From a virus: a stretch of 64,000 bases of DNA. Of this stretch, positions 1 to 64,000 are shown in pieces. The DNA is taken from positions 1-64,000 of the IMG/VR virus record IMGVR_UViG_3300037419_001472; one strand, given 5' to 3'. The notes below the pieces were generated by a model. That model made no database searches. It saw nothing but the letters and a program-made list of their open reading frames with translations, and was not told the origin of the DNA. Numbering within the stretch: the stretch's first letter is position 1; each line of letters begins with the position of its first letter. The translations under genes were made by a program, and so were the position numbers.

Positions 1-7832: not shown

Positions 7833-8972
7833 TTACCTATCGCGAGTAAGCGGCATTACCACGTAGGTCCCGCCGTCCTCGACCTTGAAGATCGCGGCGT
7901 TCTTGCCGTCGGTCATCTCCAGCTTGACCTCGGCGTCCTGGGGGACCATCTTGAACCAGTCGCGGAGGTAGCGGGGGTCGAAGGTGATGTCCACCGGGCC
8001 GCCCTGCGTCGCCAGGTCCAGCTCGACCTCGGACTCGCCCACGTCGGCCGCATTCGTCGTGACGACGAGCCGCTCGGGATCGAACCGGAAGTCTGCCCCG
8101 CGAGACTCCTCGCTCGTCGTGATCGCGGCCTGCTCGACGGCCAGGGCGAACGGCTCGACCTGGAACCGGCAGCTCGCCGAGCTGCTGCTGGGGAACACGT
8201 CCTGGTAGCGGGGAAAACGGCCCTCGACGAGCCGCGAGTAGATCTCGGCCCGCTCCGTGCGGACCAGGATGGCCGAGCCATTCGCGACGCCAGCCAGGTG
8301 GACCGGCGGGTCGTCGTCCGTGATCGACTTCAAAATCAACCGCAGTGCCTTGGCCGGGATGACCGGGTTCGGGTTGCCCGAGAAGCCCTTGCCCTCGACC
8401 TCGGCCGGGACGACCTGCAAGGCGAGCCGGCGGCCGTCCGTGCCGACGAGCGATGCCCGCCCCTCGGGGAATTCGAGCAGCGTCCCGCCCAGGGCATAGC
8501 GCGTGCTCTCCACGTCGGTGGCGAACGCGGTCCGGGCGATCAGCTTGCGGACATTGCACGCCATGATGACGTGATAGTCTGCCGCATCGAAGGCCGGGAC
8601 CTCGGGGAAGACGCTCGGGTCCTCGGAGGGAAGCTTGTGCTTGCTCTTGCGGCCCCGGATCGTGAACGCATTCTCGTCTTCCAACGTGAGCGTCATCTCG
8701 TCGTCCTGGCACGTCCGCAGGATCGACGTGAAGCGGGCGGGCAGGACGAGCCGGGCCGGAGCGTCGGCCTTGATGCCGAGCACCAGCTGGCGGATGCCGA
8801 CCTCCAGGTCTGTCGTCTGGAGCAGCGAGCCGCCGTCGGGGTCGACGACGAGCAGGCTGTTCTGCAAGATCGGCTTGGGCGAGCGGGCGGGCACGACGCC
8901 GCTCACGGCGGCGATGGCCTCGAGCATGGGGAGCCGCTCGAATCGGATCGTCTGGGTCGCGGTCGCGGTCAT
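7833..8972 (-). CDS. dnaN: DNA polymerase III beta sliding clamp (DnaN)
   Basis: 379 aa. The N-terminus (FERLPMLEAIAAVSGVVPARSPKPILQNSLL) and overall three-domain length and pattern are typical of DnaN. Confidence 0.85.
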   Translation of the reverse strand: MTATATQTIRFERLPMLEAIAAVSGVVPARSPKPILQNSLLVVDPDGGSLLQTTDLEVGIRQLVLGIKADAPARLVLPARFTSILRTCQDDEMTLTLEDENAFTIRGRKSKHKLPSEDPSVFPEVPAFDAADYHVIMACNVRKLIARTAFATDVESTRYALGGTLLEFPEGRASLVGTDGRRLALQVVPAEVEGKGFSGNPNPVIPAKALRLILKSITDDDPPVHLAGVANGSAILVRTERAEIYSRLVEGRFPRYQDVFPSSSSASCRFQVEPFALAVEQAAITTSEESRGADFRFDPERLVVTTNAADVGESEVELDLATQGGPVDITFDPRYLRDWFKMVPQDAEVKLEMTDGKNAAIFKVEDGGTYVVMPLTRDR

Positions 8973-9009
8973 GGGTCTGGTACCTCTCTCGGGTCGGGAT
9001 GGATAGCAA

Positions 9010-9201
9010 TCAGGCCGTGACCGGCTCCGGGCGGGGCCGGACGGTCATCAGCCGGCGGAATCCCCGGGGCCAGGGCTCGTGCTCGGGCAAGTGCATGAAC
9101 CGGCCCCGGGGCGATTCATAGACGATCACAGGGACCTCGAAGCAATCGGCGGCCCGGATCGCGGCCCGGACCGCCTCGCTGGCACGCTCGCGGCGGCTCA
9201 T
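9010..9201 (-). CDS. hypothetical protein (63 aa)
   Basis: Internal ATG forming an ATGA overlap with the stop of 9198-9575. The upstream part of the track ORF is Arg/Gly-rich junk. Confidence 0.45.
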   Translation of the reverse strand: MSRRERASEAVRAAIRAADCFEVPVIVYESPRGRFMHLPEHEPWPRGFRRLMTVRPRPEPVTA

Positions 9202-9575
9202 GCCCCGGCCCCCTCGAATGCCTCGTGGGCCGCGTCCCGGCAGCCCTCGCAGCCGTTCCCGGCGGCTGACGCGAGCAGCAGCCCGGGCATCTCCTCGACC
9301 GCCATCGCGAGCAGCCGGCGGGCGTCCACCGGCCTCGCGACGCCGTCCAGGATCACGGCCCGGCGGTCGGCCAGCATCCGCGCCGGGATCGAGCACTCGA
9401 CCGCCATGAACGGGGCCGGGCTGCCATCGCATTCGACCTCACCGGGCTCGCCGAGGTCGCACGGCTCGATCGGCGAGAATGAGAAGATCTGGACCCGATG
9501 TCGCCCCGGGGGGAAGGACACCAGGGCCGTCGCCAGGAAGATCGGGAACCGCTGGATAAGTGAAGCATCACGCAT
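9198..9575 (-). CDS. hypothetical protein (125 aa)
   Basis: Protein-like composition and translationally coupled neighbours. Confidence 0.5.
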   Translation of the reverse strand: MRDASLIQRFPIFLATALVSFPPGRHRVQIFSFSPIEPCDLGEPGEVECDGSPAPFMAVECSIPARMLADRRAVILDGVARPVDARRLLAMAVEEMPGLLLASAAGNGCEGCRDAAHEAFEGAGA

Positions 9576-9578
9576 GGG

Positions 9579-9836
9579 TCATCTCCGTGCCTGGGCGTCG
9601 AGGATCGACGCGAGGTCCGTCAGGGTCGAAGTCATGCCGCCGGTCGAGCGGTAGAACGCTTCGAGTTGCGGGGCATCCTTGATCGCATCGTAGGCCGCGT
9701 GGCCGATGACCGCGGGGTCGATCGCATGCCAGATCAGATCGAGCTGGATGCACACGTCCCGCATCCGGTCGGCCAGAAGCCGCGTCGCCTCGGCGTCAGC
9801 CATGCTGGGGATCGGCAGCAGGGGCTGGGTTGCCAT
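9579..9836 (-). CDS. hypothetical protein (85 aa)
   Basis: Internal ATG (MATQPLLPIP...) chosen because the upstream DUF932 gene ends at 9919. Confidence 0.45.
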   Translation of the reverse strand: MATQPLLPIPSMADAEATRLLADRMRDVCIQLDLIWHAIDPAVIGHAAYDAIKDAPQLEAFYRSTGGMTSTLTDLASILDAQARR

Positions 9837-9918
9837 CGCTCGGGCCTCCGTGGTCGGGGGTGAGAGGGAGAAAAAATGCGGGGCCGTCGCCGGCCCCGCG
9901 CCGATTGATCGGATCGGA

Positions 9919-10995
9919 TCAGACACACTCGGCCAACTCGCAGGCATTCGACCAGGCCTCACGCTTGATCTTGGCGCCGCTGCCCCACCACATGCTCTCC
10001 AGCTTGCGGCTCGCAGCCCCCTCGCTCTTGCGGGTCGGGGCATCATGATCGATGAATTCTGTGACCGCGTTGTAGGCACACCAGGCCGTGCCCTTGATGC
10101 CGGGCATGTCGTGGCCAATGCCGCCCTCGAACAGCCCGGTCAGCACGTCGCGGATGCCCTTCGCCGTCTCCGCGGCGCGGGGCGACTTCTCCGGGTCCTC
10201 GGGGTCCGGGTAGATAGCCTCGAAGTAGTTCGCGAGCAGCCGGCTGTTCATCTGGAACCCGGCGAGGGCATCGATCCGCGGCTTGAGGTCGTCGTAGAAC
10301 CGCTCGGCCAGGCCGAGCACGCGCTGGGCCTCGCGGACCTTGCTCACGAGGTCGCCCGAGTGGCGGATCGCGATCCCCTGCCCCTCGCCCCCGGCCAGGG
10401 CGACGGCGAGCGTGTTCTGACACACCACCCTTTGCGGGGTCCACAAGACCCTCAGGGCCGCCGAGCCGTCGTGAGCGTTGCTGAGCAACAGGTAGCGCTC
10501 GACCTCATCGTCCGTGCTCGCCACCTGCATGACGCCAGGCAGCTTCGCCAGCAGCCAGATCCGCTCGCCCGCGCCGAGCGCGCCGGCCGTGTGGTATTCG
10601 ATCTGGCGGTCGGCCGCGATCGAGTCCAAAAAACCGAACGCTTCCTTGTTCTGCACCGGCTTCCACGACCGGCCGACACTCCCCAGCACCGCCCCGGTGT
10701 CGACGCGGACCACAGCGCGGGCCGAGTCCACGCCCCGCCCCTGGAGATGGGCGAACTTCTCGAACTCGACCCCGCCCGGCACCGAGATGGCCAGGGGGAA
10801 GACCCCGACCTCGAAGCCGAGCCCGGCCGCCTCGCTGACCTCGTCCCAGGTCCGCAGCGCCGAGTCGACCCGCTGGCCCAGCTCGTGCCAGGGCAGCTCA
10901 CCCGCGTAAAACATCGAGGCCCGGCCGTCCACGACATTCAGGTTGTGGCGGCGGTTCATGCGCCCGTTGACCAGTTCCGAAGCATCCCAGACCAT
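9919..10995 (-). CDS. DUF932 / phage-plasmid TIGR03299-like protein
   Basis: 358 aa. LPWHELG...YHTAGALGAGERIWLLAKL...LLLSNAHDGSAALRV fits the DUF932 pattern as remembered. Confidence 0.7.
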   Translation of the reverse strand: MVWDASELVNGRMNRRHNLNVVDGRASMFYAGELPWHELGQRVDSALRTWDEVSEAAGLGFEVGVFPLAISVPGGVEFEKFAHLQGRGVDSARAVVRVDTGAVLGSVGRSWKPVQNKEAFGFLDSIAADRQIEYHTAGALGAGERIWLLAKLPGVMQVASTDDEVERYLLLSNAHDGSAALRVLWTPQRVVCQNTLAVALAGGEGQGIAIRHSGDLVSKVREAQRVLGLAERFYDDLKPRIDALAGFQMNSRLLANYFEAIYPDPEDPEKSPRAAETAKGIRDVLTGLFEGGIGHDMPGIKGTAWCAYNAVTEFIDHDAPTRKSEGAASRKLESMWWGSGAKIKREAWSNACELAECV

Positions 10996-11104
10996 GGGTC
11001 TCGTCCTTTCCCGTTGTGATGTCGATCAGTGATCAGAGGTCCCGTTTCGGCCTTGCCAGGCCATCCTCGGGCGGGGGGCATCACCCCGCGACGGTCGGAA
11101 GACA

Positions 11105-11464
11105 TCAGGCGTGGAAATAGATCTCATCGAAGCTGGTGCGGGCCTCGGGGCTGGCCTTCAGCTCGGCCGAGAGACTCTTGAGGCTGGCCGCGTTCGTCCA
11201 GAACCGGACCCTCATCCAGCGGCTCGCGACATGATCGACGATCACCAGCCTGGAGCCGTTCCGCTCGACCGTCTCCAGGATCGTTCTGCCCTTGAGCGTC
11301 TTGAGAATCACAAGGTTCCCCTTGACCGCAAAGCGGGTGAAGGTGTGAGCATCACCCATCACGTCCTCGCGGATCTGGTCGTCACAGGCGCCGCTGGCGT
11401 CAATCGGCTGCTGCATCCAGAGCGCCAGGGCTTCCGCGGATCCGGTCAGGTGGGCAGTGGCCAT
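11105..11464 (-). CDS. hypothetical protein (119 aa)
   Basis: Start moved to the second ATG. The first ATG lies inside the SD of the stereotyped GAGGATGAGACCGATG initiation region. Confidence 0.5.
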   Translation of the reverse strand: MATAHLTGSAEALALWMQQPIDASGACDDQIREDVMGDAHTFTRFAVKGNLVILKTLKGRTILETVERNGSRLVIVDHVASRWMRVRFWTNAASLKSLSAELKASPEARTSFDEIYFHA

Positions 11465-11512
11465 CGGTCTCATCCTCGCGTTCAGGGTCAGGGATCAGTC
11501 ATGTCTAAGGAC

Positions 11513-11541
11513 ATAATATCCCGCTTCTTATCCCGAATCAA
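11513..11541 (-). promoter_or_regulatory. promoter TTGATT-17-TATTAT with upstream GAGAAAAATCCCGATTCGGAT box
   Basis: Minus-strand reading. The upstream 17 nt CTGAGAAAAATCCCGAT is shared with 55754-55770. Confidence 0.55.
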
Positions 11542-11643
11542 GATCCGAATCGGGATTTTTCTCAGATTTCTTCCCGAACCAGAATTGCGGGGGAGGGATG
11601 GGGGCAGGTACGATGGTGAGGTCCATGAAGGGGACGGGGGGAA

Positions 11644-11681
11644 GGGGCCGGGTGTTCGCGTCACGGCGAGCACCCGGCCCC
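11644..11681 (-). terminator. terminator-like hairpin (11-bp stem GGGGCCGGGTG/CACCCGGCCCC) without a clear U-tract
   Basis: Inverted repeat 3 nt downstream of the XRE gene stop. No U-run. Confidence 0.3.
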
Positions 11682-11684
11682 GCG

Positions 11685-12035
11685 TCATTGCGCGGCCTGA
11701 TGGGAGCGGATCCGCTCAGCCGCTTCCAGGATCAGCGCGGCCGGGAAGAACCGTTCCAAGGGTAGGCCCAGGCCGATGATGATCCGGTGGAGGGTCCGCC
11801 ACATCGGCTCGACGTCGCCGGCCTCGAGGTGCCAGTAGTGAGCCGTGGTCATCCCCAGGGCGGTCGCGGCCGCCCGCCCGCTGGGATAGCCGGCCTCGCG
11901 CCTCGCCTCGCGCAGTGCGCTGGCCAGCTCCGTCTTCGGCTCGGCTTTTGTGCTCAGTCTCATCGTCTTCATCGTCTTCATCGTCTTCATCGTCTTCATC
12001 GTCTTCATTGTCTTCATTGTCTTCATTGTCTTCAT
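11685..12035 (-). CDS. XRE-family HTH regulator with N-terminal (MKT)x8 repeat
   Basis: HTH segment LREARREAGYPSGRAAATALGMTTAHYWHLEAGDVEP. The N-terminus is encoded by 8 tandem ATGAAGAC(A/G) units, so the true start could be any of 9 ATGs. Confidence 0.7.
   Translation of the reverse strand: MKTMKTMKTMKTMKTMKTMKTMKTMRLSTKAEPKTELASALREARREAGYPSGRAAATALGMTTAHYWHLEAGDVEPMWRTLHRIIIGLGLPLERFFPAALILEAAERIRSHQAAQ
11961..12035. repeat. 9-bp tandem repeat, 8 copies (5x CATCGTCTT, 3x CATTGTCTT on plus strand)
   Basis: Directly visible in the sequence. Each unit carries an in-frame ATG on the minus strand. Confidence 0.95.
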
Positions 12036-12044
12036 CAATCAACC

Positions 12045-12338
12045 TCATGCGGCCAGCGAATCCGGGTCGCCCAGGCTCAACTCGAACTCAATACAGTCGA
12101 CATCCCGGCCGGCGTCGAAGGCCTCGACAAACTCACCGACCAGGCGCAGGTCCGTGGGATGGAGGATTGCGACCCGCAGCCCCACGGCGATGGTGACGGG
12201 CCGGTCGGAGACAGTGACCGACCGGCCAGGAAAGGCCCTCTTAATGGCCAGGGCCAGCGGGCACTCGGAGCAATGGTGCCGCCGGCCTGATGCGAGATCG
12301 GCCGGCGTCACCCGTATCCAGACCGGCGCCGCGCTCAT
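12045..12338 (-). CDS. hypothetical protein (97 aa)
   Basis: ATG at 12338 forms an ATGA overlap with the stop of 12335-12616. The track start at 12347 is a TTG. Confidence 0.5.
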   Translation of the reverse strand: MSAAPVWIRVTPADLASGRRHHCSECPLALAIKRAFPGRSVTVSDRPVTIAVGLRVAILHPTDLRLVGEFVEAFDAGRDVDCIEFELSLGDPDSLAA

Positions 12339-12616
12339 CGGCCGCAATCCAGGATCGGGTTGCCGGTGAGGCCCTTGGCCTCGGTCGCCGGCCCGAGGGT
12401 GAGCGAATCCGCCCAGTCCAGCACGTCACGGCAGGCAATCAGGACGTTCGTGGAGAGCATCCCGGTCGGGGGCGGGGAGTTGTGCAGGATCCAGCCCCGC
12501 AAGTCCCAGGCGGCCCGGCTTGCCGCTTCCGCATTGCCCTGCATCCGGGCCAGCCGCATCCGGGCCCACATGGCATCCGGGTCCAGGGGGGAATCCAGGT
12601 TGATCTCGCGCATCAT
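12335..12616 (-). CDS. hypothetical protein (93 aa)
   Basis: ATGATG start preceded by GAGGACCCGAGCC. Confidence 0.5.
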   Translation of the reverse strand: MMREINLDSPLDPDAMWARMRLARMQGNAEAASRAAWDLRGWILHNSPPPTGMLSTNVLIACRDVLDWADSLTLGPATEAKGLTGNPILDCGR

Positions 12617-12670
12617 GGCTCGGGTCCTCGGTCTCAAGAGGGTCAGCAGGGCAGGGTCAGCGGGGCAGGG

Positions 12671-13981
12671 TCAGAACAGCGAAGGCTCCGGCTCGAGCGC
12701 AGGGCTGGTCTCAGCCTTCACGCGGCCCTGCTCGATCACGACCCCGGCGCCCACGAGGGAGTCGGCAACGCGCTCGATCAGGACCTGATAGCCGTGCTCC
12801 TCGGCCCACTCGGCCACGAGCCGCAGCGAGTCGTGATCGAGCAGGGAACCCTCCCGGATCACCAGCAGCCGCAGCCGCGGGTTCATTGCGGCCGCCATGG
12901 CCAGGGAGACGCGGATTTGCTGGGCCGAGCTGATCTGGCCGAAGGGGATCCCCTCGAAGGTCACGACCTCACCATCCAGCCCCAGTCCCGCGACCGGCAT
13001 CGGGGCTGCCTGCAACCGCTCGGCCTTCGCCCGGTCCAGGTAAGTGAGCTGGTCAGTCAGGTCCTCAGCGTGCTTGCGGTTGGCGGCCAGGGCCTCGAGC
13101 GCGGCGGCCCGCTCGCGGTAGGCGCGGGCCTGGCGGTTGACCTGCTCGGCCGCCGCGATCCGGTCGAGGATCGGCGTAGGGTCGATCGCCCGCGGGGCGG
13201 AGGCTTCCATCGTCTCGAGCAGCAGCGTCGCGGCCTGGCGCCGCTCGCGGAGATCCTCGGCGTCGGCCTCGAGCTTGGCGATCATCCCGCGGAGCCGCTC
13301 AGCCTCGGAAAGCTGGTGCGTGATCTCGCGGTCCAGGCCAGCGATCTCCGCTCGCTTCTGGTCGAGCCGCCGCTGCTGCAAGTCGACCCCGGCATTGTGC
13401 CTGCTGGCCGCCCTCAGTTCGGCCGTCAGCTCGGCCGCGCTGACCTCCTCGGCCGGCTCGACCTCCGGCATCGCGGCGATCGCCCCTTCCTGCTGCTTGA
13501 TCGCCCGGTTGACCTCGGTGCGCTCGGCGAACGCCGCATCGCGCTGCTGCTCGAGGTCGGCGAAGTCGAGGGCGGCGACCCGCCGCAGCGTCTCGGCCTG
13601 CGCCTCGGGCTTGAGCCGGGTGAATGCCAAGGGATCGAAGGCCAGCCGCTCATAGAGTGAGTCGAGCAGGGTCTGGGGGCTGCTGACGCGTGAGCCATCC
13701 GCATCGGTCACGACCAGCCGCGTCCCGCGTGCATCCCATTCACGCCGCACAGTCATGTCGCCGATCCTGAGAGTCAACGAGGCGGCTCGAGATCCCTCGC
13801 GGATCGGCTTTTCGGGGGCCGCCTTGGCACCTCCGAGGGCGGACCAGATCGCGTCAATCGTCGACGACTTCCCTTGACCATTGCGGCCGGCGATCTCGAA
13901 GGATCCGCCACCAGCGGGGAGCGTCAGGGTCACGGCCGAAACGCGTTTGAAGTTCTCGATGGAAAGCTGGTGCAGGTGCAT
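12671..13981 (-). CDS. SMC/Rad50/SbcC-like ABC ATPase with central coiled coil
   Basis: Walker A GRNGQGKSS, a long Ala/Glu/Arg heptad region, signature-like SSAQQIRVSLAMA, and Walker B LRLLVIREGSLLD. Start at ATG 13981 (MHLHQLSIENFKR). Confidence 0.8.
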   Translation of the reverse strand: MHLHQLSIENFKRVSAVTLTLPAGGGSFEIAGRNGQGKSSTIDAIWSALGGAKAAPEKPIREGSRAASLTLRIGDMTVRREWDARGTRLVVTDADGSRVSSPQTLLDSLYERLAFDPLAFTRLKPEAQAETLRRVAALDFADLEQQRDAAFAERTEVNRAIKQQEGAIAAMPEVEPAEEVSAAELTAELRAASRHNAGVDLQQRRLDQKRAEIAGLDREITHQLSEAERLRGMIAKLEADAEDLRERRQAATLLLETMEASAPRAIDPTPILDRIAAAEQVNRQARAYRERAAALEALAANRKHAEDLTDQLTYLDRAKAERLQAAPMPVAGLGLDGEVVTFEGIPFGQISSAQQIRVSLAMAAAMNPRLRLLVIREGSLLDHDSLRLVAEWAEEHGYQVLIERVADSLVGAGVVIEQGRVKAETSPALEPEPSLF

Positions 13982-14013
13982 GGGTCTCGGTCTCCAGGGG
14001 GATCGGGGATGGA

Positions 14014-14436
14014 TCAACTCTTGCCCTTCGCGGCCAGGATCGCGCGATCCGTATCGGACTGGCGGGCGTAGCCTTCGTGGGTCCGGTCGATGTAGGCCAG
14101 TTTGCGGTTCAGCACCCGCCCGCCGTGCCGCTGGACGCAGCGACGGCAGACGGCGAACCGCCTCCGCTCCTTCGCGTTGCCGTGGTCGGGCTCGCCGATG
14201 ATCGACTCGCTCGTGGCGTGCCCGCAGCAGCCGCAGACGCCCAACTCGACGCCGAATGAGCGTGCCACCCCGGCCGCCACGCCCAGCCGCCGCTCCCACT
14301 CGGCCTCGTCCCGGTCCCGCAGGTCCAGGGCGGGCAGGTGGATCGTCGCGAAGATACTGAACGGCCCCGGCCCGAAGGCGGCCACGAAGGGATGGATCCG
14401 GCTCATCGTCTTGCTTGCGGGAATCGTCGCTTCCAT
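14014..14436 (-). CDS. Cys-rich (zinc-ribbon-like) hypothetical protein
   Basis: CGCCGH...CRRC motifs. Start chosen at the ATG preceded by GCGAGGACGACTGCG. Confidence 0.45.
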   Translation of the reverse strand: MEATIPASKTMSRIHPFVAAFGPGPFSIFATIHLPALDLRDRDEAEWERRLGVAAGVARSFGVELGVCGCCGHATSESIIGEPDHGNAKERRRFAVCRRCVQRHGGRVLNRKLAYIDRTHEGYARQSDTDRAILAAKGKS

Positions 14437-14488
14437 CGCAGTCGTCCTCGCGTTTGGGGCCAAAGCGGTCAAGGGAGAAAGGAAGCTA

Positions 14489-14707
14489 TCAACTCAGGTC
14501 CGCGTCCGGGTCGACGCCCAGATCCCGCAGCCGCTGCTTGCATCTGTCCAGGGCCAGCATCAGCGGCTGTTTCACGAGCGCGTCCGTGATTCCCTGCTTG
14601 GCCAGGTTCAGGATCGCCCTCTGGTAACTGGTCGCCATGCGCCGCTCACAGACAATCAGCACGTCCCGCGCCTGCTCGACCGTCATCACCCGGGTCGGCT
14701 TGCTCAT
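14489..14707 (-). CDS. hypothetical protein (72 aa)
   Basis: First gene after promoter 14756-14783. Second ATG of GAGGATGAGACCGATG chosen. Confidence 0.5.
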   Translation of the reverse strand: MSKPTRVMTVEQARDVLIVCERRMATSYQRAILNLAKQGITDALVKQPLMLALDRCKQRLRDLGVDPDADLS

Positions 14708-14755
14708 CGGTCTCATCCTCGCATCAGGTCCTCGTTATCCCTCACTTACAACCTT

Positions 14756-14783
14756 ATGATATCTCGCGTGATACTGGAGTCAA
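14756..14783 (-). promoter_or_regulatory. promoter TTGACT-16-TATCAT with conserved leader
   Basis: CTTGACT-N16-TATCATAAGGTTGTAAGTGAGGGATAACGA... is nearly identical to the copy at 17112-17139. Confidence 0.65.
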
Positions 14784-14963
14784 GCCCGAATCGGGATAAA
14801 ACCCGGGATTGAACCCAGATTGGGATCAGGCAACGCTAGGGCAACGCGCGGGCAATCTCGGGCAAGAACGAGCCGGATCCACGCGCGGGCGCGCAGGGAG
14901 AGCCGGCGGGACGTATTCTTGGTGATCGGGAGGGGAGAGCCGACGGGAGGGCGTGCAGGAGTG

Positions 14964-15362
14964 TCAGACTGTGACCCGGCCGCCGAAGGTCAGCCAGGTC
15001 AGCCAGTCCATGGTCCCGCCATCCTCGCAGTAGGCGCGGAGCACGAGATAGGCTCGATTCCGCGCCTCGGCCCGCGGAACATGGACCAGCACCGCCAGGG
15101 GGATCACCCGCGGCGCGGCCGCGGCGATCATGTCCACCATCCCGCCCCCCGGCCCGTCAAGCCAGTCATCGATCAGCCGGGTCAACTCAGAGGAAATCTG
15201 ATGCGCTTCCCCTGCCAGGCAAGCGATGAACTCTCCCGAGTATGTTCCATCGAGGGTCTCGATCCCGTCGCAGATGCGCGCCGTCATCCGCACGGCCTCG
15301 CGATACTCTCGCCCGAGCTGGCAGCAGCGCGCGGGCAAGGTGCCAAGGTCCACGTTCATCAT
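14964..15362 (-). CDS. hypothetical protein (132 aa)
   Basis: Clean ORF with GC-rich third positions. Confidence 0.5.
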   Translation of the reverse strand: MMNVDLGTLPARCCQLGREYREAVRMTARICDGIETLDGTYSGEFIACLAGEAHQISSELTRLIDDWLDGPGGGMVDMIAAAAPRVIPLAVLVHVPRAEARNRAYLVLRAYCEDGGTMDWLTWLTFGGRVTV

Positions 15363-15473
15363 CAGTCTCAGGTCTCCGGGTTTGGGGTTCAGAGCGGCTC
15401 GACGGTCACGATCATGGAGATGGCCGGCACGCGGGGAGCGAGGCGAGATGCGAGCGTGGCGCGGGGTGTCGAG

Positions 15474-15902
15474 TCAGGGGGCGGTCTCGCGCCGCTGCTC
15501 GATCCAGGCGGGCATGTCAGGGTGCTCGCCGCACCACTCGGTCTCGAGGGTCACGGGCCAGATGCCGTCCGTGTTCTCCGCGGCCTCGGCATAGGGCATG
15601 GTCGGGGGCTGGCGTCGGCATTCCCCGAGCATGCTGCCCTCATTCTCGGCCCAGAACGGGCAACTCACGCAGGTCGGTCGCTCAGTCATCATCATGGTAT
15701 CGCCCTTGGGGATGTCGGGGATGGCCGACCGGATCATGTCCAGGCAATAGCCGGTCTTCTTCCGCTCGAAGTCCTGGCCTCGCCGGCAAGTGGCCACCAG
15801 CATCGAGCCGGCCCCGCCGTAGGCCTGGAGGATGTGCTCGGGCGTCTCAGCGGGAATCGGGACGAAACACCGCTGATCGCAGAATCGGCAGTAGGGCCCC
15901 AT
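15474..15902 (-). CDS. Cys-rich hypothetical protein (142 aa)
   Basis: CRFCDQRC...CVSCPFW...C motifs. Confidence 0.5.
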   Translation of the reverse strand: MGPYCRFCDQRCFVPIPAETPEHILQAYGGAGSMLVATCRRGQDFERKKTGYCLDMIRSAIPDIPKGDTMMMTERPTCVSCPFWAENEGSMLGECRRQPPTMPYAEAAENTDGIWPVTLETEWCGEHPDMPAWIEQRRETAP

Positions 15903-15906
15903 CAGT

Positions 15907-16200
15907 TTAGCCTCCGGGGAGGGTGGGCGCGCCGACCGGGATCCCGCCCGAGGCCGGCACGAGGTAGAGTTGCACGTCGTAGCCGCTGGCCTTCATGCCG
16001 GCCATCGCGGTGTCGGCGAATGCCTGGGCTGCGGCCTGGCCGGTCCAGCGGGTCGCATTCCTGCGGTCGCTAGTCCAATGCCAGGGCGAGCCGTAGATCG
16101 GCTGGTCGACGATCCAGAGCCAGGCGGTGCGAGGCTTGCCCCGCCTATCCTTCTCGGCCAGGGCCTCGCCGATGATGTAGGGAGTGGTTTTGCGCGCCAT
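15907..16200 (-). CDS. hypothetical protein (97 aa)
   Basis: Start at ATG 16200 preceded by GAGGATGAGAGCG. Confidence 0.5.
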   Translation of the reverse strand: MARKTTPYIIGEALAEKDRRGKPRTAWLWIVDQPIYGSPWHWTSDRRNATRWTGQAAAQAFADTAMAGMKASGYDVQLYLVPASGGIPVGAPTLPGG

Positions 16201-16292
16201 CGCTCTCATCCTCGCGTCTGGGCTTGGGACCAGCCCGGCACTGCGCCGGGGCCGCATTAGGCGGGGCCGAAGCCCCGCCCCCTCTGCGTGGC

Positions 16293-16745
16293 TCAGGCGG
16301 CCGACTCAGCAGCAGGCTGGACGTCCTCGATGATCTCCTTCTTGAGCGTGTGCTCGGCCTTCCGCCCGATCTCGTCCCAGGCATGCAGCTTGGCCTCGCG
16401 CTCGATGCCCTCGCAGAAGTTCGTGATCGGGCAGGTCGACCGCGTCATCAGCGACCCGCGGATGATCGCCCGGACCTCGTGCCGGGCCATCTCCGCGACC
16501 CGCTCGAGCCCGGCCCGGATGGTCGGCGCCTGGGCGGTCGGCGTCATCAGCTTGCGGGCCATCTTCCAGGCGACCATCTTCGCCTGGTACTCGGTCATCC
16601 GCTCCGTGTGGCTCGCAATGGCCCGCCAGCCGGCCATGAGGTTCTCGGCCAGCCGCTTCTTCGCCTGCTCGAACCAGTCCTCGACCAGTTCCAGCTCCAG
16701 GTTCCACTCGGTCACGATCTCGGTTGCCTTCATCGTCTTGCTCAT
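16293..16745 (-). CDS. hypothetical protein (150 aa)
   Basis: Start preceded by GAGGACGAGACCG. Helical, charged composition. Confidence 0.5.
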   Translation of the reverse strand: MSKTMKATEIVTEWNLELELVEDWFEQAKKRLAENLMAGWRAIASHTERMTEYQAKMVAWKMARKLMTPTAQAPTIRAGLERVAEMARHEVRAIIRGSLMTRSTCPITNFCEGIEREAKLHAWDEIGRKAEHTLKKEIIEDVQPAAESAA

Positions 16746-16778
16746 CGGTCTCGTCCTCGTGCCAGTAGTCCAGGGGGA

Positions 16779-17063
16779 TCAGAACCGGATCAGGTTGAAC
16801 GTCGCGCCCATGTGCTCCACGCGCGACCGCTTCACGTCGTAGGGGTCGAAGGCTTCGACCAGATCGCACCGCGAGAGGGAGAGTAGCCCGAGCCGGTTCA
16901 TCTCGACCAGTGCTGCCTTGAAGCCATCCAGGCTGACCTCGAACTGGCCCAGCGCCCATGCCGCGTGGATCCAGATCTTCCGCCCGACCAGGGCCGCCTT
17001 CGGGGCATCAGCAGCAATCAGCCTGATCCGGGCGGCCAGGGCTTCCATCTCGGTCCGGGTCAT
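16779..17063 (-). CDS. hypothetical protein (94 aa)
   Basis: First gene after promoter 17112-17139. Second ATG of GAGGATGAGACCAATG chosen. Confidence 0.5.
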   Translation of the reverse strand: MTRTEMEALAARIRLIAADAPKAALVGRKIWIHAAWALGQFEVSLDGFKAALVEMNRLGLLSLSRCDLVEAFDPYDVKRSRVEHMGATFNLIRF

Positions 17064-17111
17064 TGGTCTCATCCTCAGGTCTTCAGGTCGTCATCCCTCG
17101 CCTACGACCTT

Positions 17112-17139
17112 ATGATATCCTCCCCGATATCACAGTCAA
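17112..17139 (-). promoter_or_regulatory. promoter TTGACT-16-TATCAT with conserved leader
   Basis: CTTGACT-N16-TATCATAAGGTCGTAGGCGAGGGATGACGA. This is a paralogue of the 14756-14783 copy. Confidence 0.65.
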
Positions 17140-17169
17140 GCGTTAATCCCGGAAAAAATCCAGGATCGA

Positions 17170-17184
17170 ATCCCGAAACGGGAT
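17170..17184. promoter_or_regulatory. perfect palindrome ATCCCG-AAA-CGGGAT
   Basis: Self-complementary 15-mer upstream of the leftward promoter, in the divergent control region 17064-17293. Confidence 0.45.
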
Positions 17185-17293
17185 AAGCAGCCTTGTCGTC
17201 GGGACTTGGCGCGGCGTACGATTGATGGCTGGCGGCGTGCGCGCCGGTGGTGGCCGGCGGGTCCGGGGCGGGACATCACAGGGGGATGAGCCG

Positions 17294-17812
17294 ATGAACG
17301 GCGTGGGGATCCATGTGGCGGTCGCGTGCATGAGTCAGGTTCCCGCGGGGCCAGCGCTACCGCTGCCCCCATCCCACATGACGCCGGTCTTGCTGGCCGA
17401 GCAGTCGGCCCGCAAGCTGAGCATCGCGGTCCGCGCGGCTGCCGGCCAGATCCGCGACCGGATCGGCCGGGTCAGGTGGACCCTGATCCTCCCCGTCTGG
17501 CAGGTCATGACCTCGCCCGAGGTCCTGGCCGAACTGGGCAAGCTCGGGATCGAACTGGGCATCAAGGCGGTACAGCCCGAGGTCCTGCCGATCCTCGAGG
17601 CCGCGACCCCACTGGCGACCCGGCTGGTCTCGGACTCGGCCGCACTCCAGCGGTACAGCGATGCCCTGGCCCTGCTTCGCACGACGACGTTCAGTGACGC
17701 CGCCCTGGCCGCCTTCGAGGCGATCGAGGCCCAGGGCTTCTCAGTTCAGACGACCCTCCAACCGGAGACGCCTCCCGATGCCCCCAGCCGAGGACCAATC
17801 CATGTTGGCTGA
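17294..17812 (+). CDS. hypothetical protein (172 aa), first gene of the rightward block
   Basis: ATG preceded by GGGGATGAGCCG, the same stereotyped initiation region. Alternative start at 17378. Confidence 0.45.
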   Translation: MNGVGIHVAVACMSQVPAGPALPLPPSHMTPVLLAEQSARKLSIAVRAAAGQIRDRIGRVRWTLILPVWQVMTSPEVLAELGKLGIELGIKAVQPEVLPILEAATPLATRLVSDSAALQRYSDALALLRTTTFSDAALAAFEAIEAQGFSVQTTLQPETPPDAPSRGPIHVG

Positions 17813-18107
17813 TGTGCTTAGCATCGAGCACGAAGAGAACCAGGCGGATGCGCTCGACCAGGAGTATCAGGCCAGGCGCGCCGCGTTCAATGACACCATC
17901 GCGGCCCGGCGTCAGGCGCTGGCCGACCGCATGGCCGCCGAGGGGACCCAGGCCGCGATGAAGCAGCCGGGCGACCCGGTCGTCGTCATCCAGTGGGAGG
18001 GCCGGCTGCACGTCCTCCCGGTCAAGTACCTGTCGGCCCCGGCCCCGGCGGCTCCCGAGCCGGCCCATGCCGAGGCCGTCGCCCCGAGCATGCCGGCGGC
18101 CCAATGA
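17802..18107 (+). CDS. hypothetical protein (101 aa)
   Basis: ATG preceded by GAGGACCAATCC. Confidence 0.5.
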   Translation: MLADVLSIEHEENQADALDQEYQARRAAFNDTIAARRQALADRMAAEGTQAAMKQPGDPVVVIQWEGRLHVLPVKYLSAPAPAAPEPAHAEAVAPSMPAAQ

Positions 18108-18688
18108 AGCCCGACAAGCCGAGCCTGAAACCGACTCCGACGCCGCCGCCGAACCAGGCTGCGGCGGCCCCGCAATACCAGGCCCAGCCCACCGCGCCGC
18201 CCCGGGTGGTCTCGGGCCATCCCCGGCCGGCGCCGGCCTTCGCTGGCGCCGCGCCGCCGCGGCCGCTGGCCCAACTCGCCAGTCCCAGGGTCCTTGCGAT
18301 TGCCGCGCTGCTGCTGCTCGCGCTGATCGCGGACGTGGCGATCCGGTACCACCGTTCGTCCGGACCGGCTCCCGGTCCCCAGCCCGTCGCGAGCGCGTTC
18401 CGCAAGGGGGGCGATGCGAGGGCGCACAGCCTGCCGGCGATCGAGGCCCGGTCGCTTCGCAAGGCGGCCCAGGAGATCCGCGCGACGGACAAGCCGCTCG
18501 CGGACATCAAGGCCGCGCACTCCCAGGGCTGGGCCGACGCGCGCGAGAAGGATTTTGATGACCTGTTCGTCAAGCTGCTCGACGAAATCATCCCCGAGAA
18601 GGACGACAGGCCCTCGAAGGACCAGCGCGAGCGGTACGCGCAGGCGCTGGAAGAGATCGCGGACGGCGAAGAGGCCGGGGCCAAGTAA
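18104..18688 (+). CDS. membrane-anchored protein (Pro-rich N-terminus, one TM, charged C-terminus)
   Basis: ATGA overlap with the previous gene. TM segment VLAIAALLLLALIADVAI. Confidence 0.55.
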   Translation: MKPDKPSLKPTPTPPPNQAAAAPQYQAQPTAPPRVVSGHPRPAPAFAGAAPPRPLAQLASPRVLAIAALLLLALIADVAIRYHRSSGPAPGPQPVASAFRKGGDARAHSLPAIEARSLRKAAQEIRATDKPLADIKAAHSQGWADAREKDFDDLFVKLLDEIIPEKDDRPSKDQRERYAQALEEIADGEEAGAK

Positions 18689-18744
18689 GGCCCCGGCTTG
18701 CGTCATTTCCTGACCCATTGACTCTCAGACTGGAGTGCGACCTG

Positions 18745-19725
18745 ATGCAACCCGCCGTCCCGGTCGGGCATCCCGATCTCGACCGCCTTGATCTCGGCTA
18801 CCGGCCCAATCCGGCCGGGGTCAAGTTCTTCGAGGACCGCATGCCTCACCCGCCCCGCCTGGCCAATGCCGCCCCGCACTGGATGGGTGACGGCCAGGAG
18901 GGCGACCTGATGCCCTACCTCGCTCTCTACGAGGTTGAGATCCACAACGAGGATGGCTCGGTCTGGAAGCCCAAGGGGGAGGAGCCGCCCTACCGGGCCC
19001 AGACGGGCAACAACTGCACGAGCGAGGGGATGATGCACGTCCTCGACCTCTTGCAGTGTGTCGCGGCCGCCAGGACGGAGTCGCCCGATGGAACAGTCCC
19101 GGTCGTGCACCGGACCTGTGTCGAGTTCACCTACGCCGCGGGTCTGCTCAAGGCCAACATGCGGGGGGACAACGGCTGCTATGGCGCGCCGATGGCGGCC
19201 GGCGCGTGCGAGGTCGGCGCCGTCACCTATGCCACGGTTGGCCAGCCCTACGAGGAGGACCGCTCCCGCCTGCATGCCTTCGCCAACGACCCCTCGGGCA
19301 CGGTCCAGCGGTACCAGGACAAGGCAGTCAAAGCCGGCAAGAAGGTCAAAATCGGCTCATGGGATGAGCTGTGCGCCGCCCTGGCCAACGAGTTGCTCGT
19401 GACCATCGCGTCCAACGTGGGCTATAACACGCCGCGCGACGAGAAGGGGATTTGCCGGCGGGCTGGGTCCTGGGCGCACCAGATGATGTTCGCCGGCATC
19501 ATCCGGAGTGACGGCATCGAGACGGCCGTGCAGTTCCAGAGTTGGGGACCGAACAACCCGCATGGCCCGACCCCGTTCCGGATCCCCACGTTTTCCTTCC
19601 GGACGCACCGCCGCGACGTCGAGGCCCAGCTCGCCGAGGGCGATTGCTGGGGGATCGGCCTGTTCCCCGGGTTCGAGCGGCGGCCCCTGCCGAACCGCTG
19701 GACCAACAAGGGCTGGGGACGATGA
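18745..19725 (+). CDS. papain-fold (C1-like) cysteine peptidase candidate
   Basis: Q-x5-C (QTGNNCTSEG), later SWAHQMMFAG (His), then QFQSWGPNNPHG resembling the NSWG block of papain. Order and spacing fit a Cys-His-Asn/Gln triad. Confidence 0.5.
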   Translation: MQPAVPVGHPDLDRLDLGYRPNPAGVKFFEDRMPHPPRLANAAPHWMGDGQEGDLMPYLALYEVEIHNEDGSVWKPKGEEPPYRAQTGNNCTSEGMMHVLDLLQCVAAARTESPDGTVPVVHRTCVEFTYAAGLLKANMRGDNGCYGAPMAAGACEVGAVTYATVGQPYEEDRSRLHAFANDPSGTVQRYQDKAVKAGKKVKIGSWDELCAALANELLVTIASNVGYNTPRDEKGICRRAGSWAHQMMFAGIIRSDGIETAVQFQSWGPNNPHGPTPFRIPTFSFRTHRRDVEAQLAEGDCWGIGLFPGFERRPLPNRWTNKGWGR

Positions 19726-20567
19726 TGCACAGCCTGGTGCTGCTGGCTGCCATGGGCGGCGGCCCCTGGAGCAACGCGGGCTGGTCGGGGGATGCCCCGG
19801 CCAGCCCGTCACCCATGGTACTCCAGCCCATGGACCCGATCGCGATCCATGTCCCTGACGTTCGCGCGATCCAGCCGCTCGGTCCGGTCCGCAGGAATGC
19901 CGTGGCCGACCCGGGAGGGCCCCCAGCCAGCGCAGCCGAGCCGGGCTGGCCTGAGGACCGCCAGGCCGCGCGGGTGCTTGCCCTGGCGGCCCTGAACGAG
20001 CGGAGGCAGCAGCGCGGAGTATCCCCGGTGGCACTCGATGAGAAGCTGACCGCGGCGGCGCAGGAACATGCTGAGGCGATCGGATCGGGCTCGCCCTGGC
20101 CGCACCCCTGGCCGCATCAGGGGTTTCCCGAGCGGGTCCGCACGCGGGGCTGGACGTTCCGGGATTGCGGGATCCGGAATCGCGGCTTCGGCAACGTCTC
20201 CGAGGGGATCGCCTGGGGTGGTGAGTCACCCGAGGAGGGGATCCTGATCCTGGACGGCGCGAGCGACCCTCATGAGGGGCATCGCGCCGACTTCGAGGAC
20301 CCGGCCTTCACTCACGTCGGGATCGGCATTGCTCCGCATCACCTGTACGGCCATGTGGTCGTGGTCGATTACGGCGCTCAGTGTGCCAGGCTGACCCCGC
20401 CGCCGATCCCTGACCGGCCCACCGCGCCGCCGGCGGCTCAGCCCGCCAGGACGCCAGTTGGGGCGCCCGCGTCGAGGCCGGCCGCGACCCTCCCACTCCA
20501 GCCGCAACCGCCGCCCCGGCGCAGCCCTTACCCGCAGCCGGCGACCCTGCCAATCTATCGTCACTGA
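19722..20567 (+). CDS. secreted CAP/SCP (PR-1-like) domain protein with Pro-rich tail
   Basis: N-terminal hydrophobic signal-like MMHSLVLLAAMGG. ALNERRQQRGVSPVALDEKLTAAAQEHA...GHRADFEDPAFTHVGIG fits the CAP domain. ATGA overlap with the peptidase. Confidence 0.6.
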   Translation: MMHSLVLLAAMGGGPWSNAGWSGDAPASPSPMVLQPMDPIAIHVPDVRAIQPLGPVRRNAVADPGGPPASAAEPGWPEDRQAARVLALAALNERRQQRGVSPVALDEKLTAAAQEHAEAIGSGSPWPHPWPHQGFPERVRTRGWTFRDCGIRNRGFGNVSEGIAWGGESPEEGILILDGASDPHEGHRADFEDPAFTHVGIGIAPHHLYGHVVVVDYGAQCARLTPPPIPDRPTAPPAAQPARTPVGAPASRPAATLPLQPQPPPRRSPYPQPATLPIYRH

Positions 20568-20626
20568 CCCGAACCGAATCCCCGACCGCCGCGATGTCGC
20601 GGCCCCATCCCGAGGGAACCCGAGCG

Positions 20627-21085
20627 ATGTCGCTGATCGAGAGCCCGCACCACCTGCATGCCCTGCACTTCCCAGCCCTGCCGACGCCAGGTGCGATTTT
20701 CGCCGTCGCCGGTGCCGCGGCGACTGCGCTCATGCCCAACGAGCATCTGTCGGCCGGCTACCTGATCGGCGTGATCGGGATGGGGCTGTACTACGGCTGC
20801 CGCGTGCTGGCCGTCTGGCTCGACCGCAAGCATGAGACCTCGGCACTGAAGCGGCAGATTCGGGATAGTGAGGAACGAGGCGAGGACCTCAAGCGGACGA
20901 TCGAGGACCTCCGCGCGGAGCTTCGCGACCAGCGCTCGCGGCATGCGACCGAAATCCAGACGATCCTCGCCGTAGCAATCACGGGCCGGCTCGAGGACCT
21001 GGCCGGGATCGTGCCTCAGCAACAGCCGCCGGCCGCCCTGGAACCCGAGCCGGAGATGGTCGGCGGTCTCGGGACAGATGAGTGA
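20627..21085 (+). CDS. membrane protein with C-terminal coiled coil
   Basis: Two hydrophobic segments, then RQIRDSEERGEDLKRTIEDLRAELRDQ. Start preceded by GAGGGAACCCGAGCG; alternative ATG at 20594. Confidence 0.5.
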   Translation: MSLIESPHHLHALHFPALPTPGAIFAVAGAAATALMPNEHLSAGYLIGVIGMGLYYGCRVLAVWLDRKHETSALKRQIRDSEERGEDLKRTIEDLRAELRDQRSRHATEIQTILAVAITGRLEDLAGIVPQQQPPAALEPEPEMVGGLGTDE

Positions 21086-21198
21086 CGGCGCGCGACAGCG
21101 TGTCCGTTTGCCGAAAAATTCTTCCCTTGTTGGCCTCATGAGTTAGGGCGAAATCGGTTCATTCGATGTCCGCGTCGCATCATAGGAGTGAATCCGCG

Positions 21199-21483
21199 AT
21201 GATGGGGATCCGAACTAGCGGCGAAGCTGCCGAGTGCCATGGACCGATGAGGCTCTCCAGGGGACGAACCCTGAACGATGCCGAGGGGCGTCGCCTGAAT
21301 GACCTGCTTTACGGACTGCTGATCTCAGCCGGCTACTCGCCGGCCGATTCGCATTTCGTGCTGTCGATGAAGCGGGTGCCGCGGCACCGGCGACGGCGAC
21401 AGCGGGAGGTCATGACGCACGCCCCCGACATCCTGGCCGCGATCCGATCCACCTTCGCGGGAGAAATGCCGCATGCCGGCTGA
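21199..21483 (+). CDS. hypothetical protein (94 aa)
   Basis: AGGAG lies 10 nt upstream of ATGATG. Moderate GC3. Confidence 0.35.
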   Translation: MMGIRTSGEAAECHGPMRLSRGRTLNDAEGRRLNDLLYGLLISAGYSPADSHFVLSMKRVPRHRRRRQREVMTHAPDILAAIRSTFAGEMPHAG

Positions 21484-22102
21484 CTGGGGGTCGAAGGTCT
21501 CCATGGCCCTGGGCCGGTACGCGAGGGCGACGGCCGGCGAGGAAGGCAAGCCCGCCCCGGATGTGTGCTCACGCGAGTTCGTTGAGCTGGTCCGGCACGA
21601 GGAGTTCCAGCATCAGATCCGCGACGAGATGCCCTGGCTGCTGGTACCCGAGCGAGAGATCGTCCCCCTGGCCGGCGAGCCTGCATGGGAGCCGGGCCTG
21701 GAAGATCCTGAGGCCGCCCGCTGCCCGCGCTGCCTGGGCCGCTTCGAGCCGATTTCGCGGGAGATCCCGAGGCGTGAGCTGGTCCGGCGCGGCCGGCAAG
21801 TCTCCTTTATCGAGCCGCCCGTGACCATCCATGTCGTGAGGATCGGCGGCCAGTTGCAGCCTGATGGGACGGTCAAGCCTGATGAGGATCGCCGGGAGGG
21901 CTGCCCGGTCTGTCGCGGCAGGATCGCCCGGGGGTCGGCCCTGTACTGTCCCAAGTGCCAGGCCTCGGGCTTCGACGGCAAACTGTACCGTCAGGTCAGG
22001 ATCGCGGGGCTGCCTGCCCCCGAGCAACAGCCTCAGCCATGCAAGGCCAGGAAGCGGGCAAGCCGCAAGGAACGACGCAAGGCCAGGAGTCCGAAATCAT
22101 GA
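21473..22102 (+). CDS. zinc-ribbon protein (209 aa)
   Basis: CPRC...CPVC...CPKC motifs and a basic tail. Confidence 0.5.
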   Translation: MPADWGSKVSMALGRYARATAGEEGKPAPDVCSREFVELVRHEEFQHQIRDEMPWLLVPEREIVPLAGEPAWEPGLEDPEAARCPRCLGRFEPISREIPRRELVRRGRQVSFIEPPVTIHVVRIGGQLQPDGTVKPDEDRREGCPVCRGRIARGSALYCPKCQASGFDGKLYRQVRIAGLPAPEQQPQPCKARKRASRKERRKARSPKS

Positions 22103-22545
22103 GCAGCCCCAAGGAATCCGCCGCCGTCGAGGCCCTGGCTGTCTTCCAGTCACTGGGCGAGGAAGACTACGACCGGATCCAGGAGCGGATCGCCGAGTTG
22201 ACTCGCGAGTTGGACTCGCTTCAGGCGCTGGCCCGGTTCGTCGGCATCAAGGTCGGCCGGGTCCAGGTAAAGCCGCGCGGGCCCGGCTCGAGGGTTTCGG
22301 GCAAGGCGGCGGCCCGGCCGGCCGAGGTCGTCGATGCCAATCTTAAGCTTCAGAGTCGGCGGATCGATGTCGCCCGCTACATCGCCCATGCCGGGATGAC
22401 GAAGCCAGGAACGCTCATCAAGGCACTGTCGATCTCGCCCCGGATCATCGGTGATTTGCTCGACCATCCCTGGTTTGCCCGCGATGGTGAGCGGATCAAA
22501 CTGACCCCCGAAGGCCACCGGGCCGCCACCCAACGGGACGACTGA
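22099..22545 (+). CDS. putative winged-helix DNA-binding protein
   Basis: ATGA overlap with the previous gene. N-terminal coiled coil and a C-terminal wHTH-like segment ARYIAHAGMTKPGTLIKALSISPRIIGDLL. Confidence 0.4.
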   Translation: MSSPKESAAVEALAVFQSLGEEDYDRIQERIAELTRELDSLQALARFVGIKVGRVQVKPRGPGSRVSGKAAARPAEVVDANLKLQSRRIDVARYIAHAGMTKPGTLIKALSISPRIIGDLLDHPWFARDGERIKLTPEGHRAATQRDD

Positions 22546-22554
22546 GGACCGATC

Positions 22555-22842
22555 ATGACCGGTTCGACCATGCCGCGGCGGCGCAAGCGGAAGCAGCCGC
22601 TGACCCAGACCCTGATCGTCAATGCCGGGGCCGTGATGCTGCTCGGCATCGGCGGCCACCAGTGCTACCAGGGCAAGCTGTCCGAGGCCTCGGGAACCGT
22701 CGTGCTCGGATTGGGTTTGATGGGGATCGGGACCGCCCAGAGCGCGGCCCACGGGAAGCTGGATGAGATTTTGGGCCACACACTGGACATCCGGAACAAC
22801 CCCGCCAACGGCGGCACGTCGACCACGCCGCCGGCGAGCTGA
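22555..22842 (+). CDS. small two-TM membrane protein (holin-like topology)
   Basis: Basic N-terminus followed by two Gly-rich hydrophobic segments. Confidence 0.45.
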   Translation: MTGSTMPRRRKRKQPLTQTLIVNAGAVMLLGIGGHQCYQGKLSEASGTVVLGLGLMGIGTAQSAAHGKLDEILGHTLDIRNNPANGGTSTTPPAS

Positions 22843-22946
22843 CCGGACCAGCACCACCAAAACAACCACCGTGAAGGGGCCGCCTCCAGGCTGATTTCTG
22901 GGGGCGGCCCCGCTATGCTTTGCACCCCTGTTCCCTGGAGCGTTCC

Positions 22947-23261
22947 ATGGGCTTCTATCTGAAGGCCGCCAGCATTGGTGCCGACCCGGCCGTGCTCGAG
23001 GGCACGCCGGCCGAGGATGGTCTGGTCCGCGTCACCGGCCCGGCCGAGCATCACCTGTGCGGGTCCAAGGTCGCGCCGCTGTACCTGCACCCGCTGGCCG
23101 ACAATGCCGGTCCGGCCCGGATGATCGAGCATGCCGAGTTCCAGGTCTTGCGCGCGAGCCTGTTGCCGAAGTCAGCCGTGGCCGCGGCCGCGCCCGCTCC
23201 GACCCCGGCACCCGCCGCGGCGGCGATCCCGGCTGAGCCGACCACGATCAAGCCGAGCTGA
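22947..23261 (+). CDS. hypothetical protein (104 aa)
   Basis: GGAG lies 7 nt upstream of the ATG. Confidence 0.4.
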   Translation: MGFYLKAASIGADPAVLEGTPAEDGLVRVTGPAEHHLCGSKVAPLYLHPLADNAGPARMIEHAEFQVLRASLLPKSAVAAAAPAPTPAPAAAAIPAEPTTIKPS

Positions 23262-23358
23262 GCCGGCGCAAGGTCGGGCTGATCCGGGAGACGATCCGGA
23301 CTGTCACCGAGCCTGTTCCCGTTTGACTGACTGACCCGTTCCCCACATGGAGGCCGTC

Positions 23359-23814
23359 ATGGGCCGAGAATTGAAGGCCACTCTGCTTGTCGACGGGGAT
23401 TCCCTGTTCGACATGATCCACGCCCAGAATTGTCTCGAGCATCTTAGCCGGGATCCTATGCTGGGCGGGATCGTTATCTACGTGCTCCCGGACGGCCCCC
23501 GCAAGGGCGAGCCTCGCGCCGCCATCATCAGCCGCGTCTGGCAGCCGGCCGGCCATGAGACAGCCCCGGGGATGTCCAATCTCTGCGTCATCCGCGACCA
23601 GGCTGATGACTTTCCTGTCGGCCTGGAAGGCGCCTACGTCGGGGTTGGCTCCGTCCTCTACGACCCGAGCGGCAAGCCGGGCACCTGGCACTGGTTCTTT
23701 GACGAGCTTGACCAGTCGGCGCCGCCCCTTCCGTTGCCTCTGCCGCCCGCCGAGGAGCCGATCGTCCCGGCCGCGATCCCGACCGAGAGCGCGGGTCCCG
23801 AGAGCTCGAGTTGA
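23359..23814 (+). CDS. hypothetical protein (151 aa)
   Basis: Second ATG of ATGGAGGCCGTCATG chosen (the first lies inside the SD). Confidence 0.45.
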   Translation: MGRELKATLLVDGDSLFDMIHAQNCLEHLSRDPMLGGIVIYVLPDGPRKGEPRAAIISRVWQPAGHETAPGMSNLCVIRDQADDFPVGLEGAYVGVGSVLYDPSGKPGTWHWFFDELDQSAPPLPLPLPPAEEPIVPAAIPTESAGPESSS

Positions 23815-23894
23815 GTCACACCATTCACCCTTGAAGGCTTCGCGCGATTGCTGATTTGGTCGCGCGGAGCCGCCACGTTCCGGGAGCCGCATCC

Positions 23895-24638
23895 GTGGCG
23901 AAGCCAGACAAGCCGGGTCAAGAGATTGCCTGGAAGGGGCCAGACTCGCTCCGGTCCTTCCTCGTGCCCATCGATGAGTTGCATGAGGACCCGGCCAACA
24001 CGAACGACCATGATGACGAGTCGATCCGCCGCATTGCCGCGGCTTATGCCGCCTACGGTCAGCAGCGGTTTGTCGTCGGCGATGCCAGCAAGGTCGTCCG
24101 GGCCGGGAATGGGCAACTCGCGGCGGCGCGGCGGCTAGGGTGGACGCACCTGGCGTACAACGTGTCAGACCTCACCGGCACGGCCCTGACCGGCTTCGCC
24201 ATCGCGGACAACCGCACGGCCGAGTTCAGCAGCCGCAATGAGGAGCGTTTGGCCGAGATGCTCGAGGCGATCGCGACTGACCCCGCGGCGACCCTGGAGG
24301 CGACCGGCTACGAGCGATCCGAGCTGGATGACCTGCTGGAGAGGATCGGGGCCAAGGCCGCCGGCGATGAGGCCTCAGCCGGCGTCGAGGTCGATGACCC
24401 GATGGCTGAATGGCAGGGGATGCCCGAGTGTGAGAATGAGGACCAGAGTCCGTTCCGCACCCTGCGTATCCATTTTCGTTCAGCCGAGGATGTCCAGGAC
24501 TTCGCAAAGCTGCTCGGCCAGAAAATCACGGATGGGATCAAGTTCCTCTGGCACCCGAGGGCCGAGGCAGCCAACTGGAGCGCGAACCCTTACGTCGATG
24601 CCATTGACGAGGATGAACTGGGCGGCGATGAACCCTAG
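23895..24638 (+). CDS. ParB-like N-terminal (nuclease/CTPase fold) domain protein
   Basis: LVPIDELHEDPANTNDH...IAAAYAAYGQQRFVVG...VRAGNGQLAAARRLGW fits the ParB/Srx fold. GTG start is uncertain (the track gives TTG at 23856). Confidence 0.7.
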   Translation: MAKPDKPGQEIAWKGPDSLRSFLVPIDELHEDPANTNDHDDESIRRIAAAYAAYGQQRFVVGDASKVVRAGNGQLAAARRLGWTHLAYNVSDLTGTALTGFAIADNRTAEFSSRNEERLAEMLEAIATDPAATLEATGYERSELDDLLERIGAKAAGDEASAGVEVDDPMAEWQGMPECENEDQSPFRTLRIHFRSAEDVQDFAKLLGQKITDGIKFLWHPRAEAANWSANPYVDAIDEDELGGDEP

Positions 24639-25488
24639 ATACCCGGTTTACGTGATCTCGAAGGGGCGAGCGGATAACCTCATCACGCCCCGCTACCTGG
24701 CCAAGATGTCCGTCCCCTTCAGCCTCGTTATCGAGCCTCAGGAACAGGGCGCGTATGCCAGGGCCATGGCTGGGGCTGGGATCGATCCCGGACACCTGCT
24801 GATCCTACCGTTCCGCAATCTCGGCCAGGGATCGATCCCGGCGCGCAACTGGGTCTGGGACCACGCCCTGGCCGGTGGCCACGCGCGGCACTGGATCCTG
24901 GACGACAACATCCAGGGCTTCTATCGCTACCACGGCAACATCAAGCGCCATGTCTGGACCGGGGCCATCTTCGCAGCGGCTGAGGACTTCACGGACCGCT
25001 ACCTGAACGTCCGGCTGTCCGGGTTCCAGTACGAGATGTTCGTCCCCCGGCGCAAGGCATGGCCGCCCTTCTACGTCAACACTCGCATCTACTCGTGCAT
25101 CCTGATCGACAATGCCTGCCGCCACCGCTGGCGGGGCCGGTACAACGAGGACACCGACCTGTCGATCCGCGTGCTCAAGGACGGGGACTGCACGATCCTG
25201 TTCAATGCCTTCCTGGCAAACAAAATCGCCACGATGACCTGCAAGGGCGGCAACACGGACGAACTGTACCGGCAGGATGACCAGTTTGATGGCCGTCTCG
25301 AGATGGCCCGATCACTCCAGCGCCAGCATCCTGACATCGTCAAGATCACCCGCAAGTGGGGCCGCTGGCAGCACCACGTCGATTACCGACCCTTCAAGGG
25401 CAACAAGCTGATCCGCCGGCCCGACCTGTCGATCCCCCAGGGGATCGACAACTACGGCATGGTCCTGGCCAGGCCCGACGATTCCTGA
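24628..25488 (+). CDS. GT-A-like glycosyltransferase candidate (possibly a DNA-base glycosyltransferase type)
   Basis: VYVISKGRADN...LVIEPQE...WILDDNI (DxD-like)...NEDTDLSIR. Overlaps the ParB gene by 11 nt. Confidence 0.45.
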   Translation: MNPRYPVYVISKGRADNLITPRYLAKMSVPFSLVIEPQEQGAYARAMAGAGIDPGHLLILPFRNLGQGSIPARNWVWDHALAGGHARHWILDDNIQGFYRYHGNIKRHVWTGAIFAAAEDFTDRYLNVRLSGFQYEMFVPRRKAWPPFYVNTRIYSCILIDNACRHRWRGRYNEDTDLSIRVLKDGDCTILFNAFLANKIATMTCKGGNTDELYRQDDQFDGRLEMARSLQRQHPDIVKITRKWGRWQHHVDYRPFKGNKLIRRPDLSIPQGIDNYGMVLARPDDS

Positions 25489-25518
25489 TTGCCCCAGCCG
25501 CCCAGACCCGAGGTCTCG

Positions 25519-25938
25519 ATGGAAAAGGTCACGCGCTGCCTCGTGTTCACGGTGAACCTCATCCTGATCGTTTTGATTGCGCTCTCGCTCTTCAAGGCGG
25601 GGATTCAGTTCCGCCCGCCCAAGCCGAATGCACCGGCCGTCACCCCGACCTGTGGTGGTGACTGCACCATCCCCGGCCAGTGCGGGACGCCGGGTTGCCC
25701 GTGCAAGGTCCACGGTGTGATGAAGCCGGCCGAGGAGTGGCGGTCCTTCGCCGAGAACCCGCGTTACGAGTTGCTCGGGCACTACGAGGGTGACACCTTC
25801 CTCTGGTCCGACTTCCGGCTCGCGAAGCAGCTCCGGGCCATCTCGCCGGGTTCGGCCGGGCCGCTCGGCATGCCGCCGAAGGCCGCGCCGCCGGCCGGGA
25901 CCGAGGTCATCCCCGCGGCCCCGGAGATCCCGCAATGA
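25519..25938 (+). CDS. membrane-anchored Cys-rich protein
   Basis: TM segment LVFTVNLILIVLIALSLF, then CGGDCTIPGQCGTPGCPC. Confidence 0.45.
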   Translation: MEKVTRCLVFTVNLILIVLIALSLFKAGIQFRPPKPNAPAVTPTCGGDCTIPGQCGTPGCPCKVHGVMKPAEEWRSFAENPRYELLGHYEGDTFLWSDFRLAKQLRAISPGSAGPLGMPPKAAPPAGTEVIPAAPEIPQ

Positions 25939-26075
25939 GCCTGCGGCGGCACTCGTTCACGAATGCGCTCATCGCGACTCTTGTTCTGCTCGTCCTGCTG
26001 ATGGCCGCGGGGATCGACCAGGCCCGTGACATTGGCCACTGGATCGGGCGCCAGTTCAAACGACGGCGAGCCTAA
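25935..26075 (+). CDS. small TM protein (46 aa, not in ORF track)
   Basis: ATGA overlap with the previous gene. Translation is MSLRRHSFTNALIATLVLLVLLMAAGIDQARDIGHWIGRQFKRRRA. Confidence 0.35.
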   Translation: MSLRRHSFTNALIATLVLLVLLMAAGIDQARDIGHWIGRQFKRRRA

Positions 26076-26078
26076 GTC

Positions 26079-26780
26079 ATGGAAAAGGTCAACCCCTGGG
26101 ATCAGCAGCGTGGCGAGTCCTCGCAGGCCTTCACGGCCTTCCGCGCCTACCTGGACTCACCCACCCCGCGCACGATCGTCGGCGCCTACCGCAAGTCCTC
26201 GGGCCGCCCGGACGCGGCCCAGGTCCCCGGCGCGTGGAGCCGCTGGAGCGCGAACCACGATTGGGTTGAGCGGGCCCGGCTCTGGGACACGAAACTGGCC
26301 CAGGCAACCCAGGCGGGGATCCTCAAGTCGGCCAAGTCGCGCGGTGAGCGGATGGCCTCGGGCCTAGACCAGGCGATCGAGTCGGCCTACGAGGCAGGTC
26401 TGGAGCTGATTGCCCAGGGCCGGCGGTACATCGCGATGCCAACGACCAGGACCGAACTGACCCGGCCGGCTGATGATGGTTCGCTCGCCCTGTACACGAT
26501 CGAGGCCGCCAACCCCAAGATCCACCGCTATGCCGGGCTGATGGTGCGGGATGGCCTGATGCTGGTCCAGACGGCCTATGAGCGGGTCGTCGCCCAGCAT
26601 CATGACGAGGACCGGAACGACCCTGAGACGGGTGAGGCCTCGGTCTCGCTGGCCAGGGCGGCCAGCGAGCTTGACCAGTTCATCGCCGAACATCGCGCCA
26701 AGATCCTGCAGATTCCCGATGAGCCGCCGGGCCTCGATCCGGACGATCCGGATGAGGACCTGAAGGCCGTGGGGACATGA
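26079..26780 (+). CDS. terminase small subunit
   Basis: ESSQAFTAFRAYLDSPTPRTI...WSRWSANHDWVERARLWD pattern, and position immediately upstream of TerL. Confidence 0.65.
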   Translation: MEKVNPWDQQRGESSQAFTAFRAYLDSPTPRTIVGAYRKSSGRPDAAQVPGAWSRWSANHDWVERARLWDTKLAQATQAGILKSAKSRGERMASGLDQAIESAYEAGLELIAQGRRYIAMPTTRTELTRPADDGSLALYTIEAANPKIHRYAGLMVRDGLMLVQTAYERVVAQHHDEDRNDPETGEASVSLARAASELDQFIAEHRAKILQIPDEPPGLDPDDPDEDLKAVGT

Positions 26781-26783
26781 GCG

Positions 26784-28358
26784 ATGGCAGCCGCGACGCT
26801 CGACCAGACGGATCCCCTGGCCGAGCCGGCGGCCCGCTTCGACCCTGACGCCGAGGTGGCCAAGTGCGCGGCGAACTGCGCCTACTTCATCAATGCCTAT
26901 GGAATTATTGATGATAGTCAGGGCCACGGCGAGAATGCCACCGGCACGATGCCGTTCCAGCTCTGGCCGGCCCAGGTCCGTCTGATCTGGGAGCTGATGG
27001 CGTTCCGCCTGCTCGTGCTGCTCAAGGCCCGCCAGCTCGGCATGAGCTGGGCCGTCTGTGGCTACGTGCTCTGGCGGTGCCTATTCCAGCGCGGGCAACT
27101 GATCTTTTTGCTCTCGAAGGGGCAGAAAGAGGCCAACGAGCTGCTGCGCCGGGTGAAGGCGATCTATCAGCGGCTGCCTCAATGGCTCCGCGACCGGCTG
27201 CCCCGGGTCGATCCGCGCAAGGACAATGCCAGCGAGATCCTCTGGACCAACGGGTCCTCGATCCAGTCGCTGCCCGCGACGCGCAACGCGGGCATCGGCA
27301 ACGCCGCGTCCGTCGTGGTGATGGATGAAGCCGCGCACATGAAGTATGGCGATGAGCTGTACCTCAACATCAAGCCGACGATCGACGCCGGCGGCCAGCT
27401 CATCCTGCTCTCGACGGCCAACGGGATCGGCGGCCTGTTCCACACGATCTGGGAGAAGGCGACCGAGGGGCTGAACGGTTTCCGGACCATCTTCATCCCC
27501 TGGTGGTGCCGGCCCGGCCGGGACCGCAAGTGGTTCCGGGCAAGGGTCGCGGAGTCCAACGACCCCAAGCTGATCCCGCAGAACTACCCGGCCAACCCGG
27601 TCGAGGCGTTCCTGGCCAGCGGCAACATGCGGTTCGATGCCGCATGGATCAATGCCCAGGCCCAGAACCTCCGCGAGCCGCTCGCGCCGGCCGAGTTGCC
27701 GCCCGCGCTGCGTGACATCCCTGGCCTCAAGGTCTGGACGCTGCCCCAGCCGGGGCGGTCCTACATCCTCGGCGGGGACGTGTCGGAGGGGCTGGAGACG
27801 GGCGACTATGATGCCTGCCCCGTGCTGGATGCCGAGACATGGGAACAGGTTGCCGAGATCCATGGGCACTGGGAGCCGGATGAGTACGCGGCCGCGCTCA
27901 TGAAGGTCGCGGACCACTACAACCACGCCTGGGTCGCCATCGAGCGGAACAACCACGGGCATGCGGTGCTGATCGCGTTCGCGCTGGCACGCGACCCGGA
28001 GACGGACGAGCCACGACCCTTCACGCGGGTCTACAACGGTGAGGATGGCCGCCCTGGCTTTTTGACCACGGCCAAGTCCAAGGGTCCGGGCGTGGACCTG
28101 ATCGCCGCGGCCCTGCGGGATGGCCTGGTGACGATCCGCTCGGTGGCGTTGCTGAATGAGCTGCGGCACTTCAAGCGGCTGCGCGGCGGCAAGCTGGGCG
28201 CGACCAAAGGCAAGCATGACGACCGCGTGATGGGTCTGCTGGTCGCTCTCTGCTCGCTGCGTCTCGGGCACCTGCGGCCATCTCAGGGCGCGCCGGCCGC
28301 CGGTGGCGGCGAGCGAAAGCCAACCTCGAAGTACCTGGGGCACCACCATGCCAGATGA
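26784..28358 (+). CDS. terminase large subunit
   Basis: KARQLGMSW ATPase motif, Walker B VVVMDEAAHM, and a C-terminal nuclease-like region. 524 aa. Confidence 0.85.
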   Translation: MAAATLDQTDPLAEPAARFDPDAEVAKCAANCAYFINAYGIIDDSQGHGENATGTMPFQLWPAQVRLIWELMAFRLLVLLKARQLGMSWAVCGYVLWRCLFQRGQLIFLLSKGQKEANELLRRVKAIYQRLPQWLRDRLPRVDPRKDNASEILWTNGSSIQSLPATRNAGIGNAASVVVMDEAAHMKYGDELYLNIKPTIDAGGQLILLSTANGIGGLFHTIWEKATEGLNGFRTIFIPWWCRPGRDRKWFRARVAESNDPKLIPQNYPANPVEAFLASGNMRFDAAWINAQAQNLREPLAPAELPPALRDIPGLKVWTLPQPGRSYILGGDVSEGLETGDYDACPVLDAETWEQVAEIHGHWEPDEYAAALMKVADHYNHAWVAIERNNHGHAVLIAFALARDPETDEPRPFTRVYNGEDGRPGFLTTAKSKGPGVDLIAAALRDGLVTIRSVALLNELRHFKRLRGGKLGATKGKHDDRVMGLLVALCSLRLGHLRPSQGAPAAGGGERKPTSKYLGHHHAR

Positions 28359-29877
28359 GATCCAACTCGCATCGTCGCCCCCGGACGCCGGATCGGCCGC
28401 CATCGTGGATGGGACGACGGTGGTGAACGCGAAGCCCCGATCTGAGGTCATCATCGGTGGCCCCTACGGCGGCCCCGCATTCGGCAAGGTCGGGATCCTG
28501 CTCTCCCGGTCGATCGATCAGGTCGTGCGGCAGTTCGGCCGCCAGGTCTATGAGCTGATGCTCTACGACTCGGCCGTCGTCTGCGCCTTCGAGTTGCTCA
28601 AGGCAGGGATCCTCTCTGATGGCCTCGTGCTCTCCCCGGCGATCAAGATGGACCCGGGTGAGGTCATCAGCAAGCGGAAGCGCAAGGCCGACCTGAAGCT
28701 GGCCAGTGAGATCTGCGAGGCCGGGATCCGCTCGATGAACGGGCTGGATGAGCCGGTTGACGTGATCCTCGACGAGCTGCTTGAGGCCTGCCCCTTCGGC
28801 TGCTCGCTGGGGGAAATCACCTACAAGTGGGGCACGGGTGAGGACAAGGATCGGCAGATGCACGATTCGATCGTGCCCAAGCCGGCCTGGTCCTGGAACT
28901 TCCGGGTCGATGCCTTCATGAAGGTGCGGGCGATCCGGGGCTGGACCGGGGCCGGATGGCAGGACTACGACCCCGAGAAGTTCGCGGTCCTAACCTGGAA
29001 GAAACGGCACCGAGACCCGCGCGGGCAATCGGGCTTCCGCGCCGCCTACAACCCCTGGAACCTCAAGATCCAGCAGTATCCTGAGTTCGGCGAGTTCCTC
29101 CATCACTTCGCTGACCCGACGATCTTCCTGACGGCCGGCGAGTATGCCAAGGCCGATTACGTGGTGGATCCGGTCACGGGCAAGCGGACGGAGCGCTCAG
29201 TCATCCAGCAGTTGCTCGATGCCCTGGAAGGCTACAAGCGCCGGACGGGACTGGCGCTCCCCCATGGGAGCTCGGCAGGCGTGCTGTCTCCGGGGACCGA
29301 GGGCGGCGCCTACCACAACGGCTTCGATCGGTTCGACATGGAGATCTTCCGGTCGATCCTGTTCAGTTCGCGGGCCGTCCAGGAAGCCAAGCACGGCAGC
29401 AAGGCCGACACGGATTCGAGCCAAGACCTGACCGCGATGGCGTTCACCCGGGGCCGGATCCCGGTCCTGGCGATGTGGCGCTGGCAGGTTCTGTACCGCT
29501 GGGTCGCCCTGAACTGGAGCCGCGAGGTGGCTGACCGGCTGACGCCGATCCCCTCACTTGGGTCCCCCGGCCACGTCCAGGGCGAACTGCTCAACGCCTA
29601 TGCAAACGCCTTCGTGAAGGGGTTCGTGGATGAGGCCCAGTTGCCGGCGATCTGGGACCGGCTGGGCCTGCCCCCGGTTGATGAGGCGGCGATGCGGGCG
29701 CGGATCGAGCAGCGCAAGGCCGCCCAGGTGGCCCAGGCGGCCGTCAGGAAGGGCGAGCCGGTCGAGGGGGATGGTTCATCCTCCGACGACCAGTCTGATG
29801 GCTCGGACGACGGCACCGACAACCAGACGAAGCCCAAGGGCAAGACGAAGCGATCCGGGAAAGCCAATGGGGGATAA
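28348..29877 (+). CDS. portal protein
   Basis: 509 aa, directly after TerL, with an acidic/basic C-terminal tail. Resembles Mu-like DUF935 portals. Confidence 0.7.
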   Translation: MPDEIQLASSPPDAGSAAIVDGTTVVNAKPRSEVIIGGPYGGPAFGKVGILLSRSIDQVVRQFGRQVYELMLYDSAVVCAFELLKAGILSDGLVLSPAIKMDPGEVISKRKRKADLKLASEICEAGIRSMNGLDEPVDVILDELLEACPFGCSLGEITYKWGTGEDKDRQMHDSIVPKPAWSWNFRVDAFMKVRAIRGWTGAGWQDYDPEKFAVLTWKKRHRDPRGQSGFRAAYNPWNLKIQQYPEFGEFLHHFADPTIFLTAGEYAKADYVVDPVTGKRTERSVIQQLLDALEGYKRRTGLALPHGSSAGVLSPGTEGGAYHNGFDRFDMEIFRSILFSSRAVQEAKHGSKADTDSSQDLTAMAFTRGRIPVLAMWRWQVLYRWVALNWSREVADRLTPIPSLGSPGHVQGELLNAYANAFVKGFVDEAQLPAIWDRLGLPPVDEAAMRARIEQRKAAQVAQAAVRKGEPVEGDGSSSDDQSDGSDDGTDNQTKPKGKTKRSGKANGG

Positions 29878-31474
29878 GCCGATGCCAGCCATGCCGCTCT
29901 ACAACCAGGACAAGTGCCGCCAGCGGACGCGGCTGGCGGCCCGGCAGGGGTTCGAGGCATTCCCCTTGCGGCTGGCCGGGGCCACGCCGCCGGCCGCTCC
30001 CGAGAAGGGCCGGCTGATCTCGGCCCGGGGGACGATGCCGACCGGGGCCGCCGCGCTCGAGCGAATCAACTCGCTCCAGCTTGCCGCCAACCCGCTGACC
30101 GCGGAACAGGTCCATGTGAAGTACCTTGAGGCGGGCAACACCAACTTCGTCAGCTCGCGATCGATGTTTCTCCATGCCTCGACGCTGAAGAACATCGCCG
30201 GCGCGGCGGATGCCGGCTTCGCCTTCATGAACTCGCACCGGACCGGGGGGCTGAGCTCACCGTCCGAGCTGCCGATGGGGCGGACCTTCGCGGGCCGGTA
30301 TGAGTCCTGGGCCATGGCGGGCGGGCAGGCGTTCAGCCGCGTCGTCCTGGGCATCTACATGCTCGCGGGTGAGTACCCCAACGGGCAGAGCGGCCCGAGC
30401 ACGGATAGTCTCGCGGCCGGGATCGACGCCGGGACCATCTTTGACGTGTCGCTCGGCATCTACGGCGGGCAGGCGATCTGCGATGTGTGCGGCTTCGACT
30501 TCCAGGCCACCGACAACGAGGGCCGCTACCTCTGCCTCCACGTTCCGGGCACGACCCGGCGGATGAGCCGCGATCAGATCCAGGCGCAAAAGGCCAAGGG
30601 GGTCCCGGAGGGGATCGCCACCTACTCGATTCACAACGGCACGGCCGGGGAGATCTCGGCCGTCTTCGATGGCGCCGTGCCGGGAGCGGGCTTTCGCCGG
30701 GCACTGACGGCCATGAAGGGCGGCCTGCTCGACTCGCGTGAGCTGGCCCAGGTCCAGCTTGCCTATGGGCACCTGCTCAACACGAATCACCGGGGCGGGG
30801 TTTCCCGCCGGTTTTTTGACTCCGGCCATGCGGCCGCATTCCACCACGAGGGGAAACCCATGCCTCGCAAGATCTCCCTGTCCGGGCTGCTCGGGCTGCT
30901 CGGCGTCTCCAGTGCCGAGCCCGGCGACGAGTTCGAGCTGGACGATGATGTCAATGCCCTGGCGGCCCGACCGACGCCGTCCCCGTCAGCCCAGTTCTCG
31001 GCCGGCCGGATCGAGCCGGCTCCGGCCGACCCCGAGGTCACGAAGCTGCAAGCCCAACTTGCCGAGACGAACAAGCGGCTCAAGGATGCCGAGGAGGCCC
31101 GCACGGCTGAGCGCCGCGAGGCCAAACTGGCGGCGATCGATGCCGACGTGGACCAGTTCTGCGCCGCTGAGAAGGCCGCCGATCGCGTGACGGCAGCGCA
31201 GCTCACGAGCCTGCGGCCGGCGCTGCGTCAGGCCGCGATCGATGACCTTGACAGCCCCGTGGATGGGTTCAGCCGCCTGTCTGCGCTGAAGTCGCTCCAG
31301 GCTTCGGCCCGGCCGCATGGGCTGACCACGGAAAACGTCGCCAGCGGCAGCAAGCCGGCCAACCTGCAAACGCTCAGCCACAACGGCGACGGACAGCCGA
31401 AGACCGCGCTCGAGCGAGCGCGTGAGCAGAATGACCGGTTCCTCGGCCGCAAGGGCAGCGGGTCGAAGGCCTAA
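29867..31474 (+). CDS. head maturation protease / scaffolding-like protein
   Basis: Positioned between portal and capsid genes. C-terminal coiled coil (TKLQAQLAETNKRLKDAEEARTAERREAKLAA). Start ambiguous (29867, 29882 or 29891). Confidence 0.45.
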   Translation: MGDKPMPAMPLYNQDKCRQRTRLAARQGFEAFPLRLAGATPPAAPEKGRLISARGTMPTGAAALERINSLQLAANPLTAEQVHVKYLEAGNTNFVSSRSMFLHASTLKNIAGAADAGFAFMNSHRTGGLSSPSELPMGRTFAGRYESWAMAGGQAFSRVVLGIYMLAGEYPNGQSGPSTDSLAAGIDAGTIFDVSLGIYGGQAICDVCGFDFQATDNEGRYLCLHVPGTTRRMSRDQIQAQKAKGVPEGIATYSIHNGTAGEISAVFDGAVPGAGFRRALTAMKGGLLDSRELAQVQLAYGHLLNTNHRGGVSRRFFDSGHAAAFHHEGKPMPRKISLSGLLGLLGVSSAEPGDEFELDDDVNALAARPTPSPSAQFSAGRIEPAPADPEVTKLQAQLAETNKRLKDAEEARTAERREAKLAAIDADVDQFCAAEKAADRVTAAQLTSLRPALRQAAIDDLDSPVDGFSRLSALKSLQASARPHGLTTENVASGSKPANLQTLSHNGDGQPKTALERAREQNDRFLGRKGSGSKA

Positions 31475-31555
31475 GCATCGCCTGTTTCCGTCCTTCGCGT
31501 TCTCTCAACCCACCAGCACACACGGGAGGGCGGGGCCAGGCCCCGCGCATGAACC

Positions 31556-32023
31556 ATGTTCGGACGAACGGTCCTCGGCGTCGTCGGGACGTCGATCCAG
31601 CTCCTGGCGGATGGCCGCCAGGGAGACAAGCCGGTCGGCGGCATTACGATCGACTGGAGCACGGTCGCGGCGGTTTCCGGCTCGGATGCCGTGCTCAGTG
31701 ATAGCGTGACTGTCAAGGTCGGCTCGAGCTACCTGCGCTATGGCCAGGTGATCTGCAAGATCACGGCCTCGGGCAAGTATGGCCCATACGACCCGGCCGC
31801 CACGGATGGCCGGCAGACGCTGGCGCGTGGCTCGGCATGGCTGCTCAACCGCACGGTCGTCAACAACGACCCCAAGGCGGATTACCCCGATGTCATCAAC
31901 GGCGGCACGGTCTACAAGGCCCGGCTGATCCAGGCCGGGACCGGCGCCGCTTCGCTCGCGGCCGGCCCGACCCTGGCCAACCTCGAATCGACCTTCCCCA
32001 AGCTCGATTACGCCACCGTCTGA
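31556..32023 (+). CDS. head decoration-like protein
   Basis: Position immediately upstream of the major capsid gene (lambda D/E order). Weak resemblance only. Confidence 0.4.
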   Translation: MFGRTVLGVVGTSIQLLADGRQGDKPVGGITIDWSTVAAVSGSDAVLSDSVTVKVGSSYLRYGQVICKITASGKYGPYDPAATDGRQTLARGSAWLLNRTVVNNDPKADYPDVINGGTVYKARLIQAGTGAASLAAGPTLANLESTFPKLDYATV

Positions 32024-32186
32024 TCTGATCCGCGCTGCCTCAGGCAGCCTGATCGCTCGACACAGCCACGATGCCCCGGAGCCGCGCGACGCCGACCGGG
32101 GCATCGCCATTTCCACGCCACGGGCCAGCTCGATGCCGAGGCTGGCGGGTCCGATCCACTGACCGCACCGATGAGGGTGAAGGCTC

Positions 32187-33290
32187 ATGCTGCTTTCTGA
32201 TGGACAAATTCTCGACTCGGTCAAGTTCAACGCATTGATCCTTGACCAGTACAGCCGCTACCAGCAGTCATTGCCGACGACCTTCCTCAACCGCACCGAG
32301 GAAGTGAACGCCGATGATGACGAGATCACGACCTACTTCACCGGCAAGGTGTTCGCCGCGGACATCATCGCCGACGACTCGAAGGCGGCCGTCTACGAGG
32401 CCGGCCAGCTCGAGTACGTGACCAACACGATCCCGAACCTGAAGGTCGGCCGCCGGTTCAGCCAGGGCATGATCGCCCGCCTCAACCGGATCCGCGCCAA
32501 CCTGACCTCGCCCGGCATCCGCGGCGAGGTCGACATGTTCACCAACTGGGAGACGACCACGGCGCGGGACCTGATCCGGGCGATTCAGGAACGCAAGAAC
32601 GCTCTGATCTGCGCCATGATGCTCGACTCGATCACCTATGATCGGCTCGGCATTAAGATCACCGGATCCTGGGGGATGCCGAGCGATCTCAAGAGCACGC
32701 CCTCGACGGCCTGGACCAGTACCACCGCCACGCCGATCACCGACATCCTGACCCTGAAATCGTACGCGCAGCAGACCTACGGCGAGACGTACGACAAGAT
32801 CACGATGACGACGCCCGACTTCATCAACATGGCGGCGACGACCGAGTTTAAGAATTTGTTGGCGGGTCTGGTCAACGCGCCGCTGGCCTCGACCGCCTGG
32901 AATGCCTACGACCCGCGGATGATCAAGCTCGCCAGCGAGCTGCTCCAGTGCGAGATCGAGCTGGAGAACAAGCTGATCTTTAGCCAGGGCGAGGACGGCA
33001 CCCAGTCGAATGCCCGCGTGCTGCCGCTGGGCAAGGTGCTGCTGTCGAACCGGGCCGACGAGAAGGACCCCACGGCCTACGACTTCGCGAACGCCCTGGT
33101 CATCGAGGCCCAGGTCGCGGGCCTGGTCGGCGACCCTGACAACGTGGCCGGCGGCCAGGTCTTCGGCCCGTTCGGCTACTTCACCGGCAACGCCGACTTG
33201 AATCCCCCCAATCTGACGGCGTGGGGCGTCGCCCGCGGCTTCCCCCGCAAGCATCGCAAGACCTGCACGGCCGTCCTGACTGTCCAGTAA
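32187..33290 (+). CDS. major capsid protein (lambda gpE-like family)
   Basis: 367 aa, correct position, and a C-terminal pattern resembling the Phage_cap_E family. Confidence 0.7.
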   Translation: MLLSDGQILDSVKFNALILDQYSRYQQSLPTTFLNRTEEVNADDDEITTYFTGKVFAADIIADDSKAAVYEAGQLEYVTNTIPNLKVGRRFSQGMIARLNRIRANLTSPGIRGEVDMFTNWETTTARDLIRAIQERKNALICAMMLDSITYDRLGIKITGSWGMPSDLKSTPSTAWTSTTATPITDILTLKSYAQQTYGETYDKITMTTPDFINMAATTEFKNLLAGLVNAPLASTAWNAYDPRMIKLASELLQCEIELENKLIFSQGEDGTQSNARVLPLGKVLLSNRADEKDPTAYDFANALVIEAQVAGLVGDPDNVAGGQVFGPFGYFTGNADLNPPNLTAWGVARGFPRKHRKTCTAVLTVQ

Positions 33291-33405
33291 TCCTCCAGGG
33301 CTGTCTGGCCACAGGGCGGGCAGCCCCCTCGCTTTCCGCTCGTGATGGATCTCGGCTGCCCCTAACGTTCCTGAACTTAACGCATCCAACCCAAAGGAGA
33401 ATTCC

Positions 33406-33783
33406 ATGCGTGTGCTCGTTCTCGGTCTGGCCCTGGTGCTTGCCCTGCTCTGCCTGCTGGCTATCCCGGCCTCGGCCTCGGCCCAGTGCGCCGGCGGCGC
33501 CTGCGTGATCAGTTACGGCGTCTCATCGGCCTTGCCGGGGTACGCCTTGCCAGCCATTGCCTCGCCCGCCGCGTTACCCCAGCCGGTTGCGGGATGCCTG
33601 CCCGGCCAACCCTGCTCACTCCAGTCCTACGCGGTACCAGCCTGCTCGACCGAATCCAGCTACAGCTACAGCTACAGCCATAGCTCCAGTTGCCACGGAC
33701 CGCCGCCGCGAGCGGGGTTGTTCCGGGGATTCGGCCGGGCCGTCCTCGGCCCATTCCGCATCGGCTGGCATGGTTGCCGATGA
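33406..33783 (+). CDS. secreted Cys-rich protein (signal peptide)
   Basis: MRVLVLGLALVLALLCLLAIPASASA-QC signal, multiple Cys, and an SYSYSYSHSSS low-complexity run. Confidence 0.5.
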   Translation: MRVLVLGLALVLALLCLLAIPASASAQCAGGACVISYGVSSALPGYALPAIASPAALPQPVAGCLPGQPCSLQSYAVPACSTESSYSYSYSHSSSCHGPPPRAGLFRGFGRAVLGPFRIGWHGCR

Positions 33784-33853
33784 GATCTGCCCTGGGGCGG
33801 CCGGGAGCGTTCCCGGCCGATCCCGGGCCGCATCCTGACGACCGGAGTCGACC

Positions 33854-33937
33854 ATGACGCCCCGAGGTTTCCTCTGCCTGGCCGCGCTGACCCTGATCCT
33901 GGTCGGCATCGCCGTGGGCGTGTCGATCACACGGTGA
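33854..33937 (+). CDS. tiny TM peptide (27 aa, not in track)
   Basis: Translation is MTPRGFLCLAALTLILVGIAVGVSITR. Speculative. Confidence 0.2.
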   Translation: MTPRGFLCLAALTLILVGIAVGVSITR

Positions 33938-33956
33938 CGCCTGGGAGTCCCCGCCG

Positions 33957-34187
33957 ATGTCGCTGATCCTGCTGATCGTGCTGCTCATCCTCCTGTTCCC
34001 GCTGGGCGGCTGGCACCTGCTGATGTACCTGGCTGCCGCGCTGGCCAACCCGCTCGGGTTTTTGATCCACGACATGATCATGATCCTGGGCGCCCTGCTG
34101 CTCTACCACCTGGGCCTGGTCCTGATTGACCGCTGGAACGTCAGCCATCCCGCGCAGCCGCCCCGGCCGCCGGCCCAGTTGAGCTGA
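33957..34187 (+). CDS. small multi-TM membrane protein
   Basis: 76 aa, almost entirely hydrophobic (LILLIVLLILLFPLGGW...). Confidence 0.45.
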   Translation: MSLILLIVLLILLFPLGGWHLLMYLAAALANPLGFLIHDMIMILGALLLYHLGLVLIDRWNVSHPAQPPRPPAQLS

Positions 34188-34259
34188 TGAGGGTGGGCTG
34201 ACCCCCTGTTCCCTGACTCGAGAACCACTTGATCTACTGACCCGAACCACGAGGCACGC

Positions 34260-34634
34260 ATGGCCATGAAAGCCGCAGCGAAGAAGACCCGCGACCAGCT
34301 CGAGGAAATCATCAAGCGCGGGGAGTCTGTTATTCATAACGGTGAGATCATCACCAAGATCGAGGACCTACCGACCGAGGCCGAGTTGGTGCTGGGCAAC
34401 CCGGCGCTCGAGAAGGTCACGGCCGACGTCCTGGATGCCCAGATCGCCCGCTTGCAGGCCGAGCGGGACAAGCTGACCCAGGCCGCGGCCAACGGGGGCA
34501 AGTTGCCCGAGCCGGCCGGGGCCGACACCGGCAATGCCGCCGATGCGAAGCCGGCCGATGACGGCAAGGCGGCACAGCGTCAGGCGATCCTCGGGGACAC
34601 CACCCCGAAGGCTGACGACAAGCCCGCGAAGTAA
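34260..34634 (+). CDS. hypothetical protein (124 aa), charged/low-complexity C-terminus
   Basis: Clean ORF in the head module. Confidence 0.5.
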   Translation: MAMKAAAKKTRDQLEEIIKRGESVIHNGEIITKIEDLPTEAELVLGNPALEKVTADVLDAQIARLQAERDKLTQAAANGGKLPEPAGADTGNAADAKPADDGKAAQRQAILGDTTPKADDKPAK

Positions 34635-34676
34635 TCCGCAGCCCTTGATCGACGGCCCTTCGAGCCTCGAACCTAT

Positions 34677-34702
34677 GCCGCTCCGGACCCATACGGAGCG
34701 GC
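34677..34702 (+). terminator. hairpin GCCGCTCCG-N8-CGGAGCGGC (attenuator/terminator-like, no U-tract)
   Basis: 9-bp perfect inverted repeat in the 95-nt gap after 34260-34634. Confidence 0.25.
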
Positions 34703-34729
34703 CTCGCCTATTGCCGGGGAGAACCTCTG

Positions 34730-35227
34730 ATGAGCTTGACTCGCGTCGGCGTCGAGAAGGCGATGGTGAGCCGGCTCAAGGAAGTCCTCACGAAGCTCAA
34801 GCGATCCACGGTCACGGATGGTGCGAACCCCGACCTGAATGACCCGGTGGCCTCGGCCCTGGAGTGGTTCGGCATCCTTCCCACTGACCGGACGGCGGTC
34901 GCGGACGCGGACCTGGCCAACCTCGACGATACCCTGCAAGGGCGTTACCTGGATCTCGTTGAGCTTCGCGCCCTGGAGACGTTCGCGGCCAATGCGATCA
35001 GCCTGTCGGCACGGACTCAGCAATGGGAAGACTACCGGATCGACAGGACTGATCAGATGCAGTGGTTGCTTCAGATGATCGAGTTCAAGCAAAAGCAATG
35101 GAATGACCGCTACAACACGCCGAACGCGCCGGCAGCGATCGAGATGGATTCAGGGATCCGGCACAAGTTGCACCTGCACCGGGGCCGCCGCCGACCCGCA
35201 AGTGGCTTTGACGTGTCCGAGCTCTGA
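34730..35227 (+). CDS. head-tail connector/adaptor candidate
   Basis: Called on position and size only. Confidence 0.35.
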   Translation: MSLTRVGVEKAMVSRLKEVLTKLKRSTVTDGANPDLNDPVASALEWFGILPTDRTAVADADLANLDDTLQGRYLDLVELRALETFAANAISLSARTQQWEDYRIDRTDQMQWLLQMIEFKQKQWNDRYNTPNAPAAIEMDSGIRHKLHLHRGRRRPASGFDVSEL

Positions 35228-35366
35228 GTCAGGGTCCCGATACTGCCAGGTCGCAGCAAGGTTGGAGTGCTGACGGTCTGGCTCGAGACCAAGAAGGCCG
35301 AGTCCACTCATGCCCTGCTGATCGCCGAGCGCGACGGCCTGATCCAGGATGCCCCAGGGGGTTACG

Positions 35367-36935
35367 ATGCCCGCGACCACACGCATTGCGCTGACGGATA
35401 CCGCGCTGGACTCGAGTTCCACCGGCCAGGTGGTCGTGTCCGCCGGGCCTGGCCAGGTGCCGACCACGCCAAGCACGCTGCGGTTCGACGCCTCAACGCA
35501 GACCCTCTCGGTCGGCGCGGTGGCGGCCGTGCCGAAACTCAACACGGGGACTCAGACCGGGACGCTCGCCAACCCCAACCCGCAGACGCTGCTCAAGCAC
35601 CAGCCGATCGATCCCGCGCGGGGACGATGGGATTTGCTTTCCTATGGCGGATTTTTTTCCAACGGATCTTCGCTGATCTGGGATCCAGGTCTGTTTATTG
35701 GATATAATCCAAACCGTGATTTTGCGGACCCTGGTCTTAACAGTGAGCCGTCTTTTGCCTACGGCCTCGAGACCTATTATTACGAAGCTTCGTCAGGAAA
35801 AACGACCGCCGAAGCCTACGTCGAGTTCCTCTCGCCGTTCAACGATGGCGTCAACCGCTTCCAGCGCAGGCCCTGGAGCTTCACCCTCGACCGGGCATCG
35901 GGAGCGACACGGTTCGGTATCGAACTCGGCCCCGTAGTGGCTGGATTCGACTCTTCGTTCGCGATCGCCGCAGGCCCAGCAACTGGCGGGTCATTCTCGA
36001 TCGTGAATGTCGTCGCCGGAGCAACCGCAGCGGCCTCGGTGATCCAGTTGCTCTCCCCGACCGTCTCAATCGGATCGCACACGGTCAGCGACGTGGACGC
36101 TGGCTCGTCCGGGACAATCATCTTTGGAAATGACAACCAGCCGACCCGCTCGCTCTTCGGTAACGCTACGACTTTGGAAGTCGGTAGTATGTTCTCCGCG
36201 ATGCGATACAGGAGTCCTGCCGGAGTTGCGATTCAGTCAGACGCACTTGATGAAATTGATGTTTTCACATTCAACGCAAACGTCCTCCATACAAGCCACA
36301 AGATTTTTCAGGTTCAGAACGCCGGAAACACGGTCTTTTCTGTTGATGGGACCAGTCTCACGGCGACGAACCTGGCCAGCAGTGGTACGCTGACCGTCGC
36401 GGCCGATTCGACATTCTCGGGCCTGGTCAACGCGGCGAACTCAGGTGCGGACGGGACCTATAACGAAGTCTTCCGCGCTCAGATCGCGGGCAACCTCGGA
36501 ACCGGCAACTGGCGGAATTCAATCGAGTCGTCATGCTCCTCGGTTCCGGCCGGCTCGGGCATGCGGATCAAGATTGCGACCAGCCAGACCACGCAAGCGG
36601 TCGTCGCCACCCTCAAGGGTGATCTCTCGACGACGCTGGCCGGCTCGCTCTCAGTAGGCGGTGGGGCGAGCCTGAGCAAGATCCTCCCGGCCTCGGCGAT
36701 CCTCGATTTCCCCTCGATCGCGGCGGGCGGCCAGCAGGAGCTCACCATCTCCGTCACCGGCGCGGCCGCCGGTGCGATGGTATCGCTCGGCCCCCCTTCC
36801 GGCCTGGAGGCGGGTGTGATCGTGGCGGCCCGCGTTTCCGCCTCGGGCGTCGTGACGGTGTGCGCCGCCAACATCACCGGATCGCCGATCGACCCCGCCT
36901 CGGCCACCTACAAGGTCGTGGTCTTCAACCCGTGA
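35367..36935 (+). CDS. fibre-like structural protein with C-terminal Ig-like domain
   Basis: Thr/Ser/Gly/Ala-rich beta-type sequence. The C-terminus LDFPSIAAGGQQELTISVTGAAAG...VTVCAANITGSPIDPASATYKVVVFNP looks Ig-like. Alternative ATG at 35349. Confidence 0.55.
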   Translation: MPATTRIALTDTALDSSSTGQVVVSAGPGQVPTTPSTLRFDASTQTLSVGAVAAVPKLNTGTQTGTLANPNPQTLLKHQPIDPARGRWDLLSYGGFFSNGSSLIWDPGLFIGYNPNRDFADPGLNSEPSFAYGLETYYYEASSGKTTAEAYVEFLSPFNDGVNRFQRRPWSFTLDRASGATRFGIELGPVVAGFDSSFAIAAGPATGGSFSIVNVVAGATAAASVIQLLSPTVSIGSHTVSDVDAGSSGTIIFGNDNQPTRSLFGNATTLEVGSMFSAMRYRSPAGVAIQSDALDEIDVFTFNANVLHTSHKIFQVQNAGNTVFSVDGTSLTATNLASSGTLTVAADSTFSGLVNAANSGADGTYNEVFRAQIAGNLGTGNWRNSIESSCSSVPAGSGMRIKIATSQTTQAVVATLKGDLSTTLAGSLSVGGGASLSKILPASAILDFPSIAAGGQQELTISVTGAAAGAMVSLGPPSGLEAGVIVAARVSASGVVTVCAANITGSPIDPASATYKVVVFNP

Positions 36936-36937
36936 GG
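36921..36937 (+). repeat. 17-nt direct repeat GTCTTCAACCCGTGAGG (copy 1)
   Basis: Identical to 37210-37226. Each copy spans a VFNP-stop gene end. Confidence 0.9.
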
Positions 36938-36942
36938 TTTTC

Positions 36943-37224
36943 ATGAGCGAATTCGCATTTTGTCTCGGAATCCTCGTTGGTCTTTGCCTCGGATTGGCCC
37001 ACAAGGTTAGACGATCCATCGCGTCCCGTCTCTGGCCGCGGAGCACATTGCAAGGCCGCTGGGCGCACACGCTGGACTCGTCTTACGCTACGCCAGCTTT
37101 CACGTACACCACCGACGAACACTATATCGAGTCGGGTGATGGAGGCTTCAGTTCGTTCCCCTACGTCGAGATGCTCGCGCCGCCGCTCGACCGGCGTGTT
37201 GCTGGTGACGTCTTCAACCCGTGA
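36943..37224 (+). CDS. small membrane-anchored hypothetical protein in an AT-richer cassette
   Basis: 93 aa with hydrophobic N-terminus FAFCLGILVGLCLGLA. Ends in VFNP like the preceding gene. Confidence 0.4.
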   Translation: MSEFAFCLGILVGLCLGLAHKVRRSIASRLWPRSTLQGRWAHTLDSSYATPAFTYTTDEHYIESGDGGFSSFPYVEMLAPPLDRRVAGDVFNP

Positions 37225-37226
37225 GG
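37210..37226 (+). repeat. 17-nt direct repeat GTCTTCAACCCGTGAGG (copy 2)
   Basis: Identical to 36921-36937. Confidence 0.9.
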
Positions 37227-37231
37227 CGGAC

Positions 37232-37804
37232 ATGCCCGAAGTCAAAGTAATCAATCTTGCCCACGTCACCGTGGACGGCGTGGTTGCCGGCAGCGTGGTG
37301 GACGTGCTCGACAACTATCGCCCGATCGAGGGCATCAAGGATCTCCTGTTCGCGGCGATCCGACGATGGTCCGACGATCGCGAGCAGGCCCACGAGGCGG
37401 CCGTTGCTTCGCTCCACGAGTGTCATTGCAAGGAGTGCGACACCCTGAAGACCGCGCACGCGACGGCCTTGCAGAACGCCCACGGCAAGCATGGGGCGGC
37501 GCTCGACGAAGCGGCGCAGACCCACGCCTCGAACCTCCAGGCGGCGACTGACAACCATGCGAAAGCGATGGCCTCACTGAAGGAGCAACTCCAGGCCGAC
37601 CACCGCTCTGATGCGGACGGGCTGCGTTCGCAAATCGCCGAACTCCGCAAGGTGATCGACGATCAGAAGACCCTGATCGACACGCTCGGTGGCACCAAAC
37701 TTGGGCAGCAACTGGCCCGCGAGCAACGCCGCAAGCATCTGGCCGACCAGATCGCCGGGCTCCAGGCGGAACACGACGCGATGGCCGAACCGGGAGGAGC
37801 CTAA
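37232..37804 (+). CDS. coiled-coil structural/assembly protein
   Basis: 190 aa with a long Ala/Gln/His-rich helical region. Confidence 0.5.
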   Translation: MPEVKVINLAHVTVDGVVAGSVVDVLDNYRPIEGIKDLLFAAIRRWSDDREQAHEAAVASLHECHCKECDTLKTAHATALQNAHGKHGAALDEAAQTHASNLQAATDNHAKAMASLKEQLQADHRSDADGLRSQIAELRKVIDDQKTLIDTLGGTKLGQQLAREQRRKHLADQIAGLQAEHDAMAEPGGA

Positions 37805-37807
37805 TCG

Positions 37808-38320
37808 ATGACCGACACCACCCTCGTCCTCGCGTACCCCACGGGCTCGACCATCGACACCCAGATTGAGGCCCCGGACAACACGGTCTGGAACGGCACG
37901 GCTTATATTCCCCTCTCTGTGGCCTCGTGGGTGAGCTACGCGACCGAGACCCCCGAGACGCCGGCCTCGAGCGGGATCTACGTGTGCCAGTTCCCCATTG
38001 GCTCGCCGCCCGGGAACTACAAGTGGCGGATGTACCTCCGCGCGGGGGCGTCGCCGGCCTCAACCGACGTCTGCGTGGGGATGGGAACCGGCTACTGGAA
38101 CGGGACGACGTTCGGCGCCGCGGCGCTCGATCACACGCAGCCGGTCCCGTCCAGCAACACGGCCGGGACGGTTGGCGATTCGCTCAATGCGGCTCGCGCC
38201 CAGGGATTCGGCAAGTGGGAGATCCAGGGGCTGCAACTCATCCTCTACGGCCCGGACAACGTGACGCCGGTCAAGACCTTCCAGTTGGATTCCCCATCCT
38301 TCCCCACCGTGAGGGCCTGA
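37808..38320 (+). CDS. virion protein, hypothetical
   Basis: 170 aa, beta-rich composition, in the structural block. Confidence 0.5.
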   Translation: MTDTTLVLAYPTGSTIDTQIEAPDNTVWNGTAYIPLSVASWVSYATETPETPASSGIYVCQFPIGSPPGNYKWRMYLRAGASPASTDVCVGMGTGYWNGTTFGAAALDHTQPVPSSNTAGTVGDSLNAARAQGFGKWEIQGLQLILYGPDNVTPVKTFQLDSPSFPTVRA

Positions 38321-38324
38321 TCTG

Positions 38325-38774
38325 ATGGGCATCATCCTTCAGGGGCTCGACCCGAACACGAAGGTGCTGTCCCAGGGGTACTCGGCCGACCCGAACGCCA
38401 ACACTGATCCTGAATTCAATGATGGTCTCAATGCGATCGTGGCCATCGAGATCGACACGAATGCCTCGGGAGTGCAGACGGACGAGGATGGGGACAAGAT
38501 CGAAAACTGGCAACCCATGCTCGGGCTGGGTCTGCTCCCATGCCGCGTCGTCATCAAGCGTCCCAAGGATCCGACCATGGGCGACCGCCGGGGCGGAACT
38601 CTATCCTGGCGGGTCCTGTTCGGGCAGTCAGTCGTCCTCGATCAGCGTCATCGGCTGAAGCTCATCGACCCGGACAATGGGGCCGGTCGCTATGGCTACA
38701 TCATCGGCCGGTGCCGGAATGCGCATCAGATGTCGCATCACTGGGTCGCTGATGCGATCGAATACGTGATGTGA
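38325..38774 (+). CDS. head-tail joining candidate
   Basis: Called on position and size. Confidence 0.4.
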   Translation: MGIILQGLDPNTKVLSQGYSADPNANTDPEFNDGLNAIVAIEIDTNASGVQTDEDGDKIENWQPMLGLGLLPCRVVIKRPKDPTMGDRRGGTLSWRVLFGQSVVLDQRHRLKLIDPDNGAGRYGYIIGRCRNAHQMSHHWVADAIEYVM

Positions 38775-38799
38775 CGCACCCATCAACAGGGAGGCCTAC

Positions 38800-39012
38800 A
38801 TGATTCTCGGCATCGTGCTCTGGGTCCTGGCCATCATGTTCTCGGTCCACGAGGCCAGGGTGATCCGCTGGCCCAGGTGGGTCAAGTATCCAGGGTTGCT
38901 AGGCTTCCTGATCGGGTGCTTCGGGCACCTGCTCGGCGCCTTCATCCTGTTCCTCGTCCGTGAGATTCAGACCGGGGCCATCATGGTCCCGCCGCCCCAG
39001 TCGCAAGCGTGA
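38800..39012 (+). CDS. small two-TM membrane protein
   Basis: ILGIVLWVLAIMF...LLGFLIGCFGHLLGAFILFLV. Confidence 0.45.
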   Translation: MILGIVLWVLAIMFSVHEARVIRWPRWVKYPGLLGFLIGCFGHLLGAFILFLVREIQTGAIMVPPPQSQA

Positions 39013-39018
39013 GGTTCC

Positions 39019-39438
39019 ATGATGGCCGCCAGCCTGCTCGGGGCGCTCAAGGACCTGTTCAACGGGTCGACGAATCTGGTCGCGGCCGCTCCGGGGGGCT
39101 GGCATGTCAACGAGGGGGCGGCGGTTGCGGCATTCCCCTACGTGACCGCGGTTCAGCATGACGGCACGCTGAGCCTCCAGACCTCCAGCTCGAACATCGA
39201 CGATGCCAAGATCCGGGTGCGGGTCTGGGCAGGCAAGCTCGAGTTGGCCCGGCCGGTCGCGGACCTGATCGAGACTGCATTCCTGACCGGCACCGGTCTG
39301 GACTGGACCGGCGGCTGGTCAACGGCCCTGAAGCGGGTCAACCGCACCGAGAACAAAAGCGCGGGCCGCGCGCCGGACGGGACGTTGCTCCGGTCGGTGG
39401 ATCTCGTCTTCCTGGCCCAGTGCCACCGGAGCGCGTAA
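39019..39438 (+). CDS. tail completion/terminator-like protein (DUF3168-like)
   Basis: Size, position and loose pattern (...FPYVT...RVRVWA...). Confidence 0.4.
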   Translation: MMAASLLGALKDLFNGSTNLVAAAPGGWHVNEGAAVAAFPYVTAVQHDGTLSLQTSSSNIDDAKIRVRVWAGKLELARPVADLIETAFLTGTGLDWTGGWSTALKRVNRTENKSAGRAPDGTLLRSVDLVFLAQCHRSA

Positions 39439-39441
39439 CCG

Positions 39442-41640
39442 ATGCCGGACAAGATTTATCAACTGATCTACAGGGGTGACAACTCGGACCTGCTGAGCAA
39501 GAATCAGCAACTCGTCCAGTCGCTCCAGTTACTCGATCAGCTTTGCACCCAGGTCCAGGGTAAGCTGAAGACCTACGCCAGTGGGTCCTCGCGATCAGCG
39601 CAGCAGGCGGCCAAGTCAGCCCTGCAACTGGCACAGGCACTTTCCAAGGTTGAGATTGCCGCCACCAATGCCCGGAGCAAGCTGAATGGCTATGCCACCG
39701 GCGGCGCCCAGGCGGTTGGCCCCTCGGCCCGCGCTGCAGCAATTCTCGAGGCTCAGCTCAAGTCACTGGCACGCCAGGCCAATGCCGTCCGCTCGGCTAT
39801 CGCCCGCGCCGGCGCGGCCAGCCAGACCACGGCCGGCCAGATCGGCAACCTGTCGGCCCAGGCCGCGGCCGCCAACGGCGGCCTCGCCGGCGTCGCCGCG
39901 TCGGCCAAGCAGATCAACCAGAGCGTCAAGGGGCTGAAGGGATCGGTCGACTCGATCGCCGGATCGCTGGCCGCGTTCACGCTGATCCGCCAGGCCTTCC
40001 ACGCGATCATGGAAGCCTCGAAGGAGATCGAGGACCGCTGGCACAAGCTCGCGGGCGAGTCGGCCGAGTTCCGCGACCGGCTCCGCGAGCTGTCGAACAT
40101 CAAGGGGGAATCCGGCCCTACCGACAAGACCTACGCCGAGGTTTTGCAGCTCGCTCTGGAGATGGGCACGACCCCGGAAAAGGCCGAGGAGTTCGCCCGC
40201 AGCTACGAGAACATCGGCCCGACGATCCGGGCCAAGGGGCATTACCAGCCGGCCCAGGGCTCGGCCGAGCAGCTCGAGCGGAGCGTGCAGGTCGAGGCCG
40301 GGATCACGGCCCGGCGGTTCGGGCTGGACGAGGGGGCGGCCGGCGAGGCGATCGGCACAGCCGGCCTGTTCCACACGTTCACGACGACCGAAGACGCCAT
40401 GAACCAGTATGGCATGGCGCTGTCCGGGCTGAGCCAGGGCAAGCTCGATTACAACCGCGGCGTCCGCGCGCTGAACAAGGCCGCTGCGAAACTGGTCGAC
40501 CCCAACGACAACGCCGAGTTCGCGCAGGAGATGGGCCTGGAAGGGCTCGCCCCGTCAGCGCCCGGCCGCGTGCGGTCCTTCGGCGAGGCGGGCATCTATC
40601 TGGGGGCGCTGTCGCTGGGCACAGGCACGGCAGACCAGGCCCACCAGCGGATGATCCAGATCAGCCGCACGCTGAACACGACCGACGAGGACCAGCAGAA
40701 AGTCCTCCAGGCGGCTGGCATCTCCCGCGAGATGGACGACCCGGCCAAACTCTCACAGCTCGGGAAGTACCTCAAGCAACAGGGCGAACGCGACCCGCTC
40801 TCGTGGCTGGCCCGGAACAAGATCGGCTCCCAGGCGACCCGCGAGGCGGTCGTCGCCGGGCTGAAGGTCACGGATGTGCTGGACCAGCGGCTGGCGGCAG
40901 CGCGGGGCGGCGGCGCGAACGCCTTCGGCAAGCAGATCATGGCCGAGAACGCCGCGTTCCGCGCGAGCGACCGGGGGTTCCTCAATGCCGAGGTCGAGGC
41001 AGCCCGGACGGTCGGGGACAAGACCGAGGGCCGGCGGGTCGAGCTGTTCGAGGCCGCGAACAAGTTGGCCGAGGAGCGGATGCGGCTCGGTGACCAGGAC
41101 TACAACACGGCCGGCCGCTCCATCGTGCTGGGGGCATTCTCGCCCGTCACCTATGCCCTGAGCGGCGTGAGCGGGTTCCAGGATGCCCGGGAGCGGCACG
41201 AGCAATTCGGCTCGATCCCGACCCTGCGCCGCGAGGCGAAGCGGCTCGGGATCGACATCGATGCGCAATTCCCCGGGCTGAACTCGGGGGCCTACGAGGC
41301 GCGGGCCCAGGCGTTCGAGGGGGCATACAAGGCCGTCATGGCGAAGGACCCGACCGCCGACCCCCTGGGCCGCGGCGAGGTCCGGGCCAAGGCTCAGCGT
41401 CGCGTCCAGGCCATCGCCGCAGCCGGCAACCCGGGCGGCGTGGATGTGGCCAACGGGATCGTGGCGCCGGGCGCGGCCGGGGGCGCCGGCGACCCTGCCC
41501 TGAAGCAGATCCAGGCCGAGCAGCTCAGGGTCCTCAAGCAGATCAATGACAAGGTCGGCGGCGGCGCACCCGCGCCGGCCCCACTTGCCCCGCTCGGCCC
41601 TGCCCCGGTCCCCGGCGGCCCGCGGCGGATCGGCGGCTAA
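39442..41640 (+). CDS. large alpha-helical virion protein (tape-measure-like or internal protein)
   Basis: 732 aa, Ala/Gln/Leu-rich helical repeats, Gly/Pro-rich tail. Confidence 0.45.
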   Translation: MPDKIYQLIYRGDNSDLLSKNQQLVQSLQLLDQLCTQVQGKLKTYASGSSRSAQQAAKSALQLAQALSKVEIAATNARSKLNGYATGGAQAVGPSARAAAILEAQLKSLARQANAVRSAIARAGAASQTTAGQIGNLSAQAAAANGGLAGVAASAKQINQSVKGLKGSVDSIAGSLAAFTLIRQAFHAIMEASKEIEDRWHKLAGESAEFRDRLRELSNIKGESGPTDKTYAEVLQLALEMGTTPEKAEEFARSYENIGPTIRAKGHYQPAQGSAEQLERSVQVEAGITARRFGLDEGAAGEAIGTAGLFHTFTTTEDAMNQYGMALSGLSQGKLDYNRGVRALNKAAAKLVDPNDNAEFAQEMGLEGLAPSAPGRVRSFGEAGIYLGALSLGTGTADQAHQRMIQISRTLNTTDEDQQKVLQAAGISREMDDPAKLSQLGKYLKQQGERDPLSWLARNKIGSQATREAVVAGLKVTDVLDQRLAAARGGGANAFGKQIMAENAAFRASDRGFLNAEVEAARTVGDKTEGRRVELFEAANKLAEERMRLGDQDYNTAGRSIVLGAFSPVTYALSGVSGFQDARERHEQFGSIPTLRREAKRLGIDIDAQFPGLNSGAYEARAQAFEGAYKAVMAKDPTADPLGRGEVRAKAQRRVQAIAAAGNPGGVDVANGIVAPGAAGGAGDPALKQIQAEQLRVLKQINDKVGGGAPAPAPLAPLGPAPVPGGPRRIGG

Positions 41641-41656
41641 CCCAGGGACATGAATC

Positions 41657-42262
41657 ATGACCGCACCCGAAGCCCTCGCGGCGGGCTGCTCGCCCGAGTC
41701 GCGCCGCCGCGTCACCAACCCCCAGGGCGTCCCCGCCGTGCTCGCGGACGGCCGAACCTGGGTCCTCGCTCATGGCGGGCTCAAGCCGGCGCTGCTGGCC
41801 CTGGCCGACGAGATCTACGATGACGTGACGATCTCGCAGACGTTCCGCGTCGGCGCCGTCATTCAGGCCGCCTGGGTGCTGCTGCTGGCCAATTACGACC
41901 TCCGTGATGAGGAGCTGAGAACGCTGCTGGCCGGCGCGGAGACCTCGACGCTGTCGGCGGCCGTGCTCGAGTCGCTCTTCGGCCCCGAGCGGCCCCGCCG
42001 CACCTACACGTCGTGGGCACTGTCGGCGCTATATGCCAACGGCATCGAGCCGTCGAGCGTCCCGCCCCACCTATTCCCAGAGGTCCTGCACCAGCTCGTC
42101 AGGACGGGCCGGGCGGTTCCCCAGGGCGATTACATCGACTCGGCCTCGGCGATGGCCCAGCGGGCGGCTCTGCTCTCCATGCTACCGCCGCCGAAGCCCG
42201 CGCCGAAGCCGGCCCAGGAGAAGACTGATGCCGTCACGCCAGATGGCCCGGATCCTCGCTGA
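41657..42262 (+). CDS. hypothetical structural-module protein
   Basis: 201 aa clean ORF. Confidence 0.45.
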   Translation: MTAPEALAAGCSPESRRRVTNPQGVPAVLADGRTWVLAHGGLKPALLALADEIYDDVTISQTFRVGAVIQAAWVLLLANYDLRDEELRTLLAGAETSTLSAAVLESLFGPERPRRTYTSWALSALYANGIEPSSVPPHLFPEVLHQLVRTGRAVPQGDYIDSASAMAQRAALLSMLPPPKPAPKPAQEKTDAVTPDGPDPR

Positions 42263-42686
42263 CATCGAGCAGGCCGAGCACGTTTTTGACTTTGACCGGG
42301 ACGGTCTGGGTGATCAGGCGGCCGAGACCACAGCAGCCGCGATCTTCGAGTACATGGATGCCGAGGTTGGTCCCGACAACAACCCGTGGCTTGAACTCTC
42401 GGATCGATACAAGAAGTGGAAAGACACGCACTTCCCCGGTCGCAAGATCGGGGAATTGCATTTGCACATGAAGGATCCGCAGCAACTCCGGGGCACCCTG
42501 CAAATCTCGTCCAACGAGATGATCCAGCAATACGGGGTGGACGAGGAAGCGAGGTTGCTCGCCGAGTGGTTCCAGGAAGGCCATTCCGGGCAGAACCGGC
42601 CGCCCCGCCCGTTCTACGACTTCAACGATCTCGCGCTCGCCGCGCTGGGCGAGTTGTTCGATCACGCGTTCGCGACGATCCGCTAA
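42228..42686 (+). CDS. virion morphogenesis-like protein (Mu G-like?)
   Basis: ...NRPPRPFYDF... and size. Start ambiguous (42228 or 42243). Confidence 0.35.
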   Translation: MPSRQMARILADIEQAEHVFDFDRDGLGDQAAETTAAAIFEYMDAEVGPDNNPWLELSDRYKKWKDTHFPGRKIGELHLHMKDPQQLRGTLQISSNEMIQQYGVDEEARLLAEWFQEGHSGQNRPPRPFYDFNDLALAALGELFDHAFATIR

Positions 42687-42701
42687 CCACCATCGAGGGA
42701 G

Positions 42702-43151
42702 ATGGCTTCAATGGCTGCAACGAATCTCTTTATGTCCTACGTCTCGACGACCTGGACGCCGCTTCCATCGGGGACCGCGATCGCGCTCAACGAGGTCACC
42801 GACATCGACTGGGACCTGGGGGGCGAGCCCGAGGCCTGGTATGCCAACGGCTCGCGGTTCCCGCGGCTGGTGCTCGTGCCGAAGTACAGCCGCAACGTCA
42901 CCGTCTCGGGCGGCGATGTGAACAAGCTGCTGACGGTGCCGCTCGACACGGACGGGACGTTCACGACCACGCTCCGCGACGCCAAGAACGGCATCGGGAC
43001 CGGCGCGCTAACCTTCACGTTGACCCCGTGCAAGGTCGTCCAGCAGCCGAACCAGGGGTCAACGGGCAAGTTCGCCACGGGCAAGATCAGCCTGATGGCG
43101 TACGCATCCGACGGCCAGACTGACCCTCTGACCTTCGCCGTGGCTGTCTGA
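42702..43151 (+). CDS. tail tube-like protein
   Basis: 149 aa, beta-rich with Thr/Gly. Called on position. Confidence 0.4.
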   Translation: MASMAATNLFMSYVSTTWTPLPSGTAIALNEVTDIDWDLGGEPEAWYANGSRFPRLVLVPKYSRNVTVSGGDVNKLLTVPLDTDGTFTTTLRDAKNGIGTGALTFTLTPCKVVQQPNQGSTGKFATGKISLMAYASDGQTDPLTFAVAV

Positions 43152-43219
43152 CCGCCGCCCATCCCTCCCCCCCGGCCATCCCCGCCACGCGAAGCCGAGC
43201 CGCCCCGGAGACCACGCCG

Positions 43220-43603
43220 ATGGCCGTGACCGATGCCTCATTCGACGGCATCTCGCTGGGGCCGGTCTGCATCATGGAGACCGAGCCCAACGAGATCGCC
43301 CGCCAGATCAACGCCTACCCGGGGATCAACGGCCTGGAGGTCCTCACCCTCGGGTCCCGGGGCGGCCGCACGGCCGCCCGCGGGCTGCTTGTTGCCCCGT
43401 CCGAGCCGGCGCTGGCCGCGCTCTTCCAGGTTTTCCGCAATTACGCCCTCGACGGCGGGGCCTACGTCCTGGTCGACCCGGACGGGACCGTCTGGGTCGA
43501 CGTGATCCTGGAGCGGTTCAAGCCGGATGGCGAGACCCGTCCCGGCCCGGGGACCTACTTCAGCCGGCCCTACGTCGCATCCTTCCTTCACATCGACGCC
43601 TGA
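43220..43603 (+). CDS. hypothetical tail-module protein
   Basis: 127 aa clean ORF. Confidence 0.45.
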   Translation: MAVTDASFDGISLGPVCIMETEPNEIARQINAYPGINGLEVLTLGSRGGRTAARGLLVAPSEPALAALFQVFRNYALDGGAYVLVDPDGTVWVDVILERFKPDGETRPGPGTYFSRPYVASFLHIDA

Positions 43604-43619
43604 TCGGAGCCATCCCGCG

Positions 43620-44300
43620 ATGAGTGTCAAGGATCAATTCACATACAAATGGGTCCGCGACAACGGCCAGCTCAGCGTCACGCGGACGATCGTCGGCGAC
43701 GCCGGCGGCGCGCTGGACTTCGCCGTCGCCAACGGCGCGCAGCGCTCGCCCGCCTCGCTCTCGCTGGTCGTCGCCAAGCTGAACTCACTTATCATCCTCT
43801 GCGACCAGGCTGTGACGCTCTACGCCGGCGGCACGAACGCCGCCCAGACGCTCTCGATGACGGGGCCGCCGACTGCCGGCACGTTCACCATCACGCTCGG
43901 GGCCGCGACCTCAGCCGCCATCGCCTACAACGCGACGGCCGCGGCGGTCCAGGCCGCGCTCGAGGCGATGAGCACGATCGGCACGGGGGGCGTGGCCTGC
44001 ACGGGCGGGCCGCTGCCCGGGACCCCGGTCGTCGCGACCTTCCAGGGGGCCAACGCCGTCCAGCCGATCGCGACCATGACGACGACGGACACGCTGACCG
44101 GCGGCTCGTCCTCGTTCGCCAGCACGACCACCGGCGTCGCGCCGGACAAGACGATCTCGATCCTGGCGAATGACCCGCTCGTCTGGGACAGCCAGGGCTA
44201 TTTCGCTTGCCCGTTCACGGTCGACGTCTCGACGATCCGCGTGACGAACGCGAGCGGGTCGAGCTGCACCTTGCAGGTCCGCTCCAACAGCAACGCCTGA
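43620..44300 (+). CDS. hypothetical tail-module protein (Thr/Ala/Gly-rich)
   Basis: 226 aa. ATG at 43620. Confidence 0.45.
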   Translation: MSVKDQFTYKWVRDNGQLSVTRTIVGDAGGALDFAVANGAQRSPASLSLVVAKLNSLIILCDQAVTLYAGGTNAAQTLSMTGPPTAGTFTITLGAATSAAIAYNATAAAVQAALEAMSTIGTGGVACTGGPLPGTPVVATFQGANAVQPIATMTTTDTLTGGSSSFASTTTGVAPDKTISILANDPLVWDSQGYFACPFTVDVSTIRVTNASGSSCTLQVRSNSNA

Positions 44301-44320
44301 TCCGATCCGGGGCCGCAATC

Positions 44321-46537
44321 ATGCCGATCAACGACCCGTACAAGTGGGACAACGTCGCGATCCCCCCGGCCCGCGCGGCGCTGCCGATCAAGGTGTTCCG
44401 CTACAACGGGCCGGGGTCCTACACGTACCTCCCCAATATCGTCTGCCTGACGACCGAGCAGCATGAGGGGCCAGACCCCGGTTCGGCCGTCTTCCGCTAC
44501 GTGATGGACCCGCGAGCTGGCGGCCCCTACGCGTTCGAGCAGGCGCTGTCCACCAGCTACACCGGCCCCTATGTGGTCGAGGTCGGGGACCGGCTCTGCG
44601 TCCAGGTGATGAAGCCGGATGGCTCGACAGAATGGTTCTTCGACGGCTACCCGCTCGGTTGGGGATCGGCCATCTCGGGCGACGCCGAGGGCGTGGCCCT
44701 ACATGCCGTGGGCGTGGCCAAGCGTGCGTTCGACACGACGATCCGCGGGGCCTACATGCGCAATGCCGATGCGCCGACGACGGTCTCGGACGTGCAGACC
44801 GACCTGATCGCCCGGTGCAACCCGCGGGGCAAGCCGAACGCGACGCCCAAGGACGCCGATGCGGGGGAATTCCCCTACCAGTACCCGACGTTTCTGGACC
44901 CGCTGCTGCCGACCGTGCCGCCGGCGACCGACCCGCCCCAGCGGCGCTGGACGCTGGCCATGATCGCCCGGTATCTCCTGTTCCGCGAGAACGCCGACCA
45001 GACCTACGTCAAGAACCCCGTGGGCGGGCAAATCGACAAGGTCCTGGTCTCGCGCGAGCCGATCACCGGCGTGCAACTCGACCCCAACGATGCCTCGACC
45101 TACACGGCCAAGGACATCGCGGCCCCCGACCCGCCCTTGACCGGCTCGCGCTGGCCGACCGCCATCCGACGGCTGACTGAGGACTATGGGTTCGGCATGG
45201 CCTGGAGGCTGACCACGACGGGCTCGGGCGACCCATCGACGGCCCTGGACCTCTTCTACAGCCAGGCCGGCGACGTGAAGTCCATCTACTTGGACGCACG
45301 CGGCTCGGCCTTCGACGCGGCGAAGAACAACATCGGCGCGGCCCAGATGGAGCGGGACATCTCAGGCGTCGTGAACAAGGTCATCACCGAGGGGGGCCTT
45401 GAGCGGTACCAGGCATCCTTCGTCCTCGACTGCGCGTTCCCGAGCAGCTCGAGCGACGCAGCCTCGGCTACCGCCCTGGCCGCCTTCAAGTCGAGTGACC
45501 CGGCCTTTACTACTAGTGATAACTTCAACAAGTATCGCAAGTTTATTTTTGATGAGACGGGCGAGGGGCACTATCACGCCGGGACCACGGCCAAGCTGAC
45601 GACCGTGCCGAGCCTGGACTCCCTGTTCGGCTCGGGGAAGTATGTCAAGCGTCGTCGCCAGCCCATCGGCGACCTGTTCAGCACCGATACCAACGGCAGG
45701 CCGCTGAAGTGGCGGCTGGACATCTCCACGGATTATGCCGGGACCGTGCCAGGTCTCTGGGACGGGACCGGGCACTGGCAGCACGTCGAGGGGGGCGCCG
45801 CGCTCCTGACCGACCAGATCGGCGTGCGGGTCAACGTCCAGGACCCGAACAAGTGGCACATCGGCAGCTCGACCGATACGAACGCGGCCTTTCCTGACGG
45901 CGTGGTCAAGGCCGTGCAGTGCATGGCGGCCCCGGACGCGCAGAATCCCAAGTTCTTTTTGATGTTGACCTGCGTCGTGGAGTCGGATCAGGTCGCCAGC
46001 TACACGGCCGAGCGGCAGGACTCCAGCCCGATCTCCTGGGAGATCGATGAGCGGGTTGATGCGCGGGATCGCCTGGCGACCAAAATCATCGCCGCCTACA
46101 CGCAGCCGGACAACAATGCCTCGACCACGAAGACCGTGCTCAACGATCAGGACTATCTGACGGCCGAGGCGATCTCGGTGCGGCAGAGCAAGGAAGCGGG
46201 TGTCTTCGAGGCTGAGGTCGAGATCCCCTACTTCACCCGGTACTACGAGATCGGCGATCGGATCGACCAAATCGAGGGCCGGAACCTGAATCTGCGAACC
46301 GACGGGGGCGGCTCGGGCGTGATGCCGGTTTACCCGATGGTCGTCTCAGTGCGGCACGACTTCTCGGACGGCCAGAAGACGTACCTGACGCTCAGCGACC
46401 GGGGTATGAACCACGCCCACGTCAAACGGCTGGGGACGCGCTCGAGCCGCTACACGCAGCCCATGCGGCGGCGGACGGCCCCGCTCGACCCCCGCGCGGG
46501 ATTCATCCAGAACCCCAATGGATCGAGGGAACTGTGA
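44321..46537 (+). CDS. large tail/baseplate hub-like protein
   Basis: 738 aa, upstream of the fibre-like genes. Confidence 0.5.
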   Translation: MPINDPYKWDNVAIPPARAALPIKVFRYNGPGSYTYLPNIVCLTTEQHEGPDPGSAVFRYVMDPRAGGPYAFEQALSTSYTGPYVVEVGDRLCVQVMKPDGSTEWFFDGYPLGWGSAISGDAEGVALHAVGVAKRAFDTTIRGAYMRNADAPTTVSDVQTDLIARCNPRGKPNATPKDADAGEFPYQYPTFLDPLLPTVPPATDPPQRRWTLAMIARYLLFRENADQTYVKNPVGGQIDKVLVSREPITGVQLDPNDASTYTAKDIAAPDPPLTGSRWPTAIRRLTEDYGFGMAWRLTTTGSGDPSTALDLFYSQAGDVKSIYLDARGSAFDAAKNNIGAAQMERDISGVVNKVITEGGLERYQASFVLDCAFPSSSSDAASATALAAFKSSDPAFTTSDNFNKYRKFIFDETGEGHYHAGTTAKLTTVPSLDSLFGSGKYVKRRRQPIGDLFSTDTNGRPLKWRLDISTDYAGTVPGLWDGTGHWQHVEGGAALLTDQIGVRVNVQDPNKWHIGSSTDTNAAFPDGVVKAVQCMAAPDAQNPKFFLMLTCVVESDQVASYTAERQDSSPISWEIDERVDARDRLATKIIAAYTQPDNNASTTKTVLNDQDYLTAEAISVRQSKEAGVFEAEVEIPYFTRYYEIGDRIDQIEGRNLNLRTDGGGSGVMPVYPMVVSVRHDFSDGQKTYLTLSDRGMNHAHVKRLGTRSSRYTQPMRRRTAPLDPRAGFIQNPNGSREL

Positions 46538-46866
46538 GCGACGGCTATTCCGAATATGAGCGGCTGCGCGACGACGACGACGGCCAGCGGGACGACATCT
46601 CGGGCTTCGATGGGAGCATTCCCCAGGCCGGCGTGACGTTCATTGCGAAGACGGCGACGAAGACGACCTATCCGACCGTGGCCGGGGCCTTTTTCTGGTG
46701 CACAATCCAGACCGTGACCGGGGCCGAGACCGAGGGCGGGGCGGCCACCTACACGAGCACTGGCAAGAGCGTCATGGCGTTCAACCTGGGCTCATCCGTG
46801 CCGCCCAGCGGGACACCCGTCATTATCGAATTTGTATCAGATCGTTATGTGTTTAGGTATCCATGA
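46534..46866 (+). CDS. small tail protein sharing a domain with the next gene
   Basis: GTGA overlap with the previous gene. FFWCTIQTVTGAETEGGAATYTS aligns with FLSWQPVVLTGSEMEGGASTSS of 46880-47968. Confidence 0.5.
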   Translation: MSDGYSEYERLRDDDDGQRDDISGFDGSIPQAGVTFIAKTATKTTYPTVAGAFFWCTIQTVTGAETEGGAATYTSTGKSVMAFNLGSSVPPSGTPVIIEFVSDRYVFRYP

Positions 46867-46879
46867 CGAGGCCGCGCCG

Positions 46880-47968
46880 ATGAGCCTGGACATCGCCCGG
46901 GACGACCGCAACAACCGCAAGCTGATCCTGCCCAGTTCCTCGCTCGATGGCGCGCCGCGCGTGCTCGGCAAGATCACGACGGCGAGCGGGACGATCGGGG
47001 TTGGTAAGTTCCTCTCCTGGCAGCCCGTCGTCCTGACCGGCTCCGAGATGGAGGGGGGCGCGTCGACCTCGAGCATCAATACCGCGGCGACGCGCAAGGG
47101 CGTGCTGGTCCAGGGGACAGCGTCCCAGAACGACGTTGCCGCGTTCGTCTTCGTCGACTATCGCTGGGTGACGCCGGGGCGGTCGGGCGGCTGCAATCCC
47201 GGTACAACATCGCTTACCTTCCACATTAAGGGCTGTCAGGGTACGGCTCTGTCTGGCGTCCCGGTCAGCGTGACGGAATCAGACGGCACCGTGATCAGCG
47301 GCAGCACCGATGCGTCCGGCACATTCGTTGCCGGGATCTTGGTGCCGGGGGCCTACACCTACACCTACGATCCAGGTCCGGGGCTGGGAGGGCCGGCGTC
47401 GGGTAGTGGCTCAATCTCATGCGGGCAAGCCCTCACCGTCAATGTCGACTATAGCCTAGGTCTGACAGGGAGTTGTTGCTGCAACAACAGGATTCTGCCC
47501 GCTACGCTCTATGCGACAACTTCCCAGGGCACGGTCGCTCTCAATGCCGGTTCAAGCTACACAAATAGCCAGAACTGGAACTACAACCCGGCCTACAAAG
47601 TTAACCCAAGCAATCAATGCTACCCAGATTGCTCTGGGACAGGCGCCTACACGATTCAAGTCGCCTACTCGCTTGGATGCCATGGAGCAACCCCCGGCTT
47701 GCTTGTTAACTGGGCCGCCGGAGAATGTCCGCCGAACGTCCCGCCGAATGGAACCGAGACTTGGTTGCCGGCGCAGGGGATTACCATCGGAGGGCCCTGT
47801 GGATTCCAACCTGCGGCAGATGTCGGCAAAGTAATCCCATTCCCCTTCGACCCGTGCACAGAGCCATTCCCCTGGACGTTCACTTTCCCGGCAACCTCGG
47901 ATGACATTACGGGCTTCGGGCAAACATCCCCATGCCCAGCCACTGGCACCATCGTGATTGCACCTTAA
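46880..47968 (+). CDS. receptor-binding / tail fibre-like protein with CarboxypepD_reg-like and Cys-rich C-terminal domains
   Basis: GVPVSVTESDGTVISGSTDASGTFVAGILVPGAYTYTY, 14 Cys in the C-terminal half, and visibly lower GC. Confidence 0.55.
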   Translation: MSLDIARDDRNNRKLILPSSSLDGAPRVLGKITTASGTIGVGKFLSWQPVVLTGSEMEGGASTSSINTAATRKGVLVQGTASQNDVAAFVFVDYRWVTPGRSGGCNPGTTSLTFHIKGCQGTALSGVPVSVTESDGTVISGSTDASGTFVAGILVPGAYTYTYDPGPGLGGPASGSGSISCGQALTVNVDYSLGLTGSCCCNNRILPATLYATTSQGTVALNAGSSYTNSQNWNYNPAYKVNPSNQCYPDCSGTGAYTIQVAYSLGCHGATPGLLVNWAAGECPPNVPPNGTETWLPAQGITIGGPCGFQPAADVGKVIPFPFDPCTEPFPWTFTFPATSDDITGFGQTSPCPATGTIVIAP

Positions 47969-47969
47969 T

Positions 47970-48398
47970 ATGATATTGCAACGATGCAACCATTGCCCCG
48001 TCGTCCCCGATCGGGAGTGCCTTGGGACCACTGCGGCGTTCGGCTACATGTGCGAATTCGCCCAGAGCGAGGATCCGGTCAAAGTCCGGCATGTCGTCGA
48101 GCGATCGGCGATCGGAGTAGATCCCCAACCGCCTGGGATGATCGCGCGGACGGCATCGCTCGCTGTCGCAGTCGTGGCGCACATCGCAACCGGCATGCAT
48201 CGCGTGGACGACGCAGTTAGGGACGCCCGGCTGGCGATTTGCCAGACGAACGAATGCGGCCACTACCGGACCGAGGAAGGGGCGCCGGCCTGCCTGGCAT
48301 GCGGGTGCGGACGGCGGGGCCTGGAGATCAAGGCCGGGTGGGCCGAGCAGCAGTGCCCGCTCGACCCACCGCGGTGGGGGCCGGTTGAGGTTACTTGA
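47970..48398 (+). CDS. Cys-rich small protein
   Basis: CNHCP...C and ICQTNECGHY...CLACGCG...CP motifs. Start uncertain (47970, 48048 or 48138). Confidence 0.35.
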   Translation: MILQRCNHCPVVPDRECLGTTAAFGYMCEFAQSEDPVKVRHVVERSAIGVDPQPPGMIARTASLAVAVVAHIATGMHRVDDAVRDARLAICQTNECGHYRTEEGAPACLACGCGRRGLEIKAGWAEQQCPLDPPRWGPVEVT

Positions 48399-49968
48399 CC
48401 TCGCGCTGGCCCAGGTGGGCCTTGTAGAACGGCTGATTGACGTCGGTCGTGTTGAAGCCCTCGCTCGGCTGGGGCGAAACGCCCTGGACCGTGTCGAGCG
48501 TGCTGGTCACGACCATGCCGCTCCGGGCGAAAAGCGTCACGAGCCGACGGTCATTTTTGAGCACCGGCGCCGGCGAAGCCGTGGCCGGCGGATAATTCCC
48601 GGGCCCCGGAGTGGTGCCCGCCATCGCGTCGGCGTCCAGCGGCAGCTCGTAGTAAGTCACGCTCGCCGTGTTTGCCGGGTTCGGGTTCGGGACTCCCGCA
48701 GTGGTCCCCCAGACGGCTCCGCGCGCGTAGACGTCCTCGCGGGCCGCGAGCCAGAAGTCCAGGAACGGAATGGGGTTCATCGATGTCGCCGACGAGTACA
48801 TCGTCGTGGGCACGTAACTGCCGTTCGGATTGAGCATCACGTCAACCGAAAGCGATCCAGGGTCGACCGGCAAGCGCGACCGTTCCTGGAGTTTGTTCCA
48901 GGATGTCGCGTCGATCACCACGCCGGCCGGCAGGAGGATCTCACGTCCACCGGGCGTGGGCACAGGCCGTCGTTCGATTGAGTAGGCGGAATCCCAAAAG
49001 TGAGACTTACCGTTGCCGTTGGCCCATGCTGGCGAAGGGCTGAACGCTGAGGGAGCAGAGTCGCGGAGATTCCCAACGTTGAGTCCCACCCAGTCCTCGC
49101 GCTCCGTCCACTCCAGGGCGTCGTCTACGACCCCATCAGCGTTCTGGTCGTATCCATCCCATCCCTGGTCGACATAGCCGTCGTGGTCGTCGTCCTCTCC
49201 GTTGACCAAAAACAGAAACTCGGGCGTCGGCGGATTGGGGATCGGATTGCCAGCGGAGTCGTAGTAGGTCCGGACCAGAGGCGATGGTGTGCCAGGAGGG
49301 CCGACATTGACGAACCACTCGAGATTGCCCTGGTTGATTGCCAGAGGTGCCTTCGGATTGATCGTGCAAGGGCCAACGACCGTGTAAGCGCGGCCCGTGT
49401 CGCCGAACTTGATCTTGTCGCCCACCCTCACATTCCACCACCAGTTGACCGGCTCGTTGGGAATGGCGCCCGGTGTGATGAATCCGCCCACAAAGGGGGA
49501 CTCTTCGATCATGAGCACGTTTGCTGGCGTGCTGGAGTCGGGAAACGGATAGGTCGCGCCGTTGGTGATCGGATGGGCCGGAGGAAAGGTGGCCGTCGCC
49601 CCTCCAGGAGGTAGCTGGGGGCCGACACTGAACTTGCCGGCGGTATAGTCGGCGGCTGGCTCAATCGGGATCAGTCGGTTGTAGGCAAGCTGAAGCGTGC
49701 CGGCACCGACCGTGCCGACCGCCGGAAGCGTGAGCATAGGGTCGGGCATGAGCCGCAGGCCACGCGGCTCATTCTGGCGGATGGCCGCGTCCCTCGCCCC
49801 CGCAATCGCCCCCGTCAAGACCTGAGCCGCGTCGGTTATGCTTCGCCCTGTCAGTGAGTCGCGGATCAGGGGCAGCGCGATAAGCGACGCAATCAGGATG
49901 ATCGCGAGAACCACCAAGATCTCAACGAGCGTAAACCCTGGGCGGCGGTGACGTGATCGGCGGAACAT
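48391..49968 (-). CDS. prepilin-type N-terminal cleavage/methylation domain protein, large minor-(pseudo)pilin-like
   Basis: RRPG/FTLVEILVVLAIILIASLIAL prepilin signal. 525 aa. Acidic Ca-binding-like NGEDDDHDGYVDQGWDGYDQNADGVVDD. Confidence 0.8.
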   Translation of the reverse strand: MFRRSRHRRPGFTLVEILVVLAIILIASLIALPLIRDSLTGRSITDAAQVLTGAIAGARDAAIRQNEPRGLRLMPDPMLTLPAVGTVGAGTLQLAYNRLIPIEPAADYTAGKFSVGPQLPPGGATATFPPAHPITNGATYPFPDSSTPANVLMIEESPFVGGFITPGAIPNEPVNWWWNVRVGDKIKFGDTGRAYTVVGPCTINPKAPLAINQGNLEWFVNVGPPGTPSPLVRTYYDSAGNPIPNPPTPEFLFLVNGEDDDHDGYVDQGWDGYDQNADGVVDDALEWTEREDWVGLNVGNLRDSAPSAFSPSPAWANGNGKSHFWDSAYSIERRPVPTPGGREILLPAGVVIDATSWNKLQERSRLPVDPGSLSVDVMLNPNGSYVPTTMYSSATSMNPIPFLDFWLAAREDVYARGAVWGTTAGVPNPNPANTASVTYYELPLDADAMAGTTPGPGNYPPATASPAPVLKNDRRLVTLFARSGMVVTSTLDTVQGVSPQPSEGFNTTDVNQPFYKAHLGQREVK

Positions 49969-50191
49969 ATCTCACACTCCCCTTACCGTAGGGCGGCCAG
50001 CCGAAACGACGGGCGAAGTATTTGCGCATCGCGTCACGGCCGTCTTGGTGAAAGATTGTCAGGGTTAGGGGGAGCGGCCGGCGCGGAAACTGTCGGCGAT
50101 ATGCCGCGGCGAAGGCCCCCCAAACAACAGCGGTCCCCAAAATCGACAGCAGAATGATCGCTTGCCAGTCGATCCCCTTCTGCTCGCGCAT
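49922..50191 (-). CDS. small TM protein upstream of the pilin-like gene
   Basis: TM segment AIILLSILGTAVVWGAFAAA. Overlaps the pilin start by 47 nt. Confidence 0.35.
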   Translation of the reverse strand: MREQKGIDWQAIILLSILGTAVVWGAFAAAYRRQFPRRPLPLTLTIFHQDGRDAMRKYFARRFGWPPYGKGSVRYVPPITSPPPRVYAR

Positions 50192-50458
50192 TGAAGCCGC
50201 CTGTAAAGAACAAGCCCCCATCCGGGCTCTAACCTCCGGACGGGGGCATCAAATCGGGATGCGGTCCCGGCTCGGTCTGTAGCATGGCCAGAGCACACCA
50301 TTGACGTAACGATAGCCTCACATGGACGCTAAATCAAGCAGTCTCGCCTTCTCCGTCCTCGCGGGCCTGACGTTCAAATGATGAAGGAACTCTAGAACCT
50401 GATTCCATAACAGTCGATCCCCGACCATTGATGTCACCTCAAACGGCCGCGCCTTCTC

Positions 50459-50502
50459 AAAAAAAGTCCTGCATGCGGGCCGTGACGCACCGCATGCAGG
50501 AC
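50459..50502 (-). terminator. Rho-independent terminator (13-bp stem GTCCTGCATGCGG/CCGCATGCAGGAC plus T7 on minus strand)
   Basis: Perfect inverted repeat 50466-50478 / 50490-50502, with an A7 run at 50459-50465 on the plus strand. Confidence 0.8.
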
Positions 50503-50690
50503 ATTGGGCAGGCCCGCGGTCGGGCCCGGTTGCGCTATTGATCTAGAATGCCTTGATGCCCCGGCTGCGGAAACTGGACAGACGCACACCGGCCCGGCAG
50601 GCCGCGATAATCTGGGAGTCCCAAGGTGTTTATGTGGCCCTTTGATCCCGTTTAAGGATTTGATCCGGGATCTTGGACGCTCGTTTTCTC

Positions 50691-50719
50691 ATGATAGGCT
50701 CTTGTCGCAGCAAGTTTAA
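50691..50719 (-). promoter_or_regulatory. candidate promoter TTAAAC-17-TATCAT
   Basis: Same -10 hexamer as the other leftward promoters. Lies about 190 nt upstream of terminator 50459-50502. Confidence 0.35.
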
Positions 50720-50914
50720 GCTAATAAGATCGGCTTAGCTTGACTGCGCCAATGCAGCCCTGCCTTCTCTCCTGACTGTCCTGGCCGGCATTCTCACCGG
50801 GACGTCCAATCCTACTCTCGCTGGTACACACAACTGATGCGAACGCACCGCGACCAGACGGCGAAGACGCCTGCGTGCTCGAGTCCCACCAGCGTCCCCG
50901 GGGGCCTTGAGTTT

Positions 50915-51082
50915 ATGGAGCACGTCCGGTTCAAGCACCAGCTCCCTGGGGGCGAGGTGCTTGAAAGCGACGTGATCGTGACCACGCCCGAGCTCTGGCC
51001 AGAGCTACCCCAGTCCCGATCCGGGAACTGGCAATCGATCATCGCCGGTCCGCTCATGATCGCGCACCGGGCCCTGGCCTGA
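50915..51082 (+). CDS. small hypothetical protein (55 aa), stand-alone transcription unit
   Basis: Very high GC3 in this frame. Followed by a strong terminator. Confidence 0.45.
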   Translation: MEHVRFKHQLPGGEVLESDVIVTTPELWPELPQSRSGNWQSIIAGPLMIAHRALA

Positions 51083-51116
51083 TCCGGATCTGACGTTGAG
51101 CCTCAGCCCCCTCTCA

Positions 51117-51148
51117 CCCCGCGCGACACACCCGCGCGGGGTTTTTTT
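51117..51148 (+). terminator. Rho-independent terminator (CCCCGCGCG-N7-CGCGCGGGG plus T7)
   Basis: Directly visible stem and T-run. Confidence 0.85.
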
Positions 51149-51182
51149 GTGCCTTGCGCCGGCCAGCCATGCGCCCGTCAGC

Positions 51183-51656
51183 TCAATGCCTGCCGCCCTT
51201 GTCCTTGCCGGCATGGTTCCGGGCCGAGGCCTCGGGCATCCGCCGGCCCGGCATCCGGATCGGCTGGCCGACCGGGGGCAGCTCCTGCGGGGCTGAGGCG
51301 GGCTGAGCCGGGGGAGGAACCAGGGGAGCGCCCAGGAGTCGGCGCAGCGATTCATCTGGCCCCAGGCGGCGGATCGCCTCCCAGCACAACTGTTCCTCGG
51401 GCGGCAACCCCTGGGCTAGCTTCGGGGTCTGGACCCCGGCAATCTCGTCCGGGTCATCGACCCGAGGGTCGCAGAGATACTCAACCGGCACGCCCAGGAA
51501 GCGAGCCATGTTAAGTAGATCCTCGGGTGAGGGGTGGCCTGTCCCCTGGACCCACTTCGAGATCCTCGACTGCGCCTTGTGAATGAAGGTGGCCAGGTCA
51601 TTCTGACTCTTGTTCAACTCACCGAGCCGTCTGGTGATCTTTTCACCTAACGTCAT
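51183..51656 (-). CDS. CI-like XRE-family repressor
   Basis: HTH segment LGEKITRRLGELNKSQNDLATFIHKAQSRISKWVQGTGHPSPEDLLNMARFLGV. Divergent from a cro-like gene. Start at internal ATG 51656. Confidence 0.7.
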   Translation of the reverse strand: MTLGEKITRRLGELNKSQNDLATFIHKAQSRISKWVQGTGHPSPEDLLNMARFLGVPVEYLCDPRVDDPDEIAGVQTPKLAQGLPPEEQLCWEAIRRLGPDESLRRLLGAPLVPPPAQPASAPQELPPVGQPIRMPGRRMPEASARNHAGKDKGGRH

Positions 51657-51769
51657 GTCAGCACTGGGGTCTCGGGAAAGAGGCGGTGTCAGTGGAGCCA
51701 CACTCACACTACTTGTTCCGATCAATTTCGTAACCCCCGGCTTTCTGGAAAACCCGCATTTTTTCCGCA

Positions 51770-51832
51770 TCGGGATTGAAACCGGAATTTCAGCGGGCTA
51801 GAATGATCTACGTTCGGGATTGAAAACGGAAT
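51770..51832 (+). promoter_or_regulatory. switch region: two direct repeats TCGGGATTGAAA(A)C(C/G)GAAT and promoter TTGAAA-17-TAGAAT (51776-51804)
   Basis: The repeats begin at 51770 and 51814. The first contains the -35 of a good sigma70-like promoter facing the cro-like gene. Confidence 0.6.
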
Positions 51833-51859
51833 CAACCCGCTCTCCCCCCACGGAGATCC

Positions 51860-52213
51860 ATGATGCCTGAGAACATCGCTGCCCCGCCCCGCCATCTGAG
51901 CGAGAAGTTGCTGACGACCTCGACGGTCGCGGATCAGGTGCGTCAGCCCAAGCTCAAGGTCGAGATCCTGACGCGGATCTGCGGCATCCAGCGGCATGGG
52001 GCGAGTAACTGCAAGCTGTTCGACGCGGCGGCCATCGAGCGTTTGAAGACGACGTTCGAGGTCTACGACCTGGCCAGTGCGCTGATCGCGCAGGGCCATG
52101 CCGAGGAGTTGCAAACGCTCTGGGACCTGTTCGCCTCTGGAGTGCATGACCTCGCCAACGAGGTCCAGGCCCGGTCCGAGGGGGCTGACGCCCCGGCCGT
52201 GGCGATTCGGTGA
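51860..52213 (+). CDS. Cro/excisionase-type (HTH_17-like) small DNA-binding protein
   Basis: LLTTSTVADQVRQPKLKVEILTRICGIQRHG...KLFDAAAIERL, and position opposite the repressor. Confidence 0.45.
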   Translation: MMPENIAAPPRHLSEKLLTTSTVADQVRQPKLKVEILTRICGIQRHGASNCKLFDAAAIERLKTTFEVYDLASALIAQGHAEELQTLWDLFASGVHDLANEVQARSEGADAPAVAIR

Positions 52214-52328
52214 TCACCGCGCAACCATTCTATATGCACCCGTGATGCCGGAAGGCAAGAAAAATTCCCATTTTTCCGGATCCGCCTAAAAACCTTGATC
52301 CGGGATCAACCGAGGAAAGGACTGGACC

Positions 52329-53066
52329 GTGACCCAGACTCCTGACATCTTCGCGGCGCTGGCTGCCCCTTTTTTGGCGGGTGAGGTCAAGACGCGTACC
52401 CAGGGTGGCCGCCAGCTCTCCTACATCACCGCGCGGACGGCGATGAACCGGCTCGATACCGTGCTCGGCCCTGAGAACTGGCGCGACTCCTACCGCTCGG
52501 GGGGCGAAAACTCGATCGTCTGCCGCCTCGAGATCCGCCTCAACAGCGGCGAGTGGCTGGCCAAGGAAGATGCGGGCGGGTTCGCTGGCATGTCCGACTC
52601 GGGTGATGACGACAAGTCCGGGTACTCGGACAGCTTCAAGCGGGCCTGTGTCAAGTTCGGGATCGGCCGGTACCTCTACCGCGACGGCGTCCCGGACTAT
52701 GCCCAGGGTGAGCACGGCGAGGTCCGCGACGAGCCGGCCCGCAGTCAGCCGCAGCCGCCGCGTGACAGCCACCGTGAGGAGCCGCGCGACCACGCGCCGC
52801 GCGGCAATGGGAACGGCGGTGGGTACTCCGGGCCGCCCCGCTCGGGCAAGGCCTTGTTCGCCTGGACCAAGGAACAAGAGCAGCGTCACTCGGTCGGTCT
52901 GCTCAAGTACCTCAACGGCTGGGCCAAGTTGCAGGACTTCCCCGGCCGGATGGTGGACTGGGATGCCGAGCAGGTCGCCCTGGCCCATGCCGAGGCGGTC
53001 CGCAAGCTCCAGTCGGTCCAGGCCGGCGGGTATGAGGAAGCCCACGGCGAGGATGGCACCTACTGA
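52329..53066 (+). CDS. Rad52/Sak-type single-strand annealing protein
   Basis: LSYITARTAMNRLDTVLGPENW...KSGYSDSFKRACVKFGIGRYLY is the Rad52/22 signature. GTG start. Confidence 0.8.
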   Translation: MTQTPDIFAALAAPFLAGEVKTRTQGGRQLSYITARTAMNRLDTVLGPENWRDSYRSGGENSIVCRLEIRLNSGEWLAKEDAGGFAGMSDSGDDDKSGYSDSFKRACVKFGIGRYLYRDGVPDYAQGEHGEVRDEPARSQPQPPRDSHREEPRDHAPRGNGNGGGYSGPPRSGKALFAWTKEQEQRHSVGLLKYLNGWAKLQDFPGRMVDWDAEQVALAHAEAVRKLQSVQAGGYEEAHGEDGTY

Positions 53067-53191
53067 GCGCTGAGGCCTGACGGGTGCCCGGCCCGCGACG
53101 AGGCGGGCCGGGCTTGATCTCCCCATCTGAACCCTGCCGGCCGCCGACCCCGCGCCGGGCCGATCGCCGTGCGCCCACAGGCACCCCACCG

Positions 53192-53272
53192 ATGAAGTGG
53201 TTTACGCTCTACACCGAGATCATCAATGACCTCAAGGTCATGAAATCGCTCGCCAAGCAGGAGGGACGTTGA
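53192..53272 (+). pseudogene. 26-codon stub duplicating the N-terminus of a replisome-organizer gene
   Basis: MKWFTLYTEIINDLKV compared with ALPWFRLYHEARNDAKL of the next gene. AT-richer, and it stops at the next gene's start. Confidence 0.4.
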
Positions 53273-54351
53273 TGGCTCTCCCCTGGTTCCGGCTCTATCA
53301 CGAGGCTCGCAATGACGCCAAGCTGCGTCATCTGACCGACGCGCAGTTCCGTGTCTGGTTCAACCTGCTGTGCCTGGCTTCCGAGCAGCCTGATCGCGGC
53401 ACCATCGCATCGATGAATGTCAAACTGATGGCCCTCGAGGTCGCCGGCGGGGACGTTGATCTTCTCAAGGAAACGCTGGAAACACTGGAAACGTTTCATT
53501 GCGTTTCATTGCGTTTCATCAGCGTTTCCGAGGCCTCGATTTGCTTCATCAATTTCCAGAAGAGACAGTTTCAGGGCGTTTCAGGAAACGGTAAGACCTC
53601 GACGGATCGAGTTCGCAAACATCGTGAAGCCAAGAGGTTGCGTCAACATGAAACAGGTGAAACAAGTGAAACGCCAGTGAAACGCGATGAAACGCTAGTG
53701 AAACGCGATGAAACGCCCCCAGATACAGAGTCAGAGGCAGAAACAGAGTCTCTCGCTCCGCGGGCGCGCGAGACGACGGCCCCCACGGGGGGGATGATCT
53801 GCGTCGATGAGCCGGAGGACTTCGGCGACTCCGGGCTCGGGCTGCCTCCCTTCCCGGCCGATGGCGGGTATGCCCTGGATGGACCTGAGTACCCGTTCAA
53901 GCCGCCGGTCGAGCAGGTCCGGGCGATCTACGACGAGCTCTGGCGGGCCTTCGGCCACCGCCGGCTCTGTGCGGATTACCTCCGCAATCGCGGCCGCTAT
54001 GACTCGCGGGCCTGGCGCTGGGCGATCCAGCGGTGCCAGACGAAGGGGCTGCGGCCTCGCTCGCTCGGCTATCTCGGCAAGATCGCCTCAGACTGGCAAC
54101 CGGGCGATGAACCCGCGCTACCCCGGCCGGCGCCGGCCCCGGTGAAGGTCCATGAGCCGATCCCCCAGCGCGAGCCGCTGACCCCCAGTCAGAAGGCCCG
54201 GTATGCCCCCCTGCCGGGGCATCGGCTAGTCGATCCTGACGCCGGGATCCCGATCGCGGAACGCATGGCCAAACTCGCGCCGAACCATCCCCTCCGGAAA
54301 GCGTGGGAAGCCGGCCATGGACCTGTGGCCGTGGCCAGGGAGGCGCAATGA
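53272..54351 (+). CDS. phage replisome organizer / replication initiator (N-terminal Phage_rep_org_N-like)
   Basis: WFRLYHEARNDAKLRHLTDAQFRVWFNLLCLASE. SD GGAGGGA lies 5 nt upstream. Contains the iteron array. ATGA-coupled to DnaB. Confidence 0.7.
   Translation: MALPWFRLYHEARNDAKLRHLTDAQFRVWFNLLCLASEQPDRGTIASMNVKLMALEVAGGDVDLLKETLETLETFHCVSLRFISVSEASICFINFQKRQFQGVSGNGKTSTDRVRKHREAKRLRQHETGETSETPVKRDETLVKRDETPPDTESEAETESLAPRARETTAPTGGMICVDEPEDFGDSGLGLPPFPADGGYALDGPEYPFKPPVEQVRAIYDELWRAFGHRRLCADYLRNRGRYDSRAWRWAIQRCQTKGLRPRSLGYLGKIASDWQPGDEPALPRPAPAPVKVHEPIPQREPLTPSQKARYAPLPGHRLVDPDAGIPIAERMAKLAPNHPLRKAWEAGHGPVAVAREAQ
53469..53714. repeat. iteron array (origin-like): 17 copies of the GAAAC/GTTTC hexamer core
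   Basis: 3x GGAAAC (9-bp spacing), then inverted 3x GTTTCA plus GTTTCC (10-11 bp). Next come GTTTCA x2 and GGAAAC (53568-53589), then 7x TGAAAC at 9-11 bp spacing (53649-53714). Confidence 0.85.
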
Positions 54352-55757
54352 GCCGCACCCCAGCCCGGAACGGCCAGGGGGGACGGATCCCCGATGCCCC
54401 AGATGTCCAGGAATCCCTCCGGCTCTGGCCGCACTCGGTCGAGGCTGAGAATGGGGTCCTCGGCTCGGTCCTGCTCGATCCCGAGGTCCTGAATGACGTC
54501 GCGGGCCTGCTCAAGCCCGAGGATTTTTTCGGGGCCGCGCGGGGCGAGTGCTGGCAGGTGATCCTGGACCTGTACCAGACCGCCAGGGCGATCGACCCGA
54601 TCACGGTCGGGGACGAGTTGAAGCGGGCGGGCAAGTTCGACGACATCGGGGGTGACTTCGGGCTGTCCCAGATCCTCGGCGCGGTCCCCCATTCCGCCAA
54701 CGCGAAGCACTACGCCGAGGTCGTCCGGGAAAAGTCGGTCGCCCGCCAACTGGCCCATGCGACCCGATCGATCCAGGGCGACATCGCCAGCCAGACCCAC
54801 ACCGCCGATGACCTCCTGGAACGGGCAGAAACGGCCGTCTTCGCGATCGCCGAGAGCCGGACCCAGGAGAGCACGCATCAGGCCAAGGTCGCCGTCTCCG
54901 GCGCCCTGGCCCGGCTGGAGCGGCGCCGCCGCGGCCCATCGGGGATCTCCTGCGGCCTGGATGCCCTGGACCGGATGACTGACGGGTTTCAGCCCGGCCA
55001 ACTCGTGATCCTGGCCGCGCGGCCCAGCATGGGCAAGACCCAGCTCGGCCTGAACGTTTTCGAGTACTGCACGCTGGTCCGGCGCGAGCCGGCCCTATTC
55101 GTGAGCCTTGAGATGAGCAGCAATGAGATCGGCGAGCGGCTGGCGGTTTGCCGGTCAGGCGTCCCGAATTACAAGTTCAAGGATTTTGATTCAATCACGA
55201 CGGACGAGTGGGGCCGGCTGCTCAAGGCGGATACGGACTGGGCCAACGCCCCCGCCATGATTGACGACTCCCCCGCGCTGTCGACGCTCCAGATCACGGC
55301 CCTGACGCGGCGATGGAAGGCTCGTGCCGGGCTCAAGCTGCTGATCGTGGACTATCTGCAACTCGTGACCCCCAGCGAGGGAGAGTCCCGCCAGGAAGAG
55401 GTGGCCTCGATCAGCCGTGGCCTGAAGCGGATCGCCCGTGAGCTGGGCATCGCGGTCGTCTGCCTCAGCCAGCTCAACCGATCCAACGAGCAGCGACAGG
55501 ACAAGAAACCGCGGATGTCCGACCTCCGCGAGTCCGGGGCCATCGAGCAGGATGCCGACGTGGTGCTCCTGATGCACCGGCCTGATTACTACGACCCCAG
55601 CGACAAGCCGGGTTACTGCGAGCTGATCGTGGCGAAGAACCGCAACGGCGCGGTCGGCTCCGTCGACCTGAGGTTCTTCAAGGACCAGGGGCGGTTCGAG
55701 CCCTGGGTTTCCGACGTGGACCCGTCCCGGCCCGAGATCGACCCCTCCCAATTCTGA
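54348..55757 (+). CDS. dnaB: replicative DNA helicase DnaB
   Basis: PHSVEAENGVLGSVLLDP N-domain, Walker A ARPSMGKT, Walker B LLIVDYLQL, and SQLNRS...RESGAIEQDADVV. Confidence 0.9.
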   Translation: MSRTPARNGQGGRIPDAPDVQESLRLWPHSVEAENGVLGSVLLDPEVLNDVAGLLKPEDFFGAARGECWQVILDLYQTARAIDPITVGDELKRAGKFDDIGGDFGLSQILGAVPHSANAKHYAEVVREKSVARQLAHATRSIQGDIASQTHTADDLLERAETAVFAIAESRTQESTHQAKVAVSGALARLERRRRGPSGISCGLDALDRMTDGFQPGQLVILAARPSMGKTQLGLNVFEYCTLVRREPALFVSLEMSSNEIGERLAVCRSGVPNYKFKDFDSITTDEWGRLLKADTDWANAPAMIDDSPALSTLQITALTRRWKARAGLKLLIVDYLQLVTPSEGESRQEEVASISRGLKRIARELGIAVVCLSQLNRSNEQRQDKKPRMSDLRESGAIEQDADVVLLMHRPDYYDPSDKPGYCELIVAKNRNGAVGSVDLRFFKDQGRFEPWVSDVDPSRPEIDPSQF

Positions 55758-55762
55758 GAAAA

Positions 55763-55805
55763 ATCCCGATCCGGGATTGAATTCTGGATTGGGATCAGAT
55801 AAGAA
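55763..55805 (+). promoter_or_regulatory. palindrome ATCCCGATCCGGGAT fused to promoter TTGAAT-17-TAAGAA
   Basis: Immediately after the dnaB stop. The 18-nt ATCCCGATCCGGGATTGA is identical to the minus-strand copy at 7771-7788. Confidence 0.5.
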
Positions 55806-55858
55806 TTCATGCACGCGGATGCCAGGACCGCGACCCATCCGGAGTGAGGCGAGCGACC

Positions 55859-56221
55859 ATGCCCGCGCTGCTGAGCCAGCCCCCGATGCCGCGAGCCAAG
55901 AGCGACCCCGCGGCGTTGTTCGACCCCGAGTGCTGGATCTATGACCCGGTGGCTCGCGTGGGGATCCCCCGGGAGACGATCCGGCCCTGCTCGTGCGGCT
56001 CGACCGGATTCGTGCTGATCCTGAGGGGTGACGGGACGACGACCTTCCCGGTCCATTGCGCGGCGTGCTATGTCGAGCCGCGATTCCGGATGGCTCGCCC
56101 TGATGACCTGGATTACGCGACGCTCGACGTCGGCACCGGCCGCGTGACGTACACGCGGGATGCCGCCGAGATCAACCGACACCGCCGCATGGCGGAAGCG
56201 AGGGCGAAGAGTGGGCGCTAA
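55859..56221 (+). CDS. Cys-containing hypothetical protein (120 aa)
   Basis: Start preceded by GTGAGGCGAGCGACC. CSC...CAAC motifs. Confidence 0.5.
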   Translation: MPALLSQPPMPRAKSDPAALFDPECWIYDPVARVGIPRETIRPCSCGSTGFVLILRGDGTTTFPVHCAACYVEPRFRMARPDDLDYATLDVGTGRVTYTRDAAEINRHRRMAEARAKSGR

Positions 56222-57251
56222 CTCGAAGATCGAATGGACCGACCACACGTTCAACCCCTGGCGGGGCTGTACGAAGGTCAGCCCCGGCTGTGCCAACTGC
56301 TACGCCGACACGCAGAGCAAACGCAACCCGAAGCTGCTCGGCGTCTGGGGCCCGAACGGGACGCGCGTCGTCGCGGCCGACGCGAAGTGGCGCGAGCCGC
56401 TCGCCTGGGACAAGGCCGCGGCCGAGGCGGGCCGGCGGCATCGCGTGTTCTGTGCCAGCCTGGCTGATGTGTTCGAGGATTGGCGGGGGCCGCTCCACGA
56501 CGTGAAGGGCGAACGCCTCTTCAGTTACGTGGACGTGAACGCTTCGGCCATCGACGGCTCGGTGGGCGCGACCCTGGATACTGCCAGGGCGAAGCTCTTC
56601 CAGTTGATCCGGCGGACGCCCTCGCTGGACTGGCTGGTGCTGACGAAGCGGCCGGAGAACGTCCTGCATCATCTCCGGGCCGCCGCCCATTGGGTCGACG
56701 GCGAGGGCGAAGATTGCCGCTGGCTCGACGCCTGGCACCACGGCGACGCCCCCGCGAACGTCCGGCTCGGGACCTCGGTCGAGGACCGCAAGCACGGCCT
56801 GCCCCGCGTGGACGTGCTCCGCAAGATCCCCGCCCAGATCCGGTTCCTCTCGGTCGAGCCGCTGCTGGAAGACCTCGGCGAGATCGACCTGACGGGGATC
56901 CACTGGGTCATCGTCGGGGGCGAGAGCGGCCCGGGCGCGCGGCCCATGCACCCCGATTGGGTCCGCTCGATCCGCGACCAGTGCCTGGCGCAAGGGGTCG
57001 CCTTTTTCTTCAAGCAATGGGGCTGCTGGCGGCCCGACGGCCAGGGGCATCCGTTCCTGAAGGATGCCATCAATTCCCGCGACGCACACCCGGCCGCGGC
57101 GGTCCTGCCCGACGGCCGCGTGCTCCCCGACATCAGCGAGATCGGGGCCAACGGCGACGGGGCCGCCGTCGTGCGCCGCATGGACAAGAAGGACGCCGGC
57201 CGGATGCTGGACGGCATGCTCTGGAGCGAGTTCCCCCAGCCCGTGAGTTGA
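56211..57251 (+). CDS. phage Gp37/Gp68 family protein (DUF5131)
   Basis: SKIEWTDHTFNPWRGCTKVSPGCANCYA is the hallmark N-terminus. GTG start. Confidence 0.85.
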   Translation: MGANSKIEWTDHTFNPWRGCTKVSPGCANCYADTQSKRNPKLLGVWGPNGTRVVAADAKWREPLAWDKAAAEAGRRHRVFCASLADVFEDWRGPLHDVKGERLFSYVDVNASAIDGSVGATLDTARAKLFQLIRRTPSLDWLVLTKRPENVLHHLRAAAHWVDGEGEDCRWLDAWHHGDAPANVRLGTSVEDRKHGLPRVDVLRKIPAQIRFLSVEPLLEDLGEIDLTGIHWVIVGGESGPGARPMHPDWVRSIRDQCLAQGVAFFFKQWGCWRPDGQGHPFLKDAINSRDAHPAAAVLPDGRVLPDISEIGANGDGAAVVRRMDKKDAGRMLDGMLWSEFPQPVS

Positions 57252-57354
57252 TCCGATGAGCAAGTGGCGATTGATCCGCATCGTGGCCGAGGTCGCCGGC
57301 GCCGCGGTGGCGCTGGCGATGCACGGCTGAGCAACCCACCGAGGGAGTCGCATC

Positions 57355-57696
57355 GTGCTTGAGAAGCTGGAGTTAGCCACCCTGAGCAAACTGGACCATG
57401 GCAAGGTTGCCGAGGCATTCCGGATGCACTTGAAGCGGGCTGCCGAGGACTGCACCGACCGGCCCGGCGATGGCAAGACCCGGATGGTCGTCCTCGAGAT
57501 CGGGCTGGTCCCTGTCCTGGATGAGTCGGGCGACTGCTACGAGGTCCAGGCTCAGTGTCAGGTCAAGAGCAAGGTTCCCGCGCACAAGACCAAGGTCCTG
57601 AGCCTCGGCGCCCGGATGAACGGCCTGCTCGTCTTCAACCCCGAGTCGCCCGATGCGGTCGATCAGGGGACGCTCGACCTGCCCGACAACGACTGA
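57355..57696 (+). CDS. hypothetical protein (113 aa)
   Basis: Clean ORF with a GTG start. Confidence 0.45.
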   Translation: MLEKLELATLSKLDHGKVAEAFRMHLKRAAEDCTDRPGDGKTRMVVLEIGLVPVLDESGDCYEVQAQCQVKSKVPAHKTKVLSLGARMNGLLVFNPESPDAVDQGTLDLPDND

Positions 57697-57782
57697 TCCC
57701 GCGCCGGCTCCGCGCCGGCTCCATGCCAGTTTCCCCGGTTTCCCCTGGCCTGATCCATTCCTGATGATTTTGGAGCCTGTTC

Positions 57783-58571
57783 ATGATTTCCGAAGCCCTG
57801 GCTTTCATTGCCGGCCTCGCCACCAAGGCCGAGCATCCCGTCAAGCTGGAGTCCTCCCCCAGGACGTTGCGGTATGCGATCGGCGGCACGATCAGCGAGC
57901 ATGACAAGGCGCCCGAGCCGCGCCGCCATGTCGTCGACACGCTCGAGCAGATCATCAGCCTGGCCAATCGCTTCAGGGATGAGGCTGCGGCTGAGGGCGA
58001 TGATACGGACCTGTCCCCGGTCGTCTGGTATGACGCTGAGCAGGTCGTGCTGGTCATCGACGACGCTGGCCATCGGCTCGAGACGGCCAGATTGACCCTG
58101 GCGACCTCGGATGTCTTCTACCGTCTGAATTCCCTGGATGAGGATCGTCAGACGTTCAACCACAAGCAGTTCATGCGGCTGCTGCGGGTGGACCTGGCCG
58201 GGACGCTCGCTCCCAGTGTGCTGCTCGAGAAGCTCAAGAACCTGCGGATCGAGAATGGCCAGGTGGCCTCGAGCCGCATCGGCCGGGCCGACGAGTCGAT
58301 GGGCCGAACCATCAACGCCAAGGTCGCATCTGAGGCCGGCGAGATCCCCGAGGTCGTCACCCTGGGCGTGCCCGTCTACTCCACCCCTGGCGAGACGGAG
58401 CGGCTGGGCATCTCCTGCGCCGTTGAGATCGACCCCGGAATGGGGACCTTCGAGCTGATCCCCCTCCCCGACGAGATCGAACGCGTGCGTCAGATCGCCG
58501 TCGAGTCGATCGGCGAGCGGCTCAAGGCGGGGCTGCATGACGGGATCCCCTGCTACCAGGGCAAGCCCTGA
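57783..58571 (+). CDS. hypothetical protein (262 aa; possibly DUF2303/YfdQ-like)
   Basis: Called on size and context. The family assignment is tentative. Confidence 0.4.
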   Translation: MISEALAFIAGLATKAEHPVKLESSPRTLRYAIGGTISEHDKAPEPRRHVVDTLEQIISLANRFRDEAAAEGDDTDLSPVVWYDAEQVVLVIDDAGHRLETARLTLATSDVFYRLNSLDEDRQTFNHKQFMRLLRVDLAGTLAPSVLLEKLKNLRIENGQVASSRIGRADESMGRTINAKVASEAGEIPEVVTLGVPVYSTPGETERLGISCAVEIDPGMGTFELIPLPDEIERVRQIAVESIGERLKAGLHDGIPCYQGKP

Positions 58572-58648
58572 TCGCGGCCTGAAGACCGGACGCGGCGCGG
58601 GAGTCACGATCCCGTGCCGCGTATCTCTTTTGCCAGAGGACCTGAGCC

Positions 58649-59128
58649 GTGCGCGGGATCACTCTGCATCAACCCTATGCCTCGCTGATCGCCCTGGGCG
58701 TGAAGACCTACGAGACGAGGTCCTGGGCGACGAAGTACCGCGGCCCGCTGCTGATCCATGCGGGCAAGAAATGGGACTCGGAGGTCATCGCCAACTGCCG
58801 CCGGGCCGCTGCCGCCCTGAGGGCATCGGGGCATGACCTCGACTTCCGGGTGATGCTGGGCAAGGTCGTTTGCCTGGCCCGACTGGACGGCTGCGTGCTC
58901 TCGCGTGGGCCGTCCCACTTCCCCGCAATGGATCAGGTCTTCGGCGACCTGACGACCGGCCGGTATGGCTGGCGGCTGATCGACGTCCACCGGCTCATCC
59001 CGGCCATCCCCTACTCGGGCAGCCAGGGACTCTGGATCCCCTCACCCGCGCTGGTGGCAAGGCTGCATGGGCCGGTCGCCGCGCTCAACCACCCCAAGCT
59101 GTTCCCCGCCAAGGAGTCTGTTCGATGA
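58649..59128 (+). CDS. ASCH (PUA-like) domain protein
   Basis: GITLHQPYASLIALGVKTYETRSW...GLW fits the ASCH pattern. Confidence 0.7.
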   Translation: MRGITLHQPYASLIALGVKTYETRSWATKYRGPLLIHAGKKWDSEVIANCRRAAAALRASGHDLDFRVMLGKVVCLARLDGCVLSRGPSHFPAMDQVFGDLTTGRYGWRLIDVHRLIPAIPYSGSQGLWIPSPALVARLHGPVAALNHPKLFPAKESVR

Positions 59129-59547
59129 CGACCGTCATCAACGTCCGGGGCCGAAAGCGGGCGGAACTCGAGGCTGACCCGGATTTCATCTACGTCGGCC
59201 GCCGCGTCCCCCGCGCCGGCTGGCCTGATTCCCCATGGGGGAACCCATTCAAGGTCGGCATGGACTCGATCGAGGCCGTGAGGCTCTTCGACCATTGGGG
59301 GCAATCCGGGATTGTGGACCGGCAGGTCATCTGCGTAATCGATGAGGCGACCCTCGACGCCGAGGCGGCGGTCGAGTTCTGTCGCCAGTGGGTTGTCTCC
59401 TGCCCAGCGCTCCGGGCCCGGCTCCCCGAGCTGCGGGGCAAGATCCTCGGTTGCTGGTGCTGTGACTGGGATGGGACGGGCGAGCCCTCCAGGCCGTGCC
59501 ATGCCGTGATCCTCGCCCGACTCGCTGATGAGGGTTTGATTCGATGA
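59125..59547 (+). CDS. DUF4326 domain protein
   Basis: FIYVGRR...SPWGNPF...LRGKILGCWCC...CHAVILA. ATGA overlap with the ASCH gene. Confidence 0.75.
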   Translation: MTTVINVRGRKRAELEADPDFIYVGRRVPRAGWPDSPWGNPFKVGMDSIEAVRLFDHWGQSGIVDRQVICVIDEATLDAEAAVEFCRQWVVSCPALRARLPELRGKILGCWCCDWDGTGEPSRPCHAVILARLADEGLIR

Positions 59548-59789
59548 TGAGCGACTATCTGCAACCCTATGACCGCAACCGGATGCTCGTGATCCTGCAC
59601 ATGACAATCGCCGCGGCCGGCGGCGCAGGGTTCCTGGGGACGATCACCGGCGGCTTCGCGATCGGCTTCGTCTGCGCCTGCTACGGCTCGTTGCTTGGCC
59701 TCAGCACCGGCGCGCTCGTGACGGCCTTCGTCAAGGCAGCCGAGGCCGGGAATACCCGGAAGCCGGCCGAGTCCGGGAGTGCCCGATGA
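59544..59789 (+). CDS. small Gly-rich membrane protein
   Basis: Two hydrophobic segments. Overlapping start and stop with neighbours. Confidence 0.45.
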   Translation: MMSDYLQPYDRNRMLVILHMTIAAAGGAGFLGTITGGFAIGFVCACYGSLLGLSTGALVTAFVKAAEAGNTRKPAESGSAR

Positions 59790-60481
59790 CCGCCGTGATC
59801 CATGACCACTGCGAGCAGGCCAAGGCCCGCCGCGACCTGTTCATCCGCCGCGTCCCGCCGATCCTACTCGCCGCGTGTAGCTTGCCCCGGCTCGACCCGG
59901 TGTATGCCTTGCCCTGGGTTGAGGGGCATTACGCCCTGGCCACGGACGGGGCGATCGTGGTGGCCGCCCACAAGTCATCCATGCCTGCCGACGCCTTCCA
60001 CGCCCTGCCCGGTTGGAGTGCCGAGAAGCCCCGCGGGCTGAGGGAATGGATGGAGCAGTTCGGCCCCTTCGGCAAGCGGCCGCTCGAGTTGCCCGGCTTC
60101 GACGAGATGCCCGACCGCGAGCGGCCAGCCTGTGATGAGTGCAAGGCGACCGGCTTGGTGACGGCCGGGGGCGAGGCTTCCAGGCGGCTCATCCCCCGAG
60201 GGACGACCCTCGCCCTCTGCCGCGCGTGTTGCGGCGCCGGCTGCCAACCGCTGACTGGCATTCCGGTCTGGTTCAACGAGTGTCGCGTGCTCGGCTTCCG
60301 GGTCGGGCTCGACGCCTGGTACGTGACGATGCTGCGGCGGCACGTCGCCGTTGTCTATCCGCCGCTCGGCGTGCAGCGGGACCGGGTCGACCCGTTCCAC
60401 TTCCGCGTGGGCGACCAGATCCTCGGGCTGGTGCAGCCCGTGGCCGAGCCAATCGGAGGCCGACCGTGGGAATCCGCCTGA
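59786..60481 (+). CDS. Cys-containing hypothetical protein (231 aa)
   Basis: CDECKATG...CRACCGAGC motifs. Confidence 0.5.
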   Translation: MTAVIHDHCEQAKARRDLFIRRVPPILLAACSLPRLDPVYALPWVEGHYALATDGAIVVAAHKSSMPADAFHALPGWSAEKPRGLREWMEQFGPFGKRPLELPGFDEMPDRERPACDECKATGLVTAGGEASRRLIPRGTTLALCRACCGAGCQPLTGIPVWFNECRVLGFRVGLDAWYVTMLRRHVAVVYPPLGVQRDRVDPFHFRVGDQILGLVQPVAEPIGGRPWESA

Positions 60482-61113
60482 AGGATCAGACGGCACTCGA
60501 TGCCCTGCTCGGGCATCGCCCGTCAGCCAAGCCGGGGCGAGGGAAGCCGGCGCAGTTTTTGACCAAGAAGGCCCCCGCGCCGGTGCGGCTGCTCGAGCCC
60601 GGAACGGTCATCGCGGCCTTCGAGGTCACTGGCCAGCCGGTCCCCTGGCGTGCCCCGCTCCGCGGCCGGGGCAAGCACGTCCGCACCGAGCCGCACGTCA
60701 AGGCGTGGAAGGAGACGGTCGCCCGCGCGGCCGAGGCCGCCGGCCTGGGCGAGTCGGCGGGCATCCCCCCCTACGAGGGGCCGGTCGAGGTCGAGCTGTA
60801 CGCCTGCCGCTCGGCCAAGGCCCGCAAGCCCGGCGAGCGCTGGGTCAGCAAGCCGGACGGCGACAACCTGTTCAAGCTGATCGCCGACGCGATCAGCGGC
60901 AATGTGTTCAAGGCCCCCGGCAAGGACCCGGTCACGGGCAAGCGGATCATTGCGGCCCACATGCCCCCCAGCCCGGTCGGCCGCATCATTGCCGATGACA
61001 AGCTGATCGCCGACCCGATCGTCCACAAGCGTTACTGGACCCGACCCCTGGCCTACATCATCGTCCGCGCTGCCGGCCGGATCGATGCCGGCCCGTACCC
61101 CTTCGCCCCCTGA
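60466..61113 (+). CDS. rusA: RusA-family Holliday junction resolvase (N-terminally extended)
   Basis: ...KPDGDNLFKLIADAISG...IIADDKLI matches the RusA catalytic Asp motifs. GTG start lies 6 nt after GGAGG and is uncertain. Confidence 0.7.
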   Translation: MGIRLKDQTALDALLGHRPSAKPGRGKPAQFLTKKAPAPVRLLEPGTVIAAFEVTGQPVPWRAPLRGRGKHVRTEPHVKAWKETVARAAEAAGLGESAGIPPYEGPVEVELYACRSAKARKPGERWVSKPDGDNLFKLIADAISGNVFKAPGKDPVTGKRIIAAHMPPSPVGRIIADDKLIADPIVHKRYWTRPLAYIIVRAAGRIDAGPYPFAP

Positions 61114-61120
61114 GGTCCTG

Positions 61121-61453
61121 ATGGCCATGACGACGATTCGGCCGAGCACGCTCAAGCACAAGGTTCGCGGGCTGTCAGAGACCTTCACGGTCGAGCATGC
61201 CAGCGCGGAGCTTCGCATCCGGGTCATCAGGGAGCGGGTCGCCGCGCTCGAGCCGGTCCAGGTTTTCATCCAGGCATCCGGCGAATTCCTGGCCGACCGC
61301 CAGGACATCTGGCACCGGATCATCCATCACGGCTCCGTGCTGTTGTTCCGCGCCCGGTATGCCCCCCAGCGGTTTAGCCCCGGCAGCTTCGAGGTCGTGT
61401 TCGTGGCCGAGCGATCCTGGCGGATCCGCTGGGGCCAGCCCAGCCACGACTGA
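61121..61453 (+). CDS. hypothetical protein (110 aa)
   Basis: Clean ORF. Confidence 0.45.
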   Translation: MAMTTIRPSTLKHKVRGLSETFTVEHASAELRIRVIRERVAALEPVQVFIQASGEFLADRQDIWHRIIHHGSVLLFRARYAPQRFSPGSFEVVFVAERSWRIRWGQPSHD

Positions 61454-61501
61454 GCTGCCTTCAATGCCCCCTCATCCTCCGTTTCCCAGGAGACTGAAAC
61501 C

Positions 61502-62410
61502 GTGACGATTCGCGCGACGATCATTGAGGATTCGATCAGCCCCGCTGGCGCCCGGCTGACGACGTTCGAACTGTGCTACCCCAGGGTCATCCACGCCGAG
61601 TTCATGACCCACCGGGTCTTCAGCCGCAATGCCAGCTCGAGCCGGGCCATTCCCTGGGCCCGGATGAAACAGTGGATCCTCGACGACCCCTATGTCCCGA
61701 TCCACTGGGGCAAGAACCAGAAGGGCATGCAAGCGACCGAGGAATTGACGGAGGATGAGCAGAAGGCGGCCCGCAAGTTGTGGCTCGAGGCCAGCTATGA
61801 TGCCGTTGGCCACGCCGACCGCCTCATGTCCCTCGGCATCCACAAGCAGATCGTCAACCGGCTGGTCGAGCCCTTCGGCCACATCAACGTCATCTGCACG
61901 GCGACAGACTTCGCCAACTTCTTCGCCCTGCGGATCCACAAGGCCGCGATGCCCGAGATCCAGTGCCTGACCGTCCGCATGGCCCGCGCCTACGCGGCGA
62001 GCGGGCCCGATCTGCGGCGAATGGATGCCGATGACCCCCATTGCTGGCACCTGCCCTACGTCTCGACGGCCGAGCGCGAGACGTTCTCGCTGAATAACCT
62101 CCTGGCCATGTCCTCAGCCCGCTGCGCCCGCGTCTCCTACCGGACGCACGAGGGCAAGGCCCCGACGCTCGAGGAAGACCTGAAGCTGTTCGAGCAGCTC
62201 GTCGGCGGTGAGCCGAAGCATGCGACGCCGACCGAGCACCAGGCCGTCCCGCTCGCGAGGGTCATCGGGGCCGGCATCGCCTCGAGCATGACCGGGAACC
62301 TCCGCGGCTGGTTCCAGCACCGCAAGCAGATCCAGGGCGAGGCGGCCCGGCCGGACTTCGACTGGCGGGCCCGGCTCGTCGAGTGGGACGGCGTCGATTA
62401 CGTCGTCTGA
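61502..62410 (+). CDS. thyX: ThyX-like flavin-dependent thymidylate synthase
   Basis: FMTHRVFSRNASSSRAIP corresponds to the ThyX RHRxxSxxxxSxR motif with R changed to T. 302 aa, longer than typical ThyX. GTG start. Confidence 0.6.
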   Translation: MTIRATIIEDSISPAGARLTTFELCYPRVIHAEFMTHRVFSRNASSSRAIPWARMKQWILDDPYVPIHWGKNQKGMQATEELTEDEQKAARKLWLEASYDAVGHADRLMSLGIHKQIVNRLVEPFGHINVICTATDFANFFALRIHKAAMPEIQCLTVRMARAYAASGPDLRRMDADDPHCWHLPYVSTAERETFSLNNLLAMSSARCARVSYRTHEGKAPTLEEDLKLFEQLVGGEPKHATPTEHQAVPLARVIGAGIASSMTGNLRGWFQHRKQIQGEAARPDFDWRARLVEWDGVDYVV

Positions 62411-62458
62411 CCGCGATCCATCCATCAACCTTTTCGACGCCGAAATGGAGAGAGCAGC

Positions 62459-64000
62459 ATGAGCATCGCCGACACCAACCGGCCCGCGGCGACCGCGACG
62501 GCCCCCGCCCGGGGGCTGACGATCCAACCCTATTTCTGCCCGCCGGACTGCAACCCCTACGCTCGGATCGGCTGGCGCACCGTGACGGCCCAGATCAAGG
62601 GGGATGACGGCCGGTTGATCTTCGAGCAGCCCAGCGTCGAGGTTCCCGAGGACTGGTCCGACCGGGCCGCCAACATCGTCGCCAGCAAGTATTTTTATGG
62701 CGACCTGTCGAAGGGATTCGACCCCACCCAGGGAGGGCGCGAGCATTCCGTGAGTCAACTCATCGGCCGGGTCTGCAACACGATCGCACACTGGGGCAAA
62801 GTGGATGGATACTTCGCCACGGCCGCGGATGCAGTCCAGTACCGGGAGGAGTTGGCGGCGCTGTGCCTCGGCCAGTATGGCGCATTCAACTCGCCGGTCT
62901 GGTTCAATGTCGGCCTGAGCCAGGAATACCACCTCAAGGGAGCAGCGAATAACTGGCGCTGGCATAAGGGGGAGGGACGGGCGGTCCCGTGCCTGGATGC
63001 CTACGAGTACCCCCAGGGCTCGGCCTGTTTCATCCAGAGCGTCGCGGATGACATGGGATCGATCATGGATCTGGCCCGTTCCGAGGCCATGCTGTTCAAG
63101 TATGGCTCGGGCACCGGGACTGACCTGTCGACGCTCCGCAGCACCAAGGAAAAGCTCCAGGGGGGTGGCAAGCCGAGCGGCCCGGTCAGCTTCATGCGGG
63201 TCTACGATGCGATTGCCGGCGTCGTCAAGTCGGGCGGGAAGTGCCTCGCCCCGGACCAGCCGATCCTGACCGATCGGGGAGTGAAGCCGGTCGGCGACCT
63301 GGCCGACCTCGAAGGCGGGTTCGTCGTGCTGTCCTACTCGCGCCGGCTCGGCCGGGTCGCGGCGAAGCGGGCGCATGCCTGGTGTTCCGGGGTCAAGCCG
63401 GTCATCTCCGTCATCACGGACAAGGGCGAATTCCGGGTTTCTCACGATCACCCGATGATGCTGAAGGATGGCATCTGGAAGCGGGCCGCCGACCTGAAGC
63501 CCGGCATGAGCCTGATGCAGGTCAGCACGGATCGCCACAAGGATGGCTATGTCCGCGTCGGACTCCAGGACGGCATGAAGGGGAAGGCCCTGTTCCATCA
63601 GCTCGTTGCCAAGGACATCCTCCGCTGGGATCTCCAGGGCAAGATCGTCCATCACGAGAACAAGGACAAGGGCGACAACCGGCCGGAAAACCTGCGGCTG
63701 AAGACCCAGGCCGAGCATGCCGCCGATCACGGGCGAGGCCGGGCGTTCTACACCGATGGGCATCCTGGCGAGCGGAACGGTATGCATGCCTCATCCGCGT
63801 TCTGGTCGGACTCCGAGCGGTCCAGCGAGTACCGCCTCAAGCAATCCGCGGTCCTGAAGCGGCGCAACCCAGCCATGCTCCAGAAGGCAGCAGTCCGCAA
63901 GCGGATGCTCAACCTCGGATATTCGCTCATCAACGCGGGGCATGACCTCTCGACGTTCGCCGGTTACGTCCTCGCCCGCAAGGCCGAGGGCCGACGCTGC
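62459..64000 (+). CDS. nrdJ: class II (B12-dependent) ribonucleotide reductase NrdJ, interrupted by an intein; partial (runs off window)
   Basis: Self-translated because the frame is open to the window end and absent from the track. Motifs: VEVPEDWSDRAANIVASKYF, NSPVWFNVG, GSACFIQSV, FKYGSGTGTDLSTLRS, GGGKPSGPVSFMRVYDAIAGVVKSGGK, then Cys. Confidence 0.85.
   Translation, partial: MSIADTNRPAATATAPARGLTIQPYFCPPDCNPYARIGWRTVTAQIKGDDGRLIFEQPSVEVPEDWSDRAANIVASKYFYGDLSKGFDPTQGGREHSVSQLIGRVCNTIAHWGKVDGYFATAADAVQYREELAALCLGQYGAFNSPVWFNVGLSQEYHLKGAANNWRWHKGEGRAVPCLDAYEYPQGSACFIQSVADDMGSIMDLARSEAMLFKYGSGTGTDLSTLRSTKEKLQGGGKPSGPVSFMRVYDAIAGVVKSGGKCLAPDQPILTDRGVKPVGDLADLEGGFVVLSYSRRLGRVAAKRAHAWCSGVKPVISVITDKGEFRVSHDHPMMLKDGIWKRAADLKPGMSLMQVSTDRHKDGYVRVGLQDGMKGKALFHQLVAKDILRWDLQGKIVHHENKDKGDNRPENLRLKTQAEHAADHGRGRAFYTDGHPGERNGMHASSAFWSDSERSSEYRLKQSAVLKRRNPAMLQKAAVRKRMLNLGYSLINAGHDLSTFAGYVLARKAEGRRC
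63242..64000 (+). mobile_element. intein with HNH homing-endonuclease domain inserted after KSGGK of NrdJ (C-terminal end beyond window)
   Basis: Block A CLAPDQPILTDRG, block B-like FRVSHDHPMML, and HNH motif IVHHENKDKGDNRPENLRLKTQAEH. The expected extein continuation TRR.. is absent at the junction. Confidence 0.8.

What the first reader, a model, noticed from the sequence alone, without database searches (positions are those of the whole stretch)
55763..55805. Shared operator/promoter family: palindrome ATCCCG-N3-CGGGAT fused to a TTGA -35 box, on both arms of the element
Seen:
- Perfect 15-bp palindromes at 7774-7788, 17170-17184 and 55763-55777.
- Imperfect copies near 7076-7092, 11547-11562 and 14784-14798, with half-sites near 17145-17152, 50641-50672, 51770-51832 and 52286-52300.
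- The 18-mer ATCCCGATCCGGGATTGA is identical at 55763-55780 (plus strand) and 7771-7788 (minus strand).
- CTGAGAAAAATCCCGAT is shared by 55754-55770 and the minus strand at 11551-11567.
- In most copies the right half-site runs into TTGACT/TTGAAA/TTGAAT, followed 16-18 nt later by a TATCAT/TAGAAT/TATTAT-type hexamer.

Inference: a dimeric phage regulator (one of the HTH proteins here) controls at least 6 early promoters. The motif ties the 1-17 kb arm and the 51-64 kb arm to one regulon and one element.
Basis: seen in the sequence. Interest (0 to 1): 0.65.

Follow-up and report, generated by a model that had tools for sequence, protein, structure and literature searches.

The report
Phage repressor operators fused to early promoters
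A 15-bp palindrome (ATCCCG-N3-CGGGAT) sits against the -35 box of every recognisable early promoter of a roughly 78-kb phage of planctomycete bacteria, and it is most likely the binding site of the phage's own CI-like repressor, which is an ordinary kind of switch in an unstudied host group.

Summary
There are three perfect ATCCCG-N3-CGGGAT palindromes where 0.02 are expected by chance, and five copies with at most one mismatch where 0.72 are expected. All of them are intergenic. An independent sigma-70-type scan places promoter-like hexamer pairs at the same spots. Seven promoters carry a site centred about -42, with the last T of the palindrome serving as the first T of TTGA. Some also have sites near -72, -20 or +2.

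Related uncultured phages carry the same motif at the equivalent (syntenic) promoters. In those relatives some sites lie inside the spacer, across the -10 or at +1, which indicates repression. Every relative that encodes a homologue of the XRE repressor gene at 51183-51656(-) has the motif, and the recognition helix AQSRISKW is invariant among these homologues. Relatives with no such homologue in the DNA recovered use different promoter boxes.

Best reading (confidence 0.65): these are operators of a dimeric CI-like repressor that silences all early operons of one element. The element is probably a ParAB phage-plasmid of Isosphaeraceae, and its system logic resembles the dispersed C1 regulon of phage P1.

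No binding or transcription start site has been shown. I class this as a new member of a known kind, of moderate to low interest.

The parts
55763..55777 (.). Perfect palindrome ATCCCGATCCGGGAT. It is the operator at about -42 of promoter P55777, and its last T is the first T of the -35 box.
55777..55805 (+). Promoter P55777: -35 TTGAAT (55777-55782), 17-nt spacer, -10 TAAGAA (55800-55805). It drives 55859-56221, DUF5131, RusA, ThyX and RNR. The equivalent promoter downstream of DnaB in relatives L085 and L089 also carries the motif.
55781..55795 (.). Auxiliary imperfect site ATTCTGGATTGGGAT inside the spacer of P55777, centred about -24.
   Evidence: (PWM 16.4, eighth-ranked hit)
7774..7788 (.). 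Perfect palindrome, operator at about -43 of P7774.
7745..7774 (-). Promoter P7774: TTGACT, 18-nt spacer, TAGACT. It points into a non-coding stretch that holds a tRNA. A weak second site at 7750-7764 overlaps the spacer and -10. The equivalent promoter in L093 also follows pol III beta and drives a tRNA.
17170..17184 (.). Perfect palindrome ATCCCGAAACGGGAT, centred about -72 of P17139, in the divergent gap between the leftward early arm and the rightward structural arm.
17112..17151 (-). Promoter P17139: TTGACT, 16-nt spacer, TATCAT (17139-17112), with half-site CGGGATT at 17145-17151 (about -43). It drives 16779-17072 and the first leftward operon.
14783..14797 (.). One-mismatch palindrome (minus strand ATCCCGATTCGGGCT) at -41 of P14783. 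A weaker site at 14812-14826 is centred about -70.
14756..14783 (-). Promoter P14783: TTGACT, 16-nt spacer, TATCAT. It drives 14489-14734, the SMC-like ATPase and the HTH_31 gene.
11530..11585 (.). Site cluster at P11541: 11571-11585 (about -72), the 14-bp variant 11543-11556 (about -43), and 11530-11544, which overlaps the -35 box and spacer (about -31).
11513..11541 (-). Promoter P11541: TTGATT, 17-nt spacer, TATTAT. It drives 11105-11473, DUF932 and pol III beta. It has the same layout as the promoter at L089 6300-6345.
7075..7089 (.). One-mismatch palindrome (minus strand ATCCCGCTTCGGTAT) at -41 of P7075.
7048..7075 (-). Promoter P7075: TTGAAA, 16-nt spacer, TAGGAT. It drives 6602-6967, the SNF2 helicase, the methylase, the 428-aa HTH_3 protein, DUF1643 and NADAR.
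51762..51820 (+). Immunity-region promoter P51776: imperfect site TTTCCGCATCGGGAT (51762-51776, -42), TTGAAA, 17-nt spacer, TAGAAT (51776-51804), and a downstream half-site or weak site at 51806-51820 (about +2). The same two-site geometry, 44-45 bp apart, occurs in L056 and L089.
51183..51656 (-). XRE/HTH_3 CI-like repressor gene (157 aa), transcribed divergently from P51776. It is the proposed binder of the palindrome. It has no S24 peptidase domain.
51860..52213 (+). First gene of the rightward operon, in the cro position (117 aa). It matches no known family and is 27% identical to its counterparts in L089 and in the motif-less relative L086.
50645..50671 (.). Imperfect site ATCCCGTTTAAGGAT followed by TTGATC-CGGGAT, on the lysogeny side of the repressor gene. 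No convincing -10 box.
52292..52306 (.). Weak site ACCTTGATCCGGGAT between the cro-position gene and the Rad52-like gene. No convincing -10 box.

Best explanation
The palindrome ATCCCG-N3-CGGGAT (consensus roughly AAAA-ATCCCGATYCGGGAT-TGA) is the operator of the phage's own XRE-type, CI-like repressor, encoded at 51183-51656(-).

Proposed mechanism (inferred):
- A repressor dimer puts one helix-turn-helix into each CGGGAT half-site. The half-site centres are 9 bp apart.
- Each site abuts or overlaps the -35 hexamer. At some promoters extra sites lie in the spacer, near +1, or about 30 bp upstream on the same helical face.
- Bound repressor therefore keeps host sigma-70-type RNA polymerase off all seven early promoters at once. 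Five of these head successive leftward operons (17.1 to 7.0 kb). Two head the rightward operons (51.8 and 55.8 kb), which carry recombination, replication and nucleotide-metabolism genes.
- This would hold the element silent, probably as a ParAB-partitioned plasmid prophage.
- The repressor has no LexA-like cleavage domain, so induction would need an antirepressor or some other inactivation route.

Shown here: the motif's enrichment, its intergenic and promoter placement, its conservation in relatives, and its co-occurrence with the repressor gene.

Inferred, not shown: binding, dimerisation, repression, transcription start sites and the lifestyle.
For: 1. Enrichment and placement.
- 3 perfect sites against 0.02 expected, and 5 sites with at most 1 mismatch against 0.72 expected.
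- A PWM built only from relatives' sites ranks 10 window sites highest, all in the 12.6% of the window that is intergenic.
- In every promoter the site is centred at -41 to -43.5 relative to the predicted start.

2. The motif and promoters go together. A generic promoter scan picks exactly the motif positions. The other intergenic gaps of the early arms have neither a promoter nor the motif.

3. The promoters are near consensus: the -35 matches TTGACA at 4-5 of 6 positions, spacers are 16-18 nt, and the -10 boxes read TATCAT or TAGAAT. They should not need an activator.

4. Relatives carry the motif at equivalent promoters, and some of those sites overlap the core promoter.
- L093 5994: the palindrome lies inside the spacer of TTGACG-17-TATTAT, in front of a tRNA.
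- L093 6392 and 6414: two sites 22 bp apart, the second a perfect palindrome that runs into the -10 box.
- L089 2416: ATCCCGATATGGGAT lies immediately after the -10 box of the promoter facing the repressor gene.
- L056 148-174: sites lie downstream of the -10 box.

5. Link to the repressor.
- The motif fills the gap between the repressor gene and the early operon in all three phages that have a homologue (window, L056, L089).
- The recognition helix AQSRISKW is invariant, although overall identity is only 58% and 36%.
- Relative L086 has no homologue at the equivalent place and no intergenic motif.
- Relatives L091, L092 and L166 use other promoter boxes.
- HTH_31 homologues are present in motif-less relatives (L091, L092), and a cro-position homologue is present in motif-less L086.

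6. The repressor matches Pfam HTH_3 and PHROG transcriptional-repressor families.
Against: - No binding, footprint or transcription start data exist. The promoter calls are consensus matches in a phylum whose promoters are poorly characterised.
- At four window promoters (7075, 14783, 17139, 51776) the good sites are only at about -42 or -72. These are classical activator positions, and a site spanning -49 to -35 overlaps the -35 hexamer by only one base.
- The site next to the repressor gene itself (51762-51776) is one of the weakest, whereas the perfect palindromes are far from it.
- Only two repressor homologues were found, so the co-occurrence test is thin. For L085, L091, L092 and L166 the immunity region was not on the recovered contig.
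- Regulators can change specificity, so finding HTH_31 homologues in motif-less phages does not strictly exclude HTH_31 as the binder.
- The AlphaFold model of the repressor was poor (pLDDT 64) and gives no support for a dimer.
Confidence: 0.65

Rival explanations
1. The palindrome is a positive-control site. A phage-encoded dimeric regulator (the CI-like protein acting bifunctionally, or another early protein) binds at -42, and at -72 where present. It contacts RNA polymerase as class II and class I activators do, or as lambda CI does at OR2 for PRM. On this view the family is an activator-dependent promoter class, or a mixed activation and repression switch.
For: The site is centred at -41 to -43.5 at all seven window promoters, and second sites lie at -70 to -72 at three of them. 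The same -42 register occurs in relatives. This geometry matches lambda OR2 relative to PRM and CRP class II and class I positions (established knowledge). Four window promoters have no strong core-overlapping site.
Against: The -35 and -10 hexamers are near consensus, unlike typical activator-dependent promoters. In relatives, and at P11541 and P55777, sites lie in the spacer, across the -10 or at +1, where a bound protein must block polymerase. The best candidate binder is a repressor-type gene sitting divergently in the immunity position.
Confidence: 0.13
2. The sites are operators, but of a different phage HTH protein. Candidates are the HTH_31 protein 11685-12038(-), the 428-aa HTH_3 protein 2610-3896(-), or the unclassified cro-position protein 51860-52213(+). 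Such a protein could, for example, be a Cro-like or early-to-middle shut-off repressor.
For: Several HTH genes lie in the motif-controlled operons. An HTH_31 homologue is also present in L093, which has the motif. In lambda-like switches Cro shares the operators with CI (established knowledge).
Against: The HTH_31 recognition helix differs between the window (TTAHYWHLE) and L093 (LQPNLSRIE), although the motif is the same. HTH_31 homologues also occur in motif-less L091 and L092. The cro-position protein matches no HTH family, is only 27% conserved, and has a homologue in motif-less L086. No homologue of the 428-aa protein was found in L093 at the equivalent place, or in any relative.
Confidence: 0.12
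3. No dedicated phage regulator is involved. The palindrome with its A-tract is simply part of a duplicated promoter cassette (an UP-element-like or extended -35 context), or it is the site of a host factor.
For: Several promoters share longer stretches than the palindrome, including GAGAAAAA upstream and, at P14783 and P17139, a common leader and ribosome-binding cassette. This shows that promoter units have been copied. The upstream A-tract alone is not statistically enriched.
Against: Two-fold symmetry is kept while the central 3 bp and the flanks vary. Sites also occur away from the -42 register, at -72, in spacers and at +1. Relatives with similar genes but other immunity types have different promoter boxes, as expected for a phage-specific repressor rather than a shared host factor or a polymerase requirement.
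Confidence: 0.07
4. On the opposite strand the motif reads as a hairpin ATCCCGnnnCGGGAT followed by TTTTTC. On this view it acts as an intrinsic terminator that stops antisense transcription from entering the early operons.
For: The terminator scan lists 7065-7087(+) and 17177-17159(-), which overlap motif copies.
Against: The stem has only 6 pairs with a 3-nt loop. The T-run is present at only three or four copies. Terminator-like hits are not enriched over shuffles (6 against 3.8, and 9 against 5.1). This reading does not explain the fixed fusion to the -35 boxes or the sites inside spacers in relatives.
Confidence: 0.03

Closest known systems
Lambdoid immunity switches (lambda, 434 and P22 CI/C2 repressors with OR/OL operators)
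   Same: An XRE-type HTH repressor gene is transcribed divergently from the early operon. Palindromic operators of 14-17 bp lie in the gap and overlap sigma-70-type promoters. There are several sites per promoter, spaced by whole helical turns. A site at -42 has the same geometry as lambda OR2 relative to PRM.
   Different: There are at least seven separately promoted operons carrying the operator, spread over about 27 kb in two arms, rather than just PL and PR. The repressor lacks the S24 (LexA-like) autocleavage domain. The main site abuts the -35 hexamer instead of covering the core promoter. The host is a planctomycete.
Phage P1 C1 repressor regulon
   Same: A single repressor has operators widely dispersed over the genome and controls many separate operons, including replication functions, in a plasmid prophage that has a partition system. 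P1 has 22 operators (PMC8546580). ParA and ParB lie just outside this window.
   Different: P1 operators are asymmetric 17-mers (ATTGCTCTAATAAATTT, PMC8546580), and to my knowledge C1 binds as a monomer. Here the sites are two-fold symmetric 15-mers and the candidate repressor is an HTH_3 protein.
Cluster A mycobacteriophage (L5-type) repressor with stoperators
   Same: Numerous copies of one repressor site are distributed across both arms of a temperate phage genome (PMC9283540, PMC6550527).
   Different: Stoperators are asymmetric, are bound by a monomer, lie within transcribed regions in one orientation, and stop elongation. Here the sites are palindromic and fixed to promoter -35 boxes.
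Streptomyces phage phiC31 repressor with its conserved inverted repeats (CIRs). This comparison is from my own memory; the tools found no paper on it.
   Same: A conserved inverted repeat is repeated at many early-region promoters of a high-GC temperate phage, and the phage repressor binds it.
   Different: The phiC31 repeat is 17 bp with a different sequence, its early promoters are not sigma-70-consensus-like, and its repressor is a different, larger protein made in several isoforms.

Membership tests
Lambdoid-type phage immunity repressor and operator system | An HTH (XRE/Cro-C1 type) repressor gene divergent from the early lytic operon | tested here: met
   51183-51656(-) matches HTH_3 at 5.9e-12. 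It is divergent from P51776 and gene 51860-52213(+).
Lambdoid-type phage immunity repressor and operator system | Two-fold symmetric operators in the repressor/early-operon gap that overlap the early promoter | tested here: met
   The window has 51762-51776 (imperfect) and 51806-51820 (weak). There are clearer pairs in L056 (148-161, 204-218) and L089 (2371, 2416), 44-45 bp apart and flanking the core promoter.
Lambdoid-type phage immunity repressor and operator system | A C-terminal S24/LexA-like autocleavage domain for RecA-dependent induction | tested here: not met
   Pfam finds only HTH families in the 157-aa protein. The C-terminal 50 residues are Pro/Ala-rich and are modelled with low confidence.
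Lambdoid-type phage immunity repressor and operator system | The repressor dimer binds the operators and represses transcription | not testable with these tools
   This needs EMSA or footprinting plus reporter assays. The only indirect support is motif co-occurrence and an invariant recognition helix.
P1 C1-type dispersed operator regulon of a plasmid prophage | Many operators dispersed over the genome, each controlling a separate operon | tested here: met
   Seven promoter-linked sites lie between 7.0-17.2 kb and 51.7-55.8 kb, and two further weak sites lie at 50.6 and 52.3 kb.
P1 C1-type dispersed operator regulon of a plasmid prophage | An asymmetric 17-bp operator and a C1-family repressor | tested here: not met
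   The sites are palindromic 15-mers. The candidate repressor is HTH_3. P1 operator features are taken from PMC8546580.
P1 C1-type dispersed operator regulon of a plasmid prophage | A plasmid-prophage lifestyle with a partition system | tested here: inconclusive
   ParA-like and ParB genes lie about 5-6 kb beyond the window's left end on the same 78-kb contigs. No integrase was found in the ORFs of the window that were scanned. The contigs begin at different points, which suggests a circle. The lifestyle itself is not shown.
Mycobacteriophage stoperators | Asymmetric sites, oriented with transcription and located within transcription units, where they block elongation | tested here: not met
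   The sites are symmetric and sit at about -42 of promoter-like elements. The definition is from PMC9283540.
Class II (CRP/lambda-CI-at-PRM type) activator sites | A dimer site centred near -41.5 that abuts the -35 region | tested here: met
   Predicted centres are -41 to -43.5 at seven promoters. The transcription starts are predicted, not measured.
Class II (CRP/lambda-CI-at-PRM type) activator sites | A promoter that is defective on its own (poor -35), with no sites overlapping the core | tested here: not met
   The -35 hexamers match TTGACA at 4-5 of 6 positions, and hexamer pairs match at 9-10 of 12. Sites within the spacer, the -10 or +1 occur in relatives and at P11541 and P55777.

The most novel reading that the evidence does not exclude
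The strict -42 (and -72) register at otherwise strong promoters may reflect a bifunctional regulator. On this reading the same CI-like protein, or an unrecognised early protein, activates the promoters that have only upstream sites. It represses those with sites in the core. A single palindrome family would then provide both the lysogenic lock and the temporal ordering of the early operons in a phage-plasmid of Planctomycetota, a phylum with no characterised phage regulatory circuit.
Probability: 0.13. Interest if true: 0.55.

Novelty: new member of a known kind. Interest (0 to 1): 0.35.

Why it matters
This defines, from sequence alone, a complete candidate repressor, operator and promoter set for a phage of Isosphaeraceae (Planctomycetota). 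Phage biology, promoters and genetic tools are barely described in this group.

If confirmed, it would give:
- seven natural sigma-70-type promoters;
- a matching repressor and operator pair that could be used as a switch in planctomycete genetics;
- a way to recognise immunity groups among related uncultured phages;
- a non-proteobacterial example of a P1-like arrangement, with one repressor and many dispersed operons, in a probable phage-plasmid.

It does not change how phage repression is understood.

Tried and rejected
- Near-identity searches of both arms against INPHARED phages found nothing. The terminase has only matches of 34% identity or less there.
- Exact-pattern scans of IMG/VR with ATCCCGNNNCGGGATTGA and CCGATTCGGGATTGA returned only scattered single hits. 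For the first scan, BLAST comparison with the window found no related locus, only two loci with a distantly similar terminase. The hits of the second scan were not compared with the window and were judged to be chance from their number and single-copy pattern.
- Protein-guided scans of GTDB genomes and JGI metagenomes with DnaB found only relatives of 46% identity or less.
- Scans of IMG/VR with the repressor alignment and with DUF932 found nothing.
- Other assemblies carrying the identical repressor protein are 100% identical across 50.5-52.4 kb, so they offer no population-level footprinting.
- I tested whether GGGAT copies are phased every 12 bp in direct orientation. There were 3 pairs against 0.46 expected, but shuffles also reach 3, so I did not build on it.
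- The upstream A-tract (GAAAAATCCCG) is not significantly enriched on its own. CGGGATTGA alone is only marginal, at 5 against 1.3 expected.
- GATATC is not enriched overall.
- The AlphaFold2 model of the repressor from a 2-sequence alignment was poor (pLDDT 64), so no fold search was run. The PDB sequence search gave only a generic XRE regulator.
- Literature searches found no paper on planctomycete promoters or on the phiC31 repeats.

Full report
**1. The observation**

The window holds exactly three perfect copies of ATCCCG-N3-CGGGAT, at 7774-7788, 17170-17184 and 55763-55777. Dinucleotide-preserving shuffles give 0.02 on average, and none of 100 reached three. Allowing one mismatch adds 7075-7089 and 14783-14797, making 5 copies against 0.72 expected. 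Allowing two mismatches gives 21 against 8.8 expected. The shared 17-mer is also present, but on the minus strand at 11549-11565, two bases from the coordinates given.

A GC3-based gene map, supplemented by gene calls from public assemblies of the same element, places all good copies between genes. An unbiased k-mer comparison of intergenic and coding sequence picked out GGGATTGA. It also picked out an unrelated iteron, GCGTTTCA.

**2. The element**

The window has 66% G+C and no close relative among deposited phages.

- 17.2-46.5 kb: structural and packaging genes on the plus strand, including the terminase.
- 51183-51656(-): an XRE/HTH_3 protein, divergent from a rightward operon.
- Rightward operon: a Rad52-like protein, an iteron cluster, DnaB, DUF5131, RusA, ThyX and ribonucleotide reductase.
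- Leftward arm, 17.1 kb down to 1: successive minus-strand operons with an SMC-like ATPase, an HTH_31 protein, DUF932, the pol III beta clamp, an SNF2 helicase, a methylase, a 428-aa HTH_3 protein, DUF1643 and NADAR.

The same sequence occurs on contigs of about 68-78 kb in several metagenomes. Two contigs of 78.2 and 78.4 kb start at different points, which suggests a circular genome. ParA-like and ParB genes lie just beyond the left end of the window. No integrase was found in the window ORFs that I scanned. The best named DnaB relatives are from Singulisphaera and other Isosphaeraceae, and a related phage fragment sits in a Singulisphaera rosea assembly. The element is therefore probably a phage-plasmid of an Isosphaeraceae planctomycete. 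Both motif-bearing arms belong to this one element.

**3. Anatomy of the motif**

When every copy is oriented with local transcription, it aligns as [A/T-rich 5-6 nt]-ATCCCGnnnCGGGAT-TGAnn, then 16-18 nt, then TAnnAT. A generic sigma-70 consensus scan that knows nothing of the palindrome calls promoter-like pairs at 17139, 14783, 11541, 7774 and 7075 on the minus strand. These are five of the seven hits between 6.9 and 17.4 kb, where 0.9 are expected. It also calls one at 51776 on the plus strand. The promoter at 55777 (TTGAAT-17-TAAGAA) just misses the threshold.

Taking the start as 7 nt after the -10 box, the main site is centred at -41 to -43.5 in all seven promoters. Further sites lie at -70 to -72 (P11541, P14783, P17139), at -19 to -31 (P7774, P55777, P11541) and at +2 (P51776). 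The remaining intergenic gaps of the two early arms contain neither a promoter-like pair nor the motif. The ParAB module outside the window lacks the motif. The motif therefore marks the complete set of recognisable early promoters.

**4. Comparative evidence**

Homologue searches with DnaB and DUF932 recovered several diverged relatives together with their flanking DNA.

Relatives that carry the motif at equivalent promoters:
- The phage from run ERR3200796 (L089 and L093; DnaB 52%, DUF932 63% identical). Sites lie either side of the promoter facing its repressor gene (L089 2371 and 2416), downstream of DnaB (L089 6315) and upstream of DUF932 (L093 583). Another follows the pol III beta gene and drives a tRNA, as in the window (L093 5994). 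A further pair lies 22 bp apart (L093 6392 and 6414).
- A 1-kb contig with a repressor 58-60% identical (L056). It has three sites around the equivalent promoter.
- The S. rosea fragment (L085). It has one site at the promoter downstream of DnaB.

Several of these sites lie inside the spacer, run into the -10 box or cover +1. A protein bound there must exclude RNA polymerase.

A PWM built only from these relatives' sites, and so independent of the window, ranks ten window positions highest. All ten are intergenic, although only 12.6% of the window is.

**5. Which protein**

Three lines of evidence point to the XRE protein at 51183-51656.
- It occupies the classical immunity position, with the motif between it and the early operon in all three phages that encode a homologue.
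- Its predicted recognition helix, AQSRISKW, is invariant although overall identity falls to 58% and 36%.
- L086 has the cro-position gene, Rad52 and DnaB, but no repressor at the equivalent place. It has no intergenic motif.

Relatives L091, L092 and L166 use other promoter-associated boxes (GGATATCA-type or TTTGCA-type). That pattern is expected of phage-specific immunity types, not of a host factor.

The other candidates fare worse:
- The HTH_31 protein has homologues in motif-less L091 and L092. Its recognition helix differs between the window and L093, although these two share the motif.
- The cro-position protein has no recognisable DNA-binding domain, is only 27% conserved, and has a homologue in motif-less L086.
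- No homologue of the 428-aa HTH_3 protein was found in any relative.

**6. Mechanism and its rival**

I favour repression (confidence 0.65). A dimer would bind each palindrome. The A/T-rich flanks suggest that the footprint extends into TTGA, and together with the auxiliary sites the bound protein would deny the promoter to polymerase. The spacings between sites are about 22, 30 and 44-45 bp, which puts them on roughly one helical face and is compatible with cooperative binding (inference). The repressor has no S24 peptidase domain, so induction would need an antirepressor or another route.

The main rival arises because -42 and -72 are textbook activator positions, with the same geometry as lambda CI at OR2 for PRM. 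The protein could therefore activate at promoters that lack core-overlapping sites. The near-consensus hexamers and the core-overlapping sites in relatives argue against pure activation, but they do not exclude a dual role. Nothing here demonstrates binding, dimerisation or transcription starts.

**7. Comparison with known systems**

This works like a lambdoid immunity switch scaled out to many operons. At the system level it resembles the phage P1 C1 regulon, which has 22 dispersed operators in a plasmid prophage (PMC8546580). However, P1 operators are asymmetric and C1 is a different protein, so this is not a member of that family.

It differs from mycobacteriophage stoperators (PMC9283540, PMC6550527), which are asymmetric, bound by a monomer and act on elongation. 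From memory it also resembles the phiC31 repressor and conserved-inverted-repeat arrangement, but I found no paper on this with the tools.

I class it as a new member of a known kind. Its value lies mainly in the host group, and in supplying a ready-made set of promoters and a repressor/operator pair for an under-studied phylum.

**8. Dead ends**

Pattern scans of IMG/VR gave only what look like chance hits. Other collection scans found only distant relatives or nothing. Assemblies carrying the identical repressor are identical in the immunity region. A possible 12-bp phasing of GGGAT repeats was not significant. The structure model of the repressor was too poor to use.

Noticed in passing
window 53490-53720: A dense cluster of 8-bp iterons (GCGTTTCA and variants GTTTCA/GGAAACG) in two opposed groups, between the Rad52-like gene and the genes upstream of DnaB. 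There are eight exact copies, all intergenic, and none elsewhere in the window. It is probably the replication origin.
   Followed up: partly
window 16218-16288 (-): A Type-P5 twister ribozyme (Rfam RF02684, 55.5 bits against a gathering score of 37.6) lies between two small ORFs of the first leftward early operon.
   Followed up: no
window 7476-7616 (-): A tRNA match (RF00005, 46.8 bits) has a 27-nt insertion in the anticodon arm region. ARAGORN calls it a 96-nt tRNA-Asp with anticodon 'atc'. It is preceded by a separate T-arm-like hairpin GGAGGTTCAAATCCTCC. The stretch also gives a weak, sub-threshold match to the tRNA-like Y RNA YrlA (27 bits, gathering score 69). The motif promoter P7774 points into this non-coding region. 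The relative L093 has a normal-looking tRNA at the same place.
   Followed up: partly
L094 10780-20555 (beyond the window's left end): The same contigs of about 78 kb continue with a second small XRE gene, ParB and a ParA-like ATPase, a PhoH-like ATPase and another methylase. No ATCCCG-N3-CGGGAT sites occur there. Other repeats do: GTGATTGACC three times at about L094 11730-11800, and TTTTGCA...TGCAAAA palindromes next to parA. Contig start points differ between samples, which suggests a circular phage-plasmid.
   Followed up: partly
window 14749-14700, 17105-17056, 11470-11457, 16201-16292 (minus strand): Several early genes share a leader and ribosome-binding cassette, GAGGATGAGACC(G/A)ATG (at 16201-16292 the variant GAGGATGAGAGCGATG). 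P14783 and P17139 share about 80 nt of promoter and leader (TATCATAAGGTnGTAnGnGAGGGATnACGA...). This shows that whole promoter-leader units have been duplicated.
   Followed up: partly
window 17112-17131, 14756-14770, 7045-7050; L091 8400-8440, 8730-8770, 9490-9520: The spacers and -10 regions of P17139, P14783 and P7075 contain GATATC or TATCAC elements about 12 bp apart (for example TTGACTgtGATATCggggagGATATCAT). Three promoters of the motif-less relative L091 carry the same GGATATCA-type boxes. GATATC is not enriched overall. This may be the site of a second regulator, or merely a preferred extended -10.
   Followed up: partly
window 48391-49968 (-): A 525-aa protein with a prepilin-type N-terminal methylation motif (PF07963) lies on the repressor strand, between the tail genes and the repressor gene. 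It looks like a lysogeny-expressed accessory (moron-like) gene, typical of planctomycete proteomes.
   Followed up: no
window 62459-64000 (+): The class II ribonucleotide reductase gene carries an HNH_3 endonuclease domain inside it (residues about 390-421). The full protein is about 1059 aa in other assemblies. This suggests an inserted homing endonuclease or intein.
   Followed up: no
L166 7390-7700, 9575-9990, 10830-11210; L090 9705-10005: More distant relatives, at 57-58% DUF932 identity, have promoter-like sites decorated with different repeated boxes (TTTGCA/TGCAAA). This is consistent with a mosaic of immunity specificities in this phage group.
   Followed up: no

Follow-up and report, generated by a model that had tools for sequence, protein, structure and literature searches.

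The 3' end of the 64,000-nucleotide stretch of viral DNA analysed here (positions 1 to 64,000 of IMG/VR record IMGVR_UViG_3300037419_001472; hereafter the window) very probably carries a class-1 intein that contains, in frame, an I-HmuI-like HNH homing endonuclease and is inserted in a phage-like nrdJ gene between Lys261 and the threonine of the motif TRRAA. The original prediction had proposed an HNH-type intein that splits the ribonucleotide reductase (RNR) NrdJ at KSGGK/TRR, and the insertion site, relatives that resume NrdJ, splicing signatures, the nuclease and the fold all agree with it. The intein is genuine, appears intact and is probably active, with splicing and nuclease function predicted from the sequence. 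The following features, all on the + strand, are referred to throughout.

62447..62452, + strand: Shine-Dalgarno-like GGAGAG, 6 nt 5' of the nrdJ ATG, recognised by eye in the sequence.
62459..63241, + strand: nrdJ N-extein, residues 1-261, class II adenosylcobalamin-dependent ribonucleotide reductase (Pfam, NCBIfam, identity).
63227..63241, + strand: K257-S-G-G-K261, which forms the first half of specificity loop 2 and directly precedes the insertion on its 5' side (alignment with Thermotoga maritima NrdJ).
63242..64000, + strand: visible part of the putative intein, intein residues 1-253 of an expected ~336-350 (continuous frame, family profile, conserved positions).
63242..63280, + strand: intein block A, CLAPDQPILTDRG, with the Cys1 nucleophile (Cys262) at 63242-63244 (the TIGR01445 match begins at this Cys; Cys1 in 59/59 relatives).
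63416..63463, + strand: intein block B region, TDKGEFRVSHDHPMML, with S67-x-x-H70 (family conservation).
63545..63730, + strand: HNH nuclease domain, intein residues ~102-163, with the Pfam core at 63626-63721 (HNH_3 and I-HmuI profile match).
63731..64000, + strand: helical region after the HNH core (NGMH, FW, LINAG), presumed and predicted to bind DNA (helices in the model); it runs off the window.

The window is phage-like, and nrdJ sits beside thyX in a compact module of nucleotide-metabolism and replication genes. The nrdJ frame (62459-64000, + strand) comprises 514 codons without a stop up to the end of the window, as had been stated, and is absent from the list of open reading frames because it runs past that end. 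Its translation contains the strings quoted in the original prediction, namely ...GPVSFMRVYDAIAGVVKSGGK, followed by CLAPDQPILTDRGVKPVGDL, FRVSHDHPMML and IVHHENKDKGDNRPENLRLKTQAEH. The host protein is a class II NrdJ, with both the class II N-terminal domain and the start of the RNR barrel present. Pfam places Ribonuc_red_2_N (PF08471) at residues 50-137 and Ribonuc_red_lgC (PF02867) at residues 188-261, and the NCBIfam model NF005122 matches residues 10-261 (E = 4e-83). The N-extein shares ~55-66% of its residues with the N-terminal portions of NrdJ proteins from Planctomycetota and has a GC3 of 0.85, and PDB 7b9p matches an in-silico spliced NrdJ chimera with E = 5e-122. The thiyl-radical Cys of the NPC motif, the redox Cys pair and the C-terminal zinc-ribbon tail of NrdJ would fall 3' of position 64000. 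Two further open reading frames overlap this region, one antisense (557 aa, 62114-63787) and one in the +2 frame (63241-63945); neither has a family match, and both look like high-GC artefacts.

RNR homology halts exactly at ...VVKSGGK, the last residue matched by Ribonuc_red_lgC being 261, and the next residue is the cysteine at which the insert had been said to begin. The NCBIfam model of the intein N-terminal splicing region (TIGR01445) starts at this residue and covers residues 262-334, scoring 26.2 bits with the insert alone and 24.2 bits with the whole fragment against a cut-off of 24.5; overall, the Pfam and NCBIfam domain matches of the fragment lie far beyond chance. The string FRVSHDHPMML, described earlier as block B-like, contains S67-H-D-H70, and the relatives listed share the S/T-x-x-H motif; within the block B region T59, D60 and H70 are invariant in the family and D69 is conserved at 95%. 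Over its 253 visible codons the putative intein has no stops and no frameshifts, and it matches 44 of the 46 family-conserved positions that it covers, including C1, T10, T59, D60, H70, H138, N150, L151, H159 and H163 (the two departures are R120Q and H167R). In GC and GC3 the intein does not differ from the extein, and these values therefore give no compositional sign of recent transfer.

The element belongs to a family in which both junctions can be seen. An exhaustive search with the family profile returned 1570 proteins at E <= 1e-10, of which 175 reached E <= 1e-30. Some 60 full-length matches lie inside NrdJ proteins of 1100-2400 aa, where they start at residue ~150-650, mostly 190-320. 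Both junctions are visible in 59 of 63 full-length matches; in these 59 relatives the insert is flanked by KSGG-x and T/S-RRA, and NrdJ sequence resumes behind it. All 59 have Cys1 and a terminal Asn, the inteins measure 336-367 aa, and the +1 residue is Thr in 47 and Ser in 12, followed by RRAA. The penultimate residue is Ser in 18, His in 13, Ala in 12, Phe in 8, Leu in 7 and Tyr in 1; because His occurs in just 13 of 59, it does not define the family. Of the anticipated C-terminus, HN followed by T, S or C, the Asn and the T/S at +1 hold in the 59 relatives, while the His was not a safe expectation. The C-terminal blocks of the family read FGSY..., NH-R/K-V, VY-D/S-V/I-EVD...DDK...HN-F/Y and ...N.

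In the window the insert continues to position 64000 with no return to RNR sequence, as described before. The C-terminal junction had been expected just beyond that point; this was too near, for the closest relatives put it ~82-95 residues (~250-285 nt) further. These C-terminal ~82-95 residues of the window copy are presumably as in the relatives. A 39-mer taken from the end of the window had no exact match in viral, genome or metagenome contigs. The closest relatives are at best ~54.5% identical in the intein and about 61.6% in the N-extein. A tblastn search of the intein against 50,697 GenBank phage records found only distant HNH/Hint proteins (<=32% identity over <=64% of the query), and a genome scan with the patterns [GS][VI][IV]KSGGKC and NGMHx[SA][SA]xFW gave 22 pattern matches and 0 confirmed relatives. 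Across relatives, identity to the window intein correlates weakly with identity to its N-extein (rho = 0.23, p = 0.10), and the intein is the more alike of the two in 33 of 53 comparisons, which fits horizontal spread of the intein.

Two variants within the family bear on how the window copy may be read. Mini-inteins occupy the same site (KSGG-x|C...HN|TRRAA) in P0124 and in the viral contig L004; their splicing lobes are clearly homologous, but the HNH and helical regions (~150 aa in total) are deleted, whereas the window copy keeps its nuclease. The second variant is a relative (P0002/L002) whose end reads ...GIFVSS-SRWDAKPD*: its terminal Asn has been replaced, and the 2 kb downstream hold no detectable NrdJ C-extein. 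It shows that decayed copies exist. The window copy, the end of which lies beyond the window, could likewise be a decayed or truncated one, i.e. a 5' fragment of nrdJ with an intein that lacks its C-terminal junction or C-extein, as a pseudogene or after rearrangement. We regard this as improbable. The 59 of 63 full-length matches resume NrdJ with intact Asn and T/S, and among those within NrdJ the exceptions are P0002 and P0121, the latter being cut off before the junction. Moreover, the 44 of 46 conserved positions, the 514 stop-free codons and the host-like GC3 point to purifying selection in the window copy, and nrdJ lies in the compact module adjoining thyX. A functional intein in an intact nrdJ remains the favoured reading.

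The fold was modelled with AlphaFold on the intein of P0001, the complete relative that came closest in the initial homology search (52% identical to the window copy). The input was a 20-sequence alignment with the window as one row; an earlier 5-sequence alignment had given a pLDDT of 49 and was discarded. The resulting model (pLDDT 87.1, pTM 0.78) has >100 residues of HINT-type beta structure ahead of the HNH core. Foldseek searches with it ranked structures of intein fold (HINT), nearly all of them inteins, at positions 1-46, followed at rank 47 by a weak match to I-HmuI (E = 0.034). The family profile also matched solved inteins, namely Spl DnaX (7cfv, E = 2e-5) and DnaE (7qil). The HINT fold is therefore present in the model of this relative, and the window holds its N-lobe only.

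The HNH endonuclease core that had been noticed within the insert was recovered by two profiles: HNH_3 of Pfam matches residues 390-421 above its cut-off (E ~1.4e-9, ~37.8 bits against 24.8), and the family profile finds I-HmuI (PDB 1u3e) with E = 2.8e-9. All core residues are present in the window copy (H137-H138...N146...N150-L151...H159...H163), and H138, N150, L151, H159 and H163 are 98-100% conserved in the family. At the HNH core the P0001 model shows strands E140-143 and E156-159 and helix H162-176, as in a beta-beta-alpha metal finger. In the same model the region behind the core consists of helices (H200-H295), and positions N179, M181, F187 and W188 of this region are conserved in the family. 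This region would presumably bind DNA as part of the endonuclease. It matches no Pfam family in the window copy, and a sub-threshold HNH_repeat was seen in one relative only; NUMOD-like DNA-binding motifs had been suspected there and were not supported by the Pfam search.

The element might also be a complete intein that has lost one activity, either through a dead endonuclease, which would leave it immobile and vertically inherited, or through conditional or slow splicing as an RNR switch. Endonuclease decay belongs to the homing cycle, the HNH-less mini-inteins sit at this very site, and the window copy and P0141 both have a shortened stretch behind H163 and an Arg in place of H167. Among other inteins there are documented cases of conditional protein splicing, RadA being one (PMC4513877). 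We nevertheless give such a loss only a slight chance, less than that of decay, as the seven HNH core residues are complete and the sequence holds no hint of a sensor. Finally, that the insert is no intein but a free-standing, fused or intron-encoded HNH gene lying by chance in frame with nrdJ, in keeping with the usual free-standing or intron-encoded state of HNH homing endonucleases in or near phage RNR genes (PMC3653736, PMC2677866), is contradicted already and hardly conceivable, since there is neither a stop nor a new start at the border between extein and insert, a Cys begins the insert exactly where RNR homology halts and the intein N-terminal splicing model matches there, HINT-type beta structure of >100 residues precedes the HNH core in the P0001 model, the relatives have Asn directly ahead of T/S-RRAA, and the overlapping antisense and +2-frame open reading frames are without family matches.

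Within NrdJ, the putative intein interrupts a functional loop. Residues K257-K261 of the window align with K202-Q203-G204-S205-R206 of T. maritima NrdJ, which puts the insertion point at K202-R207 of that protein, and T. maritima K202 and Q203 are loop 2 residues that point to the substrate (PMC3267527). Loop 2 connects two sites of the enzyme, the catalytic one and the one for allosteric specificity. The site had been called an RNR active-site loop; the conserved KSGGK/TRR loop stands, but it is the allosteric specificity loop 2 and not strictly an active-site loop. Comparison with intein-less nrdJ alleles, which had been proposed as a check, revealed an unbroken site in the homologues P0006 and PDB 7b9p (KSGG(K/T)TRRAAKM; in P0006 VVKSGGK|TRRAAKM). 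Likewise, in every one of the phage NrdJ matches listed from GenBank the loop 2 site aligned in one unbroken piece, and 279 of 348 phage records span >=80% of a query that includes this site. The most frequent intein site in RNR is the NPC region (PMC2677866). Inteins at that site, next to the thiyl-radical cysteine of NrdA/NrdJ, likewise lie in the catalytic subunit at a highly conserved functional motif (PMC2677866), but the window intein lies at least ~170 residues upstream of it at a different insertion point, loop 2. At NPC|C a second intein is present in P0001, in L003 (a 130-kb viral contig whose NrdJ has the same loop 2 intein) and in many of the 59, all of them relatives of the window gene. 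The open literature searched gave no description of an intein at RNR loop 2.

The architecture of the element has parallels in known systems. In-frame HNH inteins of phages, as surveyed in actinobacteriophages (bioRxiv 10.1101/2025.01.02.630785), show the same order of HINT N-lobe, HNH and HINT C-lobe in one frame within a gene of nucleic-acid metabolism. The non-canonical endonuclease inteins of that survey, in-frame HNH types included, reside in DNA polymerase, minor capsid, terminase and thymidylate synthase, with none in RNR (bioRxiv 10.1101/2025.01.02.630785); unlike these, the window intein has NrdJ as host and specificity loop 2 as site. The NCBIfam entry NF052663, an "intein-containing RtcB family protein", matches residues 11-163 of the window insert with its intein part (E = 3.7e-13), covering the splicing N-lobe and the HNH core, and related HNH inteins are therefore already catalogued. 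Host protein and insertion site differ, however, and the whole-protein score (49 against a cut-off of 1050 bits) is far under the cut-off because only the intein part matches. With respect to the nuclease, residues 33-96 of I-HmuI from Bacillus phage SPO1 align with the family nuclease core (beta-hairpin and HH...N...NL...H), and helical segments follow the core in both. I-HmuI is the product of a group I intron, whereas the HNH domain of the window forms part of an intein; in structure the P0001 model matches I-HmuI weakly, as given above, and the C-terminal helical regions have no detectable sequence relationship. I-HmuI nicks one strand of its target.

From these comparisons we propose the following course of events. 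One precursor would be translated from the whole nrdJ gene, with a HINT domain formed by the N-lobe (intein residues ~1-113) and a C-lobe beyond the window. Splicing would take the usual route, in which an N-S acyl shift at Cys1 is followed by transesterification onto the +1 Thr, after which the terminal Asn cyclises and an O-N shift takes place; it would rebuild an unbroken ...KSGGK-TRRAA... loop and with it an active reductase; the window copy is presumably competent for this. In a co-infection, the HNH domain of the excised intein would cut or nick the KSGG/TRR coding sequence of an intein-less nrdJ, the predicted target being ...GTCAAGTCGGGCGGGAAG|ACNCGNCGNGCN..., through either a nick or a double-strand cut. 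Repair off the intein-bearing copy would then spread the element (homing).

By its sequence, the window intein is a divergent member (<=55% identity to anything searched) of a large family already common in metagenomes; the loop 2 inteins fall into at least 59 clusters at 50% identity, mostly from metagenomic records, viral contigs among them. A more far-reaching view, which we consider unlikely, holds that the loop 2 HNH intein is an unnamed RNR intein allele and site, marked by a usually non-His penultimate residue, a conserved CPTxDDKSxxSG insertion within block F and occasional jumps into hosts other than RNR, and that its splicing is an obligatory, possibly conditional, switch on dNTP supply during infection. 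Splicing could act as such a switch because the intein interrupts the loop through which the specificity site is coupled with catalysis. The finding leaves the current understanding of inteins and of RNR unchanged. The junction, with Cys1 always, Asn always and His rarely present, together with the compact HNH domain, may be of interest for the mining of intein tools. For annotation, this phage nrdJ is to be treated as one gene with an intein and not as a truncated RNR next to an "HNH endonuclease", and its mature NrdJ would need splicing to restore specificity loop 2.

Direct reading of positions 61500-64000 placed the start of nrdJ at an ATG at 62459, with GGAGAG 6 bases upstream. From there the frame stays open, with no stop in its 514 codons (GC3 = 0.85), until the window ends, as the original prediction had stated, and every string quoted in it was found in the translation. 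The ORF is absent from the ORF list because the ORF tool skips ORFs running off the source. No family matches were obtained for two ORFs overlapping nrdJ, one antisense (557 aa) and one in another frame (234 aa). The codon of Cys262 begins at nt 63242, precisely where the insert had been proposed to start, and domain matches along the 514-residue fragment were as follows:

Residues 50-137: Ribonuc_red_2_N (Pfam)
Residues 188-261: Ribonuc_red_lgC (Pfam), ending exactly at 261
Residues 259-263: end points of all of several NrdJ equivalog models (NCBIfam)
Residues 262-334: TIGR01445, 'intein N-terminal splicing region' (NCBIfam; insert alone 26.2 bits, cut-off 24.5)
Residues 390-421: HNH_3 (Pfam, E = 1.4e-9)

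A further NCBIfam match of the insert (E = 3.7e-13) was to NF052663, a family of RtcB proteins with inteins, and concerned its intein portion.

As an exact DNA search of viral, genome and metagenome collections gave no match to the parent contig, the C-terminal junction had to be deduced from relatives. The first protein search returned P0001 (55% identity, 97% coverage), which carries the same insert and returns to NrdJ after it (...GVVCAN/TRSAARMNTLRC...; slash, junction). In the comparison with intein-less nrdJ proposed earlier, the homologue P0006 is contiguous at the site, reading VVKSGGK/TRRAAKMQTLKC without an insert. Relatives that resume NrdJ, together with the TIGR01445 and HNH_3 matches, support the reading that an HNH-type intein splits NrdJ. 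An exhaustive search of 1.84 billion representatives with a profile of 343 positions yielded 14,981 hits at E ≤ 1e-3, 1,570 at E ≤ 1e-10 and 175 at E ≤ 1e-30, and the family is abundant in metagenomic data. Approximately 60 matches covered the whole profile; they lie inside proteins of 1100-2400 aa, starting at residue ~150-650 (mostly 190-320), and these proteins are complete NrdJ, many bearing one to three additional inteins. Both junctions could be located in 59 relatives:

Residue -1: K 23, T 19, R 6, S 5, A 4, G 1, V 1
Intein first residue: Cys 59/59
Intein penultimate residue: S 18, H 13, A 12, F 8, L 7, Y 1
Intein last residue: Asn 59/59
Residue +1: Thr 47, Ser 12, followed by RRAA
Intein length: 336-367 aa, median 342

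Of the terminal 'HN' that had been predicted, the Asn is invariant among these relatives, but His is penultimate in only 13 of the 59, so that 'xN' is to be expected. The 253 intein residues of the window correspond to residues 1-253 in the 336-aa P0141 intein and to residues 1-268 in the P0001 intein, which has 350 aa; therefore ~82-95 residues (250-285 nt) are missing past the window end. In the family alignment, block F of the C-terminal lobe, past the window, contains a conserved insertion of ~10 residues. Most of the family has VEVDCPTxDDKSxxSGHNF there, but the members nearest the window have VEVDDxExDDKRxWxEHNY.

Conservation of at least 85% is reached at 65 positions of the family alignment, 46 of which fall in the part that the window covers. 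It keeps 44 of these, among them C1, T10, T59, D60 and K61, D69-H70-P71 of block B, H137-H138, N150-L151, H159 and H163 of the HNH core, and N179, M181 and F187-W188. The departures are R120Q and H167R; the segment holding H167R is shortened also in P0141, which has the closest intein (54.5% identity). Base composition of intein (GC 0.653, GC3 0.854) and N-extein (GC 0.649, GC3 0.847) is equal. Judged by its sequence, the window intein is apparently being maintained rather than decaying. Both the observation and the interpretation of the original prediction are supported, and the insert is very probably a bona fide HNH intein, predicted to be active.

Modelling with five sequences gave no usable structure (pLDDT 49), while a second model, that of the P0001 intein aligned with 19 relatives (the window among them), reached pLDDT 87.1 and pTM 0.78:

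Residues 1-113: beta structure
E140-143, E156-159, H162-176: beta-beta-alpha unit
Residues about 200-295: helices
Residues 297-349: beta structure

Ranks 1-46 of its PDB matches were proteins of the intein fold (HINT), nearly all of them inteins (including PI-PfuI, Mtu RecA, Ssp DnaB, Npu DnaE and NrdJ-1), and I-HmuI stood at rank 47. At the sequence level the family profile matched I-HmuI (E = 2.8e-9), the Spl DnaX mini-intein (E = 2e-5) and a DnaE intein (E = 0.0018). Among predicted viral structures, Bacillus phage SP-15 contributed a Hint-domain protein to the best matches, the others being phage DNA polymerases, RNR and terminases that bear inteins.

For mapping of the insertion site, the window N-extein was spliced in silico to the P0141 C-extein and aligned to solved structures. 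The segment K257-S-G-G-K261/T-R-R-A aligns with K-S-G-G-T-T-R-R-A of PDB 7b9p, a class II RNR of 925 aa, and with K202-Q203-G204-S205-R206-(gap)-R207-R208-G209 of T. maritima NrdJ (1xje). K202 and Q203 are loop 2 residues that reach out to the substrate base in a way governed by the allosteric effector (PMC3267527). The specificity loop is therefore split by the intein, and a precursor left unspliced would be expected to lack activity or regulation. This site differs from that next to the thiyl-radical Cys, where RNR inteins most often sit (PMC2677866). Several relatives carry a second intein at that other position (NPC/C), which is HNH-containing in related viral NrdJ genes (L003, a 130-kb IMG/VR contig, 5215-10218; P0001/L001). 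By analogy, the window nrdJ may carry a second intein at NPC/C past position 64000.

The window looks phage-like, from a phage or prophage, with minus-strand genes to about 17 kb, also encoding an SMC-like ATPase, and then a long plus-strand block:

3918-4820 (-): DNA methylase
4771-6252 (-): SNF2 helicase
7475-7570 (-): tRNA-like gene, 96 nt (Rfam tRNA, 46.8 bits)
7833-8972 (-): sliding clamp (DnaN)
9919-10995 (-): DUF932
16218-16288 (-): full-length match to the type-P5 twister self-cleaving ribozyme (Rfam RF02684)
26784-28358: large terminase (TerL)
28303-29877: portal
32187-33290: major head protein
48391-49968 (-): protein with prepilin-type N-terminal methylation motif
52329-53066: Rad52-like protein
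54303-55757: DnaB helicase
56160-57251: DUF5131
61502-62410: ThyX, followed by nrdJ

The twister match (55.5 bits; gathering score 37.6) has an intact conserved core and lies in an intergenic gap near the switch from minus- to plus-strand genes. ARAGORN called the tRNA-like gene as tRNA-Asp with a putative ATC anticodon. Its fold is a cloverleaf whose anticodon arm holds about 21-23 additional bases, a putative intron or insertion. The best named N-extein relatives are Planctomycetota NrdJ (about 55-66% identity), which together with the window GC of 0.66 suggests, short of proof, a planctomycete host.

There are signs of the homing cycle in the family. HNH-deleted derivatives occupy the same site in P0124 (...KSGGS/CLMGG...VVVHN/TRRAAKM) and in L004, a viral contig of 49.6 kb. 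In P0002 (L002, 1304-3229) the terminal Asn is lost, the intein ending in ..FVSS followed by 16 unrelated residues and a stop, and no NrdJ C-extein was found within 2 kb downstream; this copy is decayed, rearranged or a chimeric assembly. The family also occurs in the non-RNR proteins P0123 (521 aa; junctions Cys1 ... VAN/S), P0204 and P0238, suggesting that it jumps ectopically now and then. Across 53 relatives, intein identity to the window weakly tracks N-extein identity (Spearman rho = 0.23, p = 0.10), and in 33 of them similarity to the window is higher for the intein than for the N-extein; since the N-extein includes a variable N-terminus, this comparison is only suggestive of horizontal movement.

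The existence of in-frame HNH inteins, a small minority, has been recognised since 1997. In a recent survey of actinobacteriophages, 712 of 784 inteins held LAGLIDADG nucleases; in-frame HNH is one of four non-canonical kinds, together 63 inteins, hosted by DNA polymerase, minor capsid, terminase and thymidylate synthase (bioRxiv 10.1101/2025.01.02.630785). Among GenBank phages (50,697 records) only distant matches to the window intein were found. For a query spanning the loop 2 site, 279 of 348 records covered at least 80%, and in every phage NrdJ among the matches listed the site was matched as one unbroken piece. In the open literature searched as full text, no account of an intein in loop 2 of RNR was found. 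We class the window intein as a divergent newcomer in an already known kind of intein.
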